Assembly: GCF_055900595.2 (NCBI RefSeq) | Contig: NZ_CM148325.1 | Strand: one strand, 5' to 3' | Length of the DNA: 64,000 nt | Shown: in pieces, positions 1-64,000 of the stretch | Layout of the letters: the number at the start of each line of letters is the position of its first letter | Position numbering within the stretch: position 1 is the stretch's first letter | The notes under the pieces: generated by a model | What the model saw: only the letters and a program-made list of their open reading frames with translations | The model's database searches: none | What the model was told of the DNA's origin: nothing | Made by a program: the position numbers and the translations under genes

Positions 1-105
1 GGTTTCGGTCTTGGTTTTGAACGCCTGATTGCTTACGTAACTGGCGTGCAAAACGTGCGTGATGTGATTCCGTTCCCACGTACTCCGCGTAACGCCAGCT
101 TCTAA
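1..105 (+). CDS. asnS: asparaginyl-tRNA synthetase, 3' end (partial)
   Basis: Frame-1 translation from position 1 gives [34 protein letters not shown] then stop, which I recognise as the AsnRS C-terminus; asnS-ompF-aspC synteny. Confidence 0.85.
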
Positions 106-116
106 TTTAGCGTCTT

Positions 117-147
117 CAAGAGCCAGCGCCCGCTGGCTCTTTTTTTA
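117..147 (+). terminator. rho-independent terminator after asnS
   Basis: GC-rich inverted repeat AGAGCCAGCG/CGCTGGCTCT followed by a T7 run. Confidence 0.6.
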
Positions 148-479
148 TCCTTTCTGTCAAGTTATCTGTTTGTTAAGTCAAGCAATCTATTTGCAACCCC
201 GCCATAACGATCATCCTGTTACGGAATATTACACTGCAACATTTGCGCACAAAAAATAATCCGCATTCTTATTGCGGATTAGTTTTTTCTTAGCTGATAG
301 CACAATTTTCATACTATTTTTTGGCGTTCTGGATGTCTGAACGAGGATTTATTGCCAGGTCGATAAAGTTTCCATCAGAAACAAAATTTCCTTTTAGTTA
401 ATTTAAATATAAGGAAATCATATAAATAGATAAAAATTGCTGTAAATATCATCATGATTCAATGGAAATATGACGGCGT

Positions 480-706
480 TCACAAAGTTCCTTAAATTTT
501 ACTTTTAGTTACATATTTTTTCTTTTTGAAACTAAATCTTTATCTTTGTAGCACTTTCACGGTAGCGAAACGTTAGTTTGAATGGAAAGATGCCTGCAGA
601 CACATAAAGACACCAAACTCTCATCAATAGTTCCGTAAATTTTTATTGACAGAACTTATTGACGGCAGTGGCAGGTGTCATAAAAAAACCATGAGGGTAA
701 TAAATA
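480..706 (+). promoter_or_regulatory. ompF promoter and 5' UTR (OmpR-box region, MicF-targeted leader)
   Basis: Sequence TTTTCTTTTTGAAAC..AAATCTTTATCTTTGTAGCACTTTCACGG matches my memory of the ompF OmpR F1-F3 region; immediately upstream of the ompF ATG at 707. Exact site boundaries not determined. Confidence 0.55.
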
Positions 707-741
707 ATGATGAAGCGCAATATTCTGGCAGTGATCGTCCC

Positions 742-750
742 TGCTCTGTT
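742..750. repeat. 9-bp target-site duplication (left copy) TGCTCTGTT
   Basis: Identical 9-mer directly flanks both IS10 ends; 9 bp is the IS10/Tn10 duplication length. Confidence 0.85.
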
Positions 751-796
751 CTGATGAATCCCCTAATGATTTTGGTAAAAATCATTAAGTTAAGGT

Positions 797-865
797 GGAT
801 ACACATCTTGTCATATGATCAAATGGTTTCGCCAAAAATCAATAATCAGACAACAAAATGTGCGA
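797..865 (-). ncRNA. IS10 RNA-OUT antisense RNA (position inferred from known IS10 architecture)
   Basis: Placed from the known pOUT/pIN arrangement relative to the outside end and transposase start; not independently verified. Confidence 0.4.
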
Positions 866-2066
866 ACTCGATATTTTACACGACTCTCTTTACCAATTCT
901 GCCCCGAATTACACTTAAAACGACTCAACAGCTTAACGTTGGCTTGCCACGCCTTACTTGACTGTAAAACTCTCACTCTTACCGAACTTGGCCGTAACCT
1001 GCCAACCAAAGCGAGAACAAAACATAACATCAAACGAATCGACCGATTGTTAGGTAATCGTCACCTCCACAAAGAGCGACTCGCTGTATACCGTTGGCAT
1101 GCTAGCTTTATCTGTTCGGGCAATACGATGCCCATTGTACTTGTTGACTGGTCTGATATCCGTGAGCAAAAACGGCTTATGGTATTGCGAGCTTCAGTCG
1201 CACTACACGGTCGTTCTGTTACTCTTTATGAGAAAGCGTTCCCGCTTTCAGAGCAATGTTCAAAGAAAGCTCATGACCAATTTCTAGCCGACCTTGCGAG
1301 CATTCTACCGAGTAACACCACACCGCTCATTGTCAGTGATGCTGGCTTTAAAGTGCCATGGTATAAATCCGTTGAGAAGCTGGGTTGGTACTGGTTAAGT
1401 CGAGTAAGAGGAAAAGTACAATATGCAGACCTAGGAGCGGAAAACTGGAAACCTATCAGCAACTTACATGATATGTCATCTAGTCACTCAAAGACTTTAG
1501 GCTATAAGAGGCTGACTAAAAGCAATCCAATCTCATGCCAAATTCTATTGTATAAATCTCGCTCTAAAGGCCGAAAAAATCAGCGCTCGACACGGACTCA
1601 TTGTCACCACCCGTCACCTAAAATCTACTCAGCGTCGGCAAAGGAGCCATGGATTCTAGCAACTAACTTACCTGTTGAAATTCGAACACCCAAACAACTT
1701 GTTAATATCTATTCGAAGCGAATGCAGATTGAAGAAACCTTCCGAGACTTGAAAAGTCCTGCCTACGGACTAGGCCTACGCCATAGCCGAACGAGCAGCT
1801 CAGAGCGTTTTGATATCATGCTGCTAATCGCCCTGATGCTTCAACTAACATGTTGGCTTGCGGGCGTTCATGCTCAGAAACAAGGTTGGGACAAGCACTT
1901 CCAGGCTAACACAGTCAGAAATCGAAACGTACTCTCAACAGTTCGCTTAGGCATGGAAGTTTTGCGGCATTCTGGCTACACAATAACAAGGGAAGACTCA
2001 CTCGTGGCTGCAACCCTGCTTACTCAAAATCTATTCACACATGGTTACGTTTTGGGGAAATTATGA
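858..2066 (+). CDS. IS10 transposase (402 aa)
   Basis: Track [44 protein letters not shown].. matches my memory of the IS10/Tn10 transposase essentially along its length. Confidence 0.95.
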
Positions 2067-2079
2067 GGGGATCTCTCAG

Positions 2080-2088
2080 TGCTCTGTT
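2080..2088. repeat. 9-bp target-site duplication (right copy) TGCTCTGTT
   Basis: Direct repeat of 742-750 immediately after the IS10 inside end. Confidence 0.85.
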
Positions 2089-3162
2089 AGTAGCAGGTAC
2101 TGCAAACGCTGCAGAAATTTATAACAAAGATGGCAACAAAGTAGATCTGTACGGTAAAGCTGTCGGTCTGCATTATTTCTCCAAGGGTAACGGTGAAAAC
2201 AGTTACGGTGGCAATGGCGACATGACCTATGCCCGTCTTGGTTTTAAAGGGGAAACTCAAATCAATTCCGATCTGACCGGTTATGGTCAGTGGGAATATA
2301 ACTTCCAGGGTAACAACTCTGAAGGCGCTGACGCTCAAACTGGTAACAAAACCCGTCTGGCATTCGCGGGTCTTAAATACGCTGACGTTGGTTCTTTCGA
2401 TTACGGCCGTAACTACGGTGTGGTTTATGATGCACTGGGTTACACCGATATGCTGCCAGAATTTGGTGGTGACACGGCATACAGCGATGACTTCTTCGTT
2501 GGTCGTGTTGGCGGCGTTGCTACCTATCGTAACTCCAACTTCTTTGGTCTGGTTGATGGCCTGAACTTCGCTGTTCAGTACCTGGGTAAAAACGAGCGTG
2601 ACACTGCACGCCGCTCTAACGGCGACGGTGTTGGCGGTTCTATCAGCTACGAATACGAAGGCTTTGGTATCGTTGGTGCTTATGGCGCCGCTGACCGTAC
2701 CAACCTGCAAGAAGCTCAACCTCTTGGCAACGGTAAAAAAGCTGAACAGTGGGCTACTGGTCTGAAGTATGACGCGAACAACATCTACCTGGCAGCGAAC
2801 TACGGTGAAACCCGTAACGCTACGCCGATCACTAATAAATTTACAAACATCAGCGGCTTCGCCAACAAAACGCAAGATGTTCTGTTAGTTGCGCAATACC
2901 AGTTCGATTTCGGTCTGCGTCCGTCCATCGCTTACACCAAATCTAAAGCGAAAGACGTAGAAGGTATCGGTGATGTTGATCTGGTGAACTACTTTGAAGT
3001 GGGCGCAACCTACTACTTCAACAAAAACATGTCCACCTATGTTGACTACATCATCAACCAGATCGATTCTGACAACAAACTGGGCGTAGGTTCAGACGAC
3101 ACCGTTGCTGTGGGTATCGTTTACCAGTTCTAATAGCACACCTCTTTGTTAAATGCCGAAAA

Positions 3163-3190
3163 AACAGGACTTTGGTCCTGTTTTTTTTAT
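3163..3190 (+). terminator. rho-independent terminator after ompF
   Basis: CAGGAC-TTTG-GTCCTG hairpin followed by a T8 run. Confidence 0.65.
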
Positions 3191-3317
3191 GCCTTCCAGA
3201 GCAATCTCACGTCTTGCAAAAACAGCCTGCGTTTTCATCAGTAATAGTTGGAATTTTGTAAATCTCCCGTTACCCTGATAGCGGACTTCCCTTCTGTAAC
3301 CATAATGGAACCTCGTC

Positions 3318-4508
3318 ATGTTTGAGAACATTACCGCCGCTCCTGCCGACCCGATTCTGGGCCTGGCCGATCTGTTTCGTGCCGATGAACGTCCCGGCAA
3401 AATTAACCTCGGGATTGGTGTCTATAAAGATGAGACGGGCAAAACCCCGGTACTGACCAGCGTGAAAAAGGCTGAACAGTATCTGCTCGAAAATGAAACC
3501 ACCAAAAATTACCTCGGCATTGACGGCATCCCTGAATTTGGTCGCTGCACTCAGGAACTGCTGTTTGGTAAAGGTAGCGCCCTGATCAATGACAAACGTG
3601 CTCGCACGGCACAGACTCCGGGTGGCACTGGCGCACTACGCGTGGCTGCCGATTTCCTGGCAAAAAATACCAGCGTTAAGCGTGTGTGGGTGAGCAACCC
3701 AAGCTGGCCGAACCATAAGAGCGTCTTTAACTCTGCAGGTCTGGAAGTTCGTGAATACGCTTATTATGATGCGGAAAATCACACCCTTGACTTCGATGCA
3801 CTGATTAACAGCCTGAACGAAGCTCAGGCTGGCGACGTAGTGCTGTTCCATGGCTGCTGCCATAACCCAACCGGTATCGACCCTACGCTGGAACAATGGC
3901 AGACACTGGCACAACTTTCCGTTGAGAAAGGCTGGTTACCGCTGTTTGACTTCGCGTACCAGGGGTTTGCCCGTGGTCTGGAAGAAGATGCTGAAGGACT
4001 GCGCGCTTTCGCGGCTATGCATAAAGAGCTGATTGTTGCCAGTTCCTACTCTAAAAACTTTGGCCTGTACAACGAGCGTGTTGGCGCTTGTACTCTGGTT
4101 GCTGCTGACAGTGAGACCGTTGATCGCGCATTCAGCCAAATGAAAGCGGCGATTCGCGCTAACTACTCTAACCCACCAGCACACGGCGCTTCTGTTGTTG
4201 CCACCATCCTGAGCAACGATGCGTTACGTGCGATTTGGGAACAAGAGCTGACTGATATGCGCCAGCGTATTCAGCGTATGCGTCAGTTGTTCGTCAATAC
4301 GCTGCAGGAAAAAGGCGCAAACCGCGACTTCAGCTTTATCATCAAACAGAACGGCATGTTCTCCTTCAGTGGCCTGACAAAAGAACAAGTGCTGCGTCTG
4401 CGCGAAGAGTTTGGCGTGTATGCTGTTGCTTCTGGTCGCGTAAACGTGGCCGGGATGACACCAGATAATATGGCTCCGCTGTGCGAAGCGATTGTGGCAG
4501 TGCTGTAA
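3318..4508 (+). CDS. aspC: aspartate aminotransferase
   Basis: 396-aa [39 protein letters not shown].. recognised as AspC; synteny. Confidence 0.97.
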
Positions 4509-4521
4509 GCGTTAAAAACAA

Positions 4522-4552
4522 TGAAGCCCGCTGAAAAGCGGGCTTTTTTATG
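4522..4552. terminator. bidirectional terminator between aspC and gloC
   Basis: AAGCCCGC-TGAAAA-GCGGGCTT hairpin with T/A runs on both sides, between convergent genes. Confidence 0.65.
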
Positions 4553-4557
4553 CGCCT

Positions 4558-5205
4558 TTACCAGACGGGCATTTCGTCTTGCAGGAAGGGATTATGCAGG
4601 CGCTCATAACCAAGTGTGGATAATGGTCCGTGACCCGGAATAAATGTCACATCATCCCCCAGTGGCAGCAATTTATCTTTGATTGAAGAAATCAGTTGAT
4701 TATGATCGCCACGCGGGAAGTCACTGCGCCCTACTCCACCTTTGAAAATAACGTCGCCAGAAATCAGCAGCCTTGCCCGCTCATCAAAAAACACGACATG
4801 ACCCGGCGTATGCCCAGGGCAATGTAACACCTGTAAAGTCACATTCCCTATGCTGATGGTATCGCCTTCGTTCAGCCAACGATCTGGCGTCAGCGGCTGA
4901 CACTCTTCCAGACCAAACATACGACTTTGCGCAGGCAAGCCTTGCAGCCAGAACTCATCTTCTTTTTCCGGGCCAAAAACCGGCACGCCGTAATGTTGCG
5001 CCAGTTCCGCCGCTGCGCCAACGTGGTCCAGATGACCATGAGTCAGCAGGATCTGCATCAGTGTCAGGCCGCTGGCATCAACTTCCTGTTTGATTTTTTC
5101 CGCATCGCCGCCAGGATCGACCAGTGCGGCCAGACGGGTTTGTTCACACCAGATCAATGAACAGTTCTGGGAGAATGCGGTGACCGGAATAATACGATAG
5201 TTCAT
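4558..5205 (-). CDS. gloC: hydroxyacylglutathione hydrolase, metallo-beta-lactamase fold (YcbL)
   Basis: 215-aa ORF with THGHLDH metal-binding motif; matches K-12 YcbL as I recall it. Confidence 0.9.
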
Positions 5206-5231
5206 ACTGCCCCTGTTTCGTTAAGCGATTA

Positions 5232-5780
5232 CTACCAGTGCCGTGCTGGCCCGGTATCAATATGCACAAAGTTACTACGTGGGTAATATCCTACACCACC
5301 TGCGCGCATAGATAACGCGGCTTTGCGAATATTGCTTAACGCGATACCTTCAATGTGGAAATCCATCGCCTGGCCTTTAGTGTGATAGCTTTTCTTCGCT
5401 ACTCCACGGCTGCGGGCGCGTAGTTCATTGTTGGTATCAATGGAACGATAACCGGAAATGAGTTGCACCGGTTTGCGGGTGCCTAACAACCCTTGCAGGC
5501 GATACAACTGGTCGAATAATCCTGGGTCGATGGACTTTATTTTGTTCGCGCGGTAATCGCGGAAAAAATGGTTAAGTTTTGCCAATTCTTCCTGAATATA
5601 GCCTCTGCCATCGAAAAACTCCGCTTTGATTGACTCTCCGGTATGAAGATTATTGAGTGTCAAAATGCGCGGGCGTGGGGTAGAGAGTGTTGCAAATGCC
5701 GGGGTCGGCAGGATGGCGGCACCGAGTGCAACGCCACCAAGCGCCAGCAGTTTGCGGCGATTAGCGTCGAATTTGTCCAT
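5232..5780 (-). CDS. mepK: peptidoglycan L,D-endopeptidase MepK (YcbK), Tat-signal protein
   Basis: Track ORF 5232..5789; start moved to MDKFDANRRKLLALGGVALGAA.. (twin-arginine leader), the K-12 N-terminus. Confidence 0.88.
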   Translation of the reverse strand: MDKFDANRRKLLALGGVALGAAILPTPAFATLSTPRPRILTLNNLHTGESIKAEFFDGRGYIQEELAKLNHFFRDYRANKIKSIDPGLFDQLYRLQGLLGTRKPVQLISGYRSIDTNNELRARSRGVAKKSYHTKGQAMDFHIEGIALSNIRKAALSMRAGGVGYYPRSNFVHIDTGPARHW

Positions 5781-5960
5781 GATAATCAAGTCTACAGGTC
5801 AATGTTATCGTTTATATGCACTTCTGGCGCACAAGAGGCACCTTAACCGCCCGTAAAGCAGACGTCAAGATGACTCAACCCCAGCAGTGACGGGGGCTGC
5901 AGAGAAGCGCCCCCGATCATGCTAATTATTACGACAACTGATTTCCCCGAACTGCTTCAT

Positions 5961-7808
5961 TTACCTGATTAATTGTTCCGCTTTCGATACAATTTGCGAG
6001 CTGGATCGCGCAGGCAGATCATAATTGTAAATATCTGTACGATACTGGGTACGACCATCTGCACCAACAAAGGCCGTCAGATAGTAGAGATTCACCGGAA
6101 TCGACTGCCGAATATTGACGTAACGCGTATCGCCCTGCTTCAGCGCATCAGAAATACGTTTGTCATTCCAGCCTGCATCCTGCAACAGCATATTCGCCAG
6201 ATCGGAAGCTTTATTCACTCGTACACAGCCTGAGCTCAATGCGCGTGTATCACGCTTGAACAGATTGTGGTTCGGCGTGTCATGCAAATAAATGGCCTCT
6301 GAACTCGGCATATTGAATTTATAGCGCCCCAGCGAGTTCCGTGGGCCTGGAGCCTGCTGGAAGCGAAACGGTAAATTCGAGGCCGTGATTGTAGACCAGT
6401 CAACCTGCCATGGGTCAATCGCTTCTCTGCTGTTCCAGCCGCGCATCACCGTATAGCCATGGCTTTCGAGATATCCCGGATCGTTGCGCACTTTCGGCAG
6501 AATATCTTTGCGTGCCAGAGTTGGTGGTACGTTCCACGGCGGGTTTACCACTACGTTGTTAAGTGCACTGCTCATCATCGGCGTTTTGCGATCGGGGCGA
6601 CCGACAATGACTCGCGAATCCAGCACCTGATTGCCGTTCTGATAGTAGACCAGCGAATAGGCCGGAATGTTAACCATGATCCCGGTAGAAAGCTCTGTTG
6701 GCAGCAAGCGCAATCGCTGGATGTTGAGTGCCAACACGCCAGCACGCTGGGCGGGCGTTACGTTTAACCAGTCACGCGTTGCCGGGCCAATAGCGCCATC
6801 TGCTCCCAATCCTTGCCATGCCTGAAAACGTTTAACGGCTTCCACCAGTTCATTATCGTAGGCGGCACGAACGACAGGCGCAGGTTTACTACGAGACGTA
6901 GTTTGCTTGTCCATCGGCTTAGTTTCTGCTGTTTCAACAGTAACAGCGGATGGGCTGACTACCGCGTCAGTTGGCGTGTCATCGCCAGGTAGCGTAATTT
7001 TCGGCCCCCCATCCAACATGCCTGTGCGTTGCAATATTTCGCGCAACGCCGGTACGTCGTTACTCCACTGTCCTGGGCGCAACGTTGCTTTGCCGGTCAG
7101 TTGGGGCCACGGTTTGGTGTCACTGAGTAAGGCCAGTAAAGATTCATGCATCGCCGCATATTGCGGATGCTGCGGTGCCAGTCCTGCAACAAACGTCGGC
7201 AATTGACCTTTATCCAGCGCCAGCTGCCATTGGTTAATCACCGAGAGCGGCGGCGTGGAAAGCGCATAAGGTTTACTGCTGTATAGCCAGCGAGTGCCTT
7301 TGACTGGAATATTTGCGATGAAATGGAGATAGCCCATCATCGCATCAGAGAGCACCACATCGCGTGCCATCCCGTTAATACCAGGATCGGTCAGCAACTC
7401 TACCCATTTATTAAACTGCGGCTGGAAACCGGCAATCGCCACCTCTGCCAGCTGTTGCTGGAAGGCTTTAACAGCATCACGGTTTTCCCACATGGGTTGC
7501 ATATCGCGTGCGGCATACAACAATTGAAGCTGGTTAAGATAAACCGGCTTATAACCTGCGGGTAATTGAGATTCGATTTGCGTGCGGGCTTTTTCAGCCG
7601 CACCTTCAGGCAATGGCTGGATCCCCGCCATTATTGCCGTGGCTTGCGCCTGCGGCAGTGCCTCGCCCTGTTCACTGACAGCCACCGGGCTGTCGCCAGG
7701 GATTACTTCAGGCTCATCGGCCTGCGCATTGAACAGTGGAGCGAATGTTACGGCCAGGCACAAACTGATTGCCGACAGCCGACGACCACACATCATATTA
7801 AGCAACAT
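5961..7808 (-). CDS. ldtD: L,D-transpeptidase LdtD (YcbB)
   Basis: 615-aa [33 protein letters not shown].. with signal peptide; matches K-12 YcbB. Confidence 0.92.
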
Positions 7809-8039
7809 CCCTTGCCCCCTGTTTTTATCATACTTTGAATAGCCAGGCTGTTATTTTACGACTTGCCTGTACAACGCCAATACTCACGAAAGTATGACGA
7901 GCAAGCCTGTTACTCATCAGGCTTATCTTCAGTATATAAACGCCGATACGTTTTTACATAACCTAATGTAAAGAAGTTTAAAGAAAAGCGCGCCAGAATG
8001 TGGCACTTTTTTAGTGCAGAAACGGAGTTTTCAGAAACA

Positions 8040-8066
8040 GGAAAGGCGGCATCGCTGCCGCCTCAA
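8040..8066 (-). terminator. rho-independent terminator after mukB
   Basis: GGCGGCA-TCGC-TGCCGCC hairpin just downstream of the mukB stop with a U-rich tail on the minus-strand transcript. Confidence 0.55.
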
Positions 8067-8068
8067 TC

Positions 8069-11000
8069 TTAACTCGCCTGGGAAGGCGCTTCGTCAGTTC
8101 CTGGAAGCGTTTCAGGGAGTTGCGGTGCAAAACCACGCAGACCGACTACGTGAACGTGTTCGGTATTCTGGAAGACTTTACGCACCAGTTTATAGGTGGT
8201 GCCTTTTTCCGGGCTGATATTTTCCGGCGCTGCGATGATGAGCTGCATTTGCAAACGCTCACACAATTCAAACAGCGTGGCGATGGAACGGGCGTCCAGT
8301 CGCGCTGCTTCATCGAGGAACAGCAGGCGGCAAGGAGAGATATCTTTACCGCGCAGGCGGCGAGATTCATCTTCCCAGCTTTGTACCACCATCACCAGAA
8401 TCGACATACCGGTACCAATCGCCTCACCGGTCGACAGTGCGCCAGACTCCGCGCGCAACCAACCATCGGAACCACGGTTAACCTCAACTTCCATTTCCAG
8501 ATAGTTGCGGTAATCCAGCAGTTCTTCACCGATAGTCTGCGGCGTGCGCTGCCCCATATCAATCTGCGGGTTAAGACGTTGATACAGTTTCGCCAGCGCT
8601 TCCGAGAAGGTCAGACGGTTGCTGTTAAACAGATCCTGATGTTGTTCGTGCTGTTCAGAGAGCACATCCAGCAGCATGGCGTGCGTTTCACGCACGTTCA
8701 CGTTGAGGCGCACGCTGTTCACCTGACCGAACGATACGTTCTGCAAGCCCTGGTTGAGCATACGGATACGGTTCTGCTCGCGCTGAATGGTTTTACGGAT
8801 GATGTTCGCCACGCTGCGGGAACTGATCGCCAGTTTCTGTTCGCGGGACGTTAACTCTTCAGTCAGACGGCTAAGTTCGATCTCCATCTGCTCGATAGCT
8901 TCAACCGGATCATCGGTACGAATAATATCCTGACGAATACGCTCGCGCAGATGCTGATAAACCGCCACGAAGAACTGAATTTTACGTTCCGGACGTTTTG
9001 GATCTTCCGACATACGCAGCACGTCGCGCAGATGTTCGTTATCCGCTACCGCGAGACGCAACGCACCCAACGCCTTATCCGACATGGAACGCAAATCATC
9101 AGCGGAGAGATAAGCCAGCTCACGACGGTGTAAGCGGCGCTCAACACCGTTATCTTTCACCATGCGCATCACTGCACACCAGCCCGCTTTCGCGGTCACT
9201 ACCTGCTCGCGCATCTCAAAGTAATCACGCTCCAGCTTGCGCAGTTTGCGGGTCAGGTTGTCCATCTCCGCTTCGCAGAAGGTAAGCGCTTTTTCCAGTT
9301 GGTTGCGGCGTGAACGGTTATTGCTCAGTTGCGCGTGCAACTCGTCACGGCGAATACGCGCCCGCTCTTCTGCCCCGCTATCAGCACGCACGCCGATATC
9401 CTGCAATTCACGTTGCAGATCGTTGAGTAGCTCTTTTTTGGTGTCGTAAGAACTTTTCAGCGAAGCCAGCACCTGGTTGTACTGACTCAACTGCGCTGCG
9501 TGTCCGCGCAACGCTTCACGAGCGCGGGTACGCTCCGCTTCCGCCTGTTCCAGACGTTCACGCAGTTTTTCGTTGAGATCGCTGTTACCGCTAAGCATTT
9601 CTGCCGAGTCAGAGTAGCTAAAGTGCGCACGACGCTGCACCACTTCCGTCAGGGCAAACGCCTGCTGACGGGCATCGCGCTGCATCTGCTGAGAGTACGC
9701 GTAATCTTCTTTTAACTGTTCGAACTGTTCCGGGTCGCTCTGCAATACCGAAACGATCGGTTCCAGTTTCGCCAGTTGATTGCCAAACTGCTGAACAAAA
9801 CGCGCGGCTTCCTGGGCTTCATCCAGACGTTCGCGGATTTCATCGACGCGATCCGCCAGGCTGTCATCAGCCAACAGGTTGAGACGCGGCAGAATGCGGT
9901 TCAGCGCCGTAACGCCCTCTTTCGCCTGCTCAAACTGAATACGCTGCTGCTGGTTATCATTTTCATGATTACTCAACGCCCGCTCCAGTTCGACGCGACG
10001 GCTGTTCAGTTGACGGATTTCTGCTTCCGGATCAGACTCAAACGCTACCGCCAGATGGCTACCAATAAAGCGGCTGAACGCCTGATGCAGACGCTGGGTT
10101 TTCTGTACATCAAAGGAGAGCGTGGCGAAGCGTTCGGAAAGCACTTCACGTTCCGCATGGAGGCTTTCAATACGGCTTTCACGCGCAGCACGACCAAACA
10201 GCGGCACTTCCGGGAAACGTGAATAACGCCACTGACGATCGGCGATTTTCACCACTACCGCTTTTTCCAGCTCATCAACGCTGAACACGCTATCATCGAA
10301 TGACTGCGGATCCCCTTCGATCAGATAGAGATCTTCCGGGCAATCGGTCAAGCCTTCCAGATGCTCGGTTACCTGTGACAGGTCCGGCACCACGATAGCG
10401 TGGCGTGACGGGCCGTACAACGCCGAGAAGTACGGCGCATCTTCCAGGCTAACGTCGTCATAAATTTCTGACAGCAGCACGCCGCCAAAACGCTCCGCCA
10501 GCGCATTCAGACGCTGATCTTCAGAGCCGCCAGGCTGGCTTAAACGTTCGATCTCTTCATCGACGGCGTTTTTGCGTGCGCCAACTTCGTCACGTTCAAC
10601 AATCGCTTCGCGCTCACGCTCAAGCAACTGTTGCAGATATTCGGTGACATCCTGGCTGGAGGTGAACTCTTCGCCGCACTGTTCGCTCAACTGGTTGAGA
10701 CTGTTTTGCGCTGCCAGCCAAACCGGCGCACGCTGCATCAAACTCTGAATGCGAGACTGCAGCTGTTCCTGCTCCTGGCGCAGTGCCATCCGCTCTTCTC
10801 GGGCGTTAGAGACGCTATCGGAAAGAGAGGCAATGCGTGCTTCCAGCTCCTGATGCAGAGCTTCCAGTTCATCAATATCAAAATTCTTGCCCTGACGTTT
10901 GCAGAAATCTGCCAGCAGACGCTCAGCTTCTTGCTGTTCACGCAGACGCTGTTCCAGTTCGCTTAAGCGCATCCGCAACGGCTGAACCTGCTCTGCCAGG

Positions 11001-12529
11001 TGACGCTGATCGACCCCTTCGCGCAATAGTTCGCGAGCGACATCCCACGCCTCGTTACGCGCCAGCGGGCCGTTGATTGCCACCACCAGCTGATAAGCCT
11101 GCTCAAACTGGCTGTGCGCGGTTTGCGCCATGCTCATTTTCTGCTCAAGAGAGAGCATTTTTTCGGTCGCTTCCAGCTCTTTCGCCTGGAAGGTTTCCAG
11201 CCATTCGGCAGCGCTGTCGGCGGTTAAGTCCGGCAGATGGCACAGTTCTTTGGCACGATTAAGCGCAGCAATCGCCTGGTTATACTGGATCGCGCGCGTT
11301 TGCTGGACGTCCAGCGCCTGCTGGTAGTCAGCAAGCTGGCTTTTCAGCTCGTCCACTTCCAGTTCGGCAGCTTCCGCACGAGCCTCGTTCTCTTCCTGGC
11401 GTTCGATGGCTTCTGCCACCACTTCGTTTTGCTCTTCCAGACGGATCTGCAGCTCATCGAGATCCGCTTCGTAGCGTTCGATCTTCTCCTGCTGACGTAG
11501 TGCGGTTTGCACCAGGTTCAGGTGATCGCTGGCCGCCTGATAATCCGCTTCCAGATCGCCTTCGGCACCGTTGTGCTCAGCCAGCTCTCGCGCCATGTCG
11601 ACGTGTTTGTACTGCTCAGCCGCCAGTTGCTGACGCGAAGTATGTAGCTCGCGACGAAACTCCAGGGCCTTATCGAGATGAACACGGCGCTCGTTGGCGT
11701 GACGCATGTAGTCCGCCGCCACGTAGTTAGTCGCTTCGCTGATCAGATGCTTGAACAAGTCACGGTCAGACTGGGTAACACGAATCGCTTCCAGCGTCAT
11801 ACGGTTTTCACGCAGCGCCGCTTCCATGTCCTGAAACGCTTTACGCACGCCGCTATTTTCTGGCAACAGGTAGTCGCGCAGAGAACGGGTGATGGCGCTG
11901 GAAATCCCGCCGTACAGCGAAGCTTCAATCAGACGATAGAATTTACTACGATCAGACGCTGAGCGCAGACGACGTGCGATGATGCCCAGATCGAACATCA
12001 GCGAGTGGTAATCGGTAATAGAGTTGAACTGCTTAAACTGCACGCCTTCCATCGCTTCGAGCTTGTCTTTCAGCTCGTTAAGCGGCAGTACACGCGCCTG
12101 ACGTTCATTCAGAGTTTCGGTCACCAGTTGTGTCGGCTGCACCGACATCGGCAAGCCCTGAATGGCAAATGGTTTGATATCAACTTTACGATCGCGCCCG
12201 GCAACCTGTTGCAGACGCACGCCGACCACCACGCGCTGATGGCGCGAGTTAATGGTGTCGAGCATCGAATAGCAGACACCCGCTTTCAGCTTACCGTGCA
12301 GACCTTTATCGCGCGAACCGCTGGTGGCCCCGGCTTCCGTGGTGTTACGGAAATGCAGCAGGGTCAGGTCGGGGATCAGCGCCGTAACGAACGCCGCCAT
12401 GGTAGTAGATTTACCCGCACCGTTACCACCGGAGAGCGTCGTAACCAGCTCATCGAGGTCAAAAGTTCGTGCAAAAAAGCCGTTCCAGTTAATCAGCGTC
12501 AGTGAGCGAAATTTACCGCGTTCAATCAT
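8069..12529 (-). CDS. mukB: chromosome partition protein MukB (SMC-like condensin)
   Basis: 1486-aa ORF with Walker [10 protein letters not shown] and long coiled coils; matches MukB. Confidence 0.97.
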
Positions 12530-13233
12530 TATTCTTCCTCTCCGCTATCTGGCTGATTCTCTTCGGTTTCATCGTTGAGTTGCAGATGATTTTCAATCGG
12601 CATTGCTTCGCCATCACGAATCAGGCGACGCTGTGCTTCACGGGGATCGTCGCCAGCACGCACATCGGCCCCGAAGCGGAACACCGATTCGGTAATGCGG
12701 AACTTACTGCTGTCATGGCCCATAAACCACACCATGCCTAAGCGACGCAGACGGTTGAGCGAAGAGCGTACTTTTTCCTGCAACTTCTGCCGGTCAACGT
12801 CTGAACCAGTAGAACGATTGTTCACCAGTTTCAGCAATTTTGCTTCATCGGCCAGGGTGAGCAGTTCGTCGTACAATTCCTGCTGGGTGAAAATCCCCTC
12901 ATTCGCCAGCCGTTCCGGACTGAGATAGAGATAACAGAGGATTTTCCCGACCATCATATCCAGTTCTGACAAGACGGAACGTGGGATCAGCGTGGTGGAA
13001 CGTGGGCGTAAATAGAAGAACCCCTCCGGTGCGCGAATAAGCTCAACGTTATAACGCGCGTAAAACTCTTCCAGATATTCCTGAAAATCCATCAGGAATG
13101 CATGATTATCCAGTTCGTCAAGGCCAATATGACGGCCTGAACGTAAGGCGCTATCCAGCGCCGGAAATAACGGATTCGCCAGTGCCTGCGCCAGCTTAAC
13201 CGGCATCACTTGTTCAATATTTGTCGATGACAT
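12529..13233 (-). CDS. mukE: chromosome partition protein MukE
   Basis: Track ORF 12529..13260; start set at [23 protein letters not shown].. (K-12 MukE N-terminus); shares a nucleotide with the mukB start region. Confidence 0.92.
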
Positions 13234-14536
13234 GCGCCTGTACCTTGGCTCCGTAATCATTAATCGGCTGCCATTTCGCTGGCAGTCCGGTGAAATCTGC
13301 TTGCGCTACGCCGAGGCGTACCGCCTGATCAATAACAATACGCGCAACGTCAAAGTGACGCGCACGCGGATACTGCGCCAGATATTCGCGTACCACCAGA
13401 CCAAGATCCAGCGGCACTTGTCTGGTTTTGTACACGGCAAGTTGTTCTTCGATGATCGCCGCCAGCTGTTCGCGGATCTCATTAAACTCTTCGTACTCCA
13501 GATCCTCAGGAAGTTCCCCAGTCACTTCTTCATCGCGCAATGCCATCTCTTCGTCACGCATATCCAGCAGACGATCGGCATTGGCATAAGTTAGCGCCCA
13601 CGGCTCATCAAAATAGGTTTGAACCGACTGACGTAACCGCTGAGCAAAGACGCGATTTTTATCCATATCGATAGCGGTACGAATAAATTTGTGTACGTGG
13701 CGGTCGTAGCCAATCCATAAGTCGATGGATTGCTGGCCCCAGCTGATAATACGGTCGAGCTTGCTTTGCAGATCGAACACCAGACGATCGACGAAATGCA
13801 GATCATCATGAGTCATCGTCGCATCCTGAATGCGTAACAGATTAGCCTGCAATTTATCACCTGCCGCTTCCAGCGTATCCTGCAATTCACGCAGCGTTCC
13901 GGAAGTTTCTGAAAGCAACAATTCGCAGCTGGAAATCGCCGCCCGCCAGTCTTTGTTCAACAACTGGGCGATATCATCCTTCACCTGCTGCTGCTGTTCA
14001 TCCATCAGACGTTGCGTCAGGTCGATACTGTCGAAAATTTCTGCTACCGAATATTTCAGTGGCGCATAAACATTACGGTGCCAGTGAAATTCATCACCGC
14101 CCTCTTCGGCGGCATCTGCTGCGCGTTTGAGCTCACCCGCCACAATCGACAACTGCATTGAAAGGCGCAGCGTAGAAAACTCGCGCTGACGAATGTAATA
14201 GTCAGTGATGCCGATGCCGAGCGGCGTCAGACGGTAAATTGCGTTCCCTTCCGCCTGCTCGCTGGTAAAGCGGTTCAGCAGACGTTGACGCACCATGTCG
14301 TTGATCGCGTTGTTGGCGCGCACGCCGATGGTTTCGCTGGTTTGCTCAAACGCATCACTCACATGGCGGAATGCATCCACCAGCTCGCCTTCACTCATCT
14401 CACCATCCAGACGCTCGCCGTTCAGCGTGGCAACCGCCAGCAGAAAAGAGAGTCGGTCTACCGGCAGCGAGATGGAGAAGTCATTTTTTCTGGCCCAGGC
14501 AACCAGTTCGGGGACTGTCTGGGAAAATTCACTCAT
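13214..14536 (-). CDS. mukF: chromosome partition protein MukF (kleisin)
   Basis: 440-aa [48 protein letters not shown]..; matches MukF. Confidence 0.95.
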
Positions 14537-15318
14537 ACTTTATCCTTGCTCTGCGGTTTGCGCGCGGTGACATGAATATAACGCCCCAGGGTAATATACG
14601 GTTCCTGACGGCAATAACGCGTTTCTAATTCAAGTAATGCTTCATAGCAGTCGCGCTGCTGGTGCTTCTCGCGCAGATAATCATGAAACACGCGAACGCC
14701 TGTCTTACCCAGAATTTGCCAACCAGCTTCTTCCAGCCACAGATAAACCTGCGCCGGGTCGCGTGGATAATCTGGCGAAAGCGTCCGTTTTTTCTTTTTC
14801 GGCATTCCCGCCTGCACGTAATCAAAATTCCCGGCGACCATGTTATGCATCAACAAACCGTGCGCATTGTAGAACATTAACGACAACACACCGCCTGGAC
14901 ATAACACTGACCACAGGGTCTGCAATACGCTGCGGGGATCGGCCACCCACTCGAGCACCGCATGGAACAATATCAGATCAACGGGCGTTTCCAAATGCGA
15001 AGCAACATCCTGAGCGGCGCAATGTATAAATTGCATGTTGTCGCTCACACCTTTTGCTTCTGCCGCCTGTTTTGCGCGGTCGATCATCTGCGCTGAAAGA
15101 TCGCATAAAATGACCTGATGCCCACGCTCGGCCATTTTGATTGCGGTCTGCCCTTCTCCACCGCCAGCATCCAGCACACGCAGTTTTTGCGAGCCCATTT
15201 CCGCCAGCACGCGATCGAGATCCTGCCACAGAATAGCCTGTCGAAGCTGCCCTTTGGTGGTGCCGTAAATGTTACGGGAAAACTTTTCCGCAATATCATC
15301 AAAATTGCGATCCTGCAT
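14533..15318 (-). CDS. smtA: SAM-dependent methyltransferase SmtA/CmoM
   Basis: Track ORF 14533..15330; start set at [19 protein letters not shown]..; [12 protein letters not shown]-binding motif; 4-nt overlap with mukF start (operon smtA-mukFEB). Confidence 0.9.
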
Positions 15319-15453
15319 TGCTTTCTCCACCGGTTGGCTAAGACGTTTTCTGATAAAGACGCTATTTTGTCACAGCCACGGCGAGAATGAACCCGTCTGG
15401 TGTAATATCGCTGGCGATCCCTTGCTATATGGTCAAAAAAGGAACCAGAAAGG

Positions 15454-16233
15454 ATGCTTTTTACACTGAAAAAAGTGATTGGCAATATGTTGCTGCCACT
15501 TCCGCTGATGTTGCTGATTATTGGCGCTGGCCTGGCGCTGCTGTGGTTTAGCCGTTTTCAAAAAACCGGGAAGATTTTTATTAGCATTGGGTGGCTGGCG
15601 CTCTTGTTATTGAGTTTGCAACCGATAGCCGACCGCCTGCTGCGTCCCATCGAAAGCACCTATCCGACATGGAATAATTCGCAAAAAGTGGACTATATCG
15701 TGGTGCTCGGAGGTGGTTATACCTGGAACCCGCAGTGGGCACCGAGCTCTAATTTAATCAATAACAGTCTGCCACGCCTGAATGAAGGTATCCGCTTATG
15801 GCGCGAAAATCCGGGATCAAAACTGATCTTCACGGGAGGCGTAGCAAAAACCAATACGGTGAGTACAGCCGAAGTAGGTGCCCGAGTTGCGCAATCGCTG
15901 GGCGTGCCGCGCGAGCAAATTATCACTCTGGATTTGCCAAAAGATACCGAAGAAGAAGCTGCGGCAGTGAAACAGGCAATTGGTGACGCACCTTTCCTGC
16001 TGGTGACCTCCGCATCACATCTGCCGCGGGCGATGATCTTTTTTCAGCAGGAAGGGTTAAATCCGCTACCAGCCCCGGCGAATCAGTTGGCCATCGACTC
16101 GCCGCTTAATCCGTGGGAACGGGCAATCCCTTCTCCGGTTTGGTTGATGCATAGCGACCGCGTTGGCTATGAAACGCTTGGCCGGATCTGGCAGTGGCTG
16201 AAAGGTTCGTCAGGCGAGCCACGGCAAGAGTGA
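15454..16233 (+). CDS. elyC: envelope biogenesis factor ElyC (YcbC, DUF218)
   Basis: 259-aa ORF with N-terminal TM segment; matches K-12 YcbC; synteny. Confidence 0.88.
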   Translation: MLFTLKKVIGNMLLPLPLMLLIIGAGLALLWFSRFQKTGKIFISIGWLALLLLSLQPIADRLLRPIESTYPTWNNSQKVDYIVVLGGGYTWNPQWAPSSNLINNSLPRLNEGIRLWRENPGSKLIFTGGVAKTNTVSTAEVGARVAQSLGVPREQIITLDLPKDTEEEAAAVKQAIGDAPFLLVTSASHLPRAMIFFQQEGLNPLPAPANQLAIDSPLNPWERAIPSPVWLMHSDRVGYETLGRIWQWLKGSSGEPRQE

Positions 16234-17103
16234 TTTTGATGCCAGATCGAAGTTACGCCGACTAAATCGTCCGGTGTTGACCAGTTGCGCAACTTCATCC
16301 CATAACACATACAACCAACGCCGCCAGATGAACGACTCCGCCACTGGCGCGCGTTGCAGATAACTCCAGAGCAAATCTTCCGCCAGAGAATTATCCATTA
16401 GTCGGAACAGTTCGTATTCTCGCGGTGCCCAAAGCATTAGTCCCGGTCCGACCATCGCCAGTAACTGATCGCTGCGCGAATCTTTCAGCATGCTGCGTAA
16501 ACAGAAGTTACCGTGAATCAGCACACAATTGTCGTTAAAGCCTTCGAATAATGCCGGGAGACATTCGCGAGTGCGAAACAGGATCCGCTTATCCTGCATC
16601 GTTAGACCGGTGTTATTGAACTGATTGAGCGTAGTCCATAGCACTTCAACATGTTGCCGGTACCATGAGGGCCAGAAATTTTCCTGAGTATTGTCGACCG
16701 CGCCGACGCAACCACGACTGTCCTGACGGTGCCAGGCCAGTAAGGCTTCAACGATTTGGTCTTTGAGTTGTTCCCAGCGTTCTGGTGTTCGGGCTGGAGC
16801 CTCCACCGAAACACCACGCATCCGCTCCAGTAGCAGGACATCGGGGCCGGGGTGTTCTTCATGCGTCATCACACCATAAATAGTCGGCATACGGACAGTC
16901 CCACTTCTTGCCAGCATGGTGGTTTTCCATGCCAGCTGTCGGGCTTTTCCGGGCGTACTAAAGCTTCTTGCCATTAACGGCATTGGGTTTCCCTGGCTGT
17001 CATACAAAGCCCACAACGCCGTATCCGCTTTTTCATTGACGCACTCAATACGACTGAGTTTTTCGCCCAGTAAATGGCTTAATTCGGCACGCAGCTGTTC
17101 CAT
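16210..17103 (-). CDS. ycbJ: putative phosphotransferase/kinase YcbJ
   Basis: 297-aa ORF matching K-12 YcbJ; convergent 24-nt overlap with elyC 3' end. Confidence 0.87.
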   Translation of the reverse strand: MEQLRAELSHLLGEKLSRIECVNEKADTALWALYDSQGNPMPLMARSFSTPGKARQLAWKTTMLARSGTVRMPTIYGVMTHEEHPGPDVLLLERMRGVSVEAPARTPERWEQLKDQIVEALLAWHRQDSRGCVGAVDNTQENFWPSWYRQHVEVLWTTLNQFNNTGLTMQDKRILFRTRECLPALFEGFNDNCVLIHGNFCLRSMLKDSRSDQLLAMVGPGLMLWAPREYELFRLMDNSLAEDLLWSYLQRAPVAESFIWRRWLYVLWDEVAQLVNTGRFSRRNFDLASKSLLPWLA

Positions 17104-17256
17104 TCAGATTACCCTCATAAAAGCTACTGCTTTCATAATGAGCGCCAATATAAAAGATGTCACCTGAATGAGATCAATTGTTGAAAAGAAAAATTGAGGA
17201 AAATCGTAACGGTACGACACTCCTCCCAAAATTGGCTGGAGTGTCGTGAAGTGAAA

Positions 17257-18182
<926 letters not shown>

Positions 18183-18233
18183 AGTTCCTCCAGATGGATC
18201 GGGTTATGAATGCATAAATCTTATCATAATCAT

Positions 18234-19466
18234 TTATGCGACGGGGTCTATTTCCCAGCCGGCGCGGCAATCAGTAAAGAGGCCTTGCGGGCAGCGTCCT
18301 AATGTCACCCGCGTTGCCTGCTGCCAGTTAGCGAAATCAGTAATCGCCTGACGTAACCCTTTTTGCAGCGTTGTCGTTGGTTTAATGCCTTCCTGTAACC
18401 ACAGAGAGATAACTTCAAGGATGCCTGTCTGGCGATGCATTTTGGCATCCATTCGCCCAACTAATTGCCCACGATGTAATAACGGCAGAACAAAATAGCC
18501 ATACTGGCGTTTCGGCGCTGGGGTATAGCACTCCAGCCGGTAGCTAAAATCAAAAAGCTGCTCCGCGCGTTTGCGATCCCAGACAACAGGATCAAAAGGC
18601 GAAAGTACCGCGCTGTGCGTTGCAGTGAGCTTTCCGGCGAGCGCGCGTTCGAGTAGCGGCAGCAAATCAGCATGCAGCCAAAGATTGCCCAATTTTTCAA
18701 CATGCACAGCAATGATTTGCTGCTGTTCAGCCCTCGCTTCGCGCCAAGCCGCCAGTGCCGGACGTTTCAGCCGATAGTAATCTGCCAGCCACTGTTCGCG
18801 GAATATGCCCAGTCTACGCGCACTGTTATCCAGCATGATGATTTCTGCTTCTGTTTGCGAAACGAGATCGCGCTCATCATCCCAGTCAGGCATGACACGG
18901 TGGGTTAAATCATAAACGCGCTGGAAGTTGCGCCGTTCAATCACCATCACCTTTCCGGCAGTAAATAAACCTTCCAGATGCCGTTTATGCGGCTTCCATT
19001 CCCACCAGCCGCTTGCACCTTTACGAGAATGCTCGAAATCGGCTGAACGTACCGGCCCCTTATCATGAATATGTTGAATTAACTGTGCAATTTCTGCCGC
19101 ATGTTCCTGCATCCAGGCGTCTTTGTATTTCCAGCCCATTTTTTCAGGTGCCAGCATGCGGTGGCGAATAAGACGAAAATCGCTACGTGGCATAAAGCAG
19201 GCTTCATGCGCCCAGTATTCCATTAATTCGCCACGCGCCAGAGACTCATCCAACCAATGCGCAGGATAATTTCCCAGACGACTGAAAAGCACTAGATATG
19301 GGCTACGGGCAACAATATTGATGGTATCAATTTGCAGCAAGGACATGCGGGAAATCGTTGCCAGAATATCTTCCAACGACGCTCGACGGCGGGGTTTGTT
19401 TAACAGGCCTTGCGCAGCAAGGTGAAGATTACGCGCATCAGCAAGGGAGAGGTGCGGCAGCGACAT
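18234..19466 (-). CDS. ycaQ: winged-helix DNA glycosylase-like protein YcaQ
   Basis: 410-aa ORF matching K-12 YcaQ; synteny. Confidence 0.87.
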   Translation of the reverse strand: MSLPHLSLADARNLHLAAQGLLNKPRRRASLEDILATISRMSLLQIDTINIVARSPYLVLFSRLGNYPAHWLDESLARGELMEYWAHEACFMPRSDFRLIRHRMLAPEKMGWKYKDAWMQEHAAEIAQLIQHIHDKGPVRSADFEHSRKGASGWWEWKPHKRHLEGLFTAGKVMVIERRNFQRVYDLTHRVMPDWDDERDLVSQTEAEIIMLDNSARRLGIFREQWLADYYRLKRPALAAWREARAEQQQIIAVHVEKLGNLWLHADLLPLLERALAGKLTATHSAVLSPFDPVVWDRKRAEQLFDFSYRLECYTPAPKRQYGYFVLPLLHRGQLVGRMDAKMHRQTGILEVISLWLQEGIKPTTTLQKGLRQAITDFANWQQATRVTLGRCPQGLFTDCRAGWEIDPVA

Positions 19467-19502
19467 TCATGACTCCATCAATCGAACGCTGCCGCGGCGT
19501 AA

Positions 19503-20489
19503 CTAGTTGCCAGAAGCCAGCGAGGTTAGTTGCGCAAGCAGTTTCGCTGGTTCATCGCCTGAAAGCTGTGCGTCAACAGGCAAATACCACCAATTTTCAT
19601 CTGCAAAGGCCCGGCATTTCACCGCATCTTTTTCAGTCATTACTAGCGTTTGCCCGTCGCTTACCAACGCGCTGACATCCTTATAATTCAAAGACTGATG
19701 ATCGGCCAGTGGTACACATTTTTCCGGTTGTACGCCCCACATCTTCAGCGTGGCAAAAAAGCGCGGCGGATGCCCAATCCCCGCCATCGCCACCACATGT
19801 TCAAGTTGAGCAACGTCACAACGCGTACCGGTACGTAAATTCACCGCCTGCCCCGGCAGCAGATGCATGGGGATTTCACCGCTGCGGGGGACACCGCCGT
19901 TGACGATTACCGCATCAACCGACTTTAAGCGCCCCGCTCGCTCACGCATTGGCCCCGCCGGCAACCACCAGCCATTGCCAAAGCGACGCACGCCATCAAT
20001 AACGACGATTTCCACATCACGCGCCAGATGATAATGCTGTAAACCGTCGTCGGTTACGATGATCTGCACATCAGGGTGTTGCGCCAGAATGGCTTTTACC
20101 GCATCAGAACGCACGGGAGAAACCGCAACAGGCGCGCCAGTGCGTTGATAAATCAACACAGGTTCATCACCCGCCTGTGCTGTGGTGGTATCTACCGACA
20201 ATAGCAGCGGATAAGATTCAGCCTTACCGCCATATCCCCGGGACACGACTCCCACGCGAATACCGCGCTGTTGCAACTGTTCCACCAGCCAGACAACGAC
20301 CGGAGTTTTTCCGTTGCCGCCAGCGGTGAGATTACCAACCACGACAACCGGTACGGGGGCACGCCAGGCGCGCTTCAGTTTTAGTTTATAGCAAAGACGG
20401 ATCGCGCCACTCACCAGACCATACAACCAGGAGAGTGGCAGCAATAGCCGCCACAAAGGGGATTCACCAGACCAGATTTTTTCGATCAT
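19503..20489 (-). CDS. lpxK: tetraacyldisaccharide 4'-kinase
   Basis: 328-aa ORF with P-loop [12 protein letters not shown]; matches LpxK; overlaps msbA stop. Confidence 0.95.
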
Positions 20490-22234
20490 TGGCCAAACTG
20501 CATTTTGTGAAGTTGCGCGTAAACGCCACGGTGCTCAAGCAAATCGTTATGCGTACCGCGTTCCACAATGACACCATCCTCGACGACCACGATTTCGTCT
20601 GCCTTTTCAATGGTAGACAAGCGGTGGGCAATCACCAGAGAGGTACGGTTTTTCTGCAACTCATCAAGTGCCGCCTGAATCGCACGTTCAGATTCGGTAT
20701 CCAGCGCCGAGGTAGCTTCGTCCAGAATCAGAATCGGGCTATCACGCAACAAGGCTCGAGCGATGGCAATACGCTGACGCTGACCGCCAGAGAGCAGCAC
20801 GCCGTTTTCACCAATCACTGTATCGAGACCGTTATCCATCTTATTGATGAAGTCCATGGCGTAGGCCATACGCGCCGCTTCTTCAATTTGCTCACGGCTG
20901 TACTGTTCTGTCCGTGCGTAAGCAATGTTGTTGGCAACCGTATCGTTAAACAGATGGACATTCTGCGACACCAGAGCAACCTGGTTACGTAAAGACGCCA
21001 GGGTATACTCGCGCAGATCGTGACCATCCATCAGGATTTCGCCTTCATCAATATCGTAAAAACGTGTGATTAGGCTGGCGATGGTTGATTTACCTGAACC
21101 AGAGCGTCCAACCAGAGCGACCGTTTTTCCTGCCGGAATTTTCAGGTTGATGTTACGCAATGCGGGCACGTCACGTCCTGGATAAGTAAAGGTGACATTG
21201 CGGAATTCCACGTCGCCAGTCGCACGCTCGATCACGCGCTTACCTTCGTCTTTCTCCTGCTCACTGTCCAGAATGGTAAACAGCGTCTGACAAGCCGCCA
21301 TACCGCGCTGGAACTGGGCGTTAACGTTGGTCAGCGATTTCAGCGGACGCATCAGTGCAATCATTGAAGAGAAAACAACGGTAATCGTACCGGCAGTCAG
21401 GTTATCCATAACACTTGGGAAGCTCGCCGCATACAGAACAAACGCCAGCGCCAAAGAGGCGATCAGCTGAATGATCGGATCAGAGATAGAAGAGGCTGAA
21501 ACCATTTTCATCCCCTGAAGACGCATTCGGTTACTGACTTTATCGAAGCGTTTCGTTTCCACTTCCTGACCACCGAAAATCAATACTTCTTTGTGGCCCT
21601 TCAGCATTTGTTCTGCGCTGGTGGTCACCTGACCCATGGTGTTCTGCATGTTTTTACTGATGTTGCGAAAACGCTTCGATACGACACGAATCGCAATCGA
21701 AACAATCGGTGCCAGCACAATTAAAATGATCGACAGTTGCCAGCTGTAATAGAACATCATGATGAACAGGCCGATGATCGACGCACCTTCACGCACAACA
21801 GTAATCAATGCGCCGGAAGAAGAAGAAGCAACCTGTTCGGAATCGTAGGTGATACGCGACAACAGCGTACCCGTTGACTGTTTGTCAAAAAATGAAACGG
21901 GCATTCCCATCATGTGACCAAACAGGCGGCGACGCATAGTCATTACCACCTTTCCTGATACCCAGGAGATACAGTAGCTGGAAACATAGCTGGTGATACC
22001 ACGTAAAATCATCAGCCCGATCACCACCAGCGGCATCCACACCAGCACGGAGCGATCTGTTTTACCAAAGCCATCATCAAGAAGTGGCTTAAGGAGCGAT
22101 AACATGAAGGTATCGCTGGCTGCGTTGAGGATTAACGCTACGCCCGCCACGATCAGACCCGCTTTAAAAGGCGCAATGGTTGGCCACAGTCGGCGGAACG
22201 TCTGCCACGTAGAGAGATCTTTGTCGTTATGCAT
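20486..22234 (-). CDS. msbA: lipid A export ABC transporter MsbA
   Basis: 582-aa ORF with Walker [10 protein letters not shown] and signature LSGGQRQR; matches MsbA. Confidence 0.97.
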
Positions 22235-22270
22235 TCAAAAAACCAGCATTTGTTGAAATAGCCGCATATT

Positions 22271-24535
22271 CTACCCGTTATCCACTGGCACGCCAAACCA
22301 CTGATGATACCAACGAGGTAAAATTTGCTCTCTGAGGCTGCTAATCCGCCAGCCTTGCGCTGAAAAATTGACCGTTATTTGACCCTGATGTGGAGTATCG
22401 AGCCACTTATAACCCTGTTGTTGATAGCGATGTTTAACTTTGCTTGAGGGCAGTCGCCATGCGTTATAGCGCGATGCCGATGCGAGTGCCACTTTTCCAT
22501 TCACTCGCTGAATTAATGGCAACGATGATGAGGTATTACTGCCATGGTGAGGTACCTGAAGTAATGTTGCTTGTACTTGCTGCCAGTAACGGCTTAGCAT
22601 CTTTTGTTCAGCGGGGGCTTCAATATCACCGGTTAGGAGAATGCTATTCGTCCCGTCATCAACCTTAACCACACAGGAATGGTTATTTCCTTTATCGTTG
22701 CTACCTTGTAAAGGCCAGTGCACGCTGAAACGCAATCCTTGCCATTGCCACGCTTCGCCACGCACACAGGGCTGATGATGTTCCCAGCTTAAAGGGCTTC
22801 TGACCCATAACGTCGGCCAGGCTCGTAATATCGAGTCCAGCCCTCCCCGATGATCCAGATGTTCATGACTCAAAATGACGCCTTCTGGTTCAAGATTATG
22901 CCAGCGTAGCCAGGGGATAATCAGTTGTTGCCCACTATCCCCCTCCGGCCAGGCCAGTCCGGTGTCATAGAGAATCGCTTTACCGTTTCTGGCTATCACC
23001 ATTGCCAGCCCTTGCCCGACATCAAGCATGTACACCTGCCACGCGTCAGGTCGAGTTTTTTGCCACAGCGGCCAGCACATCAGCAAGCCTCCAGCCACAC
23101 ACATTGCCGGCAACGCTCGCCAGGCGTTTAATCGCCATACCACCAGTAAGAACCATGGGGAAAATGATAGCCATTGCCAACGTTCAGCAATGTTGATCCA
23201 CCCTTCCGGCAAACTCTTTAACCCCCAGAAAAGTAAAGCCAAAGACCGGTCGGCAAGAAACCATACTCCTTGCTCCACGATTAACGGCCCGCTTAAATGC
23301 ATAACCATCGCTGCGAGGATCAACGGAACCGTGATAAATGTCACCAGGGGAATTGCAAATAGGTTTGCAATAAACGAGGTCAGACTAATGCCATGAAATA
23401 TGACGATTTGCACAGGCATTAGCAGGAGCGTGATTCCCAGTTGTAGATGGATGAGGGCAACAACCGCGCGCAATACTGGCGGCAGTTGCCACTCCGGACA
23501 GGGAAACCACTGATACCAAAAAATCAGCGCCGCTACCGCAGCGGCAGAGAGCCATAAACTTTGCGAAAGAATGGCAACAGGATCCATCAGCAAAATTGCC
23601 GCCAGACAACATATCCATACATCCCAGCCACTCCATTGTCGTCCACTTAACTTAAGCATTCCCCAAATGGCAAGCGCCACCACGGTACGCAATGCAGGAG
23701 GTTGCATTCCCGTTAGCCAGGCATAAAAAGCAGCACAGCAGATTCCGCCAATTAATGGCATTTGCCAGTGGATCCAGCACCCAGGCAGAAAAACTTGCCC
23801 ACCGCGAATGAGTCCTGCAGCCAGCAACGCCGCAAAAGCGATGTGCAATCCTGATATCGCCATTAAATGCGCCGTTCCAGTATCACGCATGATATTTTTG
23901 ATTTCTTTGGGGACGGATAACCGTTCCCCCATACCTAATCCAAGAATAACCGCGTTCCACATATAGGGTTGCAGCGTTGTTTGTAGTGACGCCAGATACT
24001 GTGCACGCAGGCTACAATTCGGTTCAATGACACTTGCCTGCAGAAAACGGCCGGTGAGCGGTTGATGCTGGGCAATGGCATAACGCTGGCTATCAAAGCC
24101 GCCATCATTAAGTTGACCATGAACTGCACGAACTTTGAGTTTCATTGACCATACTTGTCCGGCACAAACCGCTTGCGGAAGATATTCGCCATACAGTACG
24201 AGGCCTGGCGCAGGGAATATACGTCGACCTTGTAGATGAGTAATTTGACCGTAATGAGTGGTCATGCCGTCAGTAGCAATGATCTCAACAATTGCATCCT
24301 GCGTCGAGCCAGTTAAGGTTTCTCCTGCCCACAAAATTTGCTTTGCTGCTAATATGCCCCAAACGAAAAACAGCAACGTCAGCGCGATATAACGGACGGT
24401 TTTAACAGGGATAAATGCCAGTACACAGGCGAAGATAGTCAGAAGCGCAAGGGTTACTGTCCCTGGCAATTGGGGCAAAATCAGCAACGGAAAAATTCCG
24501 CAAATTATGCATACTCCGACTGTCGTTATTTTCAT
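22271..24535 (-). CDS. ycaI: ComEC-family inner membrane protein YcaI
   Basis: Track ORF 22271..24565; start set at MKITTVGVCIICGIFPLL.. (K-12 N-terminus); polytopic membrane domain plus C-terminal metallo-beta-lactamase-like domain. Confidence 0.88.
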   Translation of the reverse strand: MKITTVGVCIICGIFPLLILPQLPGTVTLALLTIFACVLAFIPVKTVRYIALTLLFFVWGILAAKQILWAGETLTGSTQDAIVEIIATDGMTTHYGQITHLQGRRIFPAPGLVLYGEYLPQAVCAGQVWSMKLKVRAVHGQLNDGGFDSQRYAIAQHQPLTGRFLQASVIEPNCSLRAQYLASLQTTLQPYMWNAVILGLGMGERLSVPKEIKNIMRDTGTAHLMAISGLHIAFAALLAAGLIRGGQVFLPGCWIHWQMPLIGGICCAAFYAWLTGMQPPALRTVVALAIWGMLKLSGRQWSGWDVWICCLAAILLMDPVAILSQSLWLSAAAVAALIFWYQWFPCPEWQLPPVLRAVVALIHLQLGITLLLMPVQIVIFHGISLTSFIANLFAIPLVTFITVPLILAAMVMHLSGPLIVEQGVWFLADRSLALLFWGLKSLPEGWINIAERWQWLSFSPWFLLVVWRLNAWRALPAMCVAGGLLMCWPLWQKTRPDAWQVYMLDVGQGLAMVIARNGKAILYDTGLAWPEGDSGQQLIIPWLRWHNLEPEGVILSHEHLDHRGGLDSILRAWPTLWVRSPLSWEHHQPCVRGEAWQWQGLRFSVHWPLQGSNDKGNNHSCVVKVDDGTNSILLTGDIEAPAEQKMLSRYWQQVQATLLQVPHHGSNTSSSLPLIQRVNGKVALASASRYNAWRLPSSKVKHRYQQQGYKWLDTPHQGQITVNFSAQGWRISSLREQILPRWYHQWFGVPVDNG

Positions 24536-24690
24536 GCACCCTCCCTGTTTATAGAAAGTGTGCAACTTTGTTGAATGGTTGTCTGGTGGGAGTTTTGCGT
24601 TCCCCGAGGCACGTTCAGAAGAATTTAACGACAGGGTGAAAACTGCTCAAAACTCTGCGAGGCAGCTTCCAGTTCCAGATTAGAGAAATG

Positions 24691-24718
24691 AAAAAAGCAC
24701 CCGACAGGTGCTTTTCTC
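24691..24718 (-). terminator. rho-independent terminator after ihfB
   Basis: AGCACC-CGACA-GGTGCT hairpin with a U-run on the minus-strand transcript. Confidence 0.6.
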
Positions 24719-24740
24719 GCGTTCAAGTTTGAGTAAAAAC

Positions 24741-25025
24741 TTAACCGTAAATATTGGCGCGATCGCGCAGTTCTTTACCTGGTTTAAAGTGAGGAACGTA
24801 TTTTCCTTCCAGTTCTACTTTATCGCCAGTCTTCGGATTACGTCCGGTACGTGGTGCGCGGTAGTGCAAAGAGAAACTGCCGAAACCGCGGATTTCAATA
24901 CGCTCGCCCTGCGCAAGAGTCGAGGCCATATGCTCCAGCATCTCTTTTACTGCATCTTCAACCGTCTTGGCGGGAATGTGCGATTGCTGGGTGGCAAGTC
25001 TTTCTATCAATTCTGACTTGGTCAT
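24741..25025 (-). CDS. ihfB: integration host factor beta subunit
   Basis: 94-aa [59 protein letters not shown]..; matches IHF-beta. Confidence 0.96.
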
Positions 25026-25078
25026 GATTCCTCCGGTTCCTTAAAGGCAAATTTAGCGGCTGCTGTTGCTGCATTGAT

Positions 25079-25103
25079 TAAGGGCGGCCGTAGCCGCCCT
25101 TAG
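25079..25103 (-). terminator. terminator/attenuator hairpin after rpsA
   Basis: AAGGGCGGC-CGTA-GCCGCCCTT hairpin downstream of the rpsA stop. Confidence 0.5.
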
Positions 25104-25184
25104 TGCTTGATTACAGGACGAAACCTGCAATCTGTCAAGTAAACTCAACAAACTTCGGAATAAAAATCCCGAAGAGTCAGAGAA

Positions 25185-26858
25185 TTACTCGCCTTTAGCT
25201 GCTTTGAAAGCTTCAGCCATTGCGTTGTTGGAGAAGTTTGCATCTTCCTGTTTGTTAACAGTTGCGATTGCATCTTTCTCATCAGCTTCGTCTTTCGCAC
25301 GAACAGACAGGCTGATTGCGCGGTTCTTACGATCAACGCCGGTGAATTTAGCTTCAACTTCGTCGCCAACGCTCAGAACCAGGGTAGCGTCTTCAACGCG
25401 GTCACGGGATGCTTCAGAAGCACGCAGGTAACCTTCAACGCCGTCAGCCAGTTCTACGGTTGCGCCTTTAGCGTCAACTGCAGTTACTTTACCGGTTACG
25501 ATAGCGCCTTTCTTGTTCAGAGCAACCCAGTTGTTGAACGGATCTTCTGCGAGCTGTTTAACGCCCAGGGAGATACGTTCACGTTCTGCGTCAACCTGCA
25601 GAACAACTGCAGCGATTTCGTCGCCTTTTTTGTATTCACGAACTGCTTCTTCGCCTGCAACGTTCCAGGAGATGTCAGACAGGTGAACCAGGCCGTCGAT
25701 GCCGCCGTCCAGGCCGATGAAGATACCGAAGTCAGTGATAGACTTGATTTTACCTTCAACACGGTCACCCTTGTTGTGGGTTTCCGCGAACTGCTGCCAC
25801 GGGTTAGCTTTACACTGTTTCAGACCCAGGGAGATACGACGACGTTCTTCGTCGATATCCAGAACCATAACTTCCACTACATCGCCAACGTTAACAACTT
25901 TGGACGGGTGGATGTTTTTGTTGGTCCAATCCATTTCGGAAACGTGTACCAGGCCTTCAACGCCTTCTTCGATTTCAACGAAGCAGCCGTAGTCGGTCAG
26001 GTTGGTCACGCGACCAGTCAGTTTGGTACCTTCCGGATAACGTTTAGCAATAGCTACCCACGGATCTTCGCCCAGCTGTTTCAGGCCCAGGGATACACGG
26101 GTACGTTCGCGGTCGAACTTCAGCACTTTAACAGTGATTTCGTCGCCCACGTTGACGATTTCGCTCGGATGCTTAACGCGTTTCCAGGCCATATCAGTGA
26201 TGTGCAGCAGGCCGTCAACGCCGCCCAGATCAACGAATGCACCGTAGTCAGTGAGGTTCTTAACGATACCTTTAACTTCCATGCCTTCCTGCAGGTTTTC
26301 CAGCAGCTGATCGCGCTCTGCGCTGTTTTCGGATTCGATAACGGCACGACGAGAAACAACAACGTTGTTGCGCTTCTGATCCAGCTTGATTACTTTGAAT
26401 TCAAGCTCTTTGCCTTCCAGGTGCAGAGTGTCACGCACCGGACGAACGTCTACCAGAGAACCTGGCAGGAACGCACGAATACCGTTCAGCTCAACAGTGA
26501 AGCCGCCCTTAACTTTGCCGTTGATAACACCGGTAACAGTTTCAGCATCTTCGTAAGCTTTTTCCAGCGTGATCCAGGCTTCGTGACGTTTAGCTTTCTC
26601 ACGGGACAGCAGAGTTTCACCGAAGCCGTCTTCTACTGCGTCCAGAGCAACGTCAACTTCGTCACCTACCTGGATTTCCAGCTCGCCCTGGGCGTTTTTG
26701 AACTGCTCAGCCGGGATGGCGGACTCAGATTTCAGACCAGCGTCAACCAGTACTACGTCTTTGTCGATAGCAACAACAACGCCACGAACGATAGAACCCG
26801 GGCGGGTTTCGATTTCTTTTAAGGACTCTTCAAAGAGTTGAGCAAAAGATTCAGTCAT
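25185..26858 (-). CDS. rpsA: 30S ribosomal protein S1
   Basis: 557-aa [48 protein letters not shown].. with repeated S1 domains. Confidence 0.98.
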
Positions 26859-26968
26859 GTTTAATCTTCAGGTTTATATTTAACGTCCACCTGGCTCCAT
26901 GCCGGATGGGGTTGTTTAACATACCCGCTGTCATTCCATTGCAACGGGGGTACTGCAAATTCGGTCGC

Positions 26969-27652
26969 TTATGCGAGAGCCAATTTCTGGCGCGCGTATT
27001 GTAGCGCTTTTTCAATCACTTGCTCAATGCTTAAGGTGGTGGAATCCAACACTAAAGCATCGGCTGCCGGAACCAGTGGCGCTACCGCTCGGTTACGATC
27101 GCGGTCGTCGCGTTCTTTGATCTCGGCCAAAAGGCGCTCAAAGTTAACACTAAAGCCCTTCTCCTGCAACTGTAGCATGCGGCGATGCGCACGTTCTTCC
27201 GAGGAGGCGTCAAGGAAAATTTTCACTGGCGCATCAGGGAATACCACCGTTCCCATATCGCGGCCATCGGCAATCAAGCCTGGTAATTCGCGAAACGCGC
27301 GTTGGCGACGCAATAATGCTTCACGAACGCGTGGGAATGCCGCGACTTGTGAAGCAGCATTCGCCACTTCCTGAGTACGAATTTCGCCGCTGACATCTTC
27401 CCCTTCGAGGATCACTTCCAGATTGCCATTGGTCGACACAAAACGTACATCCAGATGGGATGCCAGCGGCACGAGCGCATCTTCCGATGCAACATCAACA
27501 TGGTGATGTAATGCCGCCAGTGCCAGTACGCGATAAATTGCACCCGAGTCCAGCAGATGCCATTGCAACGCTTCCGCCATAGCCTTACACAAGGTGCCTT
27601 TCCCTGCACCGCTTGGGCCATCAATGGTAATAACCGGGGCAATTGCCGTCAT
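26969..27652 (-). CDS. cmk: cytidylate kinase
   Basis: 227-aa [32 protein letters not shown].. with P-loop; matches Cmk. Confidence 0.96.
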
Positions 27653-27824
27653 CTTTATCTCCTTAAAACAGGCGTACCGTTAACATAACCGCGCGCATTA
27701 TACGCGCCGACGCCACAAATCGTTAACGTTGTGTGCAAAAACCAGTTTTGTCTGTATTCAGATGGGGATTTATTGCGCAATTATAGCGGGCTGGCAGAAG
27801 ACCAGCCCGAAAGATGACAATGAT

Positions 27825-28589
27825 TTACTTACCAGAGGCGATACGATCACGGATGTGTTGCGCACGCTCTGTTGATGGTGGGTGAGAGTCAAACATGGAC
27901 TGGGTCCGGCCGCCATCCAGGCTGGCCAATTTTTCAAAGCTGCCAACCAGCCCCTGGGTGCTGATGCCACGTTTCTTCAACAGATCAAAGGAGAAATCAT
28001 CTGCTTCGGACTCTTTATCGCGGGAGTATTTAGCATTGATCGCGCCTTCTGCGATATCACCTAATTGTGAGCGAGAAAGCTGGGAAGCCACACCGCTGGT
28101 AGCGGAAATCGCATCACGTGCGGCAACGATCGCATAAGAAGCTTTCATTTCAGCCAGCGAGTGACCCAACGCGACGTGGCCCAGTTCATGACCCAGAACG
28201 CCTTCAATTTCGTTGTCGTTCATCATGTCCATCAGGCCACTGTAGACACGAACACAGCCGTTCGCCATCGCCCATGCGTTGACGTCGCTGGTCATATAAA
28301 CCTTATAGTTGACCGGCGTGCCATTAATATTGTTACCCAATGCTTTGGCGATTTTTGCCAGACGTTTACCGTACTTGCTGGATTTACTTGCGACTTGATT
28401 GCCGCTGTCCATTTCGGCACAGCCCTGATTGGCAATCGCTTTTGCATCAGCATCGCTTAACGTTGCTGCTTTATAGGCATTTAAACCTGAGCTGATAGCC
28501 ATATTGGTATCAATACCGTGGGTATTCTGACACCCTGTCAGTAAAGCTGCAGAGGCCGCAATCGCCAGCAGTAATTTAGTATTCTTCAT
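27825..28589 (-). CDS. loiP: M48-family metalloprotease lipoprotein LoiP (YcaL)
   Basis: Track ORF 27825..28613; start set at MKNTKLLLAIAASAALLTGC (lipobox LTGC); HELGH zinc motif. Confidence 0.9.
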   Translation of the reverse strand: MKNTKLLLAIAASAALLTGCQNTHGIDTNMAISSGLNAYKAATLSDADAKAIANQGCAEMDSGNQVASKSSKYGKRLAKIAKALGNNINGTPVNYKVYMTSDVNAWAMANGCVRVYSGLMDMMNDNEIEGVLGHELGHVALGHSLAEMKASYAIVAARDAISATSGVASQLSRSQLGDIAEGAINAKYSRDKESEADDFSFDLLKKRGISTQGLVGSFEKLASLDGGRTQSMFDSHPPSTERAQHIRDRIASGK

Positions 28590-28757
28590 GTGAATCATCC
28601 GTTGATTAATCATATATAAATATTATGTATCAATAACTTACATCGACAAACGACGCTATCATTAATCAAAATGACTCACAAGGTCCGAAAAAAAACGCCG
28701 GCAATGTGCCGACGTTTTGATAAAGAAAGATTTGGCTATTTATTGCACGTTGTTCAT

Positions 28758-30041
28758 TCAGGCTGCCTGGCTAATCCGCGCCAGTTGCTCGAAATAATCC
28801 GGAAATGTTTTGGCCGTGCATTTGGGATCAAGAATCGTCACTGGTGTATCTGACAACGCCACCAGCGAGAAACACATCGCCATCCGGTGATCATTGTATG
28901 TTGCGATCTCGGCAAAGTTCAGTTTTTCCGGTGGAGTGATACGAATGTAATCGTGCCCCTCTTCTACTTCCGCACCAACTTTACGCAGTTCTGTTGCCAT
29001 CGCAAACAGGCGATCGGTCTCTTTAACACGCCAGTTATAGATATTGCGCAGCGTGGTGGTGCCTTTTGCAAATAACGCCGCCGTGGCAATGGTCATCGCC
29101 GCATCAGGAATATGGTTCATATCCATATCAATAGCGTTCAGTTCACCCCGCGTGCAGGAAATATAATCATCGCCCCAGCAAATGGTCGCGCCCATTTTTT
29201 CCAGCACATCAGCAAAGCGAATATCACCCTGCATACTGTTGCGTCCAATGCCGGTCACTTTTACAGTGCCGCCTTTGATTGCTGCTGCTGCCAGGAAGTA
29301 AGAAGCCGAAGATGCATCGCCTTCGACCAAATAAGTACCCGGAGACTGATAAGACTGCCCGCCTTTTACGACAAATTGTTGATAGTGCTGATTTTCAATT
29401 TCAACACCAAACGTCTTCATCAGATTGAGTGTGATGTCGATATAAGGTTTAGAGACCAGATCGCCTTTAATACGAATCACCGTATCTTCCGGTGCAAGAG
29501 GCGCAGTCATTAACAGTGCGGTGAGAAACTGACTGGAAACGGAGCCATCAACGTCAACGTTGCCGCCAGTAAAGCCGCCCTGTAAACGCAATGGTGGATA
29601 ATTTTCTTGTTCCAGGTAAGTGATCTTCGCCCCACCCAGGCGCAGCGCATCCACCAGATGACCAATGGGGCGTTCTTTCATACGCGGTTCACCGGTCAGC
29701 ACAATATCATTGCTACCCAGACAAAGAGCTGCCGCCAGCGGACGCATTGCCGTTCCGGCGTTACCGAGGAACAACTCCAGGGCACTTTTTGCGTGTAATG
29801 GACCGCCGTTACCGATGATTTCGCAACGCGTACGATCGGCTGAAAGCGTGTAACTTACCCCTAACGCGGTTAATGCATTCAGCATATGGCGCACGTCATC
29901 GCTATCCAGCAGATTGGTTAATACTGTTTTGCCATGTGCTAATGCCGCCAGCAATAAAGCGCGGTTAGAAACGCTCTTGGAACCGGGCAGATTAATGGTG
30001 CCATCGACACGAGCGATGGGTTGTAACGTCAGGGATTCCAT
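28758..30041 (-). CDS. aroA: 3-phosphoshikimate 1-carboxyvinyltransferase (EPSP synthase)
   Basis: 427-aa [38 protein letters not shown]..; matches AroA. Confidence 0.97.
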
Positions 30042-30111
30042 GAACTCAACTCTCTACAACAGAAATAAAAACCCCACAGGCTGGCTGTGGGGATTAAGCA
30101 AAATTTCGGCA

Positions 30112-31200
30112 TTAGCCGTGACGGCGTTCGAACTCAATCATGAAGTCTGTCAGCGCTTTAACGCCTTCCAGAGGCATTGCGTTATAAATTGACGCACGCA
30201 TACCGCCGACCACACGATGCCCTTTCAGGGCATGCAGCCCCGCAGCAAAAGACTCTTCAAGGAACAATTTGTCAAGCGCACTGTCCGCCAACTGGAACGG
30301 CACGTTCATCCGCGAACGGTTAGCTTTCGCCACGTCATTGCGGTAGAAATCGCTGTTATCAATCACCCCATACAGCAGTTCTGCTTTTTGCTGATTGATT
30401 TTATCCATTGCAGCCACGCCGCCGTTCGCTTTCAGCCATTTGAATACCAGACCGGACAGGTACCAGGCAAATGTCGGCGGCGTGTTAAACATTGAGTCGT
30501 TATCGTTAAGGATGGAATAATCCAGAATCGACGGACAAGCGATATTCGCTTTACCCAGTAAGTCTTCACGAACGATGACGATTGTCAGGCCCGCCGGGCC
30601 GATATTTTTCTGTGCGCCAGCATAAATCACACCGTAACGACTGACGTCAATTGGACGGGAAAGAATCGTTGAAGAGAAGTCGGCTGCAACCACCACTTCT
30701 TTACCAAAGTCTGGCGTTTCGTCGATGGCGATACCATCGATGGTCTCATTTGGGCAGTAATGCATATAAGCGGCATTATCAGAGAGCTGCCATTCACGCA
30801 TTGGCTTAACCGCACGAAGACCATCAACAGTCACTTTGGCGTCAAAGACATTTGGCTTGCAGTATTTTTTCGCTTCTTTAATGGCACTTGCCGCCCAGTA
30901 ACCGGCATCAACATAATCTGCAGTGGTTTTATCACCAAGAATATTCAACGGTACTGCAGCAAATTGACCGCGACCACCGCCGTGGCAGAACAATACTTTA
31001 TAGTTGGAGGGGATATTAAGAAGATCGCGAAAATCCTTCTCGGCTTCCTCTGCAACCTGAATGAACTCTTTACCACGGTGGCTCACTTCCATCACCGACG
31101 TACCAAGACCGTTCCAGTCGCGCAGTTCCTGTTGAGCCTGTTTAAGCACCTCTGCCGGTAGCATTGCCGGACCAGAACTAAAATTGAAGATTTGAGCCAT
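30112..31200 (-). CDS. serC: phosphoserine aminotransferase
   Basis: 362-aa [49 protein letters not shown]..; matches SerC; serC-aroA operon. Confidence 0.97.
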
Positions 31201-31398
31201 TTCCCCTCACCACGTTGCGTTGCTATTAACCCGCGGTCAATCGATTGCGACCACAGGTAATACATTATTCCTGTGGCTATCGGTTTTATCATTCAGTGAC
31301 ACACATCGCAATGAGTAAAACCGTTGAGGGCAAAAATGTGGCTTGCATCACACAAAAGAATCTCTCGGATTATTAGCAAAAAGCCGATGTTTTTACTG

Positions 31399-32091
31399 TC
31401 AGGTCACCCGTTTTGCCCGACTTGCCTTCGTCCATTCTGGATTTGCACAGCGCGGACATAATTGTTTTTCCCCCGCGTTCATATGAATGATTTCACTGCA
31501 ACGGATGCAGGCATAGTCCGCCGACTCGGGTACCACTTTGTAACGCTGAGTACAGTCACTGGGTAAAATAAGTAAACCCGGTTTAACCTTGTCATCTTCA
31601 AAGAAATAGACACTGATTTGCCCGTTGGTTTCGAGTATCGCCAGACGTACCTGCCCCAGCTGCTCTACACCGCGCAATCGTAGCTCCATAAAGAACTCAA
31701 ATTCCGTCATGTTGGAGTTATTGAGTTTCGACCAGGCCAGCTCACCATCCTCAATAATGACAACCGGCTTGCCTTCCAGAAGATCCTCCAGTTTTTCACT
31801 GTGCGCCATCAACCACATTACCAGACGGTATAACAACGCCAGAGTAATAAAGACGATAAGCACCGGAACCATCGGCACATCATCATAAAACGCCACATCT
31901 CCCGCCGCTGACCCCAGCGTCAGAATGATTAACACTTCAAACAGCGACATCTGCCGCACACCGCGTCTGCCGGTCATTTTGAGGAACAAAAAAACCAGTA
32001 CAAAGGTATAAAGACTACGTAGTGCAACTTCGCCAAGGAAATCAAAAGGCACTTTATCAAATGCCATACGGTGGAGATCAAACGCCTTCAT
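31399..32091 (-). CDS. ycaP: inner membrane protein YcaP (DUF421)
   Basis: 230-aa ORF with N-terminal TM helices; matches K-12 YcaP; synteny. Confidence 0.85.
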   Translation of the reverse strand: MKAFDLHRMAFDKVPFDFLGEVALRSLYTFVLVFLFLKMTGRRGVRQMSLFEVLIILTLGSAAGDVAFYDDVPMVPVLIVFITLALLYRLVMWLMAHSEKLEDLLEGKPVVIIEDGELAWSKLNNSNMTEFEFFMELRLRGVEQLGQVRLAILETNGQISVYFFEDDKVKPGLLILPSDCTQRYKVVPESADYACIRCSEIIHMNAGEKQLCPRCANPEWTKASRAKRVT

Positions 32092-32220
32092 TTTTATGCT
32101 CTTATCGTGGTTTATCCACTAAAAGCATAGTCAACAGTTCATCTGCCTGGCGGCGGTGATAGCGCCTTTGAGATAAAACCCGTATTATTGCGCGCTTTCC
32201 GTACGACTAAAGTGATTTTC

Positions 32221-33981
32221 ATGACGCAAACATTTATCCCCGGCAAAGATGCCGCTCTGGAAGATTCCATCGCTCGCTTCCAGCAAAAACTTTCAGACCT
32301 CGGTTTTCAGATTGAAGAGGCCTCCTGGCTGAATCCCGTGCCTAACGTCTGGTCTGTACATATTCGCGACAAAGAGTGCGCACTGTGTTTTACCAACGGT
32401 AAAGGCGCAACCAAAAAAGCGGCGCTGGCTTCTGCACTCGGTGAATATTTCGAGCGTCTGTCTACCAACTACTTTTTTGCTGACTTCTGGCTGGGCGAAA
32501 CCATCGCCAACGGTCCATTCGTGCATTATCCCAACGAAAAATGGTTCCCACTGACCGAAAACGACGATGTACCAGAAGGGCTGCTCGATGACCGTCTGCG
32601 CGCATTTTACGATCCGGAGAATGAACTGACCGGCAGCATGCTGATTGACCTACAATCTGGTAACGAAGATCGTGGTATTTGCGGTCTGCCGTTTACGCGC
32701 CAGTCCGACAATCAGATCGTTTATATTCCGATGAATATCATTGGTAACCTGTACGTTTCTAACGGTATGTCCGCTGGCAATACCCGAAACGAAGCACGCG
32801 TTCAGGGGTTGTCCGAAGTTTTCGAACGCTACGTGAAAAACCGCATTATTGCTGAAAGCATCAGCTTGCCGGAAATCCCGACAGACGTGCTGGCGCGTTA
32901 CCCAGCGGTGGTTGAAGCCATCGAAACGCTGGAAGCAGAAGGTTTCCCAATCTTTGCTTATGATGGTTCGCTTGGCGGCCAGTATCCGGTGATTTGCGTG
33001 GTACTGTTCAATCCTGCTAACGGTACCTGCTTTGCCTCTTTCGGTGCGCATCCTGATTTTGGCGTAGCACTGGAGCGTACCGTGACCGAGCTGCTGCAAG
33101 GTCGTGGCCTGAAAGATTTGGATGTGTTTACTCCGCCAACCTTCGATGATGAAGAAGTTGCTGAACATACCAACCTCGAAACGCACTTTATCGATTCCAG
33201 CGGTTTAATCTCCTGGGACCTGTTCAAGCAGGATGCCGATTATCCGTTTGTGGACTGGAGCTTCTCAGGCACCACGGAAGAAGAGTTTGCTACGCTGATG
33301 GCTATCTTCAACAAAGAAGATAAAGAAGTTTATATTGCCGATTACGAGCATCTGGGCGTTTATGCTTGCCGCATTATCGTGCCTGGCATGTCCGATATTT
33401 ATCCGGCAGAAGATCTGTGGCTGGCGAATAACAGCATGGGCAGCCATTTACGTGAAACGATTCTTTCACTCCCAGGCAGCGAGTGGGAAAAAGAAGATTA
33501 CCTGAACCTCATCGAGCAACTGGATGAAGAAGGTTTTGATGACTTTACTCGCGTGCGTGAGCTGTTGGGTCTGGCGACCGGGTCGGATAACGGTTGGTAC
33601 ACCCTGCGTATCGGAGAATTAAAAGCCATGCTGGCGCTGGCTGGTGGCGATCTGGAACAGGCTCTGGTCTGGACCGAATGGACGATGGAGTTTAACTCAT
33701 CAGTATTTAATCCGGAACGCGCCAACTATTATCGCTGCCTGCAAACGTTGTTATTACTGGCGCAGGAAGAAGATCGCCAGCCGCTGCAATATCTGAATGC
33801 GTTTGTTCGCATGTACGGCGCAGATGCCGTGGAAGCCGCCAGTGCGGCAATGAGCGGCGAAGCGGCGTTTTATGGCTTGCAACCAGTAGATAGCGATCTG
33901 CACGCGTTTGCTGCACATCAGTCGTTGTTGAAGGCATACGAAAAGCTGCAGCGCGCCAAAGCAGCATTCTGGGCAAAATAA
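32221..33981 (+). CDS. ycaO: YcaO-domain protein (ribosomal S12 methylthiotransferase accessory factor)
   Basis: Track ORF 32188..33981; start set at MTQTFIPGKDAALEDSIARFQQKL.. (K-12 N-terminus, 586 aa). Confidence 0.9.
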   Translation: MTQTFIPGKDAALEDSIARFQQKLSDLGFQIEEASWLNPVPNVWSVHIRDKECALCFTNGKGATKKAALASALGEYFERLSTNYFFADFWLGETIANGPFVHYPNEKWFPLTENDDVPEGLLDDRLRAFYDPENELTGSMLIDLQSGNEDRGICGLPFTRQSDNQIVYIPMNIIGNLYVSNGMSAGNTRNEARVQGLSEVFERYVKNRIIAESISLPEIPTDVLARYPAVVEAIETLEAEGFPIFAYDGSLGGQYPVICVVLFNPANGTCFASFGAHPDFGVALERTVTELLQGRGLKDLDVFTPPTFDDEEVAEHTNLETHFIDSSGLISWDLFKQDADYPFVDWSFSGTTEEEFATLMAIFNKEDKEVYIADYEHLGVYACRIIVPGMSDIYPAEDLWLANNSMGSHLRETILSLPGSEWEKEDYLNLIEQLDEEGFDDFTRVRELLGLATGSDNGWYTLRIGELKAMLALAGGDLEQALVWTEWTMEFNSSVFNPERANYYRCLQTLLLLAQEEDRQPLQYLNAFVRMYGADAVEAASAAMSGEAAFYGLQPVDSDLHAFAAHQSLLKAYEKLQRAKAAFWAK

Positions 33982-33989
33982 AATCAAAT

Positions 33990-34386
33990 AGCCTACGCAA
34001 TGTAGGCTTAATGATTCGTCTGAGTTATATTACGGGGCGTTTTTTTAATGCCCCGTTTTACATATATTTGCATTAATAAAATAATTGTAATTATAAAGTT
34101 AAATATCGGTAATTTGTATTTAATAAATACGATCGATATTGTTACTTTATTCGCCTGGTGCTCCCTTTTAATTAACTGTTTTAGCGGAGGATGCGGAAAA
34201 AATTCAACTCATTTGTTAATTTTTAAAATTTATTTTTATTTGGATAATCAAATATTTACTCCGTATTTGCATAAAAACCATGCGAGTTACGGGCCTATAA
34301 GCCAGGCGAGATATGATCTATATCAATTTCTCATCTATAATGCTTTGTTAGTATCTCGTCGCCGACTTAATAAAGAGAGAGTTAGT
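33990..34386 (+). promoter_or_regulatory. focA-pflB upstream regulatory region (AT-rich, multi-promoter)
   Basis: About 400 bp AT-rich intergenic stretch upstream of focA; in E. coli this region carries FNR/ArcA/IHF-controlled pfl promoters (established knowledge, sites not individually mapped here). Confidence 0.5.
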
Positions 34387-35244
34387 GTGAAAGCTGACAA
34401 CCCTTTTGATCTTTTACTTCCTGCAGCAATGGCCAAAGTGGCCGAAGAGGCAGGTGTCTATAAAGCAACGAAACATCCGCTTAAGACTTTCTATCTGGCG
34501 ATTACCGCCGGTGTTTTCATCTCAATCGCATTCGTCTTCTATATCACAGCAACCACTGGCACAGGAACAATGCCCTTCGGCATGGCAAAACTGGTTGGCG
34601 GCATTTGCTTCTCTCTGGGGCTGATTCTTTGTGTTGTCTGCGGAGCCGATCTCTTTACTTCCACAGTGTTGATTGTTGTTGCTAAGGCGAGTGGGCGCAT
34701 CACCTGGGGTCAGTTGGCGAAAAACTGGCTAAATGTCTATTTTGGCAACCTGGTCGGCGCACTGCTGTTTGTACTTTTAATGTGGCTTTCCGGCGAGTAT
34801 ATGACCGCGAATGGTCAATGGGGACTAAACGTCCTACAAACCGCCGACCACAAAGTGCACCATACTTTTATTGAGGCCGTCTGCCTTGGTATCCTGGCAA
34901 ACCTGATGGTATGTCTGGCAGTATGGATGAGTTATTCTGGCCGCAGCCTGATGGATAAAGCGTTCATTATGGTGCTGCCGGTCGCGATGTTTGTTGCCAG
35001 CGGTTTTGAGCACAGTATCGCAAACATGTTTATGATCCCGATGGGTATTGTAATCCGCGACTTCGCATCTCCGGAATTCTGGACCGCTGTCGGTTCTGCA
35101 CCGGAAAATTTTTCTCACCTGACCGTGATGAACTTCATCACTGATAACCTGATTCCGGTTACGATCGGTAATATTATCGGCGGTGGTTTGTTGGTTGGGT
35201 TGACATACTGGGTCATTTACCTGCGTGAAAACGATCACCATTAA
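34387..35244 (+). CDS. focA: formate channel FocA
   Basis: Track ORF 34048..35244; start set at the in-frame GTG giving VKADNPFDLLLPAAMAKVAEEAGVYKATKHPL.. (focA is known to use a GUG start); 285 aa. Confidence 0.9.
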   Translation: MKADNPFDLLLPAAMAKVAEEAGVYKATKHPLKTFYLAITAGVFISIAFVFYITATTGTGTMPFGMAKLVGGICFSLGLILCVVCGADLFTSTVLIVVAKASGRITWGQLAKNWLNVYFGNLVGALLFVLLMWLSGEYMTANGQWGLNVLQTADHKVHHTFIEAVCLGILANLMVCLAVWMSYSGRSLMDKAFIMVLPVAMFVASGFEHSIANMFMIPMGIVIRDFASPEFWTAVGSAPENFSHLTVMNFITDNLIPVTIGNIIGGGLLVGLTYWVIYLRENDHH

Positions 35245-35298
35245 TGGTTGTCGAAGTACGCAGTAAATAAAAAATCCACTTAAGAAGGTAGGTGTTAC

Positions 35299-37581
35299 AT
35301 GTCCGAGCTTAATGAAAAGTTAGCCACAGCCTGGGAAGGTTTTACCAAAGGTGACTGGCAGAATGAAGTAAACGTCCGTGACTTCATTCAGAAAAACTAC
35401 ACTCCGTACGAGGGTGACGAGTCCTTCCTGGCTGGCGCTACTGAAGCGACCACCACCCTGTGGGACAAAGTAATGGAAGGCGTTAAACTGGAAAACCGCA
35501 CTCACGCGCCAGTTGACTTTGACACCGCTGTTGCTTCCACCATCACCTCTCACGACGCTGGCTACATCAACAAAGCGTTGGAAAAAGTTGTTGGTCTGCA
35601 GACTGAAGCTCCGCTGAAACGTGCTCTTATCCCGTTCGGTGGTATCAAAATGATCGAAGGTTCCTGCAAAGCGTACAACCGCGAACTGGACCCGATGATC
35701 AAAAAAATCTTCACTGAATACCGTAAAACTCACAACCAGGGCGTGTTCGACGTTTACACTCCGGACATCCTGCGTTGCCGTAAATCCGGTGTTCTGACCG
35801 GTCTGCCAGATGCTTATGGCCGTGGTCGTATCATCGGTGACTACCGTCGCGTTGCGCTGTACGGTATCGACTACCTGATGAAAGACAAATACGCTCAGTT
35901 CACCTCTCTGCAGGCTGATCTGGAAAACGGCGTAAACCTGGAACAGACTATCCGTCTGCGCGAAGAAATCGCTGAACAGCACCGCGCTCTGGGTCAGATG
36001 AAAGAAATGGCTGCGAAATACGGCTACGACATCTCTGGTCCGGCTACCAACGCTCAGGAAGCAATCCAGTGGACTTACTTCGGCTACCTGGCTGCTGTTA
36101 AGTCTCAGAACGGTGCTGCAATGTCCTTCGGTCGTACCTCCACCTTCCTGGATGTGTACATCGAACGTGACCTGAAAGCTGGCAAGATCACCGAACAAGA
36201 AGCGCAGGAAATGGTTGACCACCTGGTCATGAAACTGCGTATGGTTCGCTTCCTGCGTACTCCGGAATACGATGAACTGTTCTCTGGCGACCCGATCTGG
36301 GCAACCGAATCTATCGGTGGTATGGGCCTCGACGGTCGTACCCTGGTTACCAAAAACAGCTTCCGTTTCCTGAACACCCTGTACACCATGGGTCCGTCTC
36401 CGGAACCGAACATGACCATTCTGTGGTCTGAAAAACTGCCGCTGAACTTCAAGAAATTCGCTGCTAAAGTGTCCATCGATACCTCTTCTCTGCAGTATGA
36501 GAACGATGACCTGATGCGTCCGGACTTCAACAACGATGACTACGCTATCGCTTGCTGCGTAAGCCCGATGATCGTTGGTAAACAAATGCAGTTCTTCGGT
36601 GCGCGTGCAAACCTGGCAAAAACCATGCTGTACGCAATCAACGGCGGTGTTGACGAAAAACTGAAAATGCAGGTTGGTCCGAAATCTGAACCGATCAAAG
36701 GCGACGTCCTGAACTACGATGAAGTGATGGAGCGCATGGATCACTTCATGGACTGGCTGGCTAAACAGTACATCACCGCACTGAACATCATCCACTACAT
36801 GCACGACAAGTACAGCTACGAAGCCTCTCTGATGGCGCTGCACGACCGTGACGTTATCCGCACCATGGCGTGTGGTATCGCTGGTCTGTCCGTTGCTGCT
36901 GACTCCCTGTCTGCAATCAAATATGCGAAAGTTAAACCGATTCGTGACGAAGACGGTCTGGCTATCGACTTCGAAATCGAAGGCGAATACCCGCAGTTTG
37001 GTAACAACGATCCGCGTGTAGATGACCTGGCTGTTGACCTGGTAGAACGTTTCATGAAGAAAATTCAGAAACTGCACACCTACCGTGACGCAATCCCGAC
37101 TCAGTCTGTTCTGACCATCACTTCTAACGTTGTGTATGGTAAGAAAACTGGTAACACCCCAGACGGTCGTCGTGCTGGCGCGCCGTTCGGACCGGGTGCT
37201 AACCCGATGCACGGTCGTGACCAGAAAGGTGCTGTAGCATCTCTGACTTCCGTTGCTAAACTGCCGTTTGCTTACGCTAAAGATGGTATCTCCTACACCT
37301 TCTCTATCGTTCCGAACGCACTGGGTAAAGACGACGAAGTTCGTAAGACCAACCTGGCTGGTCTGATGGATGGTTACTTCCACCACGAAGCATCCATCGA
37401 AGGTGGTCAGCACCTGAACGTTAACGTGATGAACCGTGAAATGCTGCTCGACGCGATGGAAAACCCGGAAAAATATCCGCAGCTGACCATCCGTGTATCT
37501 GGCTACGCAGTACGTTTCAACTCGCTGACTAAAGAACAGCAGCAGGACGTTATTACTCGTACCTTCACTCAATCTATGTAA
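35299..37581 (+). CDS. pflB: pyruvate formate-lyase
   Basis: 760-aa [54 protein letters not shown].. with C-terminal glycyl-radical motif RVSGYAV. Confidence 0.98.
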
Positions 37582-37619
37582 TTAGTTTTGACTGAAATCG
37601 TACAGTAAAAAGCGTACAA

Positions 37620-37652
37620 TAAAGGCTCCACGAAAGTGGGGCCTTTTTTAGC
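37620..37652 (+). terminator. rho-independent terminator after pflB
   Basis: GGCTCCAC-GAAA-GTGGGGCC hairpin followed by a T6 run. Confidence 0.7.
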
Positions 37653-37772
37653 ACGAGAGCCTTTTTTGTCAGCTATCTATACTTTAAGGTGACTGCCAAA
37701 ACAGACTCGACGTAGCCTTCGAGCTGCGCACCAACACGGCCTCAGATGGGCCACATCTGGAGAAACACCGCA

Positions 37773-38513
37773 ATGTCAGTTATTGGTCGCATTCACTCCT
37801 TTGAATCCTGTGGAACCGTAGACGGCCCGGGTATTCGCTTTATCACCTTTTTCCAGGGCTGCCTGATGCGCTGCCTGTATTGTCATAACCGCGACACCTG
37901 GGACACGCATGGCGGTAAAGAAGTTACCGTTGAAGATTTGATGAAGGAAGTGGTGACCTATCGCCACTTTATGAACGCTTCCGGCGGCGGCGTTACCGCA
38001 TCCGGCGGTGAAGCAATCCTGCAAGCTGAGTTTGTTCGTGACTGGTTCCGCGCCTGCAAAAAAGAAGGCATTCATACCTGTCTGGATACCAACGGTTTTG
38101 TTCGTCGTTACGATCCGGTGATTGATGAACTGCTGGAAGTAACCGACCTGGTAATGCTCGATCTCAAACAGATGAACGACGAGATCCACCAAAATCTGGT
38201 TGGAGTTTCCAACCACCGCACGCTGGAGTTTGCTAAATATCTGGCGAATAAAAATGTGAAGGTGTGGATCCGCTACGTTGTTGTCCCAGGCTGGTCTGAC
38301 GATGACGATTCAGCGCATCGCCTCGGTGAATTTACCCGTGATATGGGCAACGTTGAGAAAATCGAGCTTCTCCCCTACCACGAGCTGGGCAAACACAAAT
38401 GGGTGGCGATGGGTGAAGAATACAAACTTGATGGTGTTAAACCACCGAAGAAAGAGACCATGGAACGCGTGAAAGGCATTCTTGAGCAGTACGGTCATAA
38501 GGTAATGTTCTAA
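37773..38513 (+). CDS. pflA: pyruvate formate-lyase activating enzyme (radical SAM)
   Basis: Track ORF 37746..38513; start set at [39 protein letters not shown] (CxxxCxxC radical-SAM motif). Confidence 0.95.
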
Positions 38514-38523
38514 TTTCCCCGTA

Positions 38524-38555
38524 AAGCGGCAACTTTATTGAGTTGCCGCTTTGTT
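38524..38555 (+). terminator. rho-independent terminator after pflA
   Basis: AAGCGGCAACT-TTATT-GAGTTGCCGCTT hairpin followed by T-rich tail. Confidence 0.65.
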
Positions 38556-38594
38556 ATTCCGCGCTTCATTCTGCTACAGCGTTTTTAACACATC

Positions 38595-39185
38595 TTATAG
38601 TGCATCTACCATATCCCGTACCTGAGATAATAACGACTGATAATAGCTCGCGTGAAGTTCTTCCCCATCGAATACCACTGTATTACACAAGAAAGTGACA
38701 TCGGCATCTTCAATACCAAGATAACTGCACATATTTATCAAATAATCGCTTATATTTTTTTCCCAGCCCATCTGGACAAATGATTCTTTGTCTCCTCCAA
38801 CCAGCGCCACCCAACGAACTTTATTGAATGGTAATTTGTGCCCATCTCCATAAGCCAGCCCATTATTCCATACTCTGTCAATATATCCTTTTAGCATTGC
38901 TGGGAAGCTGTACCACCAGAGAGGAAAAACCACCACTAACGTGTCATGTTCAAGCAGCTCTGAATAAAGCTGATGAACCTCTGGAGAATAACGTTTATCC
39001 ATATTCTTCCAGTCTGGTTCATCTTCCGGCGTCATCACCGGGTTGAAATTACGCCGATATAAATCGAGTTCCGTCACCTGTATTTTCCGCTCCATTGCCC
39101 GCTGATGGATCGCATCAGCAATATGTGCGGTCAATGAATCATGACGAGGATGGGCCCATACCAAATAAATACGTTCAGACTGCAT
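38595..39185 (-). CDS. ycaK: flavodoxin-like NAD(P)H oxidoreductase family protein YcaK
   Basis: 196-aa ORF matching K-12 YcaK; synteny. Confidence 0.87.
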   Translation of the reverse strand: MQSERIYLVWAHPRHDSLTAHIADAIHQRAMERKIQVTELDLYRRNFNPVMTPEDEPDWKNMDKRYSPEVHQLYSELLEHDTLVVVFPLWWYSFPAMLKGYIDRVWNNGLAYGDGHKLPFNKVRWVALVGGDKESFVQMGWEKNISDYLINMCSYLGIEDADVTFLCNTVVFDGEELHASYYQSLLSQVRDMVDAL

Positions 39186-39284
39186 AATTTTACCTCCACG
39201 TTAAGTTCTGGAGCGCACTTTACGCAGGCGGCATCATCCTGTAAACGTGATGATTCAGGATGAGTTAATGAAGGATTTTCACTA

Positions 39285-40193
39285 ATGCGGATGAATATGT
39301 CTGACTTTGCCACTTTCTTTGCCGTGGCCCGTAATCAAAGCTTTCGTGCAGCAGGCGATGAGTTAGGCTTATCTTCGTCCGCCATTAGCCATAGTATTAA
39401 AACACTGGAACAACGTCTTAAAATTCGCTTATTCAATCGGACAACCCGAAGCGTATCGTTAACGGAAGCGGGTTCTAATCTCTATGAACGATTGCGCCCA
39501 GCTTTCGACGAAATCCAGATCATGTTAGATGAGATGAATGATTTTCGTCTGACACCGACAGGTACGCTCAAAATCAATGCCGCCCGGGTAGCTGCACGTA
39601 TATTTTTAATGCCTTTACTGGTTGGTTTCACACGTGAATATCCTGATATTAAAGTCGAGCTCACAACTGACGACTCTCTTGTTGATATCGTCCAGCAGGG
39701 CTTTGACGCTGGCGTTCGACTTAGTGGCATCGTCGAAAAAGATATGATCAGCGTGGCGATCGGCCCGCCAGTGAAATTATGTGTAGCAGCAACGCCAGAG
39801 TACTTTGCAAGATATGGCAAACCCCGCCATCCTCATGATCTGCTTAATCATCAATGTGTTGTTTTTCGTTATCCCAGCGGCAAACCTTTCCACTGGCAAT
39901 TTGCAAAGGAGCTGGAAATTGCTGTCGCAGGAAATATCATTCTGGATGATGTTGATGCTGAACTGGATGCCGTTTTGATGGGTGCTGGTATCGGGTATCT
40001 GCTCTATGAACAGATCAAGGAGTACCTTGATACCGGTCGTTTAGAATGTGTACTGGAAGACTGGATCACAGAGCGTCCAGGCTTCCAGATCTATTACCCA
40101 AACCGCCAGTATATGTCCTGCGGCTTGCGCGCATTTCTCGATTATGTAAAAACGGGTCAGATCTGCCAGAGTCAGCGTCACCGACCACAATAA
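39285..40193 (+). CDS. ycaN: LysR-family transcriptional regulator YcaN
   Basis: 302-aa ORF with N-terminal HTH (FRAAGDELGLSSSAISHSIKTLEQRL) and LysR substrate-binding domain. Confidence 0.88.
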   Translation: MRMNMSDFATFFAVARNQSFRAAGDELGLSSSAISHSIKTLEQRLKIRLFNRTTRSVSLTEAGSNLYERLRPAFDEIQIMLDEMNDFRLTPTGTLKINAARVAARIFLMPLLVGFTREYPDIKVELTTDDSLVDIVQQGFDAGVRLSGIVEKDMISVAIGPPVKLCVAATPEYFARYGKPRHPHDLLNHQCVVFRYPSGKPFHWQFAKELEIAVAGNIILDDVDAELDAVLMGAGIGYLLYEQIKEYLDTGRLECVLEDWITERPGFQIYYPNRQYMSCGLRAFLDYVKTGQICQSQRHRPQ

Positions 40194-41624
40194 TTATTTG
40201 CTATTCGCTTTACGCGCCAGCAGCGGGAATATCAGCCCTAATCCCACCAGCACAAACGGCGTTGCAACATTCAGCGCCAACTGGAATGTCCACTCTGCGG
40301 TGAAGGCTTCCATTTTCGGGAAAATACCAGTCAGGCAGGCAAAAGCGGTAAAGGCAAAACACCAAATTCCGACGGTCATTGCCAGCGGCTTATTACGAAT
40401 AAAGACATATTCCGGCTTATATTTCTGCGCCAGGCGAACAACTGCAATAAATGCAACAAATACCCATAAATAACGCAGCGGCATCACTACCGAGTTAAGA
40501 TTCAACAGCCATTTATAGAGATTGTTCATATCACCGATGCTGAGAGTCGGCAGCATAATCAGGATCGCCACCAGCACCAGGGTCAGAAAATAGCCATTAA
40601 CGGGCGTACCAGATGCGTTGGTACGACATAAACTGGCAGGAATATATTTGCTGTCAGCATCGCCTAATAATACTTTAAGCGGCGCATCAATCGAGAATAC
40701 CAGCGCAGCTACTTGACCCAGAGTATTCGCAATGGCGTAAATCACCATTAAAGTATTACCCATGCTGTAATACTCGCCCAGCTTCTGGAAGGCGTAATAC
40801 TGGCCGTTGGTCATTAAGTCATCGGGAATATTGCGGGAGTCAAACATCATCCCCATTGCAAGCGATCCAAGGATCGCGCACACCGCAACCATCACCGCCA
40901 GGCATAACATCCCTTTTGGAAATTCTTTTCCTGGGTTGCGCGTTTGATTAACGTAGGGAGAAATCTTCTCTGCTCCACCAACCGCAAAGACCAGCATTGA
41001 AATAGTGGTAATGTAGGTAAAGTCGATATGAGGAATAAACGTTTCCCAGGTAATGTTTGTGGTCGCAATATGCACTTCAGTAATCGCAGGCGCGGTTACC
41101 GCCATCGCCACATACAGGAGCGACATAACAAACATCGCAATCCCTGCCACAGAACCGACGATTTTCAGCGATTTCATACCGCGTGAAGCAACCCACATAA
41201 AGAAGACAAACAGCACCAGCGTTAACCCCTGTAACGCTACGACGGAATATTCTTTGATTAACGAACCGTCGCCTTTCATCGCCCAACCGAGCGCAATCAG
41301 TATTGCCTGGGGTTTTTGTGCCAGATAGGGAATATGCACTACCCAGTAGGTCCACGCGGCGAGGTAAGCCAGTCCGGGTCCCATCGTGTGTTTAATCCAG
41401 GTACTGACCCCGCCCTTCCCATCTTTGAAGGTCGAGCCTAACTGACCAACAATTAGCGCATAAGGTGTGAAATAGAGCGCAAAGATAAACACCCATGAAA
41501 AAACAACCACCAGCCCCTGGTTGGCGTAGTTATTAACAACGTTGCCAAAACCCCAGACAGTGATAAAAGACATCAGCGCAATGTTGTACCATCGCAGCTG
41601 TTTTTCCTGAACATTCCCAGCCAT
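40194..41624 (-). CDS. ycaM: APC-family amino acid/polyamine transporter YcaM
   Basis: Track ORF 40194..41816; start set at MAGNVQEKQLRWYNIALMSFITVWGF.. (K-12 N-terminus, 476 aa); polytopic membrane protein. Confidence 0.87.
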   Translation of the reverse strand: MAGNVQEKQLRWYNIALMSFITVWGFGNVVNNYANQGLVVVFSWVFIFALYFTPYALIVGQLGSTFKDGKGGVSTWIKHTMGPGLAYLAAWTYWVVHIPYLAQKPQAILIALGWAMKGDGSLIKEYSVVALQGLTLVLFVFFMWVASRGMKSLKIVGSVAGIAMFVMSLLYVAMAVTAPAITEVHIATTNITWETFIPHIDFTYITTISMLVFAVGGAEKISPYVNQTRNPGKEFPKGMLCLAVMVAVCAILGSLAMGMMFDSRNIPDDLMTNGQYYAFQKLGEYYSMGNTLMVIYAIANTLGQVAALVFSIDAPLKVLLGDADSKYIPASLCRTNASGTPVNGYFLTLVLVAILIMLPTLSIGDMNNLYKWLLNLNSVVMPLRYLWVFVAFIAVVRLAQKYKPEYVFIRNKPLAMTVGIWCFAFTAFACLTGIFPKMEAFTAEWTFQLALNVATPFVLVGLGLIFPLLARKANSK

Positions 41625-41833
41625 AGACAAATCCTTCGCCAAAATTAAAGGGGCATCTGTAAAACGAGGGATTATGCGCGGCAAATAAGAAGTGCGGAAA
41701 TAGCGAAATGCAAAATTATAACCTGCTGCACATTTTATTTTGAAACGAATAAAATTTTGAAAAAAGCAAGTCAGAGAGAAGAAACAAAAAAGCAGAGTGT
41801 GAAACAGTAAGTTCACACTCTGCGTTAATTCAT

Positions 41834-42982
41834 TTACACGTGAGCAACGGGTTTCGGCGTATGACCGGCGTTGCGAAGCAGCATCAGCAAATAGATAAAC
41901 GATACGCTGGCGATCATGATAAACAATAAATTATCGGAGAAATTCTGCATTAGCATGGCAGTAAATGACGGGCCAAGCAGACTTCCCACAGTATAGCTCA
42001 ACAGTAAGGCCTGGTTCATCGCCACCAGTTGATGATGTTCAACTTTCTCGCAAGCCCATGCCATCGCCACCGGATATAGCGTAAAGCCAGCGGCACCGAG
42101 GATGAATAACGCTGGGGCCATCGCCGCCTGGCTAAGCATCGCGATACTGCCGAGAATGACGACAAAGACCTGGACACGCAACACCAGCAGTCGACCAAAC
42201 TTATCCGCCAGACGTCCAATCGGCCATTGTCCAAGGATACCCGCACTGACCAGTACCGCCATCCAGAAACCAATGCTGGCATTGCTCACCCCTTTGTGAT
42301 TGAGGTACAGCGGCATCAGGCCATATAGAGATCCCAGAACGATTCCTGAGATAATGCAGCCATTCACGCCAAGCCGCGCCTGACGGAGTTTTAGCATGGA
42401 CGTAATTGACGTCGAATCATGGTTTTCAGCCTGCTGATTCAGCACACGCGTAAACAACAGCGGTAAGATCCCTGCCAACGTCAAACCTGTAACCCACGGC
42501 AATACGGACATCAGCTCGGTTGAAACTTTGCTGACCAGTAACTGGCCTAAAAACGTTCCCACGTAATAAACCATCATATACGCAGCAAGCAAACGCCCAC
42601 GGTTACGTGACGTCCCACTGCACATCAGCGCGCTCTCAACAACCACCCAAATCATGGCACAGCCGACGCCGGCGACAAAACGCCACGCCAACCAGCTCCA
42701 GAATCCAATCATCAGGCCAAGGCCGGCACAGCCAGCGGCAAAAATGAAGGAGGCCAGATAATAGCTGCGGTTAAAGCCAATGCGCTTAATGACATACCCT
42801 GTCAGCAATGTACCGACCAGGTTGCCGGTAAAATAGGATGAGCTGACAACGCCTACCTGCCATGTGGACATATGTTCCTGGGCGAGCCAAAGCGGCACGA
42901 GTGTATTTAACACTGCGATCGCCAAAGTCAACAAAAGCAGGCCAGACAGCAAAAGCATGACAGGCCGGGTATACGTGGACAT
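41834..42982 (-). CDS. ycaD: MFS transporter YcaD
   Basis: 382-aa 12-TM-like ORF matching K-12 YcaD. Confidence 0.9.
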
Positions 42983-43296
42983 GAATTAAAACCGTGAGGA
43001 AGTTCAAATTTCATGCGCATCATGCCACCGCCAAAAACATTGTCAATGGGTGAAAATACGCGCATATCGCAGCTGAGGTATTATCGATTTATATTACTCA
43101 TTCATAACGCTAATGCTGGAGAGACGATTAATCTCATCTGATTGTTTTTATTGATCTAACACAAATTTCATACGCTTCGTTCAGTCGAAAAATTTCATGG
43201 TCACAGCAAACTCATATTTCCCGTCTATGCTTTCAGAGCAATGCATCGCGTCTGACCGATTTCAGACGTACCGCTGACTCTCGAAAGGAGAAGAGG

Positions 43297-43923
43297 ATGA
43301 CCAAACCGTATGTTCGTCTCGATAAAAATGATGCTGCCGTTTTGCTTGTTGATCACCAGGCTGGTTTACTTTCCCTTGTACGGGATATTGAACCCGATAA
43401 GTTTAAAAATAACGTGCTGGCGCTGGGCGACTTAGCTAAATACTTCAACTTACCAACAATTCTTACTACCAGTTTTGAAACCGGCCCTAACGGCCCATTA
43501 GTTCCGGAACTGAAAGCACAGTTCCCTGATGCACCTTACATTGCTCGCCCGGGAAATATTAACGCCTGGGATAACGAAGATTTTGTGAAAGCGGTAAAAG
43601 CGACAGGTAAAAAACAATTGATTATCGCTGGTGTGGTAACCGAAGTTTGCGTTGCGTTCCCGGCACTTTCGGCAATTGAAGAAGGGTTTGATGTCTTTGT
43701 CGTGACTGACGCGTCAGGAACCTTTAACGAAATTACCCGGCACTCGGCGTGGGATCGAATGTCGCAAGCGGGTGCGCAATTGATGACATGGTTCGGCGTG
43801 GCGTGCGAGCTGCATCGCGACTGGCGTAATGATATTGAAGGACTGGCGACGTTGTTCTCTAACCATATTCCTGATTATCGTAATTTGATGACCAGTTATG
43901 ACACGTTAACGAAGCAGAAATAA
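43297..43923 (+). CDS. ycaC: isochorismatase-family hydrolase YcaC
   Basis: 208-aa ORF MTKPYVRLDKNDAAVLLVDHQAGLLSLVRDIEPDKFKNNVLALG..; matches YcaC. Confidence 0.92.
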   Translation: MTKPYVRLDKNDAAVLLVDHQAGLLSLVRDIEPDKFKNNVLALGDLAKYFNLPTILTTSFETGPNGPLVPELKAQFPDAPYIARPGNINAWDNEDFVKAVKATGKKQLIIAGVVTEVCVAFPALSAIEEGFDVFVVTDASGTFNEITRHSAWDRMSQAGAQLMTWFGVACELHRDWRNDIEGLATLFSNHIPDYRNLMTSYDTLTKQK

Positions 43924-43928
43924 AAGAG

Positions 43929-43950
43929 AACCGGGGCCGAAACCCCGGTT
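43929..43950. terminator. bidirectional terminator hairpin between ycaC and dmsC
   Basis: AACCGGGGCC-GAAA-CCCCGGTT perfect hairpin between convergent genes. Confidence 0.6.
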
Positions 43951-43958
43951 GTTACTCA

Positions 43959-44822
43959 TTAACTTGCGACGGCCATCCCCACGGTCATATGCAAACCATA
44001 GAATACGCCACGACCGATTAATTCCCCTGCCAGAAGCAGAATGAATGATACGGAAAGTAGCGGAACCGCAGGCTGATAACCTTTTAGCTGTGGTGCAATC
44101 CACAAGCACAGGGCAACAGCCAAAAGCACGATCCGCCAGGACATCAGCGCACCATAGTCCGGCACCAGCGCTGCGGCCTGCTGCACAGAGCTATGAATAG
44201 TCGCCAGCTCTGCGCCCTGCATCACTGACACCTCGCCACTCACTACCAGGGCCAGTACAGAAATAGCTGGCAGCAGACGCATCGCCCAGCCATCGACGCC
44301 AGCCAGACTCAGTAACAGGTAACCCAGTAACGGGCCGCCCATGAACATCGTCAGGAAGAAGCCCATCGGTGTCCAGATGCTGTACCAGGTGGGTACGGTA
44401 TCGATGCTGTTATAGACACGCACCATCATCCAGACAAAGACTACGCCAAGAACCATCGTCACCACCAGCCACAGCGTACGCAATGCCGGTGACAGCTTTT
44501 TCAGCATTGCCAGTAACCAGCCGATGCCACCAACAGCAAAAAAGATCGAACCGCTGGCGATTTCGTTACTGAGTGCTGAAGCCCCTACCCGGTTGAGCGA
44601 GTTAAAGGCGCGCATCGGTGAACCAAGATGAAGCATAGAGGCGATAAAGCCAATACCCATCAGCACCCATAAGCCAAACATGCAGGCAATAACACGCTGC
44701 TGGGCTTCTGCTCGCAGGTCGCCTTTGAGCAGCGCCAAAGCCAGAACGATAAAACCACCTGCTACACATTGCCCGAAGACCGTGAAGATCATCAGCGGCC
44801 ATTCATGCCATCCACTTCCCAT
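43959..44822 (-). CDS. dmsC: DMSO reductase membrane anchor subunit
   Basis: Track ORF 43959..44885; start set at MGSGWHEWPLMIFTVFGQCVAGGF.. (K-12 N-terminus, 287 aa). Confidence 0.93.
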   Translation of the reverse strand: MGSGWHEWPLMIFTVFGQCVAGGFIVLALALLKGDLRAEAQQRVIACMFGLWVLMGIGFIASMLHLGSPMRAFNSLNRVGASALSNEIASGSIFFAVGGIGWLLAMLKKLSPALRTLWLVVTMVLGVVFVWMMVRVYNSIDTVPTWYSIWTPMGFFLTMFMGGPLLGYLLLSLAGVDGWAMRLLPAISVLALVVSGEVSVMQGAELATIHSSVQQAAALVPDYGALMSWRIVLLAVALCLWIAPQLKGYQPAVPLLSVSFILLLAGELIGRGVFYGLHMTVGMAVAS

Positions 44823-44823
44823 C

Positions 44824-45441
44824 TCACACCTCCTTCGGGTTTGCCAGATAGCCAGTGGTATCCCCGGTCGGGCGGCTGTTGGCATTGGGTTTGATCACAA
44901 TATTCGGTTTGGTAAAGTGAGCTCGCGGCAACGGCGCAACAGCCGCCAAATCGCCATGTTTTTTACGCAGCTCGTCGATAGGGCCGAAATCCAGCGCCCG
45001 CAGCGGGCAAGATTCAACACAGATCGGCTTCTTCCCCTCCGCAACACGGTCATAACAACCATCGCATTTGGTCATATGGCCTTTCGTTTCGTTATATTGC
45101 GGTGCGCCATACGGGCAAGCCATATGGCAGTAACGGCAGCCAATGCATACATCTTCATCGACCACAACAAAACCATCTTCACGTTTATGCATCGCACCGC
45201 TCGGGCAGACTTTAGTACAAGCCGGATCTTCGCAGTGGTTACATGAAATCGACAGATAGTAGGCAAACACGTTCTGGTGCCAGACACCGTTATCTTCCTG
45301 CCAGTCGCCGCCAGCATATTCATAAATGCGGCGGAAACTGACTTCTGGCGTCAAATCTTTGTAGTCTTTACAAGCCAGCTCGCAGGTTTTGCAACCGGTG
45401 CAACGGCTGGAATCAATAAAAAATCCATACTGGGTTGTCAT
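44824..45441 (-). CDS. dmsB: DMSO reductase iron-sulfur subunit
   Basis: 205-aa ORF with four Cys clusters (CxxCxxCxxxCP); matches DmsB. Confidence 0.96.
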   Translation of the reverse strand: MTTQYGFFIDSSRCTGCKTCELACKDYKDLTPEVSFRRIYEYAGGDWQEDNGVWHQNVFAYYLSISCNHCEDPACTKVCPSGAMHKREDGFVVVDEDVCIGCRYCHMACPYGAPQYNETKGHMTKCDGCYDRVAEGKKPICVESCPLRALDFGPIDELRKKHGDLAAVAPLPRAHFTKPNIVIKPNANSRPTGDTTGYLANPKEV

Positions 45442-45451
45442 CGGTTACTCC

Positions 45452-47896
45452 TTACACCTTTTCAACCTGAACAAGGTTTGTATGTGACGGATTCCCCTTA
45501 GCGAGAGGAGACGGACGTTGAGTGGTCAGTACGTTGATACAACCGCCCTTATCGACACGTTTTGCATCCGGGTCATACCAGGCACCTTCACCCAGTGCGA
45601 CCACACCCGGCATCATTCGTGGCGTCACTTTCGCCTCAATATGAACCTCACCACGATCGTTAAAGATCCTGACTTTATCGCCGTTGTTGATACCGCGTTT
45701 TTGCGCATCAAGCGGGTTGATCCACATTTCCTGACGGCAAGCCGCTTTCAGCACATCAACGTTGCCGTAAGTTGAGTGAACGCGAGATTTATAGTGGAAA
45801 CCCGTAAGCTGCAGCGGATATTGTTTGTTCAGCGGATCCTGATAACTTTCAAAGCCCGGCGTGTAGATCGGCAGTGGATCGATCACATCGCCTTCTGGCA
45901 ATTCCCAGGTAGCGGCAATGTCAGCAAGCGCCTGCGAATAAATCTCAATTTTACCCGATGGCGTGGTCAGTGGATTTGCCTGCGGATCTTCACGGAAGGC
46001 TTTATAAGCAACGTGATGCCCTTGTGGGTCGCGCTTTTTAAAGATCCCCTGCTTGCGGAACTCTTCAAACGTTGGCAGTTCAGGAATCGCTTCCCGCGAC
46101 TGGGCATACAGATGCCGCATCCACTCTTCCTGTGTACGGCCTTCAGTAAACTGTTGCTCAACGCCAAGACGTTTTGCCAGTTCGCTGGTCATTTCATAGA
46201 TGGTCTTACATTCAAAGCGCGGTTTAATCACCTGATCGTTGAAAATCACGTAAGACATATTCCCGCAGGATGCATCCAGTGCAAAGTCCATCTGTTCGGA
46301 AGCGGTGCAGTCAGGCAGCAGGATGTCAGCATATTTCGCCGATGAAGTCATGTGGCAGTCGATAACCACAATCAGCTCGCACTTCTTATCATCCTGAAGG
46401 ATTTCATGGGTACGGTTGATTTCAGAATGCTGGTTAATCAGGCAGTTACCGGCATAGTTCCAGATCATTTTGATCGGCACATCCAGCTTATCTTTCCCGC
46501 GCACACCATCACGCAGCGCTGTCATTTCCGGGCCTCGTTCAATGGCATCGGTCCACATAAACATCGAAATGCTGGTCTGGATCGGGTTTTCGAGGGTCGG
46601 CATACGGACAAAAGGTAAGCTGTATGAACCTTCACGCGCGCCGCTGTTGCCCCCGTTAATACCAACGTTACCGGTCAGAATCGCCAGCATCGAGATAGCA
46701 CGGGTTGCGATTTCACCGTTAGCGTGACGCTGCGGGCCCCATCCCTGGCTGATAAACGCCGGTTTGGTACTACCGATTTCACGAGCCAATTTGATGATTT
46801 TGTCTGCCGGAACACCGGTGATTTGCGAGGCCCATTCCGGCGTTTTAGCCACGCCATCTGGCCCTTCACCCAGAATATAAGCTTTATAGTGACCATTTTT
46901 CGGCGCACTGGCTGGCAGTGTTTTCTCGTCGTAGCCAACGCAATATTTATCGAGGAATGCCTGATCCACCAGGTTTTCGGTGATCATGACATACGCCAGA
47001 CCGTTAACCAGTGCGGCATCTGTTCCCGGACGAATAGGGATCCACTCATCTTCGCGCCCGGCACCGGTGTCAGTATAGCGCGGATCGATGATGATCATGC
47101 GAGCATTAGATTTCTGGCGCGCCTGTTCAAGATAGTAAGTCACCCCACCGCCACTCATTCGCGTTTCGCCAGGGTTATTACCAAACAGCACTACCAGTTT
47201 ACTGTTTTCGATATCCGACGGGCTGTTACCATCTGCCCAGCCGCCGTAGGTATAGTTCAAACCTTCCGCAATTTGCGCGGAAGAGTAGTCACCGTAATGG
47301 TTCAGATAACCGCCGCAGCAGTTCATCAGGCGAGCGACCAGGGTATTTCCCGGCGGCCAGGAGCGGGTCATGGTGCCGCCCAGCGTACCGGTACCATAGT
47401 TCAGATAGATAGACTCGTTGCCGTACTCTTTGATCAGGCGCTGCATATTGGTCGCGATGATGTCGTAGGCTTCTTCCCAGCTAATGCGCTCGAATTTGCC
47501 TTCACCGCGCGCCCCGACTCGTTTCATCGGATATTTCAGGCGGTCCGGATTGTAGACACGGCGACGCATGGAACGCCCACGCAGACAGGCGCGCACCTGG
47601 TGCAGGCCGTCATAGTTGTCATCGCCGGTATTATCCGTTTCAACATATTTAATTTCACCGTCCACAACGTGCATACGTAGCGGGCAGCGGCTACCACAGT
47701 TAACTGTACAGGCGCTCCAGATTACCTTTTCGTCTGACTTTGCCGGAAGGGCACTATCAACAGCGTGCGCAATCCGACTAAAAGGTAATGTTAATGCGCT
47801 GCTGGCCATTGCCAGGCCGCCGATCGCTGTCGTTTTTACCAAACCACGGCGACTCACCTCAGCAGCCAATACCGCATCAGGGATTTTCGTTTTCAT
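45452..47896 (-). CDS. dmsA: DMSO reductase catalytic subunit (molybdopterin; Tat leader)
   Basis: 814-aa ORF MKTKIPDAVLAAEVSRRGLVKTTAIGGLAMASSALTLPF.. with twin-arginine leader; matches DmsA. Confidence 0.97.
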   Translation of the reverse strand: MKTKIPDAVLAAEVSRRGLVKTTAIGGLAMASSALTLPFSRIAHAVDSALPAKSDEKVIWSACTVNCGSRCPLRMHVVDGEIKYVETDNTGDDNYDGLHQVRACLRGRSMRRRVYNPDRLKYPMKRVGARGEGKFERISWEEAYDIIATNMQRLIKEYGNESIYLNYGTGTLGGTMTRSWPPGNTLVARLMNCCGGYLNHYGDYSSAQIAEGLNYTYGGWADGNSPSDIENSKLVVLFGNNPGETRMSGGGVTYYLEQARQKSNARMIIIDPRYTDTGAGREDEWIPIRPGTDAALVNGLAYVMITENLVDQAFLDKYCVGYDEKTLPASAPKNGHYKAYILGEGPDGVAKTPEWASQITGVPADKIIKLAREIGSTKPAFISQGWGPQRHANGEIATRAISMLAILTGNVGINGGNSGAREGSYSLPFVRMPTLENPIQTSISMFMWTDAIERGPEMTALRDGVRGKDKLDVPIKMIWNYAGNCLINQHSEINRTHEILQDDKKCELIVVIDCHMTSSAKYADILLPDCTASEQMDFALDASCGNMSYVIFNDQVIKPRFECKTIYEMTSELAKRLGVEQQFTEGRTQEEWMRHLYAQSREAIPELPTFEEFRKQGIFKKRDPQGHHVAYKAFREDPQANPLTTPSGKIEIYSQALADIAATWELPEGDVIDPLPIYTPGFESYQDPLNKQYPLQLTGFHYKSRVHSTYGNVDVLKAACRQEMWINPLDAQKRGINNGDKVRIFNDRGEVHIEAKVTPRMMPGVVALGEGAWYDPDAKRVDKGGCINVLTTQRPSPLAKGNPSHTNLVQVEKV

Positions 47897-48066
47897 AATG
47901 GCTCACTCAAGCTTGCTCACGATTGATTCCAGTAACAAACCGTATTGTGTAATTATTTCTATAGCAGGTCGCTATATAGGCTTGTATATATCGAATAATT
48001 TGAAAATCAAAGAGATATGTAGATTTTCACTCGAAAGTAGTATTACGTGTAAGTGAGGAGTAATTA

Positions 48067-48080
48067 TTGTTCGGTATCAA
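48067..48080 (-). promoter_or_regulatory. FNR box of the dmsA promoter
   Basis: Minus-strand TTGATACCGAACAA (TTGAT-N4-ATCAA-like) about 170 bp upstream of the dmsA start. Confidence 0.55.
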
Positions 48081-48192
48081 AGGGAGACAAAAAAAGCGCC
48101 CGCAGGAGATTTAACGGTACTTACTCCTCTTGCTGATTTCCTTATTTTTCAATAAGTAAACAAAAACAAGGGGAGCAAATTATCACAAATAA

Positions 48193-49197
48193 TTACTGGT
48201 CGATGGACAGTTTATGGACACTTTCAGCCAGCGGATTAAAGCTGATCGCATCCTGTAAAAAGTCCGGTGAAAAATGCGCATACGTCATCGTTTGCTGAAT
48301 CGTGGCGTGACCCAGGATCCTCTGCAACGTGACGATGTTCCCGCCGTTCATCATGAAATGCGTGGCGAACGTGTGCCGCATGACATGCGTGGCCTGCCCT
48401 TTGGGTAAGTCGGGCTTCACCTCCTGAAGGATCTCCCTGAAACTGAGATAATCAACCTGATATAACAGGCCGGTCCGGCGGGTTTTAATTAACGGCACAA
48501 CGGAATCAGCTACAGGAACCGAGCGCGATTTCCCGTTCTTTGTGTTAAAGAACGTCACCCTGTTACCCACGATGTGTTCCCCGCGAAGCGTTGACGCCTC
48601 TTTCCATCTGGCCCCGGTCGAAAGGCACAGAATGGCAATGCGTCGTGCATCACCCTCAAGCCGTTTCAGAAGGCGATCAATCTCGTCATCTGAAAGAAAG
48701 GCCATTTCTGTATTCTGAACCTTGAGTTTACGTATTCCGCGCACAGGGTTTTCGTTATGATAAACCTCCGCGTCAATTAACAACGAAAACATCGCAGATA
48801 AGGCGCACAGGTCGCGATTGATACTGGACGGCATCAGTCCCGCCTGCAACTTATCCGAGCGATACTCAATCACGAATTTTCGTGTCATCTGGCTGGCGCG
48901 CGGGTCCCCCATTTCACGTATCACCTTCTCCAGTCTGGTTCTGTAGGTATCACCATATGCCTGATTACGACCATCAAGCATCCACCACACCTCAATCAGT
49001 TCTGATAACCGCCGTTGATCGGCGGGCCTTGCCTGCCACGGGTTATTGTGGAAATTCTGAAGAACGTATCTTTCGAATTCCTGCGCCTTTGATTTCAGGG
49101 TGAAAATCTTACGAATCCGCCTTCCTCCCGCCCCCTGAGGCCTTACATCAACCTGATAACGTCCGTCTTTGAGTTGCTTAATCGACATGATCAGCAC
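48193..49197 (-). CDS. int: P2-family tyrosine integrase
   Basis: 334-aa ORF; KQLKDGRYQVDVRP.., AILCLSTGARW.. and ATHVMRHTFATHFMMNGGNIVTLQRILGHATIQQTMTYAHF resemble P2 Int as I remember it. Confidence 0.92.
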   Translation of the reverse strand: MLIMSIKQLKDGRYQVDVRPQGAGGRRIRKIFTLKSKAQEFERYVLQNFHNNPWQARPADQRRLSELIEVWWMLDGRNQAYGDTYRTRLEKVIREMGDPRASQMTRKFVIEYRSDKLQAGLMPSSINRDLCALSAMFSLLIDAEVYHNENPVRGIRKLKVQNTEMAFLSDDEIDRLLKRLEGDARRIAILCLSTGARWKEASTLRGEHIVGNRVTFFNTKNGKSRSVPVADSVVPLIKTRRTGLLYQVDYLSFREILQEVKPDLPKGQATHVMRHTFATHFMMNGGNIVTLQRILGHATIQQTMTYAHFSPDFLQDAISFNPLAESVHKLSIDQ

Positions 49198-49257
49198 CTC
49201 CGACGGATAAACCTGTTAACCCCTGCTTACTGAACGCCGCCCGTTCAATATACAGCG

Positions 49258-49599
49258 TCAGCCAGCATTGCGGCCTGATTGGGGTGATTTTTGGGTATTG
49301 CGGGTTGAAACCTGATCGTCCTCCGACTGCGTGGAGCCATCAAGAGAGAGAGCCGGGGCGATCTGACCGGCAACAGGTAGCGTCTTATCTTTGATTAGCC
49401 AGAACATATATTTTTCAAACCGATCCACTTGAAGGACGGCCTCAACAATCTTTGCTCTGGCGATCTTTTGCCCTGACTCATAATTCCTGACAGTTGCCAG
49501 AGATAACCCTGTAATATCAGCAAATTGCTTTTGAGTTAGCCCTTCCGTCTTGCGTATCAAACGCAACTTTTTCGCATAGTCTATTGACAAGATACTCAT
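49258..49599 (-). CDS. CI/C-type immunity repressor (HTH)
   Basis: 113-aa ORF; HTH LTQKQFADITGLSLATVRNYESG and C-terminal ..QIAPAL.. resemble the P2 C repressor; divergent from cox; SD AGGAG upstream. Confidence 0.8.
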   Translation of the reverse strand: MSILSIDYAKKLRLIRKTEGLTQKQFADITGLSLATVRNYESGQKIARAKIVEAVLQVDRFEKYMFWLIKDKTLPVAGQIAPALSLDGSTQSEDDQVSTRNTQKSPQSGRNAG

Positions 49600-49702
49600 T
49601 TGGGGATTAATCTCCTACAAAAGATAACCGTACGATTATCTTTACAAGTCATCAAAAATCATCAAAAGGCGCAACAAGCGCACCAATGCAAGAGGATAAC
49701 AA
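49600..49702. promoter_or_regulatory. repressor/cox divergent promoter-operator region
   Basis: Contains an 18-bp near-palindrome GATAACCGTACGATTATC (about 49623-49640) and tandem TCATCAAAA direct repeats (about 49649-49667) between divergent regulatory genes. Confidence 0.5.
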
Positions 49703-50224
49703 ATGCGGGAGATTATTGCCGACAAAGAGTTATCTGGCGCTCAACCGGTTCAGGATGATGGCGCGGACAATGAATTCATTGAAGCTGCCAACGACAACGA
49801 ACACCTGGAAACCAAAACCAGACCGTCCTACAAAAAGGGCGCAACCCTACGACTGGACGGCCCAGTCGCAGGACTTGTGTCACTGGAAAAAGGGGCTGCC
49901 TATCTGGGGGTAACAAAATCTGCGCTACGCGCCGCCATTCAGCGCGGGCAGATGCCGGGTCACAAAACGCGCTCAAATCCCGAAGATGAAAAGTCAGACG
50001 GTACATGGTGGTTTAACGCCAAAGCCTGGGACGAACTAGCCGACGAACTACTGGAGTGCGAACCGCCAGAGTGGCACAACTGGAAAAGCTACTGGACGTA
50101 CGACCGCAAGAAAAGAAAGTTTTCACCGGCAAACAAGGAGGACTGCCAGACCGTTAAAGGTAAGCAGGTTTACTCCCCCAGAGTTTCAAAACTGGAGCAA
50201 CTCAAAAACAACCAGCCCGGCTAA
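49703..50224 (+). CDS. Cox/excisionase-like DNA-binding protein (long form, 173 aa)
   Basis: ATG with SD AAGAGGA; central HTH-like segment AAYLGVTKSALRAAIQRGQMPG followed by W-rich segment resembling the Cox fold; the N-terminal 55 aa are extra relative to about 90-aa Cox proteins, so the true start may be internal. Confidence 0.55.
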   Translation: MREIIADKELSGAQPVQDDGADNEFIEAANDNEHLETKTRPSYKKGATLRLDGPVAGLVSLEKGAAYLGVTKSALRAAIQRGQMPGHKTRSNPEDEKSDGTWWFNAKAWDELADELLECEPPEWHNWKSYWTYDRKKRKFSPANKEDCQTVKGKQVYSPRVSKLEQLKNNQPG

Positions 50225-50232
50225 ACACGAAA

Positions 50233-50439
50233 ATGACCAGCAATATCATCAATGCCGTTTTGAACATTATATTCCTGGAATTAGGCGTAGTGGTGATTTA
50301 TCTGCTTGGCAAGCTAACAGGACAAAAAGAACGTTTTATTGTCCTCAACGTTCATTACGTCGCAGCTTATTCTAAAGGGCTTTTTCCAATAGTTGTTGGC
50401 GCGGGACTTACAGCGTTTGTCATCTGGCTCATCAGGTAG
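50233..50439 (+). CDS. small hydrophobic membrane protein (68 aa, 2 predicted TM)
   Basis: ORF MTSNIINAVLNIIFLELGVVVIYLLGKL..FPIVVGAGLTAFVIWLIR; weak SD, 8 nt after cox-like stop. Confidence 0.4.
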   Translation: MTSNIINAVLNIIFLELGVVVIYLLGKLTGQKERFIVLNVHYVAAYSKGLFPIVVGAGLTAFVIWLIR

Positions 50440-50721
50440 AGGCACACAACGTAATCATTCGTAGCTATATTTCCGCAATAGTATTCAAGTAAAGGAAGAC
50501 AACAACATGAAACCAAGACAAAGATTAACCTCCAGAAGTAGTGACGCATTGCACTTTAAAGCAAAAGACATAATAGCCACAACAAAGGTAGGAGCATAAG
50601 TCTATATACACTTTCAGAATTTCTATCTGGAGAGAACATTAAAAACGGAAGAGGAAGCCAATGAGTATTTGTTATTCATGAAAGATTGCATAGAAGGAAA
50701 AATAAGCGCAGGAGATAAATA

Positions 50722-51030
50722 ATGCGAAAACATTATTCACAGCCACATTTCCGCAACAGTGCACCACGCAGCAATAACCGCTGGAGCCTGCGCGAAACAC
50801 ACGCAACGCCGGGCGGTCATGCTGTAAAACAGACTGGTCAACACACCTGGCTGATTGAGCAGGCCGGACTCGTGATCCACAGATGCCACCGCAATCCGTT
50901 TACCGGAAACCGCATTTTTGCACTGAGCAGCGGCGACAATCAGTTCGGACAGGATTTCACACTGCACGAAGCCTTGCGAACTGCCGACCGCTTAATCGAG
51001 GGGCGCAGCTTTCAGCATACCGACTACTAA
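50722..51030 (+). CDS. hypothetical early-region protein (102 aa)
   Basis: ORF with strong SD (GCAGGAGATAAATA-ATG); competing antisense ORF 50737..50967 lacks an SD. Confidence 0.5.
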   Translation: MRKHYSQPHFRNSAPRSNNRWSLRETHATPGGHAVKQTGQHTWLIEQAGLVIHRCHRNPFTGNRIFALSSGDNQFGQDFTLHEALRTADRLIEGRSFQHTDY

Positions 51031-51068
51031 GGCAAAAGGAGTCTTAATAAGACAGAAGAGGCAGCAAG

Positions 51069-51311
51069 ATGAAAAGAGCCTATAAAGAACTCATTAACGA
51101 CGCGCTTCAGAATTACCATTACGGACTTACAAGCCGTGGCACTAACGGTGACGCTGTTTCACTTGCAGCACTGACTACAGCAATCAAGGGCCTGACCTGT
51201 TGCGCCTTTGGTTCCGGAGATAATGAAGCTCTGACGGAATTACAGGCCATTAATAAAGACCTGTCTGAAGGAAACGTAATAACCCCCTTTGTAATTCAGG
51301 AGGAAGCATGA
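51069..51311 (+). CDS. hypothetical early-region protein (80 aa)
   Basis: ORF MKRAYKELINDALQNYHYGL.. with SD GAAGAGG upstream. Confidence 0.5.
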   Translation: MKRAYKELINDALQNYHYGLTSRGTNGDAVSLAALTTAIKGLTCCAFGSGDNEALTELQAINKDLSEGNVITPFVIQEEA

Positions 51312-51433
51312 GCGTATTTATGTCATGGTTAATTCTTATCCTTGCCATTATTTGCGCTGTGGAGATTATGCGGGTAATTAACAGCATTAACACCATTGAA
51401 TCGTTATTTACTGGCGATAAGCGCCGTAAATAA
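51308..51433 (+). CDS. putative 41-aa membrane peptide
   Basis: ATGA overlap with the preceding stop; MSVFMSWLILILAIICAVEIMRVINSINTIESLFTGDKRRK; below the ORF-track size cutoff, found by reading the sequence. Confidence 0.3.
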   Translation: MSVFMSWLILILAIICAVEIMRVINSINTIESLFTGDKRRK

Positions 51434-51513
51434 ACAGGCGTTTAACACCAGAAACAACCAGAAACATCCGCTCACGCGGAGGGGTTGACCCGCTCAAAAA
51501 GGAGAAATCAGGA

Positions 51514-51807
51514 ATGCTTAATAATAAAAAAAACCGAATCATTGATAACAGTGAACAGGTCAACAAAATAATCGAAGGCACAAACAAATTAATTAAGAAA
51601 AAAAACAAACTAAGCCGTGAATTAATGGAACATCCGGAAGAAATATTATTAGCCATGATGCACCAGACAGAAGCGATAGCCATCGCCCTTGCCGTGCAGG
51701 CGCTTTCTGAGTTCCGGGAAGAAAACATCAGGCTGGCTCAGGAGCTGAAAAACCTCAGACGTCAGCTTCAGAGCACTGAGGCTGGCACGTCATCACGAAT
51801 ACACTGA
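51514..51807 (+). CDS. hypothetical coiled-coil early-region protein (97 aa)
   Basis: ORF with SD AAAAGGAGAAATCAGGA-ATG; Lys/Asn-rich N-terminus then amphipathic helix. Confidence 0.5.
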   Translation: MLNNKKNRIIDNSEQVNKIIEGTNKLIKKKNKLSRELMEHPEEILLAMMHQTEAIAIALAVQALSEFREENIRLAQELKNLRRQLQSTEAGTSSRIH

Positions 51808-51817
51808 GGGCCACACC

Positions 51818-52027
51818 ATGACTGCAATTCTGAGAAGACGCAATAAAACGCTTTTTACCGATACATCCGGGATGGAATACGAAGTGGAAAGCAGTGTCAT
51901 CGCCACCACCACCCGATGCCCGGCAGGTGACGAACTGATTTACGTCCACCTGACGGACGGGTCACAGATAACCGTCCTGACAGAGTCATGGCGCGAACTC
52001 GAGATAATAAGCGAGGTAAGAACATGA
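51818..52027 (+). CDS. hypothetical early-region protein (69 aa)
   Basis: ORF MTAILRRRNKTLFTDTSGMEYEVESSV.. in the co-oriented string of early genes. Confidence 0.45.
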   Translation: MTAILRRRNKTLFTDTSGMEYEVESSVIATTTRCPAGDELIYVHLTDGSQITVLTESWRELEIISEVRT

Positions 52028-52236
52028 GCAGCAAACACGATACCAACGCACGCAGACCAGGCAAAGAGGCGCGTCACCATATCGCCGTAATGCGCAACCT
52101 GCTTATGAGTGAAATCGACGATTTTGTGGCAGGCCTGGGGCAACCGGGCGAACCAGCAACACCAGGCCAGATACACAGGGAATTACGCCGCCGCGTGGAA
52201 AACGTCGTGGATTACGTCATAAACCCGAACGACTGA
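52024..52236 (+). CDS. hypothetical early-region protein (70 aa)
   Basis: Internal ATG of track ORF 51988..52236 overlapping the preceding stop (ATGA); MSSKHDTNARRPGKEARHHIAVMRNLLMSEIDDF.. Confidence 0.45.
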   Translation: MSSKHDTNARRPGKEARHHIAVMRNLLMSEIDDFVAGLGQPGEPATPGQIHRELRRRVENVVDYVINPND

Positions 52237-52275
52237 CGGGAACATGGCGAGCGTCAGATGACACACGCAGGGCAC

Positions 52276-52758
52276 TTATCGGGAAAAACCGATCGTAATG
52301 GCAGCCATCATCTTTTCAGCGAAAGAGAGAGATTCACGATGACTGATATTCAGAGACATACAGGCTTTGTTGTACGCCACATTTTCCATGCATTCCAGGA
52401 CAGGAGAGTCATGCATCTCAAGCTCTGGAAGGCGTGCCAGCAGAGCTTCCGTACTGAGGAGGGCGCTTTTGGTAATCAACTCATTGTAGCGATGGGCATG
52501 CTCACTCGCCGCCTGCGCACGTTGCCCGAAACGACATATGAAATTACAGGCTCCGAGAACCACCACCACTGCCCCAAGCACCCAGCCGAAATGCCAGCCG
52601 GCTACGATGAACGCACCCGCCGCAAGGATCAAAATGTTGATGATCGCATCAAGGCGACGATTGAATACCGCCGCGATGCGCTCCAGCCAGTAGCTGTACC
52701 AGAGACGGAACATGACCTCATCCCGTTCTCTCGATTTTTTACGTTGGTTGTTTTGCAT
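52276..52758 (-). CDS. reverse-oriented two-TM membrane protein (160 aa), candidate moron
   Basis: Minus-strand ORF with paired hydrophobic helices (AIINILILAAGAFIVAGW / FGWVLGAVVVVLGACNFICRF) flanked by basic residues, SD GAGGG upstream; the overlapping plus-strand ORF 52258..52893 is His/Arg-rich and looks non-coding. Confidence 0.45.
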   Translation of the reverse strand: MQNNQRKKSRERDEVMFRLWYSYWLERIAAVFNRRLDAIINILILAAGAFIVAGWHFGWVLGAVVVVLGACNFICRFGQRAQAASEHAHRYNELITKSALLSTEALLARLPELEMHDSPVLECMENVAYNKACMSLNISHRESLSFAEKMMAAITIGFSR

Positions 52759-52992
52759 GGTGTTTTATCCCTCATCGTCATCGCTCTGCCCCTAATCAGC
52801 GCAGAGTGCAGGGTAACCTGGCTCGTGGAATTTTTGCAGCCAGACATCTTTACCCCCGGGCGTGTTGAACAAAGTGTCCGCCAGATCCACTGAACGGCGG
52901 ATTCATCAATGCTAACACGCCCTTCTTTTCCGGTTGAAGGCGAAAAAACCGGACCATTACCCCGACACAAAACAGAACAACGGAGAACAACT

Positions 52993-53547
52993 ATGCCCGC
53001 ACTTAAACCTATGGGTGTATCAGGTGTACCACCGAAGCATGTCAGAGCCTGGACACAACAGGAAGATGCTCTACTGGTCGGTTTATACCCCTCCCACACC
53101 GTACCAGAACTGACAAAACACTTTCAGAGAACCGGGCCAGCAATACGAAGCCGCATCCGTCTTTTGCTCTCTCAGGGGGTTATCCACACCAAACAACCCC
53201 CCCTGAATACAAAAGAACTCAACACGCTCATCAGGAATCGCCACACAAAAACCATCCGGGAACTCGCGAATGAACTGGGGCGCTCGACATCCACGGTGGG
53301 ACTGAACCTGAGAAAAAGAGGGTACCGGTTCAGGAAATACGGGGAACTCCACCACAGAGCCAGATACAGCGATCACCTGGTGGAGTTGGTAACTGAACTG
53401 CGCGATGAACAGGGGATGACATTCAGCGAAATCAGAAAGTACATCCGGGACACGGCCGGGATATCCCTTAAAAGATGGGTCCTCGCCCGGCTTTACGCAC
53501 GATATACCGCCGCTGACACCGTGCTTTGCGAACTGCTACCGGACTGA
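52993..53547 (+). CDS. putative DNA-binding protein with repeated HTH-like segments (184 aa)
   Basis: Internal ATG of track ORF 52909..53547 with SD ACGGAG; segments ..TIRELANELGRSTSTVGLNLRKRG.. and ..MTFSEIRKYIRDTAGISLKRW.. look HTH-like. Confidence 0.5.
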   Translation: MPALKPMGVSGVPPKHVRAWTQQEDALLVGLYPSHTVPELTKHFQRTGPAIRSRIRLLLSQGVIHTKQPPLNTKELNTLIRNRHTKTIRELANELGRSTSTVGLNLRKRGYRFRKYGELHHRARYSDHLVELVTELRDEQGMTFSEIRKYIRDTAGISLKRWVLARLYARYTAADTVLCELLPD

Positions 53548-53637
53548 GTAACCACTATGCACACACAAAAAAACCGCTTGCCATGCCGCAATCAGTCAGG
53601 TTACATTTCCGCTGCACCTCATAAAACGGGTGCCGGG

Positions 53638-53854
53638 ATTGCAACCCCCGCTGACAACTACAGCGCACAACCGCGCCAGCGGTTTTTTTGTGCGTACCGT
53701 ATCGCCACGTCTTTTTCGCGCCAGAATTATGGCGGGGCGTATGGGGCCGACTTCGGTCGGGCCGGTTTCTGTAGTTGCCGGTGGTTGCAACCCTGTACGT
53801 CTCGCCACCCAGAATTGCAACCTCTGGATGGTGAGTTTTCAAAACTTGCAACTA
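53638..53854. repeat. cluster of four (A/G/C)TTGCAAC(C/T) repeats with a UUCG-loop hairpin
   Basis: ATTGCAACC (about 53638), GTTGCAACC (about 53784), ATTGCAACC (about 53814), CTTGCAACT (about 53845); hairpin GGCCGAC-TTCG-GTCGGGCC at about 53745-53763. Confidence 0.5.
53669..53689 (+). terminator. rho-independent terminator
   Basis: CCGCGCC-A-GCGG stem followed by a T7 run, downstream of the 52993..53547 gene. Confidence 0.55.
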
Positions 53855-53867
53855 CAGAGGCCACACC

Positions 53868-54092
53868 ATGGCAAACCGCAAACAACAGCGCGCATACGCT
53901 GCGCGTCGTCACATCCAGACTGAAATCAACCGCAGACTTTTCCGCGCATTCCGCGTCGCGCATATCATGCACATCAATATGCTGCATGAGCGCAGCCACG
54001 CACTGTCAAACATGTATTCCGCCGCTGTATTCAGCTACCTGGCGGATGACCTGCGCGAGCTGCAGGACCTCATTAACCAGCACCACCACTAA
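53868..54092 (+). CDS. hypothetical small protein (74 aa)
   Basis: ORF MANRKQQRAYAARRHIQTEINRRLFRAF.. with SD AGAGG 7 nt upstream, directly after the TTGCAAC repeats. Confidence 0.4.
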   Translation: MANRKQQRAYAARRHIQTEINRRLFRAFRVAHIMHINMLHERSHALSNMYSAAVFSYLADDLRELQDLINQHHH

Positions 54093-54160
54093 TCAACATC
54101 CCGGAGCCATCCCGCCCCCGTACGCGGGAGGCTTCCGCACGTCCGTTTCCGGAGGTTCTC

Positions 54161-54574
54161 ATGAAGAGCGTTAAGGGACTTTCAGATATTCAGGATTTTT
54201 TTAACTGGATGTGGGCGGTGGATCCACGCCTCGCTTCCCGTCTCAATGACCTGCACGACTATTACCGCCGCGCCTGTAAACAGGCAGCCCGCAGCGCTGC
54301 CACATACGGGGATTTTTCCTTCACCGTTGACGACCGTTACCGCGTGGATGTCAGAGACCAGAACCACAGCCTGGAGCTGGGCCTGTTCCACATCAACGGG
54401 TGCGACAGCAGCGTTATCAGCTGGTCATCGTCAGAAATGGTGCTCGTTCTGGAAATGACCACCCACAGCGTGGTCGTGAAAGGGATTAAAACAGCAGAAG
54501 ACTTTATCGCTGAATACCAGCGCCTTCTTGTGCTGTACCGGGCTGCATTTCAGAAGGCAACAGCAGGGGAGTAA
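54161..54574 (+). CDS. hypothetical protein upstream of gpA (137 aa)
   Basis: ORF with SD GGAGG; ends 5 nt before the gpA start. Confidence 0.55.
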   Translation: MKSVKGLSDIQDFFNWMWAVDPRLASRLNDLHDYYRRACKQAARSAATYGDFSFTVDDRYRVDVRDQNHSLELGLFHINGCDSSVISWSSSEMVLVLEMTTHSVVVKGIKTAEDFIAEYQRLLVLYRAAFQKATAGE

Positions 54575-54579
54575 GCGGA

Positions 54580-64000: not shown

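Follow-up and report, generated by a model that had tools for sequence, protein, structure and literature searches.

The IS10-Right and IS10-Left copies of Tn10 on plasmid R100, together with the element annotated as ISVsa5, are the closest described relatives of the insertion sequence reported here, and are like it in length, in their terminal repeats, in a 402-aa transposase and in a 9-bp target duplication. The R100 copies belong to Tn10, whereas the copy described below is solitary and mosaic. Insertion of IS10 into a porin gene has been reported in carbapenem-resistant Klebsiella pneumoniae, in which porin loss followed from IS10 in ompK36 (PMC6340961); this is the same class of event, with the same expected effect on permeability, but in another gene and another species.

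Within E. coli, the laboratory strain ET12567 (K-12, dam/dcm, NZ_CP045457.1) carries IS10 in ompF at the same target and in the same orientation as here, with a 1329-bp element and a 356-aa hybrid open reading frame (ORF) that is annotated as ompF, 'porin OmpF', but its background and its IS10 variant are unlike ours. The clinical isolates 3985 (Houston, blood), 613 (Taiwan, sputum), 571 and 774 have the target and its duplication as found here, but with IS10 turned the other way, the outside end facing the remainder of ompF; in 3985 the leader of the resulting hybrid, MILIKIIRGFIS..., is unlike the one described below.

The DNA analysed here is a stretch of 64,000 nucleotides, referred to in its entirety as the window, and its ompF gene is interrupted by IS10. 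The complete element entered ompF by simple transposition and duplicated 9 bp of target. That this single event left a cell deficient in OmpF, or nearly so, is probable, the phenotype being predicted from the DNA. The host background is that of a natural, non-K-12 E. coli.

Anatomy of the interrupted locus

The features of the locus are listed below with their window coordinates and, where one applies, their strand.

1-105 (+): asnS, 3' end only; this gene lies next to ompF on its upstream side, and the segment is collinear with the annotated gene of ET12567, E400634 and Z0117EC0005
106-706 (+): asnS-ompF spacer with the ompF promoter, OmpR-binding region and 5' UTR, unrearranged relative to the closest relatives
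707-3133 (+): interrupted ompF, from the ATG at 707 to the TAA stop at 3131-3133, read directly from the sequence
707-750 (+): 5' fragment of ompF, 44 nt, comprising codons 1-14 and two bases of codon 15
742-750: left copy of the target-site duplication, TGCTCTGTT, abutting the outside end exactly
751-2079 (+): IS10 (ISVsa5-type, IS4 family), 1329 bp, identified by its terminal repeats and near-identity to the R100 copies
751-773 (+): outside-end repeat, CTGATGAATCCCCTAATGATTTT, an exact match to the IS10 end pattern
858-2066 (+): IS10 transposase gene, 402 aa, uninterrupted, from the ORF list and a profile match
2057-2079 (-): inside-end repeat, matching the IS10 end pattern with one mismatch
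2080-2088: right copy of the target-site duplication, TGCTCTGTT, abutting the inside end exactly
2080-3133 (+): 3' fragment of ompF, with the rest of the signal sequence and the whole mature porin

The native start of ompF reads ATGATGAAGCGC at 707. IS10 lies with its outside end at 751 and its inside end at 2079, where the 3' terminus of the element reads ...GGGGATCTCTCAG, and its transposase gene runs in the same direction as ompF. A degenerate end pattern run over the whole window gave two matches in 64 kb, against none expected by chance, and a 9-bp match between the sequences at the two fixed flanking positions would arise by chance with a probability of about 4e-6. An initial annotation of this DNA had proposed a full-length IS10 in ompF flanked by 9-bp direct repeats, and this is borne out by both ends, by the length of 1329 bp and by TGCTCTGTT on each side. 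It had placed the split after codon 14; the junction in fact follows nt 44, two bases into codon 15, and the duplication takes in the last base of codon 12, codons 13 and 14, and the first two bases of codon 15. The PCR product of about 2.4 kb that it foresaw across ompF agrees with the computed length (1089 + 1338 = 2427 bp).

Reading from the native ATG, the frame is no longer uninterrupted and now encodes a 15-aa peptide, MMKRNILAVIVPALF, that stops at a TGA at 752-754. By comparison with the intact loci of relatives, the 3' fragment of ompF is free of further mutations. The transposase matched the NCBIfam model NF033591 (IS4 family transposase) with 402 bits (cut-off 152) and is the same protein as that of the gltS-side copy on R100, whose coding sequence is annotated WP_001352368.1, "ISVsa5". 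The element is complete and, judging from its intact ends and gene, apparently functional.

The empty site was reconstructed by joining window positions 1-750 to 2089-4300. The 2962 bases obtained showed one mismatch, at 533, to the intact loci of E400634 and Z0117EC0005, each of which has a single copy of TGCTCTGTT. Translation of the rejoined gene gives the 362-aa OmpF of these relatives, and the gene equals the ompF coding sequence of E400634 that is annotated WP_000977917.1. Both flanks were also compared with eight complete E. coli genomes in which ompF is intact. The right flank (window 2080-9000, 6.9 kb) was 100% identical to the relatives' loci and the left flank 99.9% identical; the four closest complete genomes were E400634, AST85, 100117 and Z0117EC0005. 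The gene order asnS-ompF-aspC-gloC is normal, as in annotated genomes. The rejoined flanks reproduce the empty site of the relatives and so show that the transposition was clean, without deletion or rearrangement. The simple transposition that had been proposed for this locus is thus upheld, since removal of the IS and one repeat gives the relatives' intact locus, one SNP apart. The IS10-ompF junction on this background was found in none of 5426 complete E. coli genomes.

The single mismatch lies in the asnS-ompF spacer, whose 601 bp otherwise equal those of the nearest relatives: at 533 the window has T and they have C. All eight closest genomes differ from the window at this position, which we take to lie in OmpR box F2 (about 520-539), TTCTTTTTGAAAC[C/T]AAATCT. 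However, a 53-nt query for which megablast seeding was possible only in T-allele genomes matched 2133 of 5426 complete E. coli genomes, O157:H7 strains included, and in 1840 the match reached at least 99% identity. Since the allele is so widely carried, 533 T is a common natural variant and not damage, and a private promoter mutation, as a second hit on ompF, was rejected on this count and on that of the lineage-specific positions given below. The view that the upstream promoter and OmpR region are intact therefore holds, the spacer being unrearranged and its one difference a common allele.

Against all four of the relatives examined, the window has 13 lineage-specific positions in 46.8 kb. 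One of these, 24359 (C in the window, T in the relatives), lies in ycaI (ComEC family; 22271-24535, minus strand), which the window has as an intact ORF of 754 codons and which E400634, AST85, 100117 and Z0117EC0005 carry as an annotated pseudogene containing an internal stop. At about 28687-28693, Z0117EC0005 has an extra segment of about 0.7 kb, annotated with an IS200/IS605 transposase gene, in the interval from aroA to ycaL. This segment is missing from the window and from the other relatives, and an A-run at 28687 shows a 1-bp length difference. The homology of the closest relatives to the window ends at 48106, the border of a P2-like prophage that lies between dmsA and serS, occupies 48107-64000 and runs off the window end. 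This prophage has an integrase-sized ORF at 48193-49197 (minus strand), its matches in other genomes are annotated as replication endonuclease, portal, terminase and GPO scaffold, and prophage and junction are 100% identical in Ch1, TUM1886 and B771, among others.

The IS10 variant and its relation to Tn10

Compared with the two copies on R100 (NC_002134.1), the IS10 in the window has 4 differences from the gltS-side one and 11 from the tetD-side one (99.2-99.7% identity); the best plasmid copies are 99.9% identical to it. It is a mosaic of the two, as nt 24-47 of the element follow the tetD-side copy (IS10-Right) and nt 83-1300 the gltS-side copy (IS10-Left/ISVsa5 type), while nt 904-1248 show no differences from either. 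Other strains with IS10 at this ompF site have copies of a different mosaic composition. Compared as sequences, these differing mosaics at one site suggest that recombination between IS10 variants may be frequent.

No second IS10 was found in the 64-kb window by the end-pattern scan, and no match to the 6.5-kb interior of the R100 Tn10 was found within the window. The arrangement that defines composite Tn10, two inverted IS10 copies bracketing tetR/tetA and the jem genes, is accordingly not present in the window. A Tn10 arm or a composite transposon was rejected for the window on these grounds, namely one IS10 and no Tn10-internal sequence. Of the Tn10 that the initial annotation supposed the strain to carry, or once to have carried, the window shows no trace beyond this IS10.

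Recurrent use of the 9-bp target

IS10 sits at the TGCTCTGTT site of ompF in no fewer than four backgrounds besides that of the window, and both orientations occur. With a junction query, ET12567 was found to share the TGCTCTGTT target, its duplication and the orientation seen in the window. Its sequence shows 22 differences from the window in the 640-bp left flank, 12 in the 1100-bp right flank and 10 within IS10, and because both the flanks and the IS10 variant differ, the insertion in ET12567 is independent of that in the window. A synthetic query with the IS reversed matched the same junction in strains 3985, 613, 571 and 774. The junctions of 3985 and 613 were inspected and have TGCTCTGTT on both sides, and 571 and 774 match the query as single pieces; 3985 and 613 share their flanks, and their IS10 copies differ at 15 positions. 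An exact-protein look-up with the hybrid ORF of the window returned one draft contig, from GCA_002468335.1. This contig has an IS10-Right-type inside end and, with 73 differences from the window in 6167 positions, comes from a different strain.

A survey of complete E. coli genomes with 1.2-kb junction queries found IS10 in or just upstream of ompF in ten, five per orientation, and in half of the ten the insertion is at the TGCTCTGTT site. The other sites inspected were +469 (OW968124, with OW967975 as a matching row), +91 (TUM14759) and -142 (201609); the tenth genome, EC11, entered this tally with its insertion point uninspected. Counted by lineage, with the window and the draft contig included, the TGCTCTGTT site accounts for about 5 of 9 ompF::IS10 events. 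Look-up tables place the ET12567-type hybrid protein on 6 contigs; the corresponding figures are 21 for the 613-type and 2 for the 3985-type. The junctions of the window allele can be followed with the k-mers GTCCCTGCTCTGTTCTGATGAATCCCC and GTCCCTGCTCTGTTCTGAGAGATCCCC.

In a further draft assembly (GCA_025049455.1, DAJAZU010000020.1, positions 1-4071) we observed an IS10-ompF hybrid junction of the ET12567 type in which fimbrial usher and subunit genes stand upstream of the IS, replacing asnS and the 5' end of ompF. The order of genes on this contig suggests an IS10-mediated rearrangement, and from this junction, with its fimbrial genes upstream, it would appear that rearrangements at an ompF IS10 do occur.

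The relaxed IS10 target consensus NRCNNNGYN, as quoted in PMC4574204, is fitted fully by TGCTCTGTT. Of the six core positions of the classic consensus GCTNAGC (NGCTNAGCN), it matches four. Across ompF and its promoter 41 sites score at least 4/6 for the IS10 core and five score 5/6, and none of the inspected ompF insertions is at any of these five. A match to the core consensus alone therefore fails to explain the hot spot, since the better-scoring sites are unused and the used site scores 4/6. Hot spots of IS10 are set by sequence context beyond the core. The likeliest explanation for the recurrence of TGCTCTGTT is a target preference of IS10, that is, a local hot spot, from which selection is inseparable with these data. 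A literature search of incomplete coverage returned no description of IS10 at this ompF site or of a hot spot there. Because the site is hit recurrently, sharing of this allele by two strains is not evidence of their common descent.

Possible residual OmpF and expected consequences of the allele

Three readings other than a single knock-out transposition were weighed, two of which concern the structure of the locus. It is very improbable that the junction is an assembly artefact, in which an IS10 from elsewhere was misplaced into ompF and the real locus is intact. Repeats commonly cause misassembly, IS10 is often multicopy in E. coli, and up to 45 places per genome match the ompF-IS10 junction query. 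However, an assembler error would not make a perfect 9-bp duplication at both exact IS termini, and the arrangement recurs in several genomes that were sequenced independently. A larger structure, either an arm of Tn10 or another composite element or else a product of IS10-mediated rearrangement, is less credible again and can be given hardly any weight. It could draw on the fact that IS10 flanks Tn10, and on the junction in GCA_025049455.1 with fimbrial genes in place of asnS upstream. What flanks the element in the window is nevertheless a single ompF gene cut in two, standing between asnS and aspC as usual, with one IS10 and no Tn10-internal sequence, and for the window this reading is refuted by the empty-site join.

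The remaining reading concerns expression, and holds that the allele still yields some porin from the following features.

2063-3133 (+): hybrid ORF, 356 aa, with its ATG in the inside end of IS10 and in frame with ompF codons 13-362
1750-1980 (+): IS10 nt 1000-1230, the segment reported to hold the promoters pIII and OUTIIp, placed as cited in PMC11481808 and reading towards the inside end and the ompF remainder
4946-6034 of the 3985 locus: hybrid ORF, 362 aa, with an in-frame ATG, named porin OmpF in RefSeq
4396-5484 of the 613 locus: ORF of the same length as the 362-aa ORF of 3985

The ATG at 2063 overlaps the stop codon of the transposase gene (ttATGAgggg). It opens a hybrid with a 16-residue leader followed by mature OmpF (AEIYNK...), in which the native signal-peptidase site between ANA and AE is kept. 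The hybrid scored 764 bits against the NCBIfam porin OmpF equivalog NF007446 (cut-off 583) and is identical to the public 'porin OmpF' WP_096965701.1. On the proposed route, transcripts that arise within IS10 or read through it would reach this ATG, and the hybrid would be exported by Sec and cleaved between ANA and AE, which we regard as unlikely. The candidate sources of such transcripts are read-out from pIN, the reported pIII and OUTIIp promoters, and read-through from the ompF promoter. Mature OmpF would then be present in small amounts, independently of OmpR and MicF, an outcome to be expected with equally little confidence.

Several features of the sequence are consistent with this. The ORF is in frame and retains the cleavage site, and its ATG is preceded by an SD-like GGGG with a predicted anti-SD pairing of -5.5 kcal/mol, against -6.1 kcal/mol for native ompF. 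That GGGG is, however, paired in a hairpin in the predicted local RNA fold, in the MFE and centroid structures alike. The hydrophobic core of the hybrid leader (Kyte-Doolittle 2.25 for the 8-mer and 1.91 for the 10-mer) is on a level with that of MalE (2.25 and 1.92), whose signal peptide had the lowest core hydrophobicity among the natural ones compared; against this, the leader has only 16 residues and a single positive charge. Translation of the IS10 transposase is normally very low, and for this reason coupling through the ATGA overlap should yield little product.

As to transcription, promoters reading outward at both ends of IS10 have been reported (PMC4574204, PMC11481808). The pIII and OUTIIp promoters in IS10 nt 1000-1230, which face the inside end, are described in these papers as able to drive adjacent genes, and polarity of IS10/Tn10 is reported there to be incomplete; over this segment the element in the window is free of differences from both R100 copies. 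A simple consensus scan of the plus strand for promoters and terminators, which is too crude to count either way, gave nothing useful. On the other hand, transcripts arriving from the ompF promoter would presumably be prone to termination by Rho over 1.2 kb of poorly translated sequence. The insertion in strain 3985, of opposite orientation, also yields an in-frame leader, but being in frame in both orientations is expected about once in nine by chance and is unremarkable.

In the 3985 and 613 types the outside end of IS10, in which we take the pOUT promoter to lie, faces the gene. Because of this presumed placement, these alleles would be better candidates for residual expression than that of the window. 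One may imagine from this a porin 'dimmer', in which a low, IS10-driven supply of OmpF escapes OmpR and MicF and is selectable over a full knock-out under antibiotics; we consider this distinctly improbable, more so than residual expression as such. The idea starts from the observation that in either orientation the IS end supplies a start codon in frame with the remaining half of the signal peptide, and it would give the recurrence of TGCTCTGTT a cause beyond target preference.

The preferred reading is accordingly a knock-out by simple transposition. A single cut-and-paste event put IS10 into the signal-sequence coding part of ompF and duplicated TGCTCTGTT. All that the native start codon now yields, with its promoter, OmpR sites and 5' UTR, is the 15-residue peptide, and 348 of the 362 codons follow only after 1.3 kb, beyond a transposase gene that is poorly translated. 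Since the native start is cut off from these codons, the normal synthesis of OmpF under OmpR and MicF control is lost, and the allele is probably null or nearly null. The description of the allele as a 'clean OmpF-null' is thus apt in that a strong loss of function is the likeliest state, but 'clean' overstates it in view of the in-frame ATG at 2063 and the reported promoters.

Loss of OmpF lowers the permeability of the cell to beta-lactams and small hydrophilic drugs and makes it resistant to OmpF-dependent colicins and phages, and this would be the expected phenotype. As ompF is monocistronic with its own terminator, the downstream aspC should be unaffected.

The event in the window is an ordinary and known kind of porin knock-out, and this type of allele is already present in public genomes. 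The hybrid ORFs that result are labelled there as an intact "porin OmpF", as in WP_096965701.1, the ompF coding sequence of ET12567 and WP_259429169.1. Because annotation names the hybrid as if it were intact, predictions of porin status and of carbapenem and cephalosporin permeability from genotype can miss the disruption. As about half of the ompF::IS10 alleles found share one site, one PCR assay or k-mer directed at the junction would pick up most such alleles.

Follow-up and report, generated by a model that had tools for sequence, protein, structure and literature searches.

The 296 bp that separate dmsA from the neighboring integrase gene, positions 47897-48192 of the 64,000-nucleotide stretch of DNA analyzed here (the window), very probably contain the attL junction of a P2-family (Peduoviridae) prophage that was integrated into the intrinsic terminator of serS by tyrosine-integrase site-specific recombination. 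This assignment fixes the exact prophage boundary at 48106/48107 and finds both serS and the FNR promoter of dmsA intact. The features that define the junction are the following.

45452-47896, minus strand: coding sequence of the host gene dmsA, which lies downstream of attL (open reading frame list and RefSeq annotation of an identical genome, L002 17853-20297).
48067-48080, minus strand: FNR box TTGATACCGAACAA of dmsA promoter P1, intact and the same as in K-12 (read from the sequence and from the K-12 alignment).
48092-48112: attL copy of the core (K-12 and attR alignments, pattern count, and the copy at the rraA site).
48107-48192: noncoding part of the P' arm, at the Cox-binding position of the P2 attP (collinear with the annotated P2 attP; not present in K-12).
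48193-49188, minus strand: int, encoding a P2-family tyrosine integrase of 331 amino acids (Pfam, PHROG 1 integrase, and alignment to P2 Int).

Both dmsA and int are on the minus strand, the window being oriented in reverse of K-12 at serS-dmsA, and the gap between them contains no serS coding sequence, as a previous sequence-only reading of this DNA had stated. The dimensions given in that reading were also close to those found. The K-12 serS-dmsA spacer, put at about 240 bp, is 238 bp in a K-12 derivative, and the FNR box, placed about 170 bp upstream of the dmsA start, has its center 177 bp 5' of the dmsA ATG (in the window, 48067-48080 reads TTGTTCGGTATCAA, the reverse complement of the box). 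Alignment to K-12, which had been proposed as the means to locate the breakpoint, is collinear from dmsA through 48106 with three substitutions and then breaks, short of 48192. Across the junction K-12 reads ...GGGAGACAAAAAAAGCGCCCGCAGG|CGCTTTTTAGATTCAGAAAAATTGGGTATTA (serS stop), whereas the window reads ...CAGG|AGATTTAACGGTACTTACTCC... The host/phage breakpoint is 48106/48107 and not the int stop, and the final 86 bp of what appears to be intergenic sequence (48107-48192) are phage P' arm DNA that has no counterpart in K-12. Thus, the proposed closeness of attL to the FNR promoter of dmsA was borne out but the distance was not: 26 bp, instead of about 110 bp, separate the junction from the FNR box, an 86-bp shift toward the promoter, and the core begins 11 bp beyond the box.

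The core itself is present at both ends of the prophage. Positions 48092-48106 (AAAAGCGCCCGCAGG, 15 nt) are exactly the same in the K-12 attB, in attL, and in attR, and 48107-48112 (aGaTTT) are the phage form of the host CGCTTT, agreeing at four of the six positions (nGnTTT). The 21-nt core pattern, AAAAGCGCCCGCAGG(aGaTTT), was found once in the window and in none of 100 shuffles. Because attR lies beyond the window, it was read in strain ECCNB12-2 (NZ_CP033635.1), whose sequence matches window positions 47000-64000 with 100% identity and which supplied the far junction and the prophage annotation. There, in the orientation of the window, attR reads ...TAAGTACCATGC AAAAGCGCCCGCAGG CGCTTTTTAGATTC...TTA (serS). 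The core is therefore duplicated, and its attR copy, the recovery of which had been suggested as a check, adjoins an intact serS. This copy and the K-12 break at 48106 agree with the first of the two insertion points that had been considered, between serS and the dmsA promoter. The apparent crossover falls between 48106 and 48107, right after ...CAGG, and the exact positions of Int cleavage are presumed from the sequence. The same junction register is present in UTI89, AVS0193, 569R5, and EC958.

The module that would have carried out this recombination is of the P2 type. Its further components, and the part of the prophage within the window, are listed below.

48107-64000: the 15.9 kb at the left end of the prophage, int through the capsid gene (NZ_CP033635.1 annotation; the other ~21 kb and attR are beyond the window).
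48119-48180, minus strand: inverted repeat that folds as a long, imperfect hairpin in the interval separating the core from the int stop (-27.9 kcal/mol, z -2.9).
48203-48221: arm-type Int-binding repeats of the P' arm, ATGGACAgtttATGGACAc, contained in the 3' end of int (unique in the window; aligned with the P2 "Int P' arm").
49258-49599, minus strand: immunity repressor of the C type, encoded on the int strand and upstream of int (RefSeq; PHROG 147 transcriptional regulator).
49703-50224, plus strand: Cox-family DNA-binding protein, divergent from C (RefSeq; PHROG 23196).

The integrase has the Pfam domains Int_N (3.8e-30) and Phage_integrase, the former corresponding to the P2-like N-terminal arm-binding domain, and the catalytic R-K-H-R-H-Y set (R194, K217, H268, R271, H294, and Y303) is invariant in comparison with P2 Int. 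Joining the left arm of attR to the right arm of attL reconstructs an attP that reads catgcAAAAGCGCCCGCAGGAGATTTaacgg and includes the phage core gcAAAAGCGCCCGCAGGaGaTTTaacgg. The order of its elements, from the ogr-side terminator through the P arm, IHF position, core, Cox region, and int stop to the P' arm, matches that of the annotated P2 attP. Two TGGACA arm-type repeats are found in each arm, on both sides of the core; those of the P arm (gATGGACAttatcTGGACAc in the attR of ECCNB12-2) align with the annotated P2 Int arm site, and the consensus for P2-type arms is tgTGGaCa (PMC3448106). The core common to attP and attB, doubled at attL and attR, matches exactly over 15 nt and imperfectly out to 21 nt. 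In the alignment with P2, a conserved A/T-rich block corresponds to the IHF site, and the 86-bp spacer, within which an inverted repeat is conserved, corresponds to the Cox region; the phage also has a Cox-family gene. By analogy with P2, IHF would be expected to bind in the P arm and Cox in the P' arm, and excision would depend on Cox. The Cox-family protein is likely to be the excision directionality factor and switch repressor, and the divergent C/cox switch with int downstream of C is arranged as in P2-type phages. Overall the element is ~37 kb and encodes int, C, cox, replication genes, portal, terminase, capsid, tail, ogr, and hok/gef.

The hairpin between the int stop and the core is kept in five phage lineages, and in a fold of their alignment it comprises 24 pairs, 2 of which have compensatory changes, with several G-U/G-C switches. 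The hairpin does not have a U-tract and is thus no canonical terminator. It could be a DNA-level protein-binding repeat or a structure in the 3' untranslated region of int.

The similarity to P2 (NC_001895) extends over the order ogr, terminator, P arm, IHF, core, Cox region, int, C, and cox, with TGGACA-type repeats on both arms, a P' arm within the 3' end of int, and a homologous core (P2, AAAAAATAAGCCCGTGTAAGGGAGATT; here, gcAAAAGCGCCCGCAGGAGATTT). P2 uses nonidentical secondary attachment sites, and so does this phage, for which the rraA site described below is the example. In contrast to these likenesses, Int is 55% identical to the P2-group Ints (tblastn, 96% of length) and 51% identical to P2 Int in a three-way alignment, with the divergence mostly in the core-binding region; attB is different; and the Cox protein has 173 amino acids rather than the 91 of P2. 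The 27-nt P2 core that serves the classical loci (locI, locH, locII, and locIII) differs from the core at serS, and the impression that this is not a classical P2 attachment locus was therefore correct. In WPhi, PhiD145, 186, and Fels-2/SopEPhi, the core and the site are particular to each Int lineage, and these cores and loci differ from those found here. P2-type integrases favor intergenic integration over tRNA genes, whereas phages of the 186/Fels-2 type target tRNA or tmRNA genes and have long cores and another arm consensus (PMC3448106).

The serS-dmsA attachment site has already been catalogued and is not new. PhiECO5, a P2-like prophage at 911187-948481 in UTI89, was described as a new immunity class with its own integration site (Nilsson et al. 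2011, Bacteriophage 1:207, PMC3448106, Table 1). In the RefSeq annotation of UTI89 (NC_007946), these coordinates are exactly the serS | hok-ogr ... cox-C-int | dmsA interval. No literature naming a serS-dmsA prophage site was found, and the site was traced only through the coordinates in that table (PMC3448106).

The prophage in the window shares with PhiECO5 the serS-dmsA site, the placement of int beside dmsA and of hok/gef-ogr beside serS, and the junction register, which in UTI89 places both junctions within the terminator hairpin of serS, past the serS stop but before the FNR box. The Ints are 91% identical, and the arm repeats, the A/T-rich block at the IHF position, and the P' hairpin are held in common. 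The two phages differ in their cores. The 20-nt core of PhiECO5, AAAGCGCCCGCAGGCGCTTT, is fully identical to attB, and both PhiECO5 junctions retain a complete terminator, whereas the phage in the window has AGA for CGC plus one extra A and its attL hairpin is broken. Its core differs from attB at 48107 and 48109, which makes it a variant of the PhiECO5 type with another attP allele. Furthermore, the P' arms are only ~80 to 87% identical, and the phage in the window has a larger, repeat-rich hok/gef region at its attR end.

The serS-dmsA site was empty in 5,075 of 5,425 complete E. coli genomes, and a related int was next to dmsA in ~343 (~6%). When the occupied genomes were typed by identity to positions 48050-48200, ~303 of the ~343 had an attL of the PhiECO5 type (80 to 90% identity) and ~26 had that of the window (at least 99%). 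EC958, the ST131 reference strain, has a PhiECO5-type prophage at serS-dmsA, and the three closest "phage" database records also derive from prophages of this kind at this site. The element in the window can thus be assigned to a known integrase/site group that is also found in the model strains UTI89 and EC958, and it is an ordinary member of that group with a variant attP allele.

The host target is the intrinsic terminator of serS. The attB corresponds to its hairpin, AAAAAAAGCGCC-CGCA-GGCGCTTTTT, which on the serS strand reads AAAAAGCGCC-UGCG-GGCGCUUUUUUU and folds with -16.3 kcal/mol. The core is 29 to 43 nt beyond the serS stop codon, and 11 bp separate the end of attB from the dmsA FNR box downstream.

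A second chromosomal location of the same phage made it possible to determine which parts of the core belong to the phage. In SCU-115 the phage (98.9% nucleotide identity; 329 of 331 Int residues) is not at serS but lies between rraA and zapB, 4 nt beyond the rraA stop (junctions at L006 5998-6022 and L007 9735-9765). Its attL consists of host AAAAGGCACCGCAAGG followed by AGATTTAACGG, and its attR consists of CATGCAAAAGCGCCCGCAGG followed by host TGCCTTTTTT; the copy accordingly has AAAAGCGCCCGCAGG on the attR side and AGATTTAACGG on the attL side. Because the copy at rraA carries both halves of the core (AAAAGCGCCCGCAGG and AGATTT), both are phage owned, which confirms the reconstructed attP. 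The rraA site, when reconstructed, is once again a terminator hairpin, AAAAGGCACC-GCAA-GGTGCCTTTTTT. An occupied or mutated serS site was rejected as the reason for the use of rraA in SCU-115, in which the serS attB is empty and intact.

Two more genomes have distant relatives of the phage at the same rraA junction, with Ints that are 88% and 87% identical and with the attP cores AAAACCACCCGCAGG-AGGTTT and AAAAACCGCCCGCAGG-AGATTT. The rraA-zapB terminator is thus occupied in 3 of the 5,425 complete genomes, compared with ~343 for serS, and these represent three phage lineages with three attP cores. Only ~3 nt (AGG) are common at the apparent crossover of the rraA site, and the switch between parental sequences comes immediately after (C)AGG in all four of the heterologous events. 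From these junctions we infer that one Int cleavage site is directly after (C)AGG and that this Int lineage tolerates mismatches around the crossover, as has been reported for P2. A more speculative reading of the ~3-nt match at rraA in three independent phage lineages is that strand exchange may be unusually tolerant of heterology. Two attP alleles at one attB, one of them terminator breaking, a recurrent site at rraA, and a constant post-CAGG switch provide data points on the core specificity of P2 integrases.

Integration at this position raises the question of dmsA expression, for which one further promoter feature is relevant.

48040-48045, minus strand: likely -10 hexamer TAATAC of dmsA P1, 31 bp downstream of the center of the FNR box (read from the sequence).

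Class II FNR promoters need little specific DNA upstream of about -60. For dmsA P1, a promoter of this class, the FNR site is given as -41.5 in a table of Myers 2013 (PMC3688515) and in Bearson 2002 as quoted in PMC11363960. The spacing of the putative -10 hexamer and the FNR box fits this arrangement, and because it matches a site at -41.5, transcription from P1 would start near 48032. With numbering inferred from the same FNR position, the core spans about -60 to -80 of P1, and host DNA is kept to about -74. Upstream of -74, host DNA is replaced by the P' arm and by int, transcribed toward dmsA. Studies of dmsABC regulation in such strains will need to consider that phage DNA, including an int gene that points the same way as dmsA, makes up everything upstream of about -74. 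Downstream of that point, integration has left intact the FNR box, the -10 hexamer, an A-tract at -56 to -62, and the whole dmsA leader. With this stretch preserved, dmsA is expected to remain under FNR control.

The fate of the terminator is different at the two ends. The window has the phage A at 48107 and at 48109, where the host has C. Strand exchange that switched right after ...CAGG would deliver the complete hairpin to attR and the two phage A's to attL. The attL sequence becomes GCGCC-CGCA-GGAGA, and the hairpin is lost; when the int-sense RNA is folded, the long P' hairpin (48119-48180) is the sole structure and the U-run stays unpaired. The hairpins of attB and attR are intact, with the U-run at attR cut from 7 to 4, and a strong phage terminator is located ~100 nt beyond the attR hairpin. 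In contrast, attL of the UTI89 type, with its hairpin and U7 run, separates int from dmsA by a good terminator. In the window type, the minus strand from C to dmsA yielded no terminator-like site. A simple terminator scanner flagged the UTI89 attL and missed the K-12 terminator, in which A/U pairs use up the T-run, so that its negative result for attL is weak alone; the case for hairpin loss rests on the folding and the two base changes, not on the scanner.

One possibility, then, is that the prophage alters expression of dmsABC, through loss of promoter DNA beyond -74 or, in this core variant with no terminator at attL, through read-through of the lysogenic C-int transcript that results in FNR-independent expression or in promoter occlusion. 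The shared orientation of int and dmsA, the broken attL hairpin with no terminator-like site from C to dmsA, and the contrast with the majority UTI89-type attL, which retains hairpin and U7, are all consistent with this. However, P1 as a class II promoter would need little of the DNA that was lost, and its FNR box, -10 hexamer, A-tract, and leader are all intact. In addition, int expression is low in P2 lysogens. The gene is also inducible in the lysogens UTI89 and EC958, although both have the terminator-retaining type of prophage, and induction does not follow occupancy: dmsA was induced 4.6-fold in EC958, 11-fold in CFT073, and ~47-fold in UTI89 (PMC12096835), of which EC958 and UTI89 are occupied and CFT073 is empty. 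An effect of the prophage on dmsABC is unlikely. The idea that the prophage causes the strong HOCl induction of dmsA in UTI89 (PMC12096835) was rejected as evidence, as EC958, also a lysogen at this site, shows the weakest induction.

From the sequence of attL, some C-int transcription may read into dmsA. A more specific version of this proposal, in which the minority AGA allele removes the terminator between int and dmsA and a constitutive C-int transcript runs into the dmsA promoter and leader, is similarly doubtful. If correct, the resulting oxygen-independent component of dmsABC expression, or occlusion of P1, would amount to small-scale lysogenic conversion by transcriptional fusion.

It is less probable still that the junction is a fossil, a defective remnant that was fixed by descent at a site that Int has ceased to use. 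In favor of this view, two copies have a tape-measure gene that is annotated as a pseudogene, and the phage collection contained no isolated phage with this Int. Three close "phage" records (vB_EcoM-569R5, vB_EcoM-705R2, and Entero_P88(23)) were rejected as isolates, as they are prophage predictions that include dmsA and dmsB. A search of IMG/VR for free attP with an exact 23-mer spanning the reconstructed sequence gave 0 matches. However, recent mobility is indicated because the element has a full-length P2-like gene set over ~37 kb, its Int retains every catalytic residue, near-identical phages (98.9% at the nucleotide level) are at two chromosomal sites in unrelated strains, and occupancy is patchy (6%), with hosts from chickens, humans, and water. 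The annotated interruption of the tape-measure gene (L003 15028-17223 in ECCNB12-2; L007 1189-3384 in SCU-115) may reflect a genuine defect, an insertion, or faulty annotation, and because the gene is annotated as broken in both copies, the viability of the present-day phage is uncertain.

The second insertion point that the sequence-only reading had considered, the 3' end of the serS coding sequence with a replacement C terminus supplied by the phage, can be dismissed: it is suggested only by the a priori habit of many integrases of targeting tRNA genes or gene ends and by the core falling within the serS transcript (3' untranslated region and terminator), but a single SerS protein (WP_000886683.1) is common to K-12, ECCNB12-2, UTI89, and SCU-115, host sequence at attR continues through the serS stop codon and for 28 nt beyond it, and the crossover, 29 nt past the stop and outside the gene, leaves the coding sequence untouched. 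Insertion into the serS terminator thus remains the preferred reading.

Several other features of the region and of the prophage were observed. One is in the dmsA leader.

47970-47993: palindrome CGCTATATAGGCTTGTATATATCG, in host DNA outside the reach of the prophage (read from the sequence; collinear with K-12 except for one substitution).

The palindrome resembles the consensus for a ModE operator. Position 47989 is T in the window and C in K-12 (TATACA there), which makes the second half-site of the palindrome a perfect TATATA.

On the other side of dmsA, the annotation places a partial pseudogene between pflA and ycaM, at about 40083-40193 of the window (L002 12484-12594), a region in which K-12 has ycaN and ycaK. 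The attachment site of PhiD145/PhiD160 is ~10 kb from dmsA, at MG1655 coordinate 950293 (PMC3448106), and may fall near this pseudogene. In EC958, besides the prophage at serS-dmsA, a second P2-like tail gene cluster is present just past aroA, ~16 kb off (L011 27452-28444 and 44913-50000, respectively).

Within the prophage, accessory open reading frames are located before the portal gene (58928-59638, plus strand), at the position of the tin/old slot of P2, and in the early region (52276-52713, minus strand; 52909-53547, plus strand). Their only matches were to PHROGs without an assigned function or to a D5-like regulator family, and PADLOC defense models had no match to four cargo open reading frames of the prophage. 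The ogr-attR region of ECCNB12-2 (L003 7900-10750, outside the window) is mostly unannotated, with one hok/gef gene and one hypothetical protein. Rfam gave no match in this hok/gef-rich region at the attR end. It is built of diverged direct repeats of 95 to 231 nt around the hok/gef gene, and the number of annotated hok/gef genes at this position varies, with one in UTI89, two in KY179, and three in OkiPb01677.

Follow-up and report, generated by a model that had tools for sequence, protein, structure and literature searches.

A P2-type immunity switch with a palindromic candidate operator, a 10-bp-phased array of candidate Cox boxes and a double-length Cox protein

Judged from its sequence, the locus described here, which lies in a 64,000-nucleotide stretch of DNA (the window), is the lysis-lysogeny switch of a P2-like (Peduoviridae) E. 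coli prophage integrated at the site beside dmsA. We propose that it combines a two-site operator for the repressor C at the early promoter Pe, an array of Cox boxes and a full-length Cox protein of 173 amino acids, in a layout like that of P2 and Wphi, and we put the probability of this whole model at roughly 70%. A palindrome between the divergent genes looks like one of the two C operators and is the best operator candidate. A tandem repeat of TCATCAAAA next to it is probably not a C site but part of a row of candidate Cox boxes. The locus is thus an informative variant and does not reveal a new kind of system.

The gene order is int (48193-49197, minus strand), C (49258-49599, minus strand) and cox (49703-50224, plus strand), as in P2 and Wphi. 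C is the first gene of a leftward operon, followed by int, and is divergent from cox. A sequence-only reading of this DNA had recognized an immunity switch, and we can now specify it as P2-type: the 113-amino-acid repressor is a homologue of P2 C. With phmmer against PDB sequences, it matches the 'C protein' of 2l49/2xcj at an E-value of 3.7e-15, query residues 8-92 aligning with chain residues 5-89. The match spans the conserved GQIAPAL tail, and the protein carries the marks of the P2 C family (about 100 amino acids, HTH and GQIAPAL), with further matches to Pfam HTH_3 (4.3e-9) and PHROG 147. No 186 CI chain is found among its PDB matches at E<=0.01. A two-domain 186 CI-type repressor of ~190 amino acids is ruled out by the length of 113 amino acids and by P2 C being the nearest structural relative by sequence; the only 186 CI-like trait here is the inverted repeat. 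The int gene, co-transcribed with the repressor gene, encodes a P2-type tyrosine integrase (Pfam Int_N, 2.2e-30; Phage_integrase, 1.3e-17; 'phage integrase' in PGAP). The ORF after cox encodes 68 amino acids with no assigned function, and a CII-like gene is absent at that place.

The window DNA recurs with 100% identity in E. coli chromosomes, where PGAP annotates a 'Cox family DNA-binding protein' of 173 amino acids, and relatives at 80% identity are annotated as Peduoviridae. The int-C-cox layout adjoining dmsA is also found in UTI89, whose prophage PhiECO5 was named "immunity class IX" by Nilsson et al. 2011 (PMC3448106). That study defined neither operators nor Cox boxes for class IX, and our literature search found no paper describing operators of this immunity class. 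A contig search for relatives returned a single locus, from E. albertii, and diversity was gathered instead by exact-protein look-ups. The comparison set consists of nine heteroimmune family loci, including 569R5 and loci from Yersinia, Salmonella (for example Sal182, Sal186, Sal190 and the SalB type) and Serratia; the prophage group is widespread, occurring in E. coli, Salmonella, Yersinia and Serratia. The vB_EcoM-569R5 and 705R2 records stem from work on phages located within clinical E. coli isolate genomes (bioRxiv 10.1101/2022.06.29.498070). Because they are genome-derived, these records do not count toward phage viability. Homology, gene anatomy, conservation, covariation between repressors and DNA sites, and shuffling statistics are the observations on which we draw below.

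The divergent spacer between the C-like and cox-like ORFs measures 103 bp (49600-49702), as noted earlier. The 18-bp near-palindrome with two mismatches reported within it is GATAACCGTACGATTATC at 49623-49640, and the two mismatches prove to be a single mismatched pair, C49628/A49635. Upon extending the alignment of the two arms, we found that the symmetry reaches 24 bp (AAAGATAACCGTACGATTATCTTT, 49620-49643, no strand assigned), with 11 of 12 positions paired around the core ATAACC-GTAC-GATTAT (49624-49639). We call this site candidate operator O2. A palindrome of equal quality appeared in just 4 of 2000 dinucleotide shuffles of the spacer. Relatives carry palindromes in the same interval, spacer positions 21-45, that were equalled in 0/2000 shuffles for 569R5, 0/2000 for Yersinia and 9/2000 for Serratia. 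The O2 sequences vary among repressor types, and across relatives the half-site sequence follows the recognition helix of the repressor. In 569R5, whose C is 88% identical to that of the window and whose recognition helix differs at one conservative residue, the half-sites are kept and the centre differs. The dyad is weak in the Salmonella relatives (5-8 of 12 pairs); the palindromic unit is not clade-wide. Non-palindromic half-sites, a trait of the P2 C family stressed in PMC2995052, are not what we observe at O2 or in the 569R5, Yersinia and Serratia relatives. Palindromy belongs to the DNA and says nothing about which family the protein falls in, so we regard the locus as a variant, compatible with membership of its repressor in the P2 C family.

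The best direct repeat in each locus has copies 32-33 bp apart, and in all nine relatives O2 has a second copy at that distance upstream. In the window, this candidate operator O1 (49588-49611, no strand assigned; core ATACTC-ATTT-GGGGAT, 49592-49607) overlaps the start codon of C and is positioned between the -35 and -10 elements of Pe. In 8/9 loci, no other of the ~1950 segments within +-1 kb matches O2 as well as O1 does. In these eight, O1 agrees with O2 at 14-18 of 24 positions, with direct repeats such as AAGATAACC (9/9, 569R5), TGTCGAATT (9/9, Serratia) and TAAGGGGAT(T) (9-10/10, Salmonella). The window copy is degenerate: at an offset of 32 bp it is identical to O2 at 12/24 positions (8/12 in the left half), and as a match to O2 it ranks 6-18 of 1953, which alone is not significant. 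The window allele may depend mostly on O2. C codons 2-4 change in step with the left half of O2. As controls, the same direct-repeat search recovered the published operators of P2 (22 bp) and Wphi (34 bp). The operator system does combine dyad symmetry with direct repetition, features that the sequence-only reading had noted side by side in this region, but the direct repeat that appears relevant to C is the O1 copy and not TCATCAAAA.

The candidate early promoter Pe (49584-49613, plus strand) has its -35 element TTGACA (49584-89) within codons 4-6 of C and, after an 18-nt spacer, its -10 element TAATCT (49608-13); the predicted start is near 49620. In a PWM scan that recovered the annotated P2 Pe as a control, it is the top plus-strand match at the identical position in 9/9 family loci (scores 11-14.8), with the consensus TTGAC(A/G)-18-TA(T/A)NCT, also written TTGACA-18-TANNCT. 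The -35 element of P2 Pe likewise overlaps the C start codon. A consensus promoter scan of 49400-49900 gave no match because its 9-of-12 rule misses Pe with its 18-nt spacer; hence our use of the PWM scan. Read on the opposite strand, the -10 element of Pe is also the Shine-Dalgarno (SD) sequence of the C gene, and the -35 element falls in conserved codons, so that the conservation of Pe may partly stem from these. The lysogenic promoter Pc is a low-confidence candidate (49658-49686, minus strand; -35 TTGGTG 49681-86, 17-nt spacer, -10 GATGAT 49658-63). Its distance to the cox ATG equals that of the annotated P2 Pc, and it recurs in 569R5, Sal182 and Sal190. It is one of three candidates with similarly weak scores, the others being TTGATG-17-TACGGT, specific to the window, and a -35 element in cox codons 5-7 whose partner -10 element is the cox SD in reverse complement. 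A terminator-like hairpin, GGCGCAACAAGCGCACC (49668-49684), was set aside, as the stem is disrupted in relatives from Yersinia and Salmonella.

The two tandem repeats pointed out before are the copies of TCATCAAAA at 49649-49657 and 49659-49667, separated by one A and thus with a period of 10. Shuffling the spacer produced exact 9-nt runs at lags of 4-15 in 41/5000 cases, and the whole 64-kb window has just two places with such a run at a lag of 9-11. The tandem TCATCAAAA-A-TCATCAAAA (49649-49667, plus strand) makes up units 2 and 3 of a longer array, of which it is a lineage-specific, homogenised form: at its position, relatives carry CCAAAACAAA/CCATCACAAG (569R5) or TTAAAACAAA/TCATCACAAG, and the TCATCAAAA pair is missing from relatives whose recognition helix is almost the same. 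The array itself comprises five 10-bp units (TCTTTACAAG, TCATCAAAAA, TCATCAAAAG, GCGCAACAAG and CGCACCAATG; 49639-49688, plus strand) with the motif (A/G)CAA(A/G). Its register is anchored on the cox ATG and kept in all relatives, across differing immunity types. The autocorrelation peaks at lag 10 in all loci, and in four loci the in-phase ACAAR counts were matched by 0/2000 shuffles. Units 2 and 3 of the window depart from the ACAA core and score 3.9 and 4.3 bits on the box PWM, versus 8-12 for canonical boxes.

The same motif recurs in the attachment region. Here, three phased (A/G)CAA(A/G) boxes (48161-48189, plus strand; ACAAG 48166-70, GCAAA 48175-79, ACAAA 48185-89), candidate Cox sites with PWM hits, lie just left of the Int arm repeats, in the position of the annotated Cox site of P2 attP. 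The trio occurs at exact 10-bp spacing in six loci and is kept in the 569R5, Yersinia, Salmonella and Serratia relatives. The adjacent arm-type direct repeats of the P' arm (48203-48220, plus strand; ATGGACA at 48203-09 and 48214-20) are conserved in all relatives and match the P2-type arm consensus tgTGGaCa (PMC3448106). Conservation of the array across immunity types and its recurrence at the Int arm site fit Cox boxes rather than C sites. P2 Cox boxes lie 10-11 bp apart in at least six copies, overlap Pc and are present in attP (PMC3936717). Box arrays about one helical turn apart over Pc and the attachment region, a trait of the Cox family, are thus found here as far as base sequence can tell.

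The sequence-only reading had envisaged a single repressor that binds both repeat types, using the palindrome in the manner of 186 CI and the tandem TCATCAAAA in the manner of P2 C. Both repeat types are present, each beyond chance, and direct-repeat binding is reported for the P2 C family (PMC2995052). We nevertheless think such dual binding very unlikely: 569R5, in spite of its 88% identical C, keeps the half-sites but has CCAAAACAAA CCATCACAAG in the tandem's place, the tandem units and the palindrome half-sites have no common sequence, and known C half-sites are 22-34 bp apart instead of adjacent at 10 bp (PMC1904268). Moreover, the 10-bp array stays constant while repressors and palindromes differ and recurs at the attachment region, and the repressor is a 113-amino-acid P2 C homologue and not of the 186 CI type. 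The palindrome might, in place of being a protein-binding operator, work at the RNA level, forming a hairpin that influences stability or translation from the leader of the C mRNA or the 5' terminus of the early transcript. RNA of the minus strand folds at -8.4 kcal/mol (z -4.0), where G-U pairing takes the place of the mismatch seen in the DNA, the 569R5 version reaches about -12 kcal/mol on both strands, and the compensatory changes between immunity types would also suit an RNA stem. Yet the stems are AU-rich and weak, and the fold is not significant in the Salmonella relatives (z -1.4 and -0.9), though the site and its upstream direct copy are kept there. A hairpin also leaves unexplained the second copy 32-33 bp upstream, which falls partly outside the early transcript, and it does not account for half-sites that follow the repressor recognition helix. 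As the Salmonella relatives lack the hairpin, we give this explanation very little credence and continue to treat the palindrome as a candidate C operator.

Phased A-tracts at 10-bp spacing are a classic cause of static curvature, and the phased CAAAA/ACAAA tracts here would suit it. The A-rich units could accordingly be read as intrinsically curved DNA, a UP-like element that aids a promoter, or sites for a host protein or Int in place of Cox, a reading with which the departure of window units 2 and 3 from the ACAA core also agrees. We consider it unlikely. In six loci, the stretch from the core side to the P' arm carries the same motif, in the same orientation and exact 10-bp phase, at the annotated place of P2 Cox, and a site shared by switch and attachment region is the signature of a Cox/Apl-type directionality factor (PMC3936717, PMC7498355). 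As for a host protein, no IHF consensus is found in 49560-49760 even with one mismatch allowed; as for Int, its arm repeats differ in sequence (ATGGACA). We therefore keep to candidate Cox boxes as our reading of the units.

The cox ORF indeed encodes 173 amino acids, about twice the usual size, with a central HTH that leaves ~47 extra residues on its N-terminal and ~43 on its C-terminal side. With 34.8 bits (cut-off 27.5), residues 56-129 align to positions 9-86 of the 87 in the Pfam profile Phage_Cox (PF10743), while HTH_17 covers residues 60-88. Residues ~55-120 form the winged HTH, the fold of P2 Cox. A profile search against PDB sequences gave no match at E<=1, and the protein is tied to 4lhf (P2 Cox) by fold comparison only. 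NCBIfam holds no specific model for it, just sub-threshold excisionase and MAD1 HTH matches. Its description as unusually long stands with respect to the usual length, but the type is known in databases: it is annotated by PGAP, has its own PHROG (23196) and corresponds in size to the 'larger' Cox group 2 noted in PMC3448106. Instead of a small single domain (~80-95 amino acids), members of this subfamily have 173-192 amino acids and conserved extensions at both ends. The N-terminal one, residues 1-47, is an acidic tail (net charge -5), predicted to be disordered and opening with a conserved 12-residue motif, M-x-x-x-I-A-D-K-E-L-S-D. Residues 121-173 are a conserved, basic and aromatic extension (net charge +7 over 131-173). 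Mean pLDDT in the AF2 models is just 56-62, with the first 45 residues below 50, and the terms 'disordered N-tail' and 'beta-meander C-extension' are low-confidence descriptions drawn from models.

Two explanations had been offered for the length of Cox, an internal start or a fused N-terminal domain, and neither holds. Rather than a fused domain, the N-extension is the predicted-disordered acidic tail with its 12-residue motif, and the basic C-extension is conserved as well. That the 173-residue ORF is an over-call, with a normal-size Cox starting internally, could be argued from the typical Cox/Apl length (79-95 amino acids), the pLDDT below 50 over residues 1-45 and the shorter versions produced by some gene callers (P0015, 157 amino acids; P0032, 108 amino acids). 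We find this hardly credible. The cox SD, GAGGA (49692-49696, plus strand), lies 6 nt before the ATG, and a strong SD precedes this ATG in nine of nine loci with minor flanking differences: seven have AAGAGGATAACAA-ATG (Sal186 with A for C), the two SalB-type Salmonella loci have CAGGAGGATAACAAA-ATG, and the GAGGATAACAA core is present in 9/9. An in-frame TAA stands two codons upstream of the ATG. Met1 and the IADKELSD motif are kept down to 51% identity, and the N-extension is under purifying selection (dN/dS ~0.25 at dS ~1) without frame-breaking indels. The first in-frame ATG downstream is residue 84, inside the HTH; GTG59 is not conserved and its AGGA is just 3 nt upstream. An internal start would also leave the equally conserved C-extension unexplained. 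The conserved SD, invariant Met1, N-terminal motif and dN/dS together place the start at ATG 49703.

These observations suggest how the switch might work; the binding events, both promoters and the roles of the two Cox extensions are predictions. C shares the fold of P2 C and presumably forms a symmetric dimer. It would shut off Pe from a 16-24-bp operator present twice, with a centre-to-centre distance of 32 bp, or three helical turns: the -35 and -10 elements enclose O1, and O2 covers the transcription start. The repeated unit is dyad-symmetric, AT(A/C)(A/C)(C/T)C-N4-inverted, in contrast to the 8-10-bp asymmetric 'half-sites' of P2, P2 Hy dis and Wphi. Thus, both subunits of a C dimer could make specific contacts, at least at O2. 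Cox would be made from Pe; its translation starts at ATG 49703 and gives a protein with a putatively disordered acidic N-tail, a Cox/Xis winged helix and a basic C-extension. It would polymerise on the 49639-49688 array, which contains the TCATCAAAA tandem, and occlude the weak Pc; it would also bind the three boxes at 48161-48189 by the Int arm site, directing excision.

Among phage repressors, P2 C counts as the textbook exception, for it is said to read non-palindromic direct repeats as a symmetric dimer. A wider reading, which we regard as possible but rather doubtful, is that in this clade C binds true palindromes as conventional symmetric dimers, two of them cooperating three turns apart, that the P2 and Wphi half-sites are decayed palindromes, and that the Cox tails are a built-in filament control. 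If true, this clade would be a natural intermediate that resolves the P2 C paradox of a symmetric dimer on asymmetric direct repeats. The acidic N-tail and basic C-extension would then control Cox filaments, either inhibiting the protein itself or bringing in a partner such as Int, a control that short Cox proteins lack. Operators in the P2 C family have so far been located in three immunity classes (PMC1904268, PMC2995052), and this group with its heteroimmune relatives offers a natural series for DNA recognition by the family. The double-length Cox subfamily is now open to concrete tests of its N-tail and C-extension. For annotation, our analysis supports the full-length cox start, and this immunity group gains candidate motifs for its operators and Cox boxes.

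Among known systems, 186 shares with this locus promoters that face each other, an inverted-repeat operator and, in Apl, a Cox/Apl-type factor on direct repeats one helical turn apart at both switch and attachment region (PMC7498355). It differs in its two-domain CI of ~190 amino acids, as against the 113-residue P2 C fold here, and cox is not followed by a CII-like gene at this locus. P2 itself (PDB 2xcj, 4lhf) has an operator spacing of 22 bp, compared with 32 bp here, where O2 is palindromic; its Cox lacks the 47-residue acidic N-tail and ~45-residue basic C-extension of the long Cox, and its box motif is TTAAA(G/C)NC(A/C), as opposed to ACAA(A/G). In the studied classes, the two operator copies for C flank an element of Pe at a spacing of 22, 26 or 34 bp.

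Wphi (immunity class III) likewise has a small P2 C-family repressor, first in a leftward C-int operon, with a divergent cox following. Its two direct operator copies also flank the Pe -10 element about three helical turns apart, at 34 bp (PMC1904268; recovered here) versus 32-33 bp in this group, and its Pe -35 element lies next to or over the C start codon. By contrast, the repeated unit is 10 bp in Wphi and a 16-24-bp dyad-symmetric sequence here, and members from E. coli, Yersinia and Serratia have a nearly perfect O2. Half-sites of P2 and Wphi have been called non-palindromic, yet Wphi O1 shows a partial dyad, GTAACC-TATT-GGTGAC. Wphi Cox has 90 amino acids, not 173. PhiECO5 of UTI89 shares the integration between serS and dmsA, the gene order, a Cox of 173 and a C of 113 amino acids, and its length suggests that PhiECO5 belongs to Cox 'group 2'. 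Compared with the window, at least the PhiECO5-type copies of 569R5 and P88-like elements are ~80% identical in DNA, 88% in C and 75% in Cox. Their O2 centre is TTTT where the window has GTAC, and the window O2 contains one mismatched pair. The window further differs from the PhiECO5 type in its degenerate O1, which resembles the Salmonella-type O1 at 19/24 positions, and in the TCATCAAAA tandem that replaces units 2-3.

The minus strand carries dmsA (45452-47896), a P2-type tyrosine integrase gene (int, 48193-49197) and the gene for a 113-aa helix-turn-helix protein, the immunity repressor C (49258-49599); a 173-aa ORF (Cox, 49703-50224, + strand) diverges from C. The 1.1 kb around this switch is 100% identical to E. 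coli chromosomes, with identity of at least 99% in 26 genomes. In the identical E. coli copies, PGAP names the three products 'phage integrase', 'helix-turn-helix domain-containing protein' and, for the 173-aa protein, 'Cox family DNA-binding protein' (WP_001206784.1). Copies of ~80% identity are found in records classed as Peduoviridae, and UTI89 has the same int-C-cox layout within a complete P2-like prophage in the serS/dmsA interval, namely PhiECO5 of Nilsson et al. 2011, tentatively 'immunity class IX' (PMC3448106). These relationships identify the region as the immunity region of a P2-like prophage. The switch is of P2/Wphi type, and we infer all of its functional steps from sequence comparison. 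Two features are of interest: the operator unit is palindromic, in a family known for direct repeats without symmetry, and the double-length Cox is conserved. For the comparison, we gathered eight further int-C-cox loci (E. coli, Yersinia, five Salmonella types and Serratia; nine with the window) by exact-protein look-up and annotated phage matches, and compared the C-cox spacers side by side.

C aligns along its full length, GQIAPAL tail included, with the P2 C repressor (PDB 2l49/2xcj; E 3.7e-15) and is not of the 186 CI type. The sequence-only reading had described a 103-bp spacer with an 18-bp near-palindrome and tandem TCATCAAAA repeats. All three are present: the spacer at 49600-49702, the near-palindrome at 49623-49640, where the two mismatched letters form a single mismatched pair, and the repeats at 49649-49657 and 49659-49667 with a period of 10 bp. 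The symmetry reaches 24 bp (49620-49643; candidate operator O2), with 11 of 12 pairs matching. O2 lies just downstream of the -10 element of the candidate rightward early promoter Pe, at spacer positions 21-45, in the window, in 569R5 (an ~80%-identical E. coli relative) and in the Yersinia and Serratia loci, where palindromes as good arose in 4, 0, 0 and 9 of 2000 dinucleotide shuffles, respectively. Its sequence varies among loci with differing recognition helices. From the window to 569R5, the helix has a V-to-I difference, the palindrome retains both half-sites, and its 4-bp center goes from GTAC to TTTT. Variation of this kind would be expected if a symmetric dimer recognized the site. 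In the Salmonella members, O2 holds a weak dyad (5-8 of 12 pairs).

The Pe candidate, TTGAC(A/G) and TA(T/A)NCT separated by 18 nt, is the top rightward candidate in a PWM scan and occupies an identical position in 9/9 loci; the same scan recovers the annotated P2 Pe. In the window, its -35 element (49584-49589) lies inside C codons 4-6 and its -10 element at 49608-49613. The best direct repeat near Pe pairs O2 with an upstream copy, O1, at a spacing of 32 or 33 bp in every locus, such that O1 falls between the -35 and -10 elements and runs across the C start codon. The repeat is AAGATAACC in 569R5 (9/9), TGTCGAATT in Serratia (9/9) and TAAGGGGAT(T) in Salmonella (9-10/10), with 8/9 positions in Yersinia. 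Over the full 24 positions, O1 and O2 share 12-18 across loci, and O1 is the single best O2 match among ~1950 windows within ±1 kb in eight of the nine. C codons 2-4 (MVIL, MVNM, MNST, etc.) covary with O2's left half, a link not easily explained if O1 has no function. Applied to P2 and Wphi as controls, the direct-repeat script finds the operators already published for them (GTTTAGAT, 22 bp, and TATTGGTGAC, 34 bp, respectively). The window's O1 (49588-49611) is the family's weakest, matching O2 at 12/24 positions. With its right half GGGGAT, it is 19/24 identical to the Salmonella-type O1 (L008, L012 and L013; offset -32 from O2), and the window's O2 resembles the 569R5 type. This suggests that the window allele is a recombinant or intermediate of two immunity types, between which the recognition helix varies at just one or two residues.

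The tandem repeat belongs to a larger array. A 9-nt exact run at short lag arose in 41 of 5000 shuffles, and such runs at lag 9-11 occur at only two places within the whole 64-kb window. With the cox ATG as anchor and the spacers divided into blocks of 10 nt, each relative displays four in-register units ending ACAA(A/G), followed by CCAA(C/T)G. Of 2000 shuffles, none equalled the in-phase ACAAR counts in four loci, one did so in Serratia and four in Yersinia; the autocorrelation of bases has a lag-10 peak at every locus. Units 2 and 3 are TCATCAAAAA and TCATCAAAAG in the window and CCAAAACAAA/CCATCACAAG or TTAAAACAAA/TCATCACAAG in relatives; given this difference, the exact tandem is a lineage-specific homogenisation of two adjacent units. 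In both window units, the ACAA core has lost its C (PWM 3.9 and 4.3 versus 8-12). The same motif recurs three times at exact 10-bp spacing (ACAAG 48166-48170, GCAAA 48175-48179, ACAAA 48185-48189) just to the left of the arm repeats for Int (two copies of ATGGACA, 48203-48220), with equivalent trios in 569R5, Yersinia, two Salmonella types and Serratia, at the position where P2 Cox is annotated to bind in attP. In published work, cox boxes are spaced by 10-11 bp, number at least six, overlap the leftward lysogenic promoter Pc and also occur in attP (PMC3936717), and Apl of phage 186 behaves similarly (PMC7498355). On these grounds, we read the phased array, tandem included, as candidate Cox boxes. 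A search of 49560-49760 for the IHF consensus, with one mismatch allowed, found none. An inverted repeat, GGCGCAACAAGCGCACC (49668-49684), followed by a T-run on the minus strand, was flagged as terminator-like and rejected; its stem is intact in 569R5 and broken in the Yersinia and Salmonella relatives, and it is probably a by-product of array units 4-5.

The interpretation in the sequence-only reading is partly right. The immunity switch is there, but the hybrid model, with both palindrome and tandem bound by C, fails on conservation: repressors differ between loci that keep the phased array and the Cox HTH, whereas the palindrome is not kept. The palindrome could instead act as an RNA hairpin; the E. 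coli alleles would allow this role (-8.4 to -12 kcal/mol), yet the hairpin is absent from the Salmonella relatives and would leave O1 unexplained. Likewise, the array could possibly reflect curvature or sites for another protein, but neither accounts for the copy at att. A Pc candidate at the P2-equivalent position (leftward; -35 TTGGTG 49681-49686, -10 GATGAT 49658-49663, the latter within the second tandem unit) would be covered by the array; there are two other weak Pc candidates besides. C and cox both use AGGATA-type Shine-Dalgarno (SD) sequences (window 49608-49613 and 49693-49698; equivalents in L001 and L007-L014). Their reverse complement, TATCCT (TAATCT on the window's C side), resembles a -10 hexamer of the opposing strand. 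At cox, TATCCT and the TCGGCA of codons 5-7 stand 18 nt apart in every locus (score 6.9), forming a mirror image of Pe that is one of those two weak alternatives for Pc.

Cox is indeed 173 aa long with its Pfam Cox domain in mid-protein (residues 56-129). An internal start, one of two explanations offered for this length, is very unlikely: GAGGA lies 6 nt upstream of ATG 49703 in a conserved context (AAGAGGATAACAA in 7/9 loci, CAGGAGGATAACAAA in two SalB-type loci), an in-frame TAA lies two codons upstream, and the only other in-frame starts are GTG59 (poor SD; Cys-encoding in most relatives) and ATG84 (inside the HTH). Met1 is invariant in alignments of 20 and 52 sequences, with I5, A6 and L10 invariant in the former and conserved at ≥90% in the latter. 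Searching for the family gave 59 proteins (Escherichia, Shigella, Yersinia, Salmonella and Serratia), with full-length members of 173-192 aa plus some shorter or truncated gene calls. PHROG 23196 matches Cox end to end, and only 23 clusters among 1.8 billion cluster representatives match, marking the long form as a narrow lineage. An N-terminal IADKELSD motif is retained at 51% identity. Beyond it lie an acidic linker that varies in length, then the HTH core, and lastly an extension that is well conserved (PPEWHNWKSYWTYDR-KRKF…KEDC…GKRVY…RKSKLEQ). Comparison with six relatives gave dN/dS values of 0.16-0.36 (residues 1-47), 0.06-0.12 (core) and 0.13-0.23 (residues 131-173), all at dS of ~1 or more. 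P2 Cox, whose filament formation is driven by its C-terminal part (PMC3936717), aligns to residues ~55-128. The extra basic segment (residues 131-173, net charge +7) may extend filament function or add DNA contacts, and the acidic N-tail (-5) may modulate filament function or bind a partner.

Other features surround the switch. A full-length STnc130 sRNA (Rfam 127.8 bits, 47987-48121, +) lies between dmsA and int, and the prophage junction falls at or just past its 3' end. The A-run and GC-rich hairpin that end it (~48086-48110) are also found left of int in relatives at other host sites, so the phage may supply a replacement 3' end. In the early operon, isrK (60 bits, 53614-53689, +) adjoins a C4 antisense RNA (80 bits, 53725-53812, +) inside a 1.1-kb stretch (52759-53868) without PGAP gene calls; downstream follow a 74-aa ORF (PHROG 3688), a 137-aa ORF (PHROG 3237) and a gpA-like replication endonuclease (54580-57090). 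In phage P1, a c4-type RNA controls an antirepressor, and by analogy the isrK/C4 pair might form a second immunity or induction layer in the present P2-like prophage. A 212-aa ORF (52909-53547, +) has HTH matches (PHROG 323 'transcriptional regulator, D5-like', 2.4e-27), lacks PGAP annotation in the identical strain-135 sequence and adjoins a 160-aa ORF (52276-52758, -; PHROG 6315), which resembles a moron-like insert in the early region. Near the window's left end, RNA-OUT (97 bits, 796-865, -) indicates an IS10/Tn10-type element.

The switch resembles P2 in that the -35 element of Pe reaches into the C gene, over the start codon in P2 and within codons 4-6 here, and the distance from the -10 element to the cox ATG is nearly equal (93 nt against 90 nt). 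The O1/O2 spacing and the flanked -10 element give it the layout of Wphi, in which two operator copies three helical turns apart likewise flank the -10 element (PMC2995052, PMC1904268). In Wphi itself (L016), the published half-site O1 (TATTGGTGAC) lies within a partial dyad, GTAACC-TATT-GGTGAC (spacer positions 7-22, 6/8 pairs), which its O2 lacks; hidden dyad symmetry may therefore extend beyond the long-Cox clade. The present switch differs from Wphi in that the repeated unit is itself dyad-symmetric.

Follow-up and report, generated by a model that had tools for sequence, protein, structure and literature searches.

The window (the whole stretch of 64,000 nt of Escherichia coli DNA that was analysed, from contig NZ_CM148325.1) carries in a P2-like prophage a leftward gene for a 160-aa protein with two predicted transmembrane (TM) helices, and we regard this gene as a new variant of the SLATT effectors that stands alone and is borne by phages. 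Judged by its modelled structure and by profile matches, the encoded protein belongs to a distant branch of the SLATT superfamily that has not been curated, and stands outside every defined SLATT family. An effector function of this protein in abortive infection or exclusion is plausible from the predicted fold and the genomic position.

The ORF was located at exactly 52276..52758 on the minus strand with an ATG start, and the same ORF was called by RefSeq/PGAP in the 100%-identical E. coli genomes as the hypothetical protein WP_029399959.1. A Shine-Dalgarno sequence, GAGGGA (52768..52773, minus strand), lies 10 nt upstream of the ATG. In the original prediction, a leftward ORF with its own Shine-Dalgarno sequence had been placed amid rightward early genes, and the exact coordinates, the GAGGG 10 nt before the ATG and the identical PGAP call all agreed with it. 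The choice of strand, left uncertain at that stage, was then decided by comparison with homologues. On the plus strand, an overlapping ORF of 211 aa (52258..52893) runs in the register where codon position 2 coincides with that of the minus-strand gene. For the codon-position analysis, the window gene and its homologues from L003, L005, L006 and the Yersinia phage (L002), with amino acid identities of 40-63%, were codon-aligned, and L019 was added as the fifth homologue for the calculation of dN/dS values by the NG86 method. In the minus frame, differences at codon position 3 exceeded those at position 1, and these in turn those at position 2, in every pair (e.g. 0.62/0.34/0.20), and dN/dS values ranged from 0.06 to 0.36 (11 of the 15 pairs, those with computable dS). 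The corresponding dN/dS values of the plus frame ranged from 0.81 to 1.42, i.e. around 1. The plus frame was also found to be interrupted in the homologues (one stop in L005 and two stops in L006), its amino acid identity was below that of the minus frame in all homologue pairs, and its product gave no match in NCBIfam, PADLOC or PHROGs. It stays open in the window because the minus-strand gene uses no TTA, CTA or TCA codons.

By these comparisons of coding sequences, the minus strand carries the real gene, under purifying selection, and the 211-aa frame is a shadow ORF, not a gene. The earlier assumption that the plus-strand ORF is non-coding is upheld, and the search for a homology by which this ORF might have been recognized as a conserved phage protein, in the three databases named above, returned nothing. 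The plus-strand ORF is longer than the minus-strand one, is co-oriented with the operon and was picked by the annotators of Yersinia phage vB_YenM_42.18 (gp08) and Fels-2 (STM2733.1); against the stops, the dN/dS values, the lower identity, the lack of a family match and the codon usage that accounts for its openness, it is nonetheless extremely improbable that it is a true early gene or that both strands are coding.

The prophage (48-64 kb of the window) belongs to the P2-like (Peduoviridae) type and is integrated beside dmsA. The stretch at 51000-54600 was found to be 100% identical in E. coli TUM1886, Ch1, B771 and others, and the gene order was taken from the RefSeq annotation of the identical stretch together with the ORF list. 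The integrase (48193-49197) and the C-type HTH repressor (49258-49599) are encoded on the minus strand. They are followed on the plus strand by Cox (49703-50224) and a run of small rightward early genes, which extends between Cox and the minus-strand target ORF (52276-52758). Beyond the target ORF, the plus strand carries the genes of a 184-aa DNA-binding protein (52993-53547; phrog_323, 'transcriptional regulator, D5-like', E=2e-27), the isrK RNA (53614-53689; Rfam, 60 bits), the C4 antisense RNA (53725-53812; Rfam, 80 bits), a 74-aa 'derepression protein' (53868-54092; phrog_3688), a 137-aa protein (54161-54574) and the replication endonuclease gpA (54580-57090). According to the RefSeq annotation of the 100%-identical genomes, all early genes from cox to gpA are opposite in strand to the target ORF.

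The divergently oriented 184-aa neighbour was considered as an obligate partner or sensor of the 2-TM protein, on the model of the NAP-effector 'PANGU' systems, and was rejected. The two genes occur together in no loci other than the window, L005 and L006; in L003, Fels-2, the Yersinia phage and the lambdoid and Mu-like loci, the 184-aa gene is missing. It is thus not part of a conserved system.

All 11 family proteins with a readable neighbourhood (the window copy, two homologues from phage records and eight of the nine contig look-ups) were found in phage contexts. In the P2-like prophages (L003/L004, L005, L006, L055, the Yersinia phage and Fels-2), the gene lies antisense in the early region in differing slots. 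In the seven P2-like IMG/VR contigs (L019-L024 and L029), it lies between cox and C (Pe-cox), co-oriented with C and int. P2-like slots are thus not the same from phage to phage, as seen after a fil-like gene (Fels-2), before gpB (Yersinia phage) and between Pe and cox (L019). In L019, a promoter-like site with 11/12 matches abuts C and points leftward across the gene towards cox, so that this copy, too, would be antisense within the early transcript. In the lambdoid prophages (L007-L010), the gene occupies the interval between the PL operon and cI in the immunity region, antisense to both, and another cI-proximal locus (L049) has a similar placement. In the Salmonella Mu-like prophages (L011-L013), it is found in the late region between the lysis/DUF1804 genes and terminase, again antisense. 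Antisense placement is therefore nearly constant but not universal, since one distant member (L051/L052) is co-oriented with the late genes upstream of terminase. Among 5426 complete E. coli genomes, the window subfamily was present in 31 and the lambdoid subfamily in 51. The GC content at the gene (0.52-0.54, as compared with 0.38-0.59 across the early region) gave no sign of foreign origin; AT skew alone dips at the gene, as expected for an inverted gene.

The status of a moron (accessory gene), as originally predicted, is well supported by these genomic comparisons, namely by the reversed orientation, the sporadic carriage (31/5426) and the non-homologous slots in P2-like, lambdoid and Mu-like phages. 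The independent transcription that had been part of the same proposal found no counterpart in the scans: no sigma-70 match of at least 8/12 was detected by the consensus scan within 260 nt upstream of the minus-strand gene, and no terminator was detected after it. An extended -10 candidate was spotted by eye in L019. As the gene is antisense to the early operon and is yet under purifying selection, it should have its own promoter, and it is presumably expressed in the lysogen. The alignment also brought out a 40-nt intergenic block with a CCGGTT/AACCGG inverted repeat (52913..52952) as a candidate regulatory site. It hardly varies among four lineages, although the identity of their 2-TM proteins is no more than 55-67%. 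Since L003 has kept the block without having the 184-aa gene, an operator or a promoter element of the divergent region may be located there.

For the analysis of the protein architecture, hydropathy (Kyte-Doolittle), a 105-sequence alignment and an AF2 model built from this alignment were used. Two adjacent hydrophobic segments were found at about aa 37-56 and 58-76, flanked by R27, R34 and R35 on the N side and by R76, R80 and R90 on the C side, and joined by an uncharged loop of about five residues. By the positive-inside rule, the arginines outside the hairpin and the lack of charges in the loop predict an N-in/C-in topology with minimal periplasmic exposure. The AF2 model (pLDDT 96.3, pTM 0.88) consists of a 51-residue helix (2-52), which combines the N-terminal cytoplasmic segment with TM1, a tight turn, the TM2 helix (58-75) and an all-helical tail of 84 aa, and the two helices of the TM hairpin have pLDDT values above 95. 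Four cytoplasmic helices are predicted to pack back on the N-terminal helix. The two hydrophobic helices flanked by basic residues and followed by a soluble tail, as first described from the letters, were thus recovered by hydropathy, arginine positions and the AF2 model.

On the minus strand of the window, the predicted N-terminal cytoplasmic helix (aa 1-36, with a basic start and continuous with TM1, by AF2 and conservation) corresponds to 52651..52758. TM helix 1 (aa 37-56, with the conserved G48, by hydropathy, AF2 and conservation) corresponds to 52591..52650, and TM helix 2 (aa 58-76, by hydropathy and AF2), which shows a small-xxx-small pattern and in which G62 is near-invariant, to 52531..52587. 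The C-terminal cytoplasmic four-helix domain (aa 77-160; AF2 helices 77-99, 103-114, 122-135 and 146-155) corresponds to 52279..52530. Conserved residues in the 105-sequence alignment are F17, Y21-S22-Y23, L25-E26 and R35-x-D37 in the N-terminal part, G62 in TM2 (kept in 95 of the 105 sequences), and Q87, Y91, L94, D117-S118 and A128 in the C-terminal part, so that they are almost all cytoplasmic or intramembrane. Small or polar residues stand in the TM helices at positions 41, 44, 49, 66, 69 and 72, an arrangement that would allow the helices to pack against one another in an oligomer.

For the assignment of the family, a profile of five homologues was searched against 1.84 billion cluster representatives, and 208 representative clusters were found to be related at E<1e-3. 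Nearly all of them are 150-165 aa in length, and the family is therefore one of stand-alone proteins. In PHROGs, the protein matched phrog_6315 over its full length (E=5e-65, 151 of the 152 profile positions), and phrog_11791 was found as a more distant relative, both without an annotated function. No published study of the family was found in the literature, and no solved structure resembling the protein was found in the PDB by profile search or Foldseek.

The relationship to SLATT, which like the decayed micro-ORF upstream of the gene had no place in the original prediction, was obtained from structures and from profiles. Foldseek against AFDB50 returned full-length matches (TM 0.8-0.94), and many of the matched proteins bear the name SLATT or DUF4231 in UniProt; the best matches in BFVD were giant-virus SLATT proteins outside the subfamily (prob 1.0, TMq 0.55-0.69, E about 1e-2). 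In NCBIfam, the window protein alone gave a sub-threshold match to SLATT_1 (E=0.006, 16.5 bits against the cut-off of 41), and the top three matches of the family HMM consensus were SLATT_4 (3.1e-7), SLATT_1 (1.2e-3) and SLATT_5 (4.5e-3), the score for SLATT_4 (30.4 bits) being below the curated cut-off of 55. SLATT_4 was also the top Pfam match of the consensus (i-E=0.013), and sub-threshold SLATT_4 matches in the same register were obtained with six of ten individual members. In PADLOC, the consensus matched the CBASS '2TM effector' (5.5e-4) and RTasSLATT. The curated SLATT cut-offs of NCBIfam and Pfam were reached by neither the window protein nor the family consensus, and because all profile scores are below curated cut-offs, the protein is called a distant branch and not a member of a defined family. 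Scans of single sequences gave little: Pfam returned only noise for the window protein (BaxI_1 at 0.022), and no Pfam family recurred at E<=0.001 among all 105 aligned members. PADLOC-DB 2.0 returned only LeoBC (E=0.018) for the window protein and so no convincing defence model, and for ten members it returned one RTasSLATT match (1.5e-4) and one 2TM effector match (0.024), which were likewise unconvincing.

[quoted passage not shown] DRT10 requires its SLATT component, a transmembrane effector and predicted pore-former (2026 DRT10 preprint); pore formation by SLATT proteins is still a prediction in the literature. Unlike these systems, the window family occurs alone: in all loci read, with flanks that extended at most about 6-8 kb, depending on the contig, no cyclase, SLOG, TIR or RT was found beside the gene, and no other sensor adjoins it in these contexts. 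It further differs in lying antisense inside temperate-phage operons, and in that it is usually preceded by a proline-rich micro-ORF, which is not described for SLATT systems.

Small inner-membrane proteins of phages and prophages with exclusion or abortive-infection functions include lambda RexB, P22 SieB, T4 Imm and HK97 gp15; several such proteins are encoded in or beside the immunity region, and RexB needs RexA. The placement in the immunity region is shared by the lambdoid homologues of the window gene. Exclusion without cell death, in which incoming genomes are stopped at the inner membrane as by T4 Imm or HK97 gp15, was accordingly weighed as the function of a small, prophage-borne inner-membrane protein whose homologues lie in or beside immunity regions, and such a mechanism requires no sensor partner. 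The periplasmic loop of only about five residues, together with conserved residues that are almost all cytoplasmic or intramembrane, leaves little surface to meet an injection apparatus. According to the predicted topology, this short exposure argues against exclusion at the periplasmic injection machinery, but not against exclusion within the membrane. The fold is, moreover, that of effectors tied to cell-suicide systems, and neither PADLOC nor PHROGs showed any sequence or profile similarity to the known exclusion proteins. Non-lethal exclusion is on balance regarded as unlikely.

A role in the phage's own cycle, as a holin/antiholin-like lysis timer, a membrane anchor or a lytic host-takeover factor, was weighed in the same way. 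Class II holins have two TM helices in N-in/C-in topology, and the window protein shares their size class and predicted topology; the co-oriented position of the distant member (L051/L052) just upstream of terminase and that of the Mu-like copies between lysis genes and terminase would also fit such a role. The window protein differs from class II holins in having about 120 residues of structured cytoplasmic helices, a long domain which holins lack, and its gene differs from theirs in lying outside the lysis cassette and antisense to lytic operons, the latter in P2-like, lambdoid and Mu-like phages alike. No holin match was found in Pfam for the window protein or the 105 aligned members. The gene was never found inside a lysis cassette, its position is variable, and its carriage is sporadic in both subfamilies (31 and 51 of the 5426 E. 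coli genomes, respectively). A function in the phage's own cycle is thus held to be rather improbable.

Upstream of the 2-TM gene, a micro-ORF of 26-58 aa was found to end 2-12 nt before the start codon in 20 loci of P2-like, lambdoid and Mu-like phages; the micro-ORF was seen in L005, L003, L018-L032, L014 (Fels-2), L007 (lambdoid), L011 (Mu-like), L049 and L055. The encoded peptides have an acidic tail behind the motif D-x-F-H-V-[LP]-x-[KR]-P-x-P-x-P-E, and the codon-position differences (0.26/0.22/0.58) are as expected for coding sequence. Neither PHROGs nor the phage records examined contain the micro-ORF, and it was called as a gene in only some assemblies (L011, L049 and L055; 37-58 aa). 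In the window, a decayed remnant (52765..52847, minus strand) was recognized by alignment with L003 and L005 and by frame analysis; it has lost 1 nt after codon 4 and is interrupted by an in-frame TAG at 52792-52794. The micro-ORF is entirely lost in L006 and missing from the L033-L047 lineages, and in all these lineages (window, L006 and L033-L047) the 2-TM gene is intact and has kept all family-conserved residues.

The pairing of a membrane protein and a microprotein would be reminiscent of a toxin-antitoxin-like addiction pair, in which the 2-TM protein is the toxin and the microprotein the antidote, stabilizing the prophage. The coding-type micro-ORF at a short distance in three phage types is in line with such a pair. 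No more than a hint comes from an AF2 model of a microprotein-linker-2TM fusion, in which the pLDDT was about 50-70 in the motif and about 35 in the linker, and for which no PAE or contacts were returned. Since the 2-TM gene stays intact where the micro-ORF is decayed (window), deleted (L006) or absent (L033-L047), the microprotein is not an indispensable antidote. Its candidacy as an essential antitoxin is disfavoured on the same ground, and the addiction pair is considered improbable. A modulating or regulatory role of the microprotein appears more likely from these comparisons of lineages.

A bolder proposal, and a rather doubtful one, would take the family and the coupled micro-ORF together as a minimal, so far undescribed immunity module of prophages. 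The 2-TM protein would be a self-contained SLATT pore that needs no nucleotide signal for gating, and the microprotein, or the translation of its proline-rich frame, would be the switch that responds to infection. The window copy, having lost the micro-ORF, would then be a derivative that is armed constitutively or triggered in another way.

The reading preferred here, of a stand-alone SLATT-fold accessory gene by which a competing infection is aborted through membrane permeabilization, is a tentative one, to which we assign slightly less than an even chance. The effector idea gains support from the SLATT-like fold, and the reasoning depends on what SLATT proteins are thought to do, as in DRT10. 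While the prophage is repressed, the gene would be transcribed from its own promoter, and after induction, convergent early lytic transcription would damp it. The 2-TM protein would reside in the inner membrane, its closed state being held by the cytoplasmic helical bundle. Upon superinfection, a cytoplasmic cue would release the protein, which might then oligomerize via those faces of its TM helices that carry small and polar residues (G48, G62 and the S/T/Q/N positions), and the oligomer would permeabilize or depolarize the membrane, so that the competing infection would be aborted. In most lineages, the proline-rich microprotein (26-58 aa), whose translation is coupled to that of the 2-TM gene, would probably tune this system; the window protein would act alone because its micro-ORF partner is decayed.

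How SLATT effectors detect signals and respond to them has been called 'a central open question' (2026 DRT10 preprint), and a sensor-less SLATT-like protein of 160 aa that is kept by phages would be about the simplest system for the study of gating and pore formation. If lysogens are protected by it, a defence module of a single gene (or of the gene and the micro-ORF) would be spread across P2-like, lambdoid and Mu-like prophages, and such a module would go undetected by PADLOC-DB 2.0 (2023).

Several further features of the prophage were recorded. The isrK and C4 RNAs lie directly upstream of the 'derepression protein', within the P2-like early operon and just before gpA, and the three together resemble an RNA-immunity and antirepressor module of the P1/P4 type. 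In most of the other approximately 1200 E. coli genomes with a match (of 5426), the part in common with the region is this module of about 520 bp (53557-54082); its copies have 80-92% identity and often adjoin an 'ash family protein'. A match to the STnc130 sRNA (48000-48121, plus strand, 107 bits), truncated because the searched stretch begins there, was found just beyond the integrase end of the prophage, and dmsA is located on the same, integrase side. The slot between gpA and portal (57087-59640) is the P2 'hotspot' of Rousset et al. 2022; its content in the window is limited to small hypothetical genes, one truncated pseudogene and one hypothetical protein of 236 aa.

As a practical matter, public phage records carry a wrong-strand annotation at this gene. 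In Yersinia phage vB_YenM_42.18, the shadow strand is annotated in place of the 2-TM gene as gp08 (L002, 4788-5453), and in Fels-2 as STM2733.1 (L014, 3914-4318).

Follow-up and report, generated by a model that had tools for sequence, protein, structure and literature searches.

The only relative of the protein described here that has been studied is D5 of phage T5, which in papers from 1979–1983 reportedly bound duplex DNA cooperatively and was abundant early in infection. The T5 record annotates D5 as a [quoted passage not shown] and shows its gene directly upstream of that of the replicative helicase D6. The primary paper on D5 is cited as reference 34 in PMC12630848. For the DNA that follows the gene, the closest described systems are the immunity loci of P4 and of P1 and P7. 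In P4, the CI RNA pairs with seqA upstream and with seqC downstream, leading to premature termination of the replication operon (PMC4825925). Both P4 (PLE–seqA–CI–seqC...epsilon...alpha) and P1/P7 (c4–icd–ant) have an antisense RNA with two complementary targets, of which one lies upstream of it and the other downstream.

Here we describe a gene of a P2-like prophage that lies in a 64,000-nucleotide stretch of DNA, referred to below as the window. Databases already label its product as DNA-binding, and tandem Myb/GcrA-like helix-turn-helix (HTH) proteins in PHROG 323 are also known already; a literature search for this PHROG 323-type protein family in P2-like phages found nothing. The RNA module behind the gene is of a known kind, that of P4 CI and P1 c4, and what is less appreciated is its occurrence in a P2-like phage, which has a protein repressor besides. 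Our analysis provides an anonymous "DNA-binding protein" of P2-like and Mu-like prophages with a confident predicted structure of three HTH units and with a link to T5 D5. It also excludes two identities for the protein, P2 B and a regulator acting through the adjacent repeats, and so narrows the experiments.

The protein and its family

Between 48 and 58 kb, the window holds the left end of a P2-like prophage, and the 9-kb stretch around the gene is 100% identical to several E. coli chromosomes. The main features are listed here.

48193–49197, minus strand: integrase (PGAP)
49258–49599, minus strand: HTH repressor (PGAP)
49703–50224, plus strand: Cox-family protein (PGAP)
52276–52758, minus strand: reverse-oriented gene for a 160-aa membrane protein, phrog_6315, a lineage-specific insertion
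52982–52985, plus strand: Shine–Dalgarno sequence GGAG, 7 nt 5' of the ATG of the gene under study, read directly from the sequence
52993–53547, plus strand: the gene under study, for a 184-aa basic protein with three HTH units, PHROG 323, T5 D5-like
54580–57090, plus strand: replication endonuclease gpA, 32% identical to P2 A (PGAP)

In the PGAP order, several small early genes lie between the Cox-family gene and the reverse-oriented gene.

The 184-aa open reading frame that had been picked out by a sequence-only reading of this DNA (ATG at 52993, stop codon at 53545–53547) is a real, selected gene that belongs to the early operon of an E. coli prophage of the P2-like (Xuanwuvirus-like) type. 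The PGAP (NCBI) annotation of E. coli genomes with 100% identity has an identical coding sequence, with the same start codon (WP_077248670.1, "DNA-binding protein"). Its dN/dS of 0.23–0.40 against five orthologues indicates purifying selection. The nearest sequenced phage is Citrobacter phage Shae_phiSM (Peduoviridae, Xuanwuvirus), in which an orthologue of 85.6% identity occupies the same position.

The same reading had noted three HTH-like stretches in the protein, and structure prediction agrees. An AlphaFold2 model made from a 31-sequence alignment (mean pLDDT 91.2) consists of three three-helix units followed by a C-terminal helix, with helices at residues 22–31, 37–41 and 48–61 in unit 1, at 73–81, 88–95 and 99–108 in unit 2, and at 127–138, 144–155 and 161–169 in unit 3. 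The segments of the protein, all on the plus strand, are as follows.

52993–53043: N-terminal arm, residues 1–17, with the motif LKPMGxPGxxPxH, conserved across the family alignments
53044–53190: HTH unit 1, residues 18–66, Myb/SANT/GcrA-like, with W20, D25 and R46 invariant
53191–53346: HTH unit 2, residues 67–118, a duplicate of unit 1, net charge +9
53347–53544: conserved linker KxGxxHH, HTH unit 3 and C-terminal helix, residues 119–184

The arm was modelled as coil at lower confidence (pLDDT 69–76). When the units were aligned to each other by hhalign, unit 1 matched unit 2 with a probability of 98.5% (E 2.4e-15), unit 2 matched unit 3 with 88.6%, and unit 1 matched unit 3 with 50%. The similarity of the first two pairs indicates that the protein arose at least partly by internal duplication. 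It is strongly basic (pI 10.3, net charge +14), a property found in all 31 aligned family members (pI 9.2–10.5).

The DNA-binding domain of GcrA was the best structural match of the protein, with Tc3 transposase and Myb repeats also among the best; the top Foldseek matches were the Tc3 bipartite domain, the Pax paired domain and c-Myb R1R2R3. The model contains the tri-helical fold of Myb/SANT domains, including the conserved aromatic residue that helix 1 contributes to the core, as well as the fold of the GcrA N-terminal DNA-binding domain. Unit 1 resembles Myb/SANT proteins such as c-Myb R1R2R3, and GcrA, in its "WT..ED..L" first helix with the invariant tryptophan, and the tandem arrangement is also shared. 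Units 2 and 3, however, lack the tryptophan, and no Pfam Myb model (PF00249, PF13921) matched the protein, although a 40%-identical homologue, P0020, scored above the Pfam Myb threshold (26.2 bits versus 24.4). The protein also differs from GcrA: it had no match to PF07750, and where GcrA has a C-terminal sigma-70-interacting domain, its C-terminal half comprises two further HTH units. The transposase domains of Tc3/mariner, IS630 and IS21 and the Pax paired domain are similar in that several HTH units and basic linkers occur in one chain, but the protein has no catalytic domain and scores far below the cut-offs of those families. We conclude that the gene encodes a conserved, strongly basic single-chain protein with three tandem, tri-helical HTH units of Myb/SANT/GcrA-like fold behind a conserved N-terminal arm. 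The protein very probably binds DNA.

Family searches were consistent with this architecture. A Pfam search, which the sequence-only reading had proposed as a check, returned generic HTH matches below threshold: neither Pfam nor NCBIfam had a model that reached its cut-off on the protein, the closest Pfam scores were those of HTH_24 (20.5 bits, cut-off 21.9) and MerR_1 (20.0 bits, cut-off 21.6), and the best Pfam HTH matches fell on unit 2. The weak NCBIfam matches were to the N termini of IS630 and IS21 transposases. A PADLOC scan matched the protein to no defence model, and a sequence search of the PDB gave nothing meaningful, with designed proteins as the best matches (E 0.3). Homology to a characterized phage protein that does not bind DNA, which had been named in advance as the finding that would speak against a DNA-binding role, was searched for and not found, and the DNA-binding reading therefore stands.

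The clearest relationship was to PHROG 323 ("transcriptional regulator, D5-like"), whose profile positions 82–230 matched residues 5–151 of the protein (E 2.3e-27). A homologue from a Mu-like element matched the same family with an E value of 6.3e-58, and T5 D5 itself (T5.118, 255 aa) with 1.2e-71. When the family profile was aligned directly to D5, hhalign gave a probability of 96.3% (E 1.8e-9) over 142 colinear columns that span all three units and D5 residues 72–232, a score to be read with the caveat that HTH repeats can inflate profile–profile comparisons. These profile comparisons place the protein and D5 in one remote-homology family, PHROG 323. The two have in common a colinear three-HTH architecture and an early gene beside replication genes, and DNA binding, which is annotated for D5, is likely for the protein studied here. 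They differ in that the identity is only about 18%, that D5 has about 70 extra N-terminal residues without a counterpart (residues 1–71 are unaligned, and our protein begins at profile position 82), and that the phage of D5 is virulent and has its own replisome.

When 1.84 billion representatives were searched exhaustively with HMMER, 358 relatives emerged. The best matches include about two dozen full-length proteins, each some 180 aa long; many of the remaining proteins are longer and contain three to nine matched stretches, and those that we sampled (four to nine repeats) score on the Pfam models Myb_DNA-binding, Myb_DNA-bind_6 and GcrA. With tblastn against 50,697 phage records, full-length relatives were found only in Citrobacter phage Shae_phiSM and in two Mu-like inserts. 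The family is missing from P2 and, by this tblastn search, from most sequenced Peduoviridae; it is thus no universal requirement of P2-type replication.

The earlier impression that the protein has no obvious homology to P2 B was borne out. P2 gpB gave a BLASTP E value of 0.5 against the protein, its tblastn search had no match in the 64-kb window or in nine related loci, and it belongs to PHROG 235, which is absent from the PHROG matches of our protein. We therefore rejected the possibility that the gene is a homologue of B.

The region downstream of the gene

The sequence-only reading had also recorded a terminator and a cluster of TTGCAAC repeats behind the gene. Both are present: a hairpin at 53669–53684 with a T run starts about 120 nt after the stop codon, and TTGCAAC occurs at four sites within 214 nt (53639, 53784/5, 53815 and 53846). 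This is a local cluster and not a global enrichment, as the 64-kb window contains 19 matches against 15.6 expected. We found that terminator and repeats resolve into what appears to be an antisense-RNA immunity module of the P4/P1 type, placed before a P4 epsilon-like gene and gpA. Its parts are all on the plus strand.

53578–53607: sigma-70-like promoter, TTGCCA-18-TACATT, 31 nt after the stop codon of the HTH gene and placed to start the isrK-like RNA near 53614
53614–53689: isrK-like RNA, equivalent to P4 seqA (Rfam RF01394, 60.1 bits against a gathering threshold of 50), with element a1 at 53639–53644, element b1 at 53655–53663 and the terminator hairpin
53725–53812: C4/CI-type antisense RNA (Rfam RF01695, 80.1 bits against a gathering threshold of 45), with element b' at 53769–53777 and element a' at 53785–53790
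53815–53860: downstream targets, equivalent to P4 seqC, with a2 at 53815–53820 and b2 at 53849–53857
53868–54092: 74-aa open reading frame, homologue of epsilon, the derepression protein of P4 (Pfam PF25738, 27.2 bits, gathering threshold 27)

Element b2 adjoins the ribosome-binding site AGAGG (53856–53860) of the 74-aa reading frame, whose relationship to P4 epsilon is also seen in BLASTP (E 1e-7) and in reciprocal cross-matches between PHROGs 3688 and 10016. In P4 itself, the Rfam models of isrK and C4 match in the same order, the first at seqA and the second at CI, and the pair of RNAs is also found in three related loci (L002, L004 and L008).

The intergenic region of four phages is about 93% identical, and nearly all of its variation falls in the repeats and is compensatory. 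The sequences of the elements are given below in the order isrK, C4 and downstream.

Element a, window: TTGCAA (a1), TTGCAA (a'), TTGCAA (a2)
Element a, Shae_phiSM: TTGGAA (a1), TTCCAA (a'), TTGGAA (a2)
Element a, L004: TTACCA (a1), TGGTAA (a'), TTACCA (a2)
Element a, L008: TTTCCA (a1), TGGAAA (a'), TTTCCA (a2)
Element b, window: ACTACAG, CTGTAGT, ACTACAG
Element b, Shae_phiSM: ACCAAAG, CTTTGGT, ACCAAAG

In these comparisons, which comprise four sequences only, five, three and two pairs were changed on both sides and none on one side, and the pairing of the repeats collapsed in controls in which the register was slid. Because TTGCAA is its own reverse complement, the elements look like direct repeats in the window. 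The covariation, which ties a' and b' of the C4-type RNA to a1 and b1 upstream as well as to a2 and b2 downstream, indicates that the TTGCAAC repeats are RNA–RNA pairing sites of an antisense-RNA module of the P4/P1 type. By analogy with P4, the module probably gates the epsilon-like gene, and probably gpA as well. These results do not support the proposal that the terminator and the repeats are control sites of the HTH protein: the terminator belongs to the isrK-like RNA and the repeats to the isrK-like and C4/CI-like RNAs. The compensatory changes, together with the divergence of the recognition helices beside invariant DNA that is described below, led us to reject the repeats as operators.

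As in P4, an epsilon homologue follows the RNAs and the replication gene comes last. The module differs from that of P4 in its setting, the early operon of a P2-like phage of the helper type in which a protein repressor, C, is present as well; it is accompanied by no homologues of kil, eta or orf151, and its replication gene is gpA, not alpha. A 137-aa reading frame was considered as a counterpart of P4 ORF151 and rejected for lack of similarity. P2-like helpers and the P4 satellite thus have a regulatory cassette in common, which bears on the origin of P4 immunity and on heteroimmunity among prophages.

Between the HTH gene and the hairpin, the sequence at 53561–53581 on the plus strand forms an inverted repeat of 21 nt, 90% complementary, with 53675–53695, where the isrK terminator has its 3' arm and its U tract. 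The minimum-free-energy fold of 53548–53700 uses this long-range helix (−55.9 kcal/mol, z −5.2); when the isrK RNA is folded alone, the terminator hairpin forms. This suggests that 53561–53581 may be an antiterminator, such that transcripts arriving through the HTH gene would read through and transcripts from the isrK promoter would stop. The basis of this possibility is thermodynamic; the region is invariant and thus offers no covariation in its favour.

The gene and its neighbours

In six P2-like lineages (the window with L001, L002, L004, L005–L007, L008–L010, and L014 with L015), the homologue is always in the early operon, one to three genes upstream of gpA. It is followed by a non-coding stretch of about 320 bp or, in L005 and L007, by a PAPS-reductase-family gene. 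In a Mu-like element (L003), a 35%-identical homologue lies in the early region between gam and mor. The family is also found without the isrK/C4 module, in L005–L007 and in the Mu-like locus.

The sequence-only reading had suggested that the protein might control either the downstream replication genes or the reverse-oriented membrane gene upstream. For the latter, we found that the membrane gene is missing from the other homologue-bearing loci (L002, L004, L005, L008, L014 and L015), where the HTH gene directly follows other early genes. Since it occurs only in the lineage of the window, it is an inserted moron that cannot be a conserved target, and we rejected it as a partner of the HTH gene. 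The membrane protein had only weak matches, to SLATT (E 0.006) and LeoBC (E 0.018).

The replication genes fared no better as a target. The repeats before them pair as RNA, and alleles of the HTH protein assort independently of those of gpA. Pairwise identities of the two proteins were uncorrelated (r = 0.31), with many discordant pairs: the window and L002 share 86% identity in the HTH protein and 52% in gpA, whereas L002 and L008 share 56% and 93%, respectively. We therefore rejected allele coupling between the HTH protein and gpA, whose gene in P2 contains the origin of replication.

Comparison within the protein gave a similar picture. Against divergent alleles (L004, L008, L015 and L005), the third, putative recognition helices of the three units are 10–40% identical, whereas the first helix of units 1 and 3, the linker at residues 109–126 and the C terminus are 38–91% identical. 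The adjacent intergenic DNA, including the promoter-like site, retains its identity of about 93% among phages whose HTH proteins are 40–85% identical. The divergent recognition helices beside invariant DNA, the lack of coupling to gpA and the loci without the RNA module together show that the HTH gene is an independent mosaic module. In these alignments, what appears to be conserved is nucleic-acid binding along with an unchanging scaffold or surface, and not an ability to recognize the invariant DNA alongside.

Candidate roles of the protein

The reading that we favour, and to which we give about an even chance, is that the protein is an early, monomeric, three-HTH factor of the T5 D5 type that binds duplex DNA and has an accessory or architectural part in replication and in the early-to-late programme. 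Expressed from the Pe early operon soon after derepression or infection, the protein would bind duplex DNA as a monomer, with as many as three HTH units in contact. Its part, as for D5, would then be to serve replication and the early-to-late programme, rather than to act as an operator-specific regulator of its immediate neighbours. Judging from conservation, a constant surface, which a protein partner might contact, would be formed by the linker together with the C-terminal helix and helix 1 of unit 3, and the three putative recognition helices would be free to vary. Such variability is as compatible with sequence-specific recognition that has diversified as it is with non-specific binding. 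In a more specific and rather improbable version of the D5-type reading, the protein would be the counterpart of D5 in temperate phages, coating or organizing replicating phage DNA and thereby linking the early-to-late switch of P2-like and Mu-like phages to their replication, with the rapid divergence of the DNA-contacting helices reflecting lineage-specific discrimination between self and competitor DNA. If true, this would offer a molecular handle on the dependence of P2-type late transcription on replication.

A possible but distinctly less probable explanation is that the protein is a sequence-specific transcription regulator whose three HTH units recognize a long, asymmetric operator and so turn a phage promoter on or off. 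Sequence specificity is found in other tandem HTH proteins, among them Myb R2R3, Pax and Tc3, and divergent recognition helices on a conserved scaffold are typical of diversified specificity. Its target might, just as tentatively, be the isrK-type promoter just past its own stop codon, given that an HTH gene of P4 (vis/ORF88) is located equivalently, before the isrK/C4 region, and that the analogy would be with P4 Vis upstream of PLE; a middle or late promoter is the other candidate. The neighbouring DNA, however, is nearly invariant where the recognition helices are not, the family also occurs at loci that have no isrK/C4 module, and the reverse gene is not conserved. The analogy with Vis is weakened further, as Vis belongs to PHROGs 2790 and 66, neither of which is among the matches of our protein, and the two show no homology.

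It is unlikely that the protein is a factor for takeover or competition that binds either the DNA of the host or one of its proteins, for example RNA polymerase or a replication factor, to arrest or redirect host functions, through surfaces that diversify in an arms race. Such a role would suit a mosaic module that is uncoupled from the immunity region, gpA and the neighbouring genes and that occurs in phages as unrelated as P2-like, Mu-like and T5-like types. The conserved N-terminal peptide and C terminus could be protein-binding motifs, and GcrA, the best structural match, works with sigma-70. Both the sigma-binding C-terminal domain of GcrA and a Pfam GcrA match are missing, however, and the dN/dS values point to purifying, not diversifying, selection overall.

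Less probable still is a link to DNA modification, in which the protein would be a reader or targeting subunit for a Dam-type methyltransferase, a PAPS-reductase-like enzyme or both, for example by reading methylated DNA as GcrA does. In L005–L007, the HTH gene is translationally coupled between a D12-class (Dam-type) methyltransferase gene and the PAPS-reductase-family gene, in L015 a DNA adenine methylase gene lies two genes upstream, and the fold resembles the DNA-binding domain of GcrA. Neither enzyme is found beside the gene in the window prophage, L002, L004, L008 or L014, which indicates that the association is not conserved.

The least likely explanation is a functional substitute for P2 gpB, a replication accessory that would recruit the host helicase to the gpA nick: the gene shares the position of B (early operon, upstream of A, then a terminator), none of the nine loci that carry it has a B homologue, and T5 D5, annotated as needed for replication, adjoins a replicative helicase gene, but the two proteins lack detectable similarity by sequence or HMM, alleles of the HTH protein do not follow those of gpA, and B, with 76 records that are all at least 85% identical, does not extend beyond the narrow P2 genus, so that most Peduoviridae have neither protein and there is no compelling case for a replacement.

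In the PGAP annotation of the window, two hypothetical genes lie between the HTH gene and that of the replication endonuclease.

An antisense-RNA immunity cassette downstream of the HTH gene

Within the early operon of the P2-like prophage, we found a complete P4/P1-type antisense-RNA immunity cassette downstream of the gene for the three-HTH protein (WP_077248670.1). Its parts, and the corresponding cassettes in relatives that carry an HTH-gene homologue, are as follows.

Immunity cassette in the window and in relatives (each locus in its own coordinates)
Window 53548-54092: complete cassette
Window 53614-53689: isrK/seqA-like RNA
Window 53725-53812: C4/CI-like RNA
Downstream target at the ribosome-binding site
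Window 53868-54092: P4-epsilon-like ORF
L002 5199-5749: cassette
L004 4839-5385: cassette
L008 6538-6880: cassette

The satellite phage P4 itself matches both Rfam models (isrK and C4), as does the prophage cassette. Across four phages (the window's prophage, Shae_phiSM, L004 and L008), the recognition elements of the cassette co-vary perfectly, a pattern in the sequences which implies that these cassettes would have heteroimmune specificities.

A long-range pairing (21 nt, 90% complementary) was also found between 53561-53581, just 3' of the HTH stop codon, and the part of the isrK terminator made up of its 3' arm and U tract (53675-53695). In the minimum-free-energy fold of 53548-53700, this helix replaces the terminator hairpin (z -5.2). 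One possibility is that the pairing at 53561-53581 is an antitermination device confined to RNA initiated at the early promoter.

A 205-aa ORF (53557-54174, +) covers the isrK and C4 RNAs and, in a different reading frame, also overlaps the epsilon-like ORF. Its counterpart at 6547-7164 of L008-L010 has been called as a gene there, and in L008 and L009 it bears a weak Phage_ASH label. A false gene call on top of non-coding RNA is the probable explanation.

Neighbours and relatives of the HTH gene

In the Salmonella-type relatives L005 and L007 (5045-7547), the HTH gene stands between genes for a DNA adenine methylase of the D12 class and for a member of the PAPS-reductase family, and is translationally coupled with them. 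In the relative L015 (2734-4549), the genes ahead of it encode a Dam methylase and a DUF4406 protein. These neighbourhoods may represent a DNA-modification module.

In P0023, an SF2 helicase (ResIII, Helicase_C) is joined to about nine Myb-like repeats of the type seen in unit 1 (residues 18-66) of the three-HTH protein. T5.108 (L012 4546-7332), a putative 'replication origin binding protein' of phage T5, is annotated with the helicase domain IPR001410 and with IPR001005, presumably the SANT/Myb entry. Repeats of the unit-1 type may recur among phage replication proteins.

The early operon is broken by a reverse-oriented gene (52276-52758, -) found only in the lineage of the window's prophage. 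It encodes a 160-aa protein (phrog_6315) with a central hydrophobic stretch, and its only matches were weak (SLATT, E 0.006; LeoBC, E 0.018). The gene may be a moron, or it may serve in defence or exclusion.

The left end of the prophage

With 173 aa, the Cox-family protein (49703-50224, +) is roughly double the size of P2 Cox (91 aa). Its Cox domain spans residues 56-129, and the protein extends beyond it towards both the N and the C terminus (phrog_23196). Directly outside the integrase gene, an Rfam STnc130 sRNA match (107 bits; 48000-48121, +), truncated at its 5' end by the limit of the searched range, may mark the attachment site.

Follow-up and report, generated by a model that had tools for sequence, protein, structure and literature searches.

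The region between positions 53578 and 53867 of the window (the whole 64,000-nucleotide stretch of DNA analysed) is very probably, judging from its sequence, an IsrK–C4 RNA immunity cassette of the P1 immI/P4 type, situated in the early operon of a P88-like Escherichia coli prophage. The window carries a P88-like, P2-type E. coli prophage (Peduoviridae, Xuanwuvirus) adjoining dmsA, with the gene order integrase, C repressor, Cox, early genes, DNA-binding protein gene, cassette, 74-aa gene, 137-aa ORF and gpA; positions given below are on the + strand unless marked (-). The RefSeq annotation holds no RNA feature in the cassette region, and the segment 53550–54600 finds a match in 1,206 of 5,426 complete E. 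coli genomes (about 22%). For the cassette, the activity of the promoter, processing by RNase P and the outcome of the regulation are inferred by homology.

The most conspicuous feature of the region is a group of short repeats. The four + strand TTGCAAC copies described in the initial annotation were recovered at 53639, 53785, 53815 and 53846, all within 213 bp, as the 9-mers ATTGCAACC, GTTGCAACC, ATTGCAACC and CTTGCAACT, in that order, with spacings of 30 and 31 bp between the last three, close to the 30 bp originally given. This clustering is non-random, far beyond chance: the 13 + strand copies in the 64-kb window correspond to 0.045 expected per 220 bp, and a cluster of four appeared in none of 500 second-order Markov simulations of the window, where the maximum was three, reached once. 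The intrinsic terminator noted in the same place is present (stem at 53669–53684 followed by a T7 run in a terminator scan), the flanking genes are those originally named (a DNA-binding protein ORF, 52993–53547, upstream and a small ORF, 53868–54092, downstream), and an open reading frame, 53557–54174, does span the repeats. The UUCG hairpin is also real and lies at 53747–53760 as CCGAC-UUCG-GUCGG, but its stem comprises 5 bp and not 7–8 bp, since GGCCGAC and GUCGGGCC are incompletely complementary. Two interpretations had been offered for this arrangement, an operator or iteron array and a structured small RNA; the second is borne out by full-length Rfam matches to isrK and C4, and the first does not hold. 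Repeat 1 is the a1 site, repeat 2 is the a' element within the C4 RNA, repeat 3 is the a2 site and repeat 4 is the 5' end of the b2 site, and repeats 1–3 look like direct repeats because the a' of this variant (GGTTGCAACC) is palindromic.

An Rfam covariance-model scan of 50000–57000 returned exactly two matches, isrK and C4, both full-length and above the gathering score; a gathering-threshold scan of the whole window yielded no further copy of either family, and a tRNA scan of the window gave no match. The C4-type antisense RNA (RF01695, 53725–53812) scores 80.1 bits against a gathering score of 45 (E = 4.9e-15, model positions 1–87 of 87). In an alignment to the c4 annotated in P1, the mature C4 would extend from 53731 to 53809 (79 nt), its ends, a tRNA-like closing stem and a 3' CCACC tail, being aligned with those of the annotated P1 RNA. 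In P1, C4 is processed from a precursor to an RNA of about 77 nt by RNase P. The predicted mature RNA folds into the family structure with a minimum free energy of -45.3 kcal/mol (z = -4.5), in which a long closing stem is accompanied by the UUCG-capped hairpin 1 (53747–53760, placed by both the Rfam match and the fold), a second hairpin, whose loop has 10 nt, and a single-stranded joint of 8 nt. The b' antisense element (UCUGUAGUUGC, 53768–53778) occupies the loop of hairpin 2, is unpaired in the C4 fold and is a perfect 11-nt complement of 53848–53858. The a' element (GGUUGCAACC, 53783–53792), which is repeat 2, lies in the single-stranded joint at the position of P1 a' (CUGUCAA) and is likewise unpaired in the minimum-energy fold. 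The P1 sites, as we read them, have the same placement, with a' in the single-stranded C4 joint and b' in the loop of hairpin 2.

All 10 nt of the a' element of the window form a perfect palindrome, and UUGCAACC is common to a1, a' and a2; this palindromic type occurs in 4 of 114 related loci. C4 is therefore able to self-pair, and the predicted a'–a' duplex (-17.9 kcal/mol) is stronger than the predicted a'–a2 duplex (-12.4 kcal/mol). These modelled energies suggest that the palindrome may favour C4 self-dimers and that a'–a2 pairing is perhaps weaker than in other types; self-pairing of C4, together with a1–a2 pairing, could give the window variant a different switching behaviour. Duplex energies computed for whole transcripts (C4 versus the UTR) ignore intramolecular structure and were set aside as evidence.

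For each antisense element, the transcript has a complement further downstream, and one of these complements is at a ribosome-binding site. The a2 target (TTGCAACC, repeat 3, 53815–53822) begins 3 nt past the C4 match, is an 8-nt complement of a' and has the same position as the annotated a2 of P1. The b2 target (GCAACTACAGA, 53848–53858) is the exact 11-mer complement of b', with a predicted b'–b2 duplex of -18.6 kcal/mol, and its 3' end overlaps the Shine–Dalgarno sequence AGAGG (53856–53860), 7 nt before the ATG at 53868. Part of this downstream region can also pair with C4 itself: in a hairpin at 53801–53835, the 3' strand of the C4 closing stem joins the downstream GGAUGGUGAG, with a2 in a 9-nt loop, and this alternative pairing, as modelled, suggests a structural switch between precursor and processed RNA. 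In P1, an equivalent pair to the arms of this hairpin, CCUGCCACC ... GGGUAGCAGG, can be made out by eye.

Upstream of C4, the IsrK-like leader RNA (RF01394, 53614–53689) matches the isrK model over positions 1–77 of 77 with 60.1 bits against a gathering score of 50. It is preceded by a promoter-like site and ends in an intrinsic terminator (53669–53690 in the terminator scan), which forms the 3' stem of the isrK model and would end the short IsrK-like RNA. The predicted sigma-70 promoter (53578–53607; TTGCCA, 18 nt, TACATT) is the sole promoter-like site found by a promoter scan across 52500–55000 and is invariant in four P88-like phages. Across the 14 cassettes compared, among them those with the annotated P1 promoter P1c4 (P51b) and the P4 region, a -35/-10 pair keeps the same distance to the leader. 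Transcription would start, as predicted from the promoter of the window, at about 53614, the first base of the isrK match. No LexA site (CTGT-N8-ACAG, one mismatch allowed) was found near 53500–53620, and LexA control of the cassette promoter was rejected on that ground.

The leader is predicted to fold into three hairpins plus the terminator, with the two sites that C4 could recognize placed in hairpin loops. The a1 site (TTGCAACC, repeat 1, 53639–53646) is placed in the hairpin-2 loop, at -86 relative to the beginning of C4 and at the position of the annotated P1 a1; it is an 8-nt complement of a', with a predicted a'–a1 duplex of -18.0 kcal/mol. The b1 site (CAACTACAG, 53655–53663), in the loop of hairpin 3 at -70, is a 9-nt complement of the b' loop. 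By this arrangement, the leader 53614–53689 appears to be the equivalent of the P1 a1/b1 leader and of the P4 seqA region. The Rfam model of the former, c4-a1b1 (RF03163), gives no match at E <= 1 in 50000–57000; it matches P1 with 51 bits, with P4 and N15 below the gathering score. By model score, the leader of the window is of the isrK type; its a1 and b1 sites sit in predicted loops.

Two further sequence relationships were observed around the leader. A 21-nt stretch at 53561–53581 (ACACACAAAAAAACCGCTTGC), upstream of and overlapping the -35 element, is 90% complementary to 53675–53695, that is, to the 3' arm of the terminator and its U-tract. The start of this stretch coincides with the point from which the four P88-like cassettes can be aligned, and the lambdoid, P1 and P4 cassettes lack it; judging from the complementarity, it could act as an anti-terminator in read-through transcripts from the upstream early operon. 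In the spacer between leader and C4, CGTATCGCCAC (53698–53708) nearly repeats CGTCTCGCCAC (53798–53808), the 3' strand of the C4 closing stem.

The comparison of related phages indicates how the cassette varies. In an alignment of C4 RNAs from 15 phages, among them the window prophage, P88, vB_EcoM-705R2, Citrobacter phiSM, lambdoid Stx phages and mEp460, a Salmonella phage, a Yersinia phage, N15, P1 and P4, the scaffold is near-constant and the two hypervariable segments are exactly b' and a'. A complement to a' of at least 7 nt is found at the equivalent downstream position (a2) in all 15 phages, and at the equivalent upstream position (a1) in 12 of the 15, namely those for which the expected site was recovered by the search; for the b sites, most of the phages show matches. 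The antisense elements and their targets thus co-vary between heteroimmune relatives. Among four P88-like cassettes the sequence is almost invariant from 53565 to the ATG and differs at six short patches, which change together: a' is GGTTGCAA in the window, with a1 = a2 = TTGCAACC; GTGGAAA in P88, with TTTCCAC; CTGCGAA in 705R2, with TTCGCAG; and GTTCCAA in phiSM, with TTGGAAC.

The same pattern extends to a larger sample. At least 120 stretches were recovered when IMG/VR was scanned for the 23 nt of hairpin 1; the matches listed, together with other fetched loci, gave 123 occurrences with enough flanking sequence, of which 114 could be parsed. These 114 loci, drawn from the matches listed, fall into 25 (a',b') types; in the same set, both a1 and a2 complement a' over at least 7 nt in 109 loci, both b1 and b2 complement b' over at least 8 nt in 100, and all four sites do so in 99. 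When a' or b' was compared with the flanks of a locus of a different type, matches were found in 0 of 512 comparisons for a and 2 of 582 for b. Such matching within a type without matching across types is, on the sequences compared, the signature of RNA–RNA recognition and not of a protein-binding motif.

This variation also bears on the first of the two interpretations originally offered, according to which the four TTGCAAC repeats would be operators or iterons for the upstream 184-aa HTH protein (52993–53547). The repeats do form a non-random cluster with a palindromic core, the gene for a DNA-binding protein (with weak HTH Pfam matches only) lies directly upstream of them, and that gene is present at all four loci with the TTGCAACC type. 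Against this, that gene is upstream of only 13 of 105 cassettes, these 13 carry six a' types, and in P88 its position is taken by a different gene; a motif conserved together with the HTH gene was not seen in these cassettes. The repeats lie within RNA genes and a 5' UTR and not in non-transcribed control DNA, repeat 2 being inside the C4 RNA and repeat 4 belonging to the b2 site, and it is this last repeat ('CTTGCAACTACAGAGG', the start of b2) that P88 retains without the other three despite its a' GUGGAAA. The repeats are, moreover, absent from otherwise identical loci, as in P88, where TTTCCAC and GTGGAAA stand in place of the TTGCAACC and GGTTGCAA of the window, and relatives exchange the repeat sequences in such a way that RNA complementarity holds, not a common DNA motif. 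The operator or iteron reading is largely refuted by these observations, and we regard it as highly improbable.

A protein-coding interpretation of the region, as the 205-aa ORF 53557–54174, is slightly less credible still. The frame is open, and its equivalent is annotated as a CDS in one public record, that of phage vB_EcoM-705R2; nevertheless, it crosses two curated RNA families and then enters the epsilon-like gene out of frame, the variation among relatives is limited to the six RNA-pairing patches, and RefSeq does not call the ORF. Public phage records lay CDSs across the cassette in several ways (L003, 2458–3075; L002, 5033–5221 (-); L005, 2146–3297; L006, 2141–3292), and some of these CDSs are called 'antirepressor', with starts upstream of the RNAs. 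The CDSs annotated over the IsrK–C4 cassette are probably over-extended or spurious calls.

The gene that follows b2 directly (53868–54092) codes for a 74-aa protein homologous to P4 epsilon, the helper derepression protein, and would be the first regulated gene. It matches Pfam PF25738 (Derepression, E = 3.5e-6) and phrog_3688 and is named 'derepression protein' in RefSeq. In hhalign, a profile built from eight relatives pairs with P4 epsilon at a probability of 93% (E = 3.4e-7). No resemblance between the 74-aa protein and P1 Icd was detected, and its 44-aa local match to P1 Ant1 (E = 0.065) is not significant. The 137-aa ORF of the same operon (54161–54574, phrog_3237) has no Pfam or NCBIfam match and no similarity to P4 orf151 or orf106, and it is variable, being found downstream in just 12 of 92 related loci. 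It is followed by the gene for a gpA-type rolling-circle replication endonuclease (54580–57090; phrog_91, E = 4.8e-241; annotated 'replication endonuclease'), which is likely the last gene of the regulated unit. Among the IMG/VR matches listed, the first ORF is epsilon-like in 104 of 113 loci and gpA lies behind in 83 of 92; an Icd-like first ORF was seen, among the same matches, in seven loci, all of them P4-like satellites. No (a',b') type is common to satellites and P88-like loci in the seven satellite loci sampled, and cross-immunity between P4-like satellites and P88-like phages through shared a/b types was rejected on this count.

The C4 type, the epsilon class and the C-repressor class reassort among 42 P88-like loci (L019–L132), and their many combinations indicate frequent recombination between the modules. 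Epsilon class was not seen to track C-repressor class in these 42 loci, one epsilon class occurring with six C classes; such a link would have spoken for an action of the epsilon-like protein on its own C. From this reassortment, the RNA arm would therefore be an immunity determinant independent of C, as in P1. C class 4 was observed mostly with epsilon class 3 (7 of 8 loci).

In the mechanism proposed for the IsrK–C4 cassette, transcription from the promoter would give a leader that shows a1 (UUGCAACC) and b1 (CAACUACAG) in hairpin loops and ends at the terminator. The read-through transcript would contain a tRNA-like C4 exposing b' (UCUGUAGUUGC) in a loop and a' (GGUUGCAACC) in the single-stranded joint, followed by a2 (UUGCAACC) and then by b2 (GCAACUACAGA) over the Shine–Dalgarno sequence of the P4-epsilon-like gene. 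By homology with P1, P7, P4 and Gifsy-1, C4 would be excised from this transcript, and pairing of its a' and b' with a2 and b2 would block translation of the epsilon-like gene; the loss of translation (polarity), or a premature termination of the P4 style, would reduce expression of the genes behind, including gpA. In this manner the prophage would produce the repressor RNA while neither the anti-repressor nor the replication protein is made. The a1 and b1 sites of the leader would pair with the same C4 elements as a2 and b2, and the short terminated leader could titrate C4 or remodel the long transcript, providing a route to derepression. The a/b sequences would then constitute a specificity, or immunity-type, code independent of the protein repressor C.

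The order and placement of these elements follow those of P1. In the P1 GenBank record, promoter P1c4 (P51b) is followed by a1 and b1, the c4 RNA, a2 directly after c4, and b2 before icd, and the record describes b2 as 'repression of icd ant translation'. The immI regions of P1 and P7 and the cassette of the window are alike in having a promoter, an a1/b1 leader with a terminator, C4 with a' and b', a2 and b2, in the same order and with the same spacing; in the position of b2 on the Shine–Dalgarno sequence of a first ORF of about 73–74 aa; in the Rfam family of C4; and in that specificity resides in the a/b sequences. They differ in the a/b sequences themselves, which in the window are entirely different, and in the genome that hosts the cassette, which in the window is that of a P2-type integrating phage. 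The operon genes also differ, since those of P1 are icd and ant, whereas the window has the epsilon-like gene, the 137-aa ORF and gpA. The leader of P1 falls below the threshold with the isrK model and above it with c4-a1b1, whereas that of the window scores as isrK.

The resemblance to P4 concerns both the RNAs and the genes. The C4 model gives the P4 CI RNA 74.9 bits, and isrK gives the P4 seqA region 60.8 bits; the P4 immunity region shares with the window a seqA-like leader, a CI-like RNA, a downstream complementary site, an epsilon homologue and a replication gene, and some P4-like satellites carry the identical hairpin-1 23-mer. Unlike the window, P4 has an Icd-like ORF directly after CI and a leader that is further off (-160), and its replication gene is that of the primase–helicase alpha, not gpA. 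The mechanism described for P4 is transcription termination, whereas in the window b2 lies on a Shine–Dalgarno sequence. A P4-like mode of action, in which C4 would pair with the nascent RNA and cause premature termination ahead of the epsilon-like and replication genes instead of occluding the ribosome-binding site, is conceivable, although we consider it rather unlikely. In its favor, the same C4 and isrK models match the P4 CI RNA and seqA region, the order of an epsilon gene and then a replication gene parallels that of P4 epsilon, orf151 and alpha, and there is the termination mechanism of P4, which involves CI, seqA and seqC and has been summarized together with the activation by IsrK in Gifsy-1 (PMC4825925). 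Nevertheless, the overlap of b2 with the Shine–Dalgarno sequence is precisely that of P1, whose record annotates translational repression; the terminator scan found no terminator-like site between C4 and the ATG; and the distance from leader to C4 is that of P1 (-86), not that of P4 (-160).

A different use of the leader is known from the Gifsy-1 isrK–orf45(STnc1160)–anrP locus, which resembles the window in its succession of parts: an IsrK RNA whose terminator can be read through, then a processed RNA, then an anti-repressor gene (PMC4825925); the lambdoid cassettes of the comparison set belong to this kind. Experiments on Gifsy-1 IsrK have established Hfq binding and trans-activation of the read-through mRNA (PMC4825925), and lysogens of Gifsy-1 transcribe both IsrK and STnc1160 at a high level (PMC7067206). 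A positive control of this sort in the window, compatible with repression by C4, may be entertained only tentatively: pairing in cis between the leader a1/b1 and C4 would silence the long transcript, and the short IsrK-like RNA, acting in trans, would open it, so that the epsilon-like gene is turned on. When the complete 273-nt transcript is folded, its minimum-energy structure does pair the a1/b1 region in cis with a'/b', an isrK match and a terminator are present, the predicted a'–a1 duplex is stronger than that of a' with a2, and the Gifsy-1 experiments (PMC4825925) supply a precedent. In Gifsy-1, however, the short IsrK RNA activates translation via orf45, which overlaps the C4-like region and is coupled to anrP, whereas the first ORF of the window starts past the C4 RNA, 58 nt after it, and its ribosome-binding site is covered directly by b2, as in P1.

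The proposed repression by a P1-type C4 RNA at the epsilon-like gene can also be set beside the anti-repressor operon of N15 (genes 32-31-30), where isrK, c4-a1b1 and C4 matches occur upstream of Icd-like and Ant genes; N15 is different from the window in being a linear plasmid-prophage and in its downstream genes and a/b types. The C4 and a1b1 motifs appear in a catalogue of 2010 (PMC2864571), and literature searches for an account of this cassette in P88-like or P2-like phages returned none. Both RNA families are well known, as is their logic, and the cassette is unsurprising in kind; the P2-type prophage context was found undescribed, and the epsilon-like/gpA arrangement is unlike that of P1 and P4.

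The stretch occupied by the cassette is unannotated or mis-annotated in public records, and the present data indicate that P88-like prophages carry an RNA immunity arm of the P1/P4 style before their epsilon-like derepression and replication genes. The cassette could explain the chemical induction reported for P88 and heteroimmunity within the P88-like group; it links the immunity module of the P4 satellite to its helper-type phages, and its 25 co-varying a/b types represent a natural library of orthogonal RNA–RNA specificities. As a speculation that we hold to be possible but on balance doubtful, P88-like P2-type phages may have a two-part immunity, in which the C protein repressor is accompanied by an independently reassorting C4 RNA code that guards the epsilon-type anti-repressor and gpA; this arm would share a common ancestry with the immunity–derepression region of P4 satellites, and helpers and satellites might detect or shut out one another according to whether their a/b types match.

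Some additional features were recorded in the window and in the comparison phages. In the early region of the prophage, the 160-aa ORF on the opposite strand (52276–52758 (-); phrog_6315) matches SLATT_1 weakly (E = 0.006) and, from its sequence, resembles a moron or perhaps a defence gene. Rfam matches elsewhere in the window are RNA-OUT, the IS10-type antisense RNA (796–865 (-), 97 bits), and STnc130 (47987–48121, 128 bits), the latter near the dmsA side of the prophage junction. In phage phi191, a match to sRNA-Xcc1 (L009, 2523–2606, 79.6 bits) lies downstream of the Rha gene, and Yersinia phage vB_YpM_39 carries a match to ryfA (L011, 149–447 (-), 134.6 bits).
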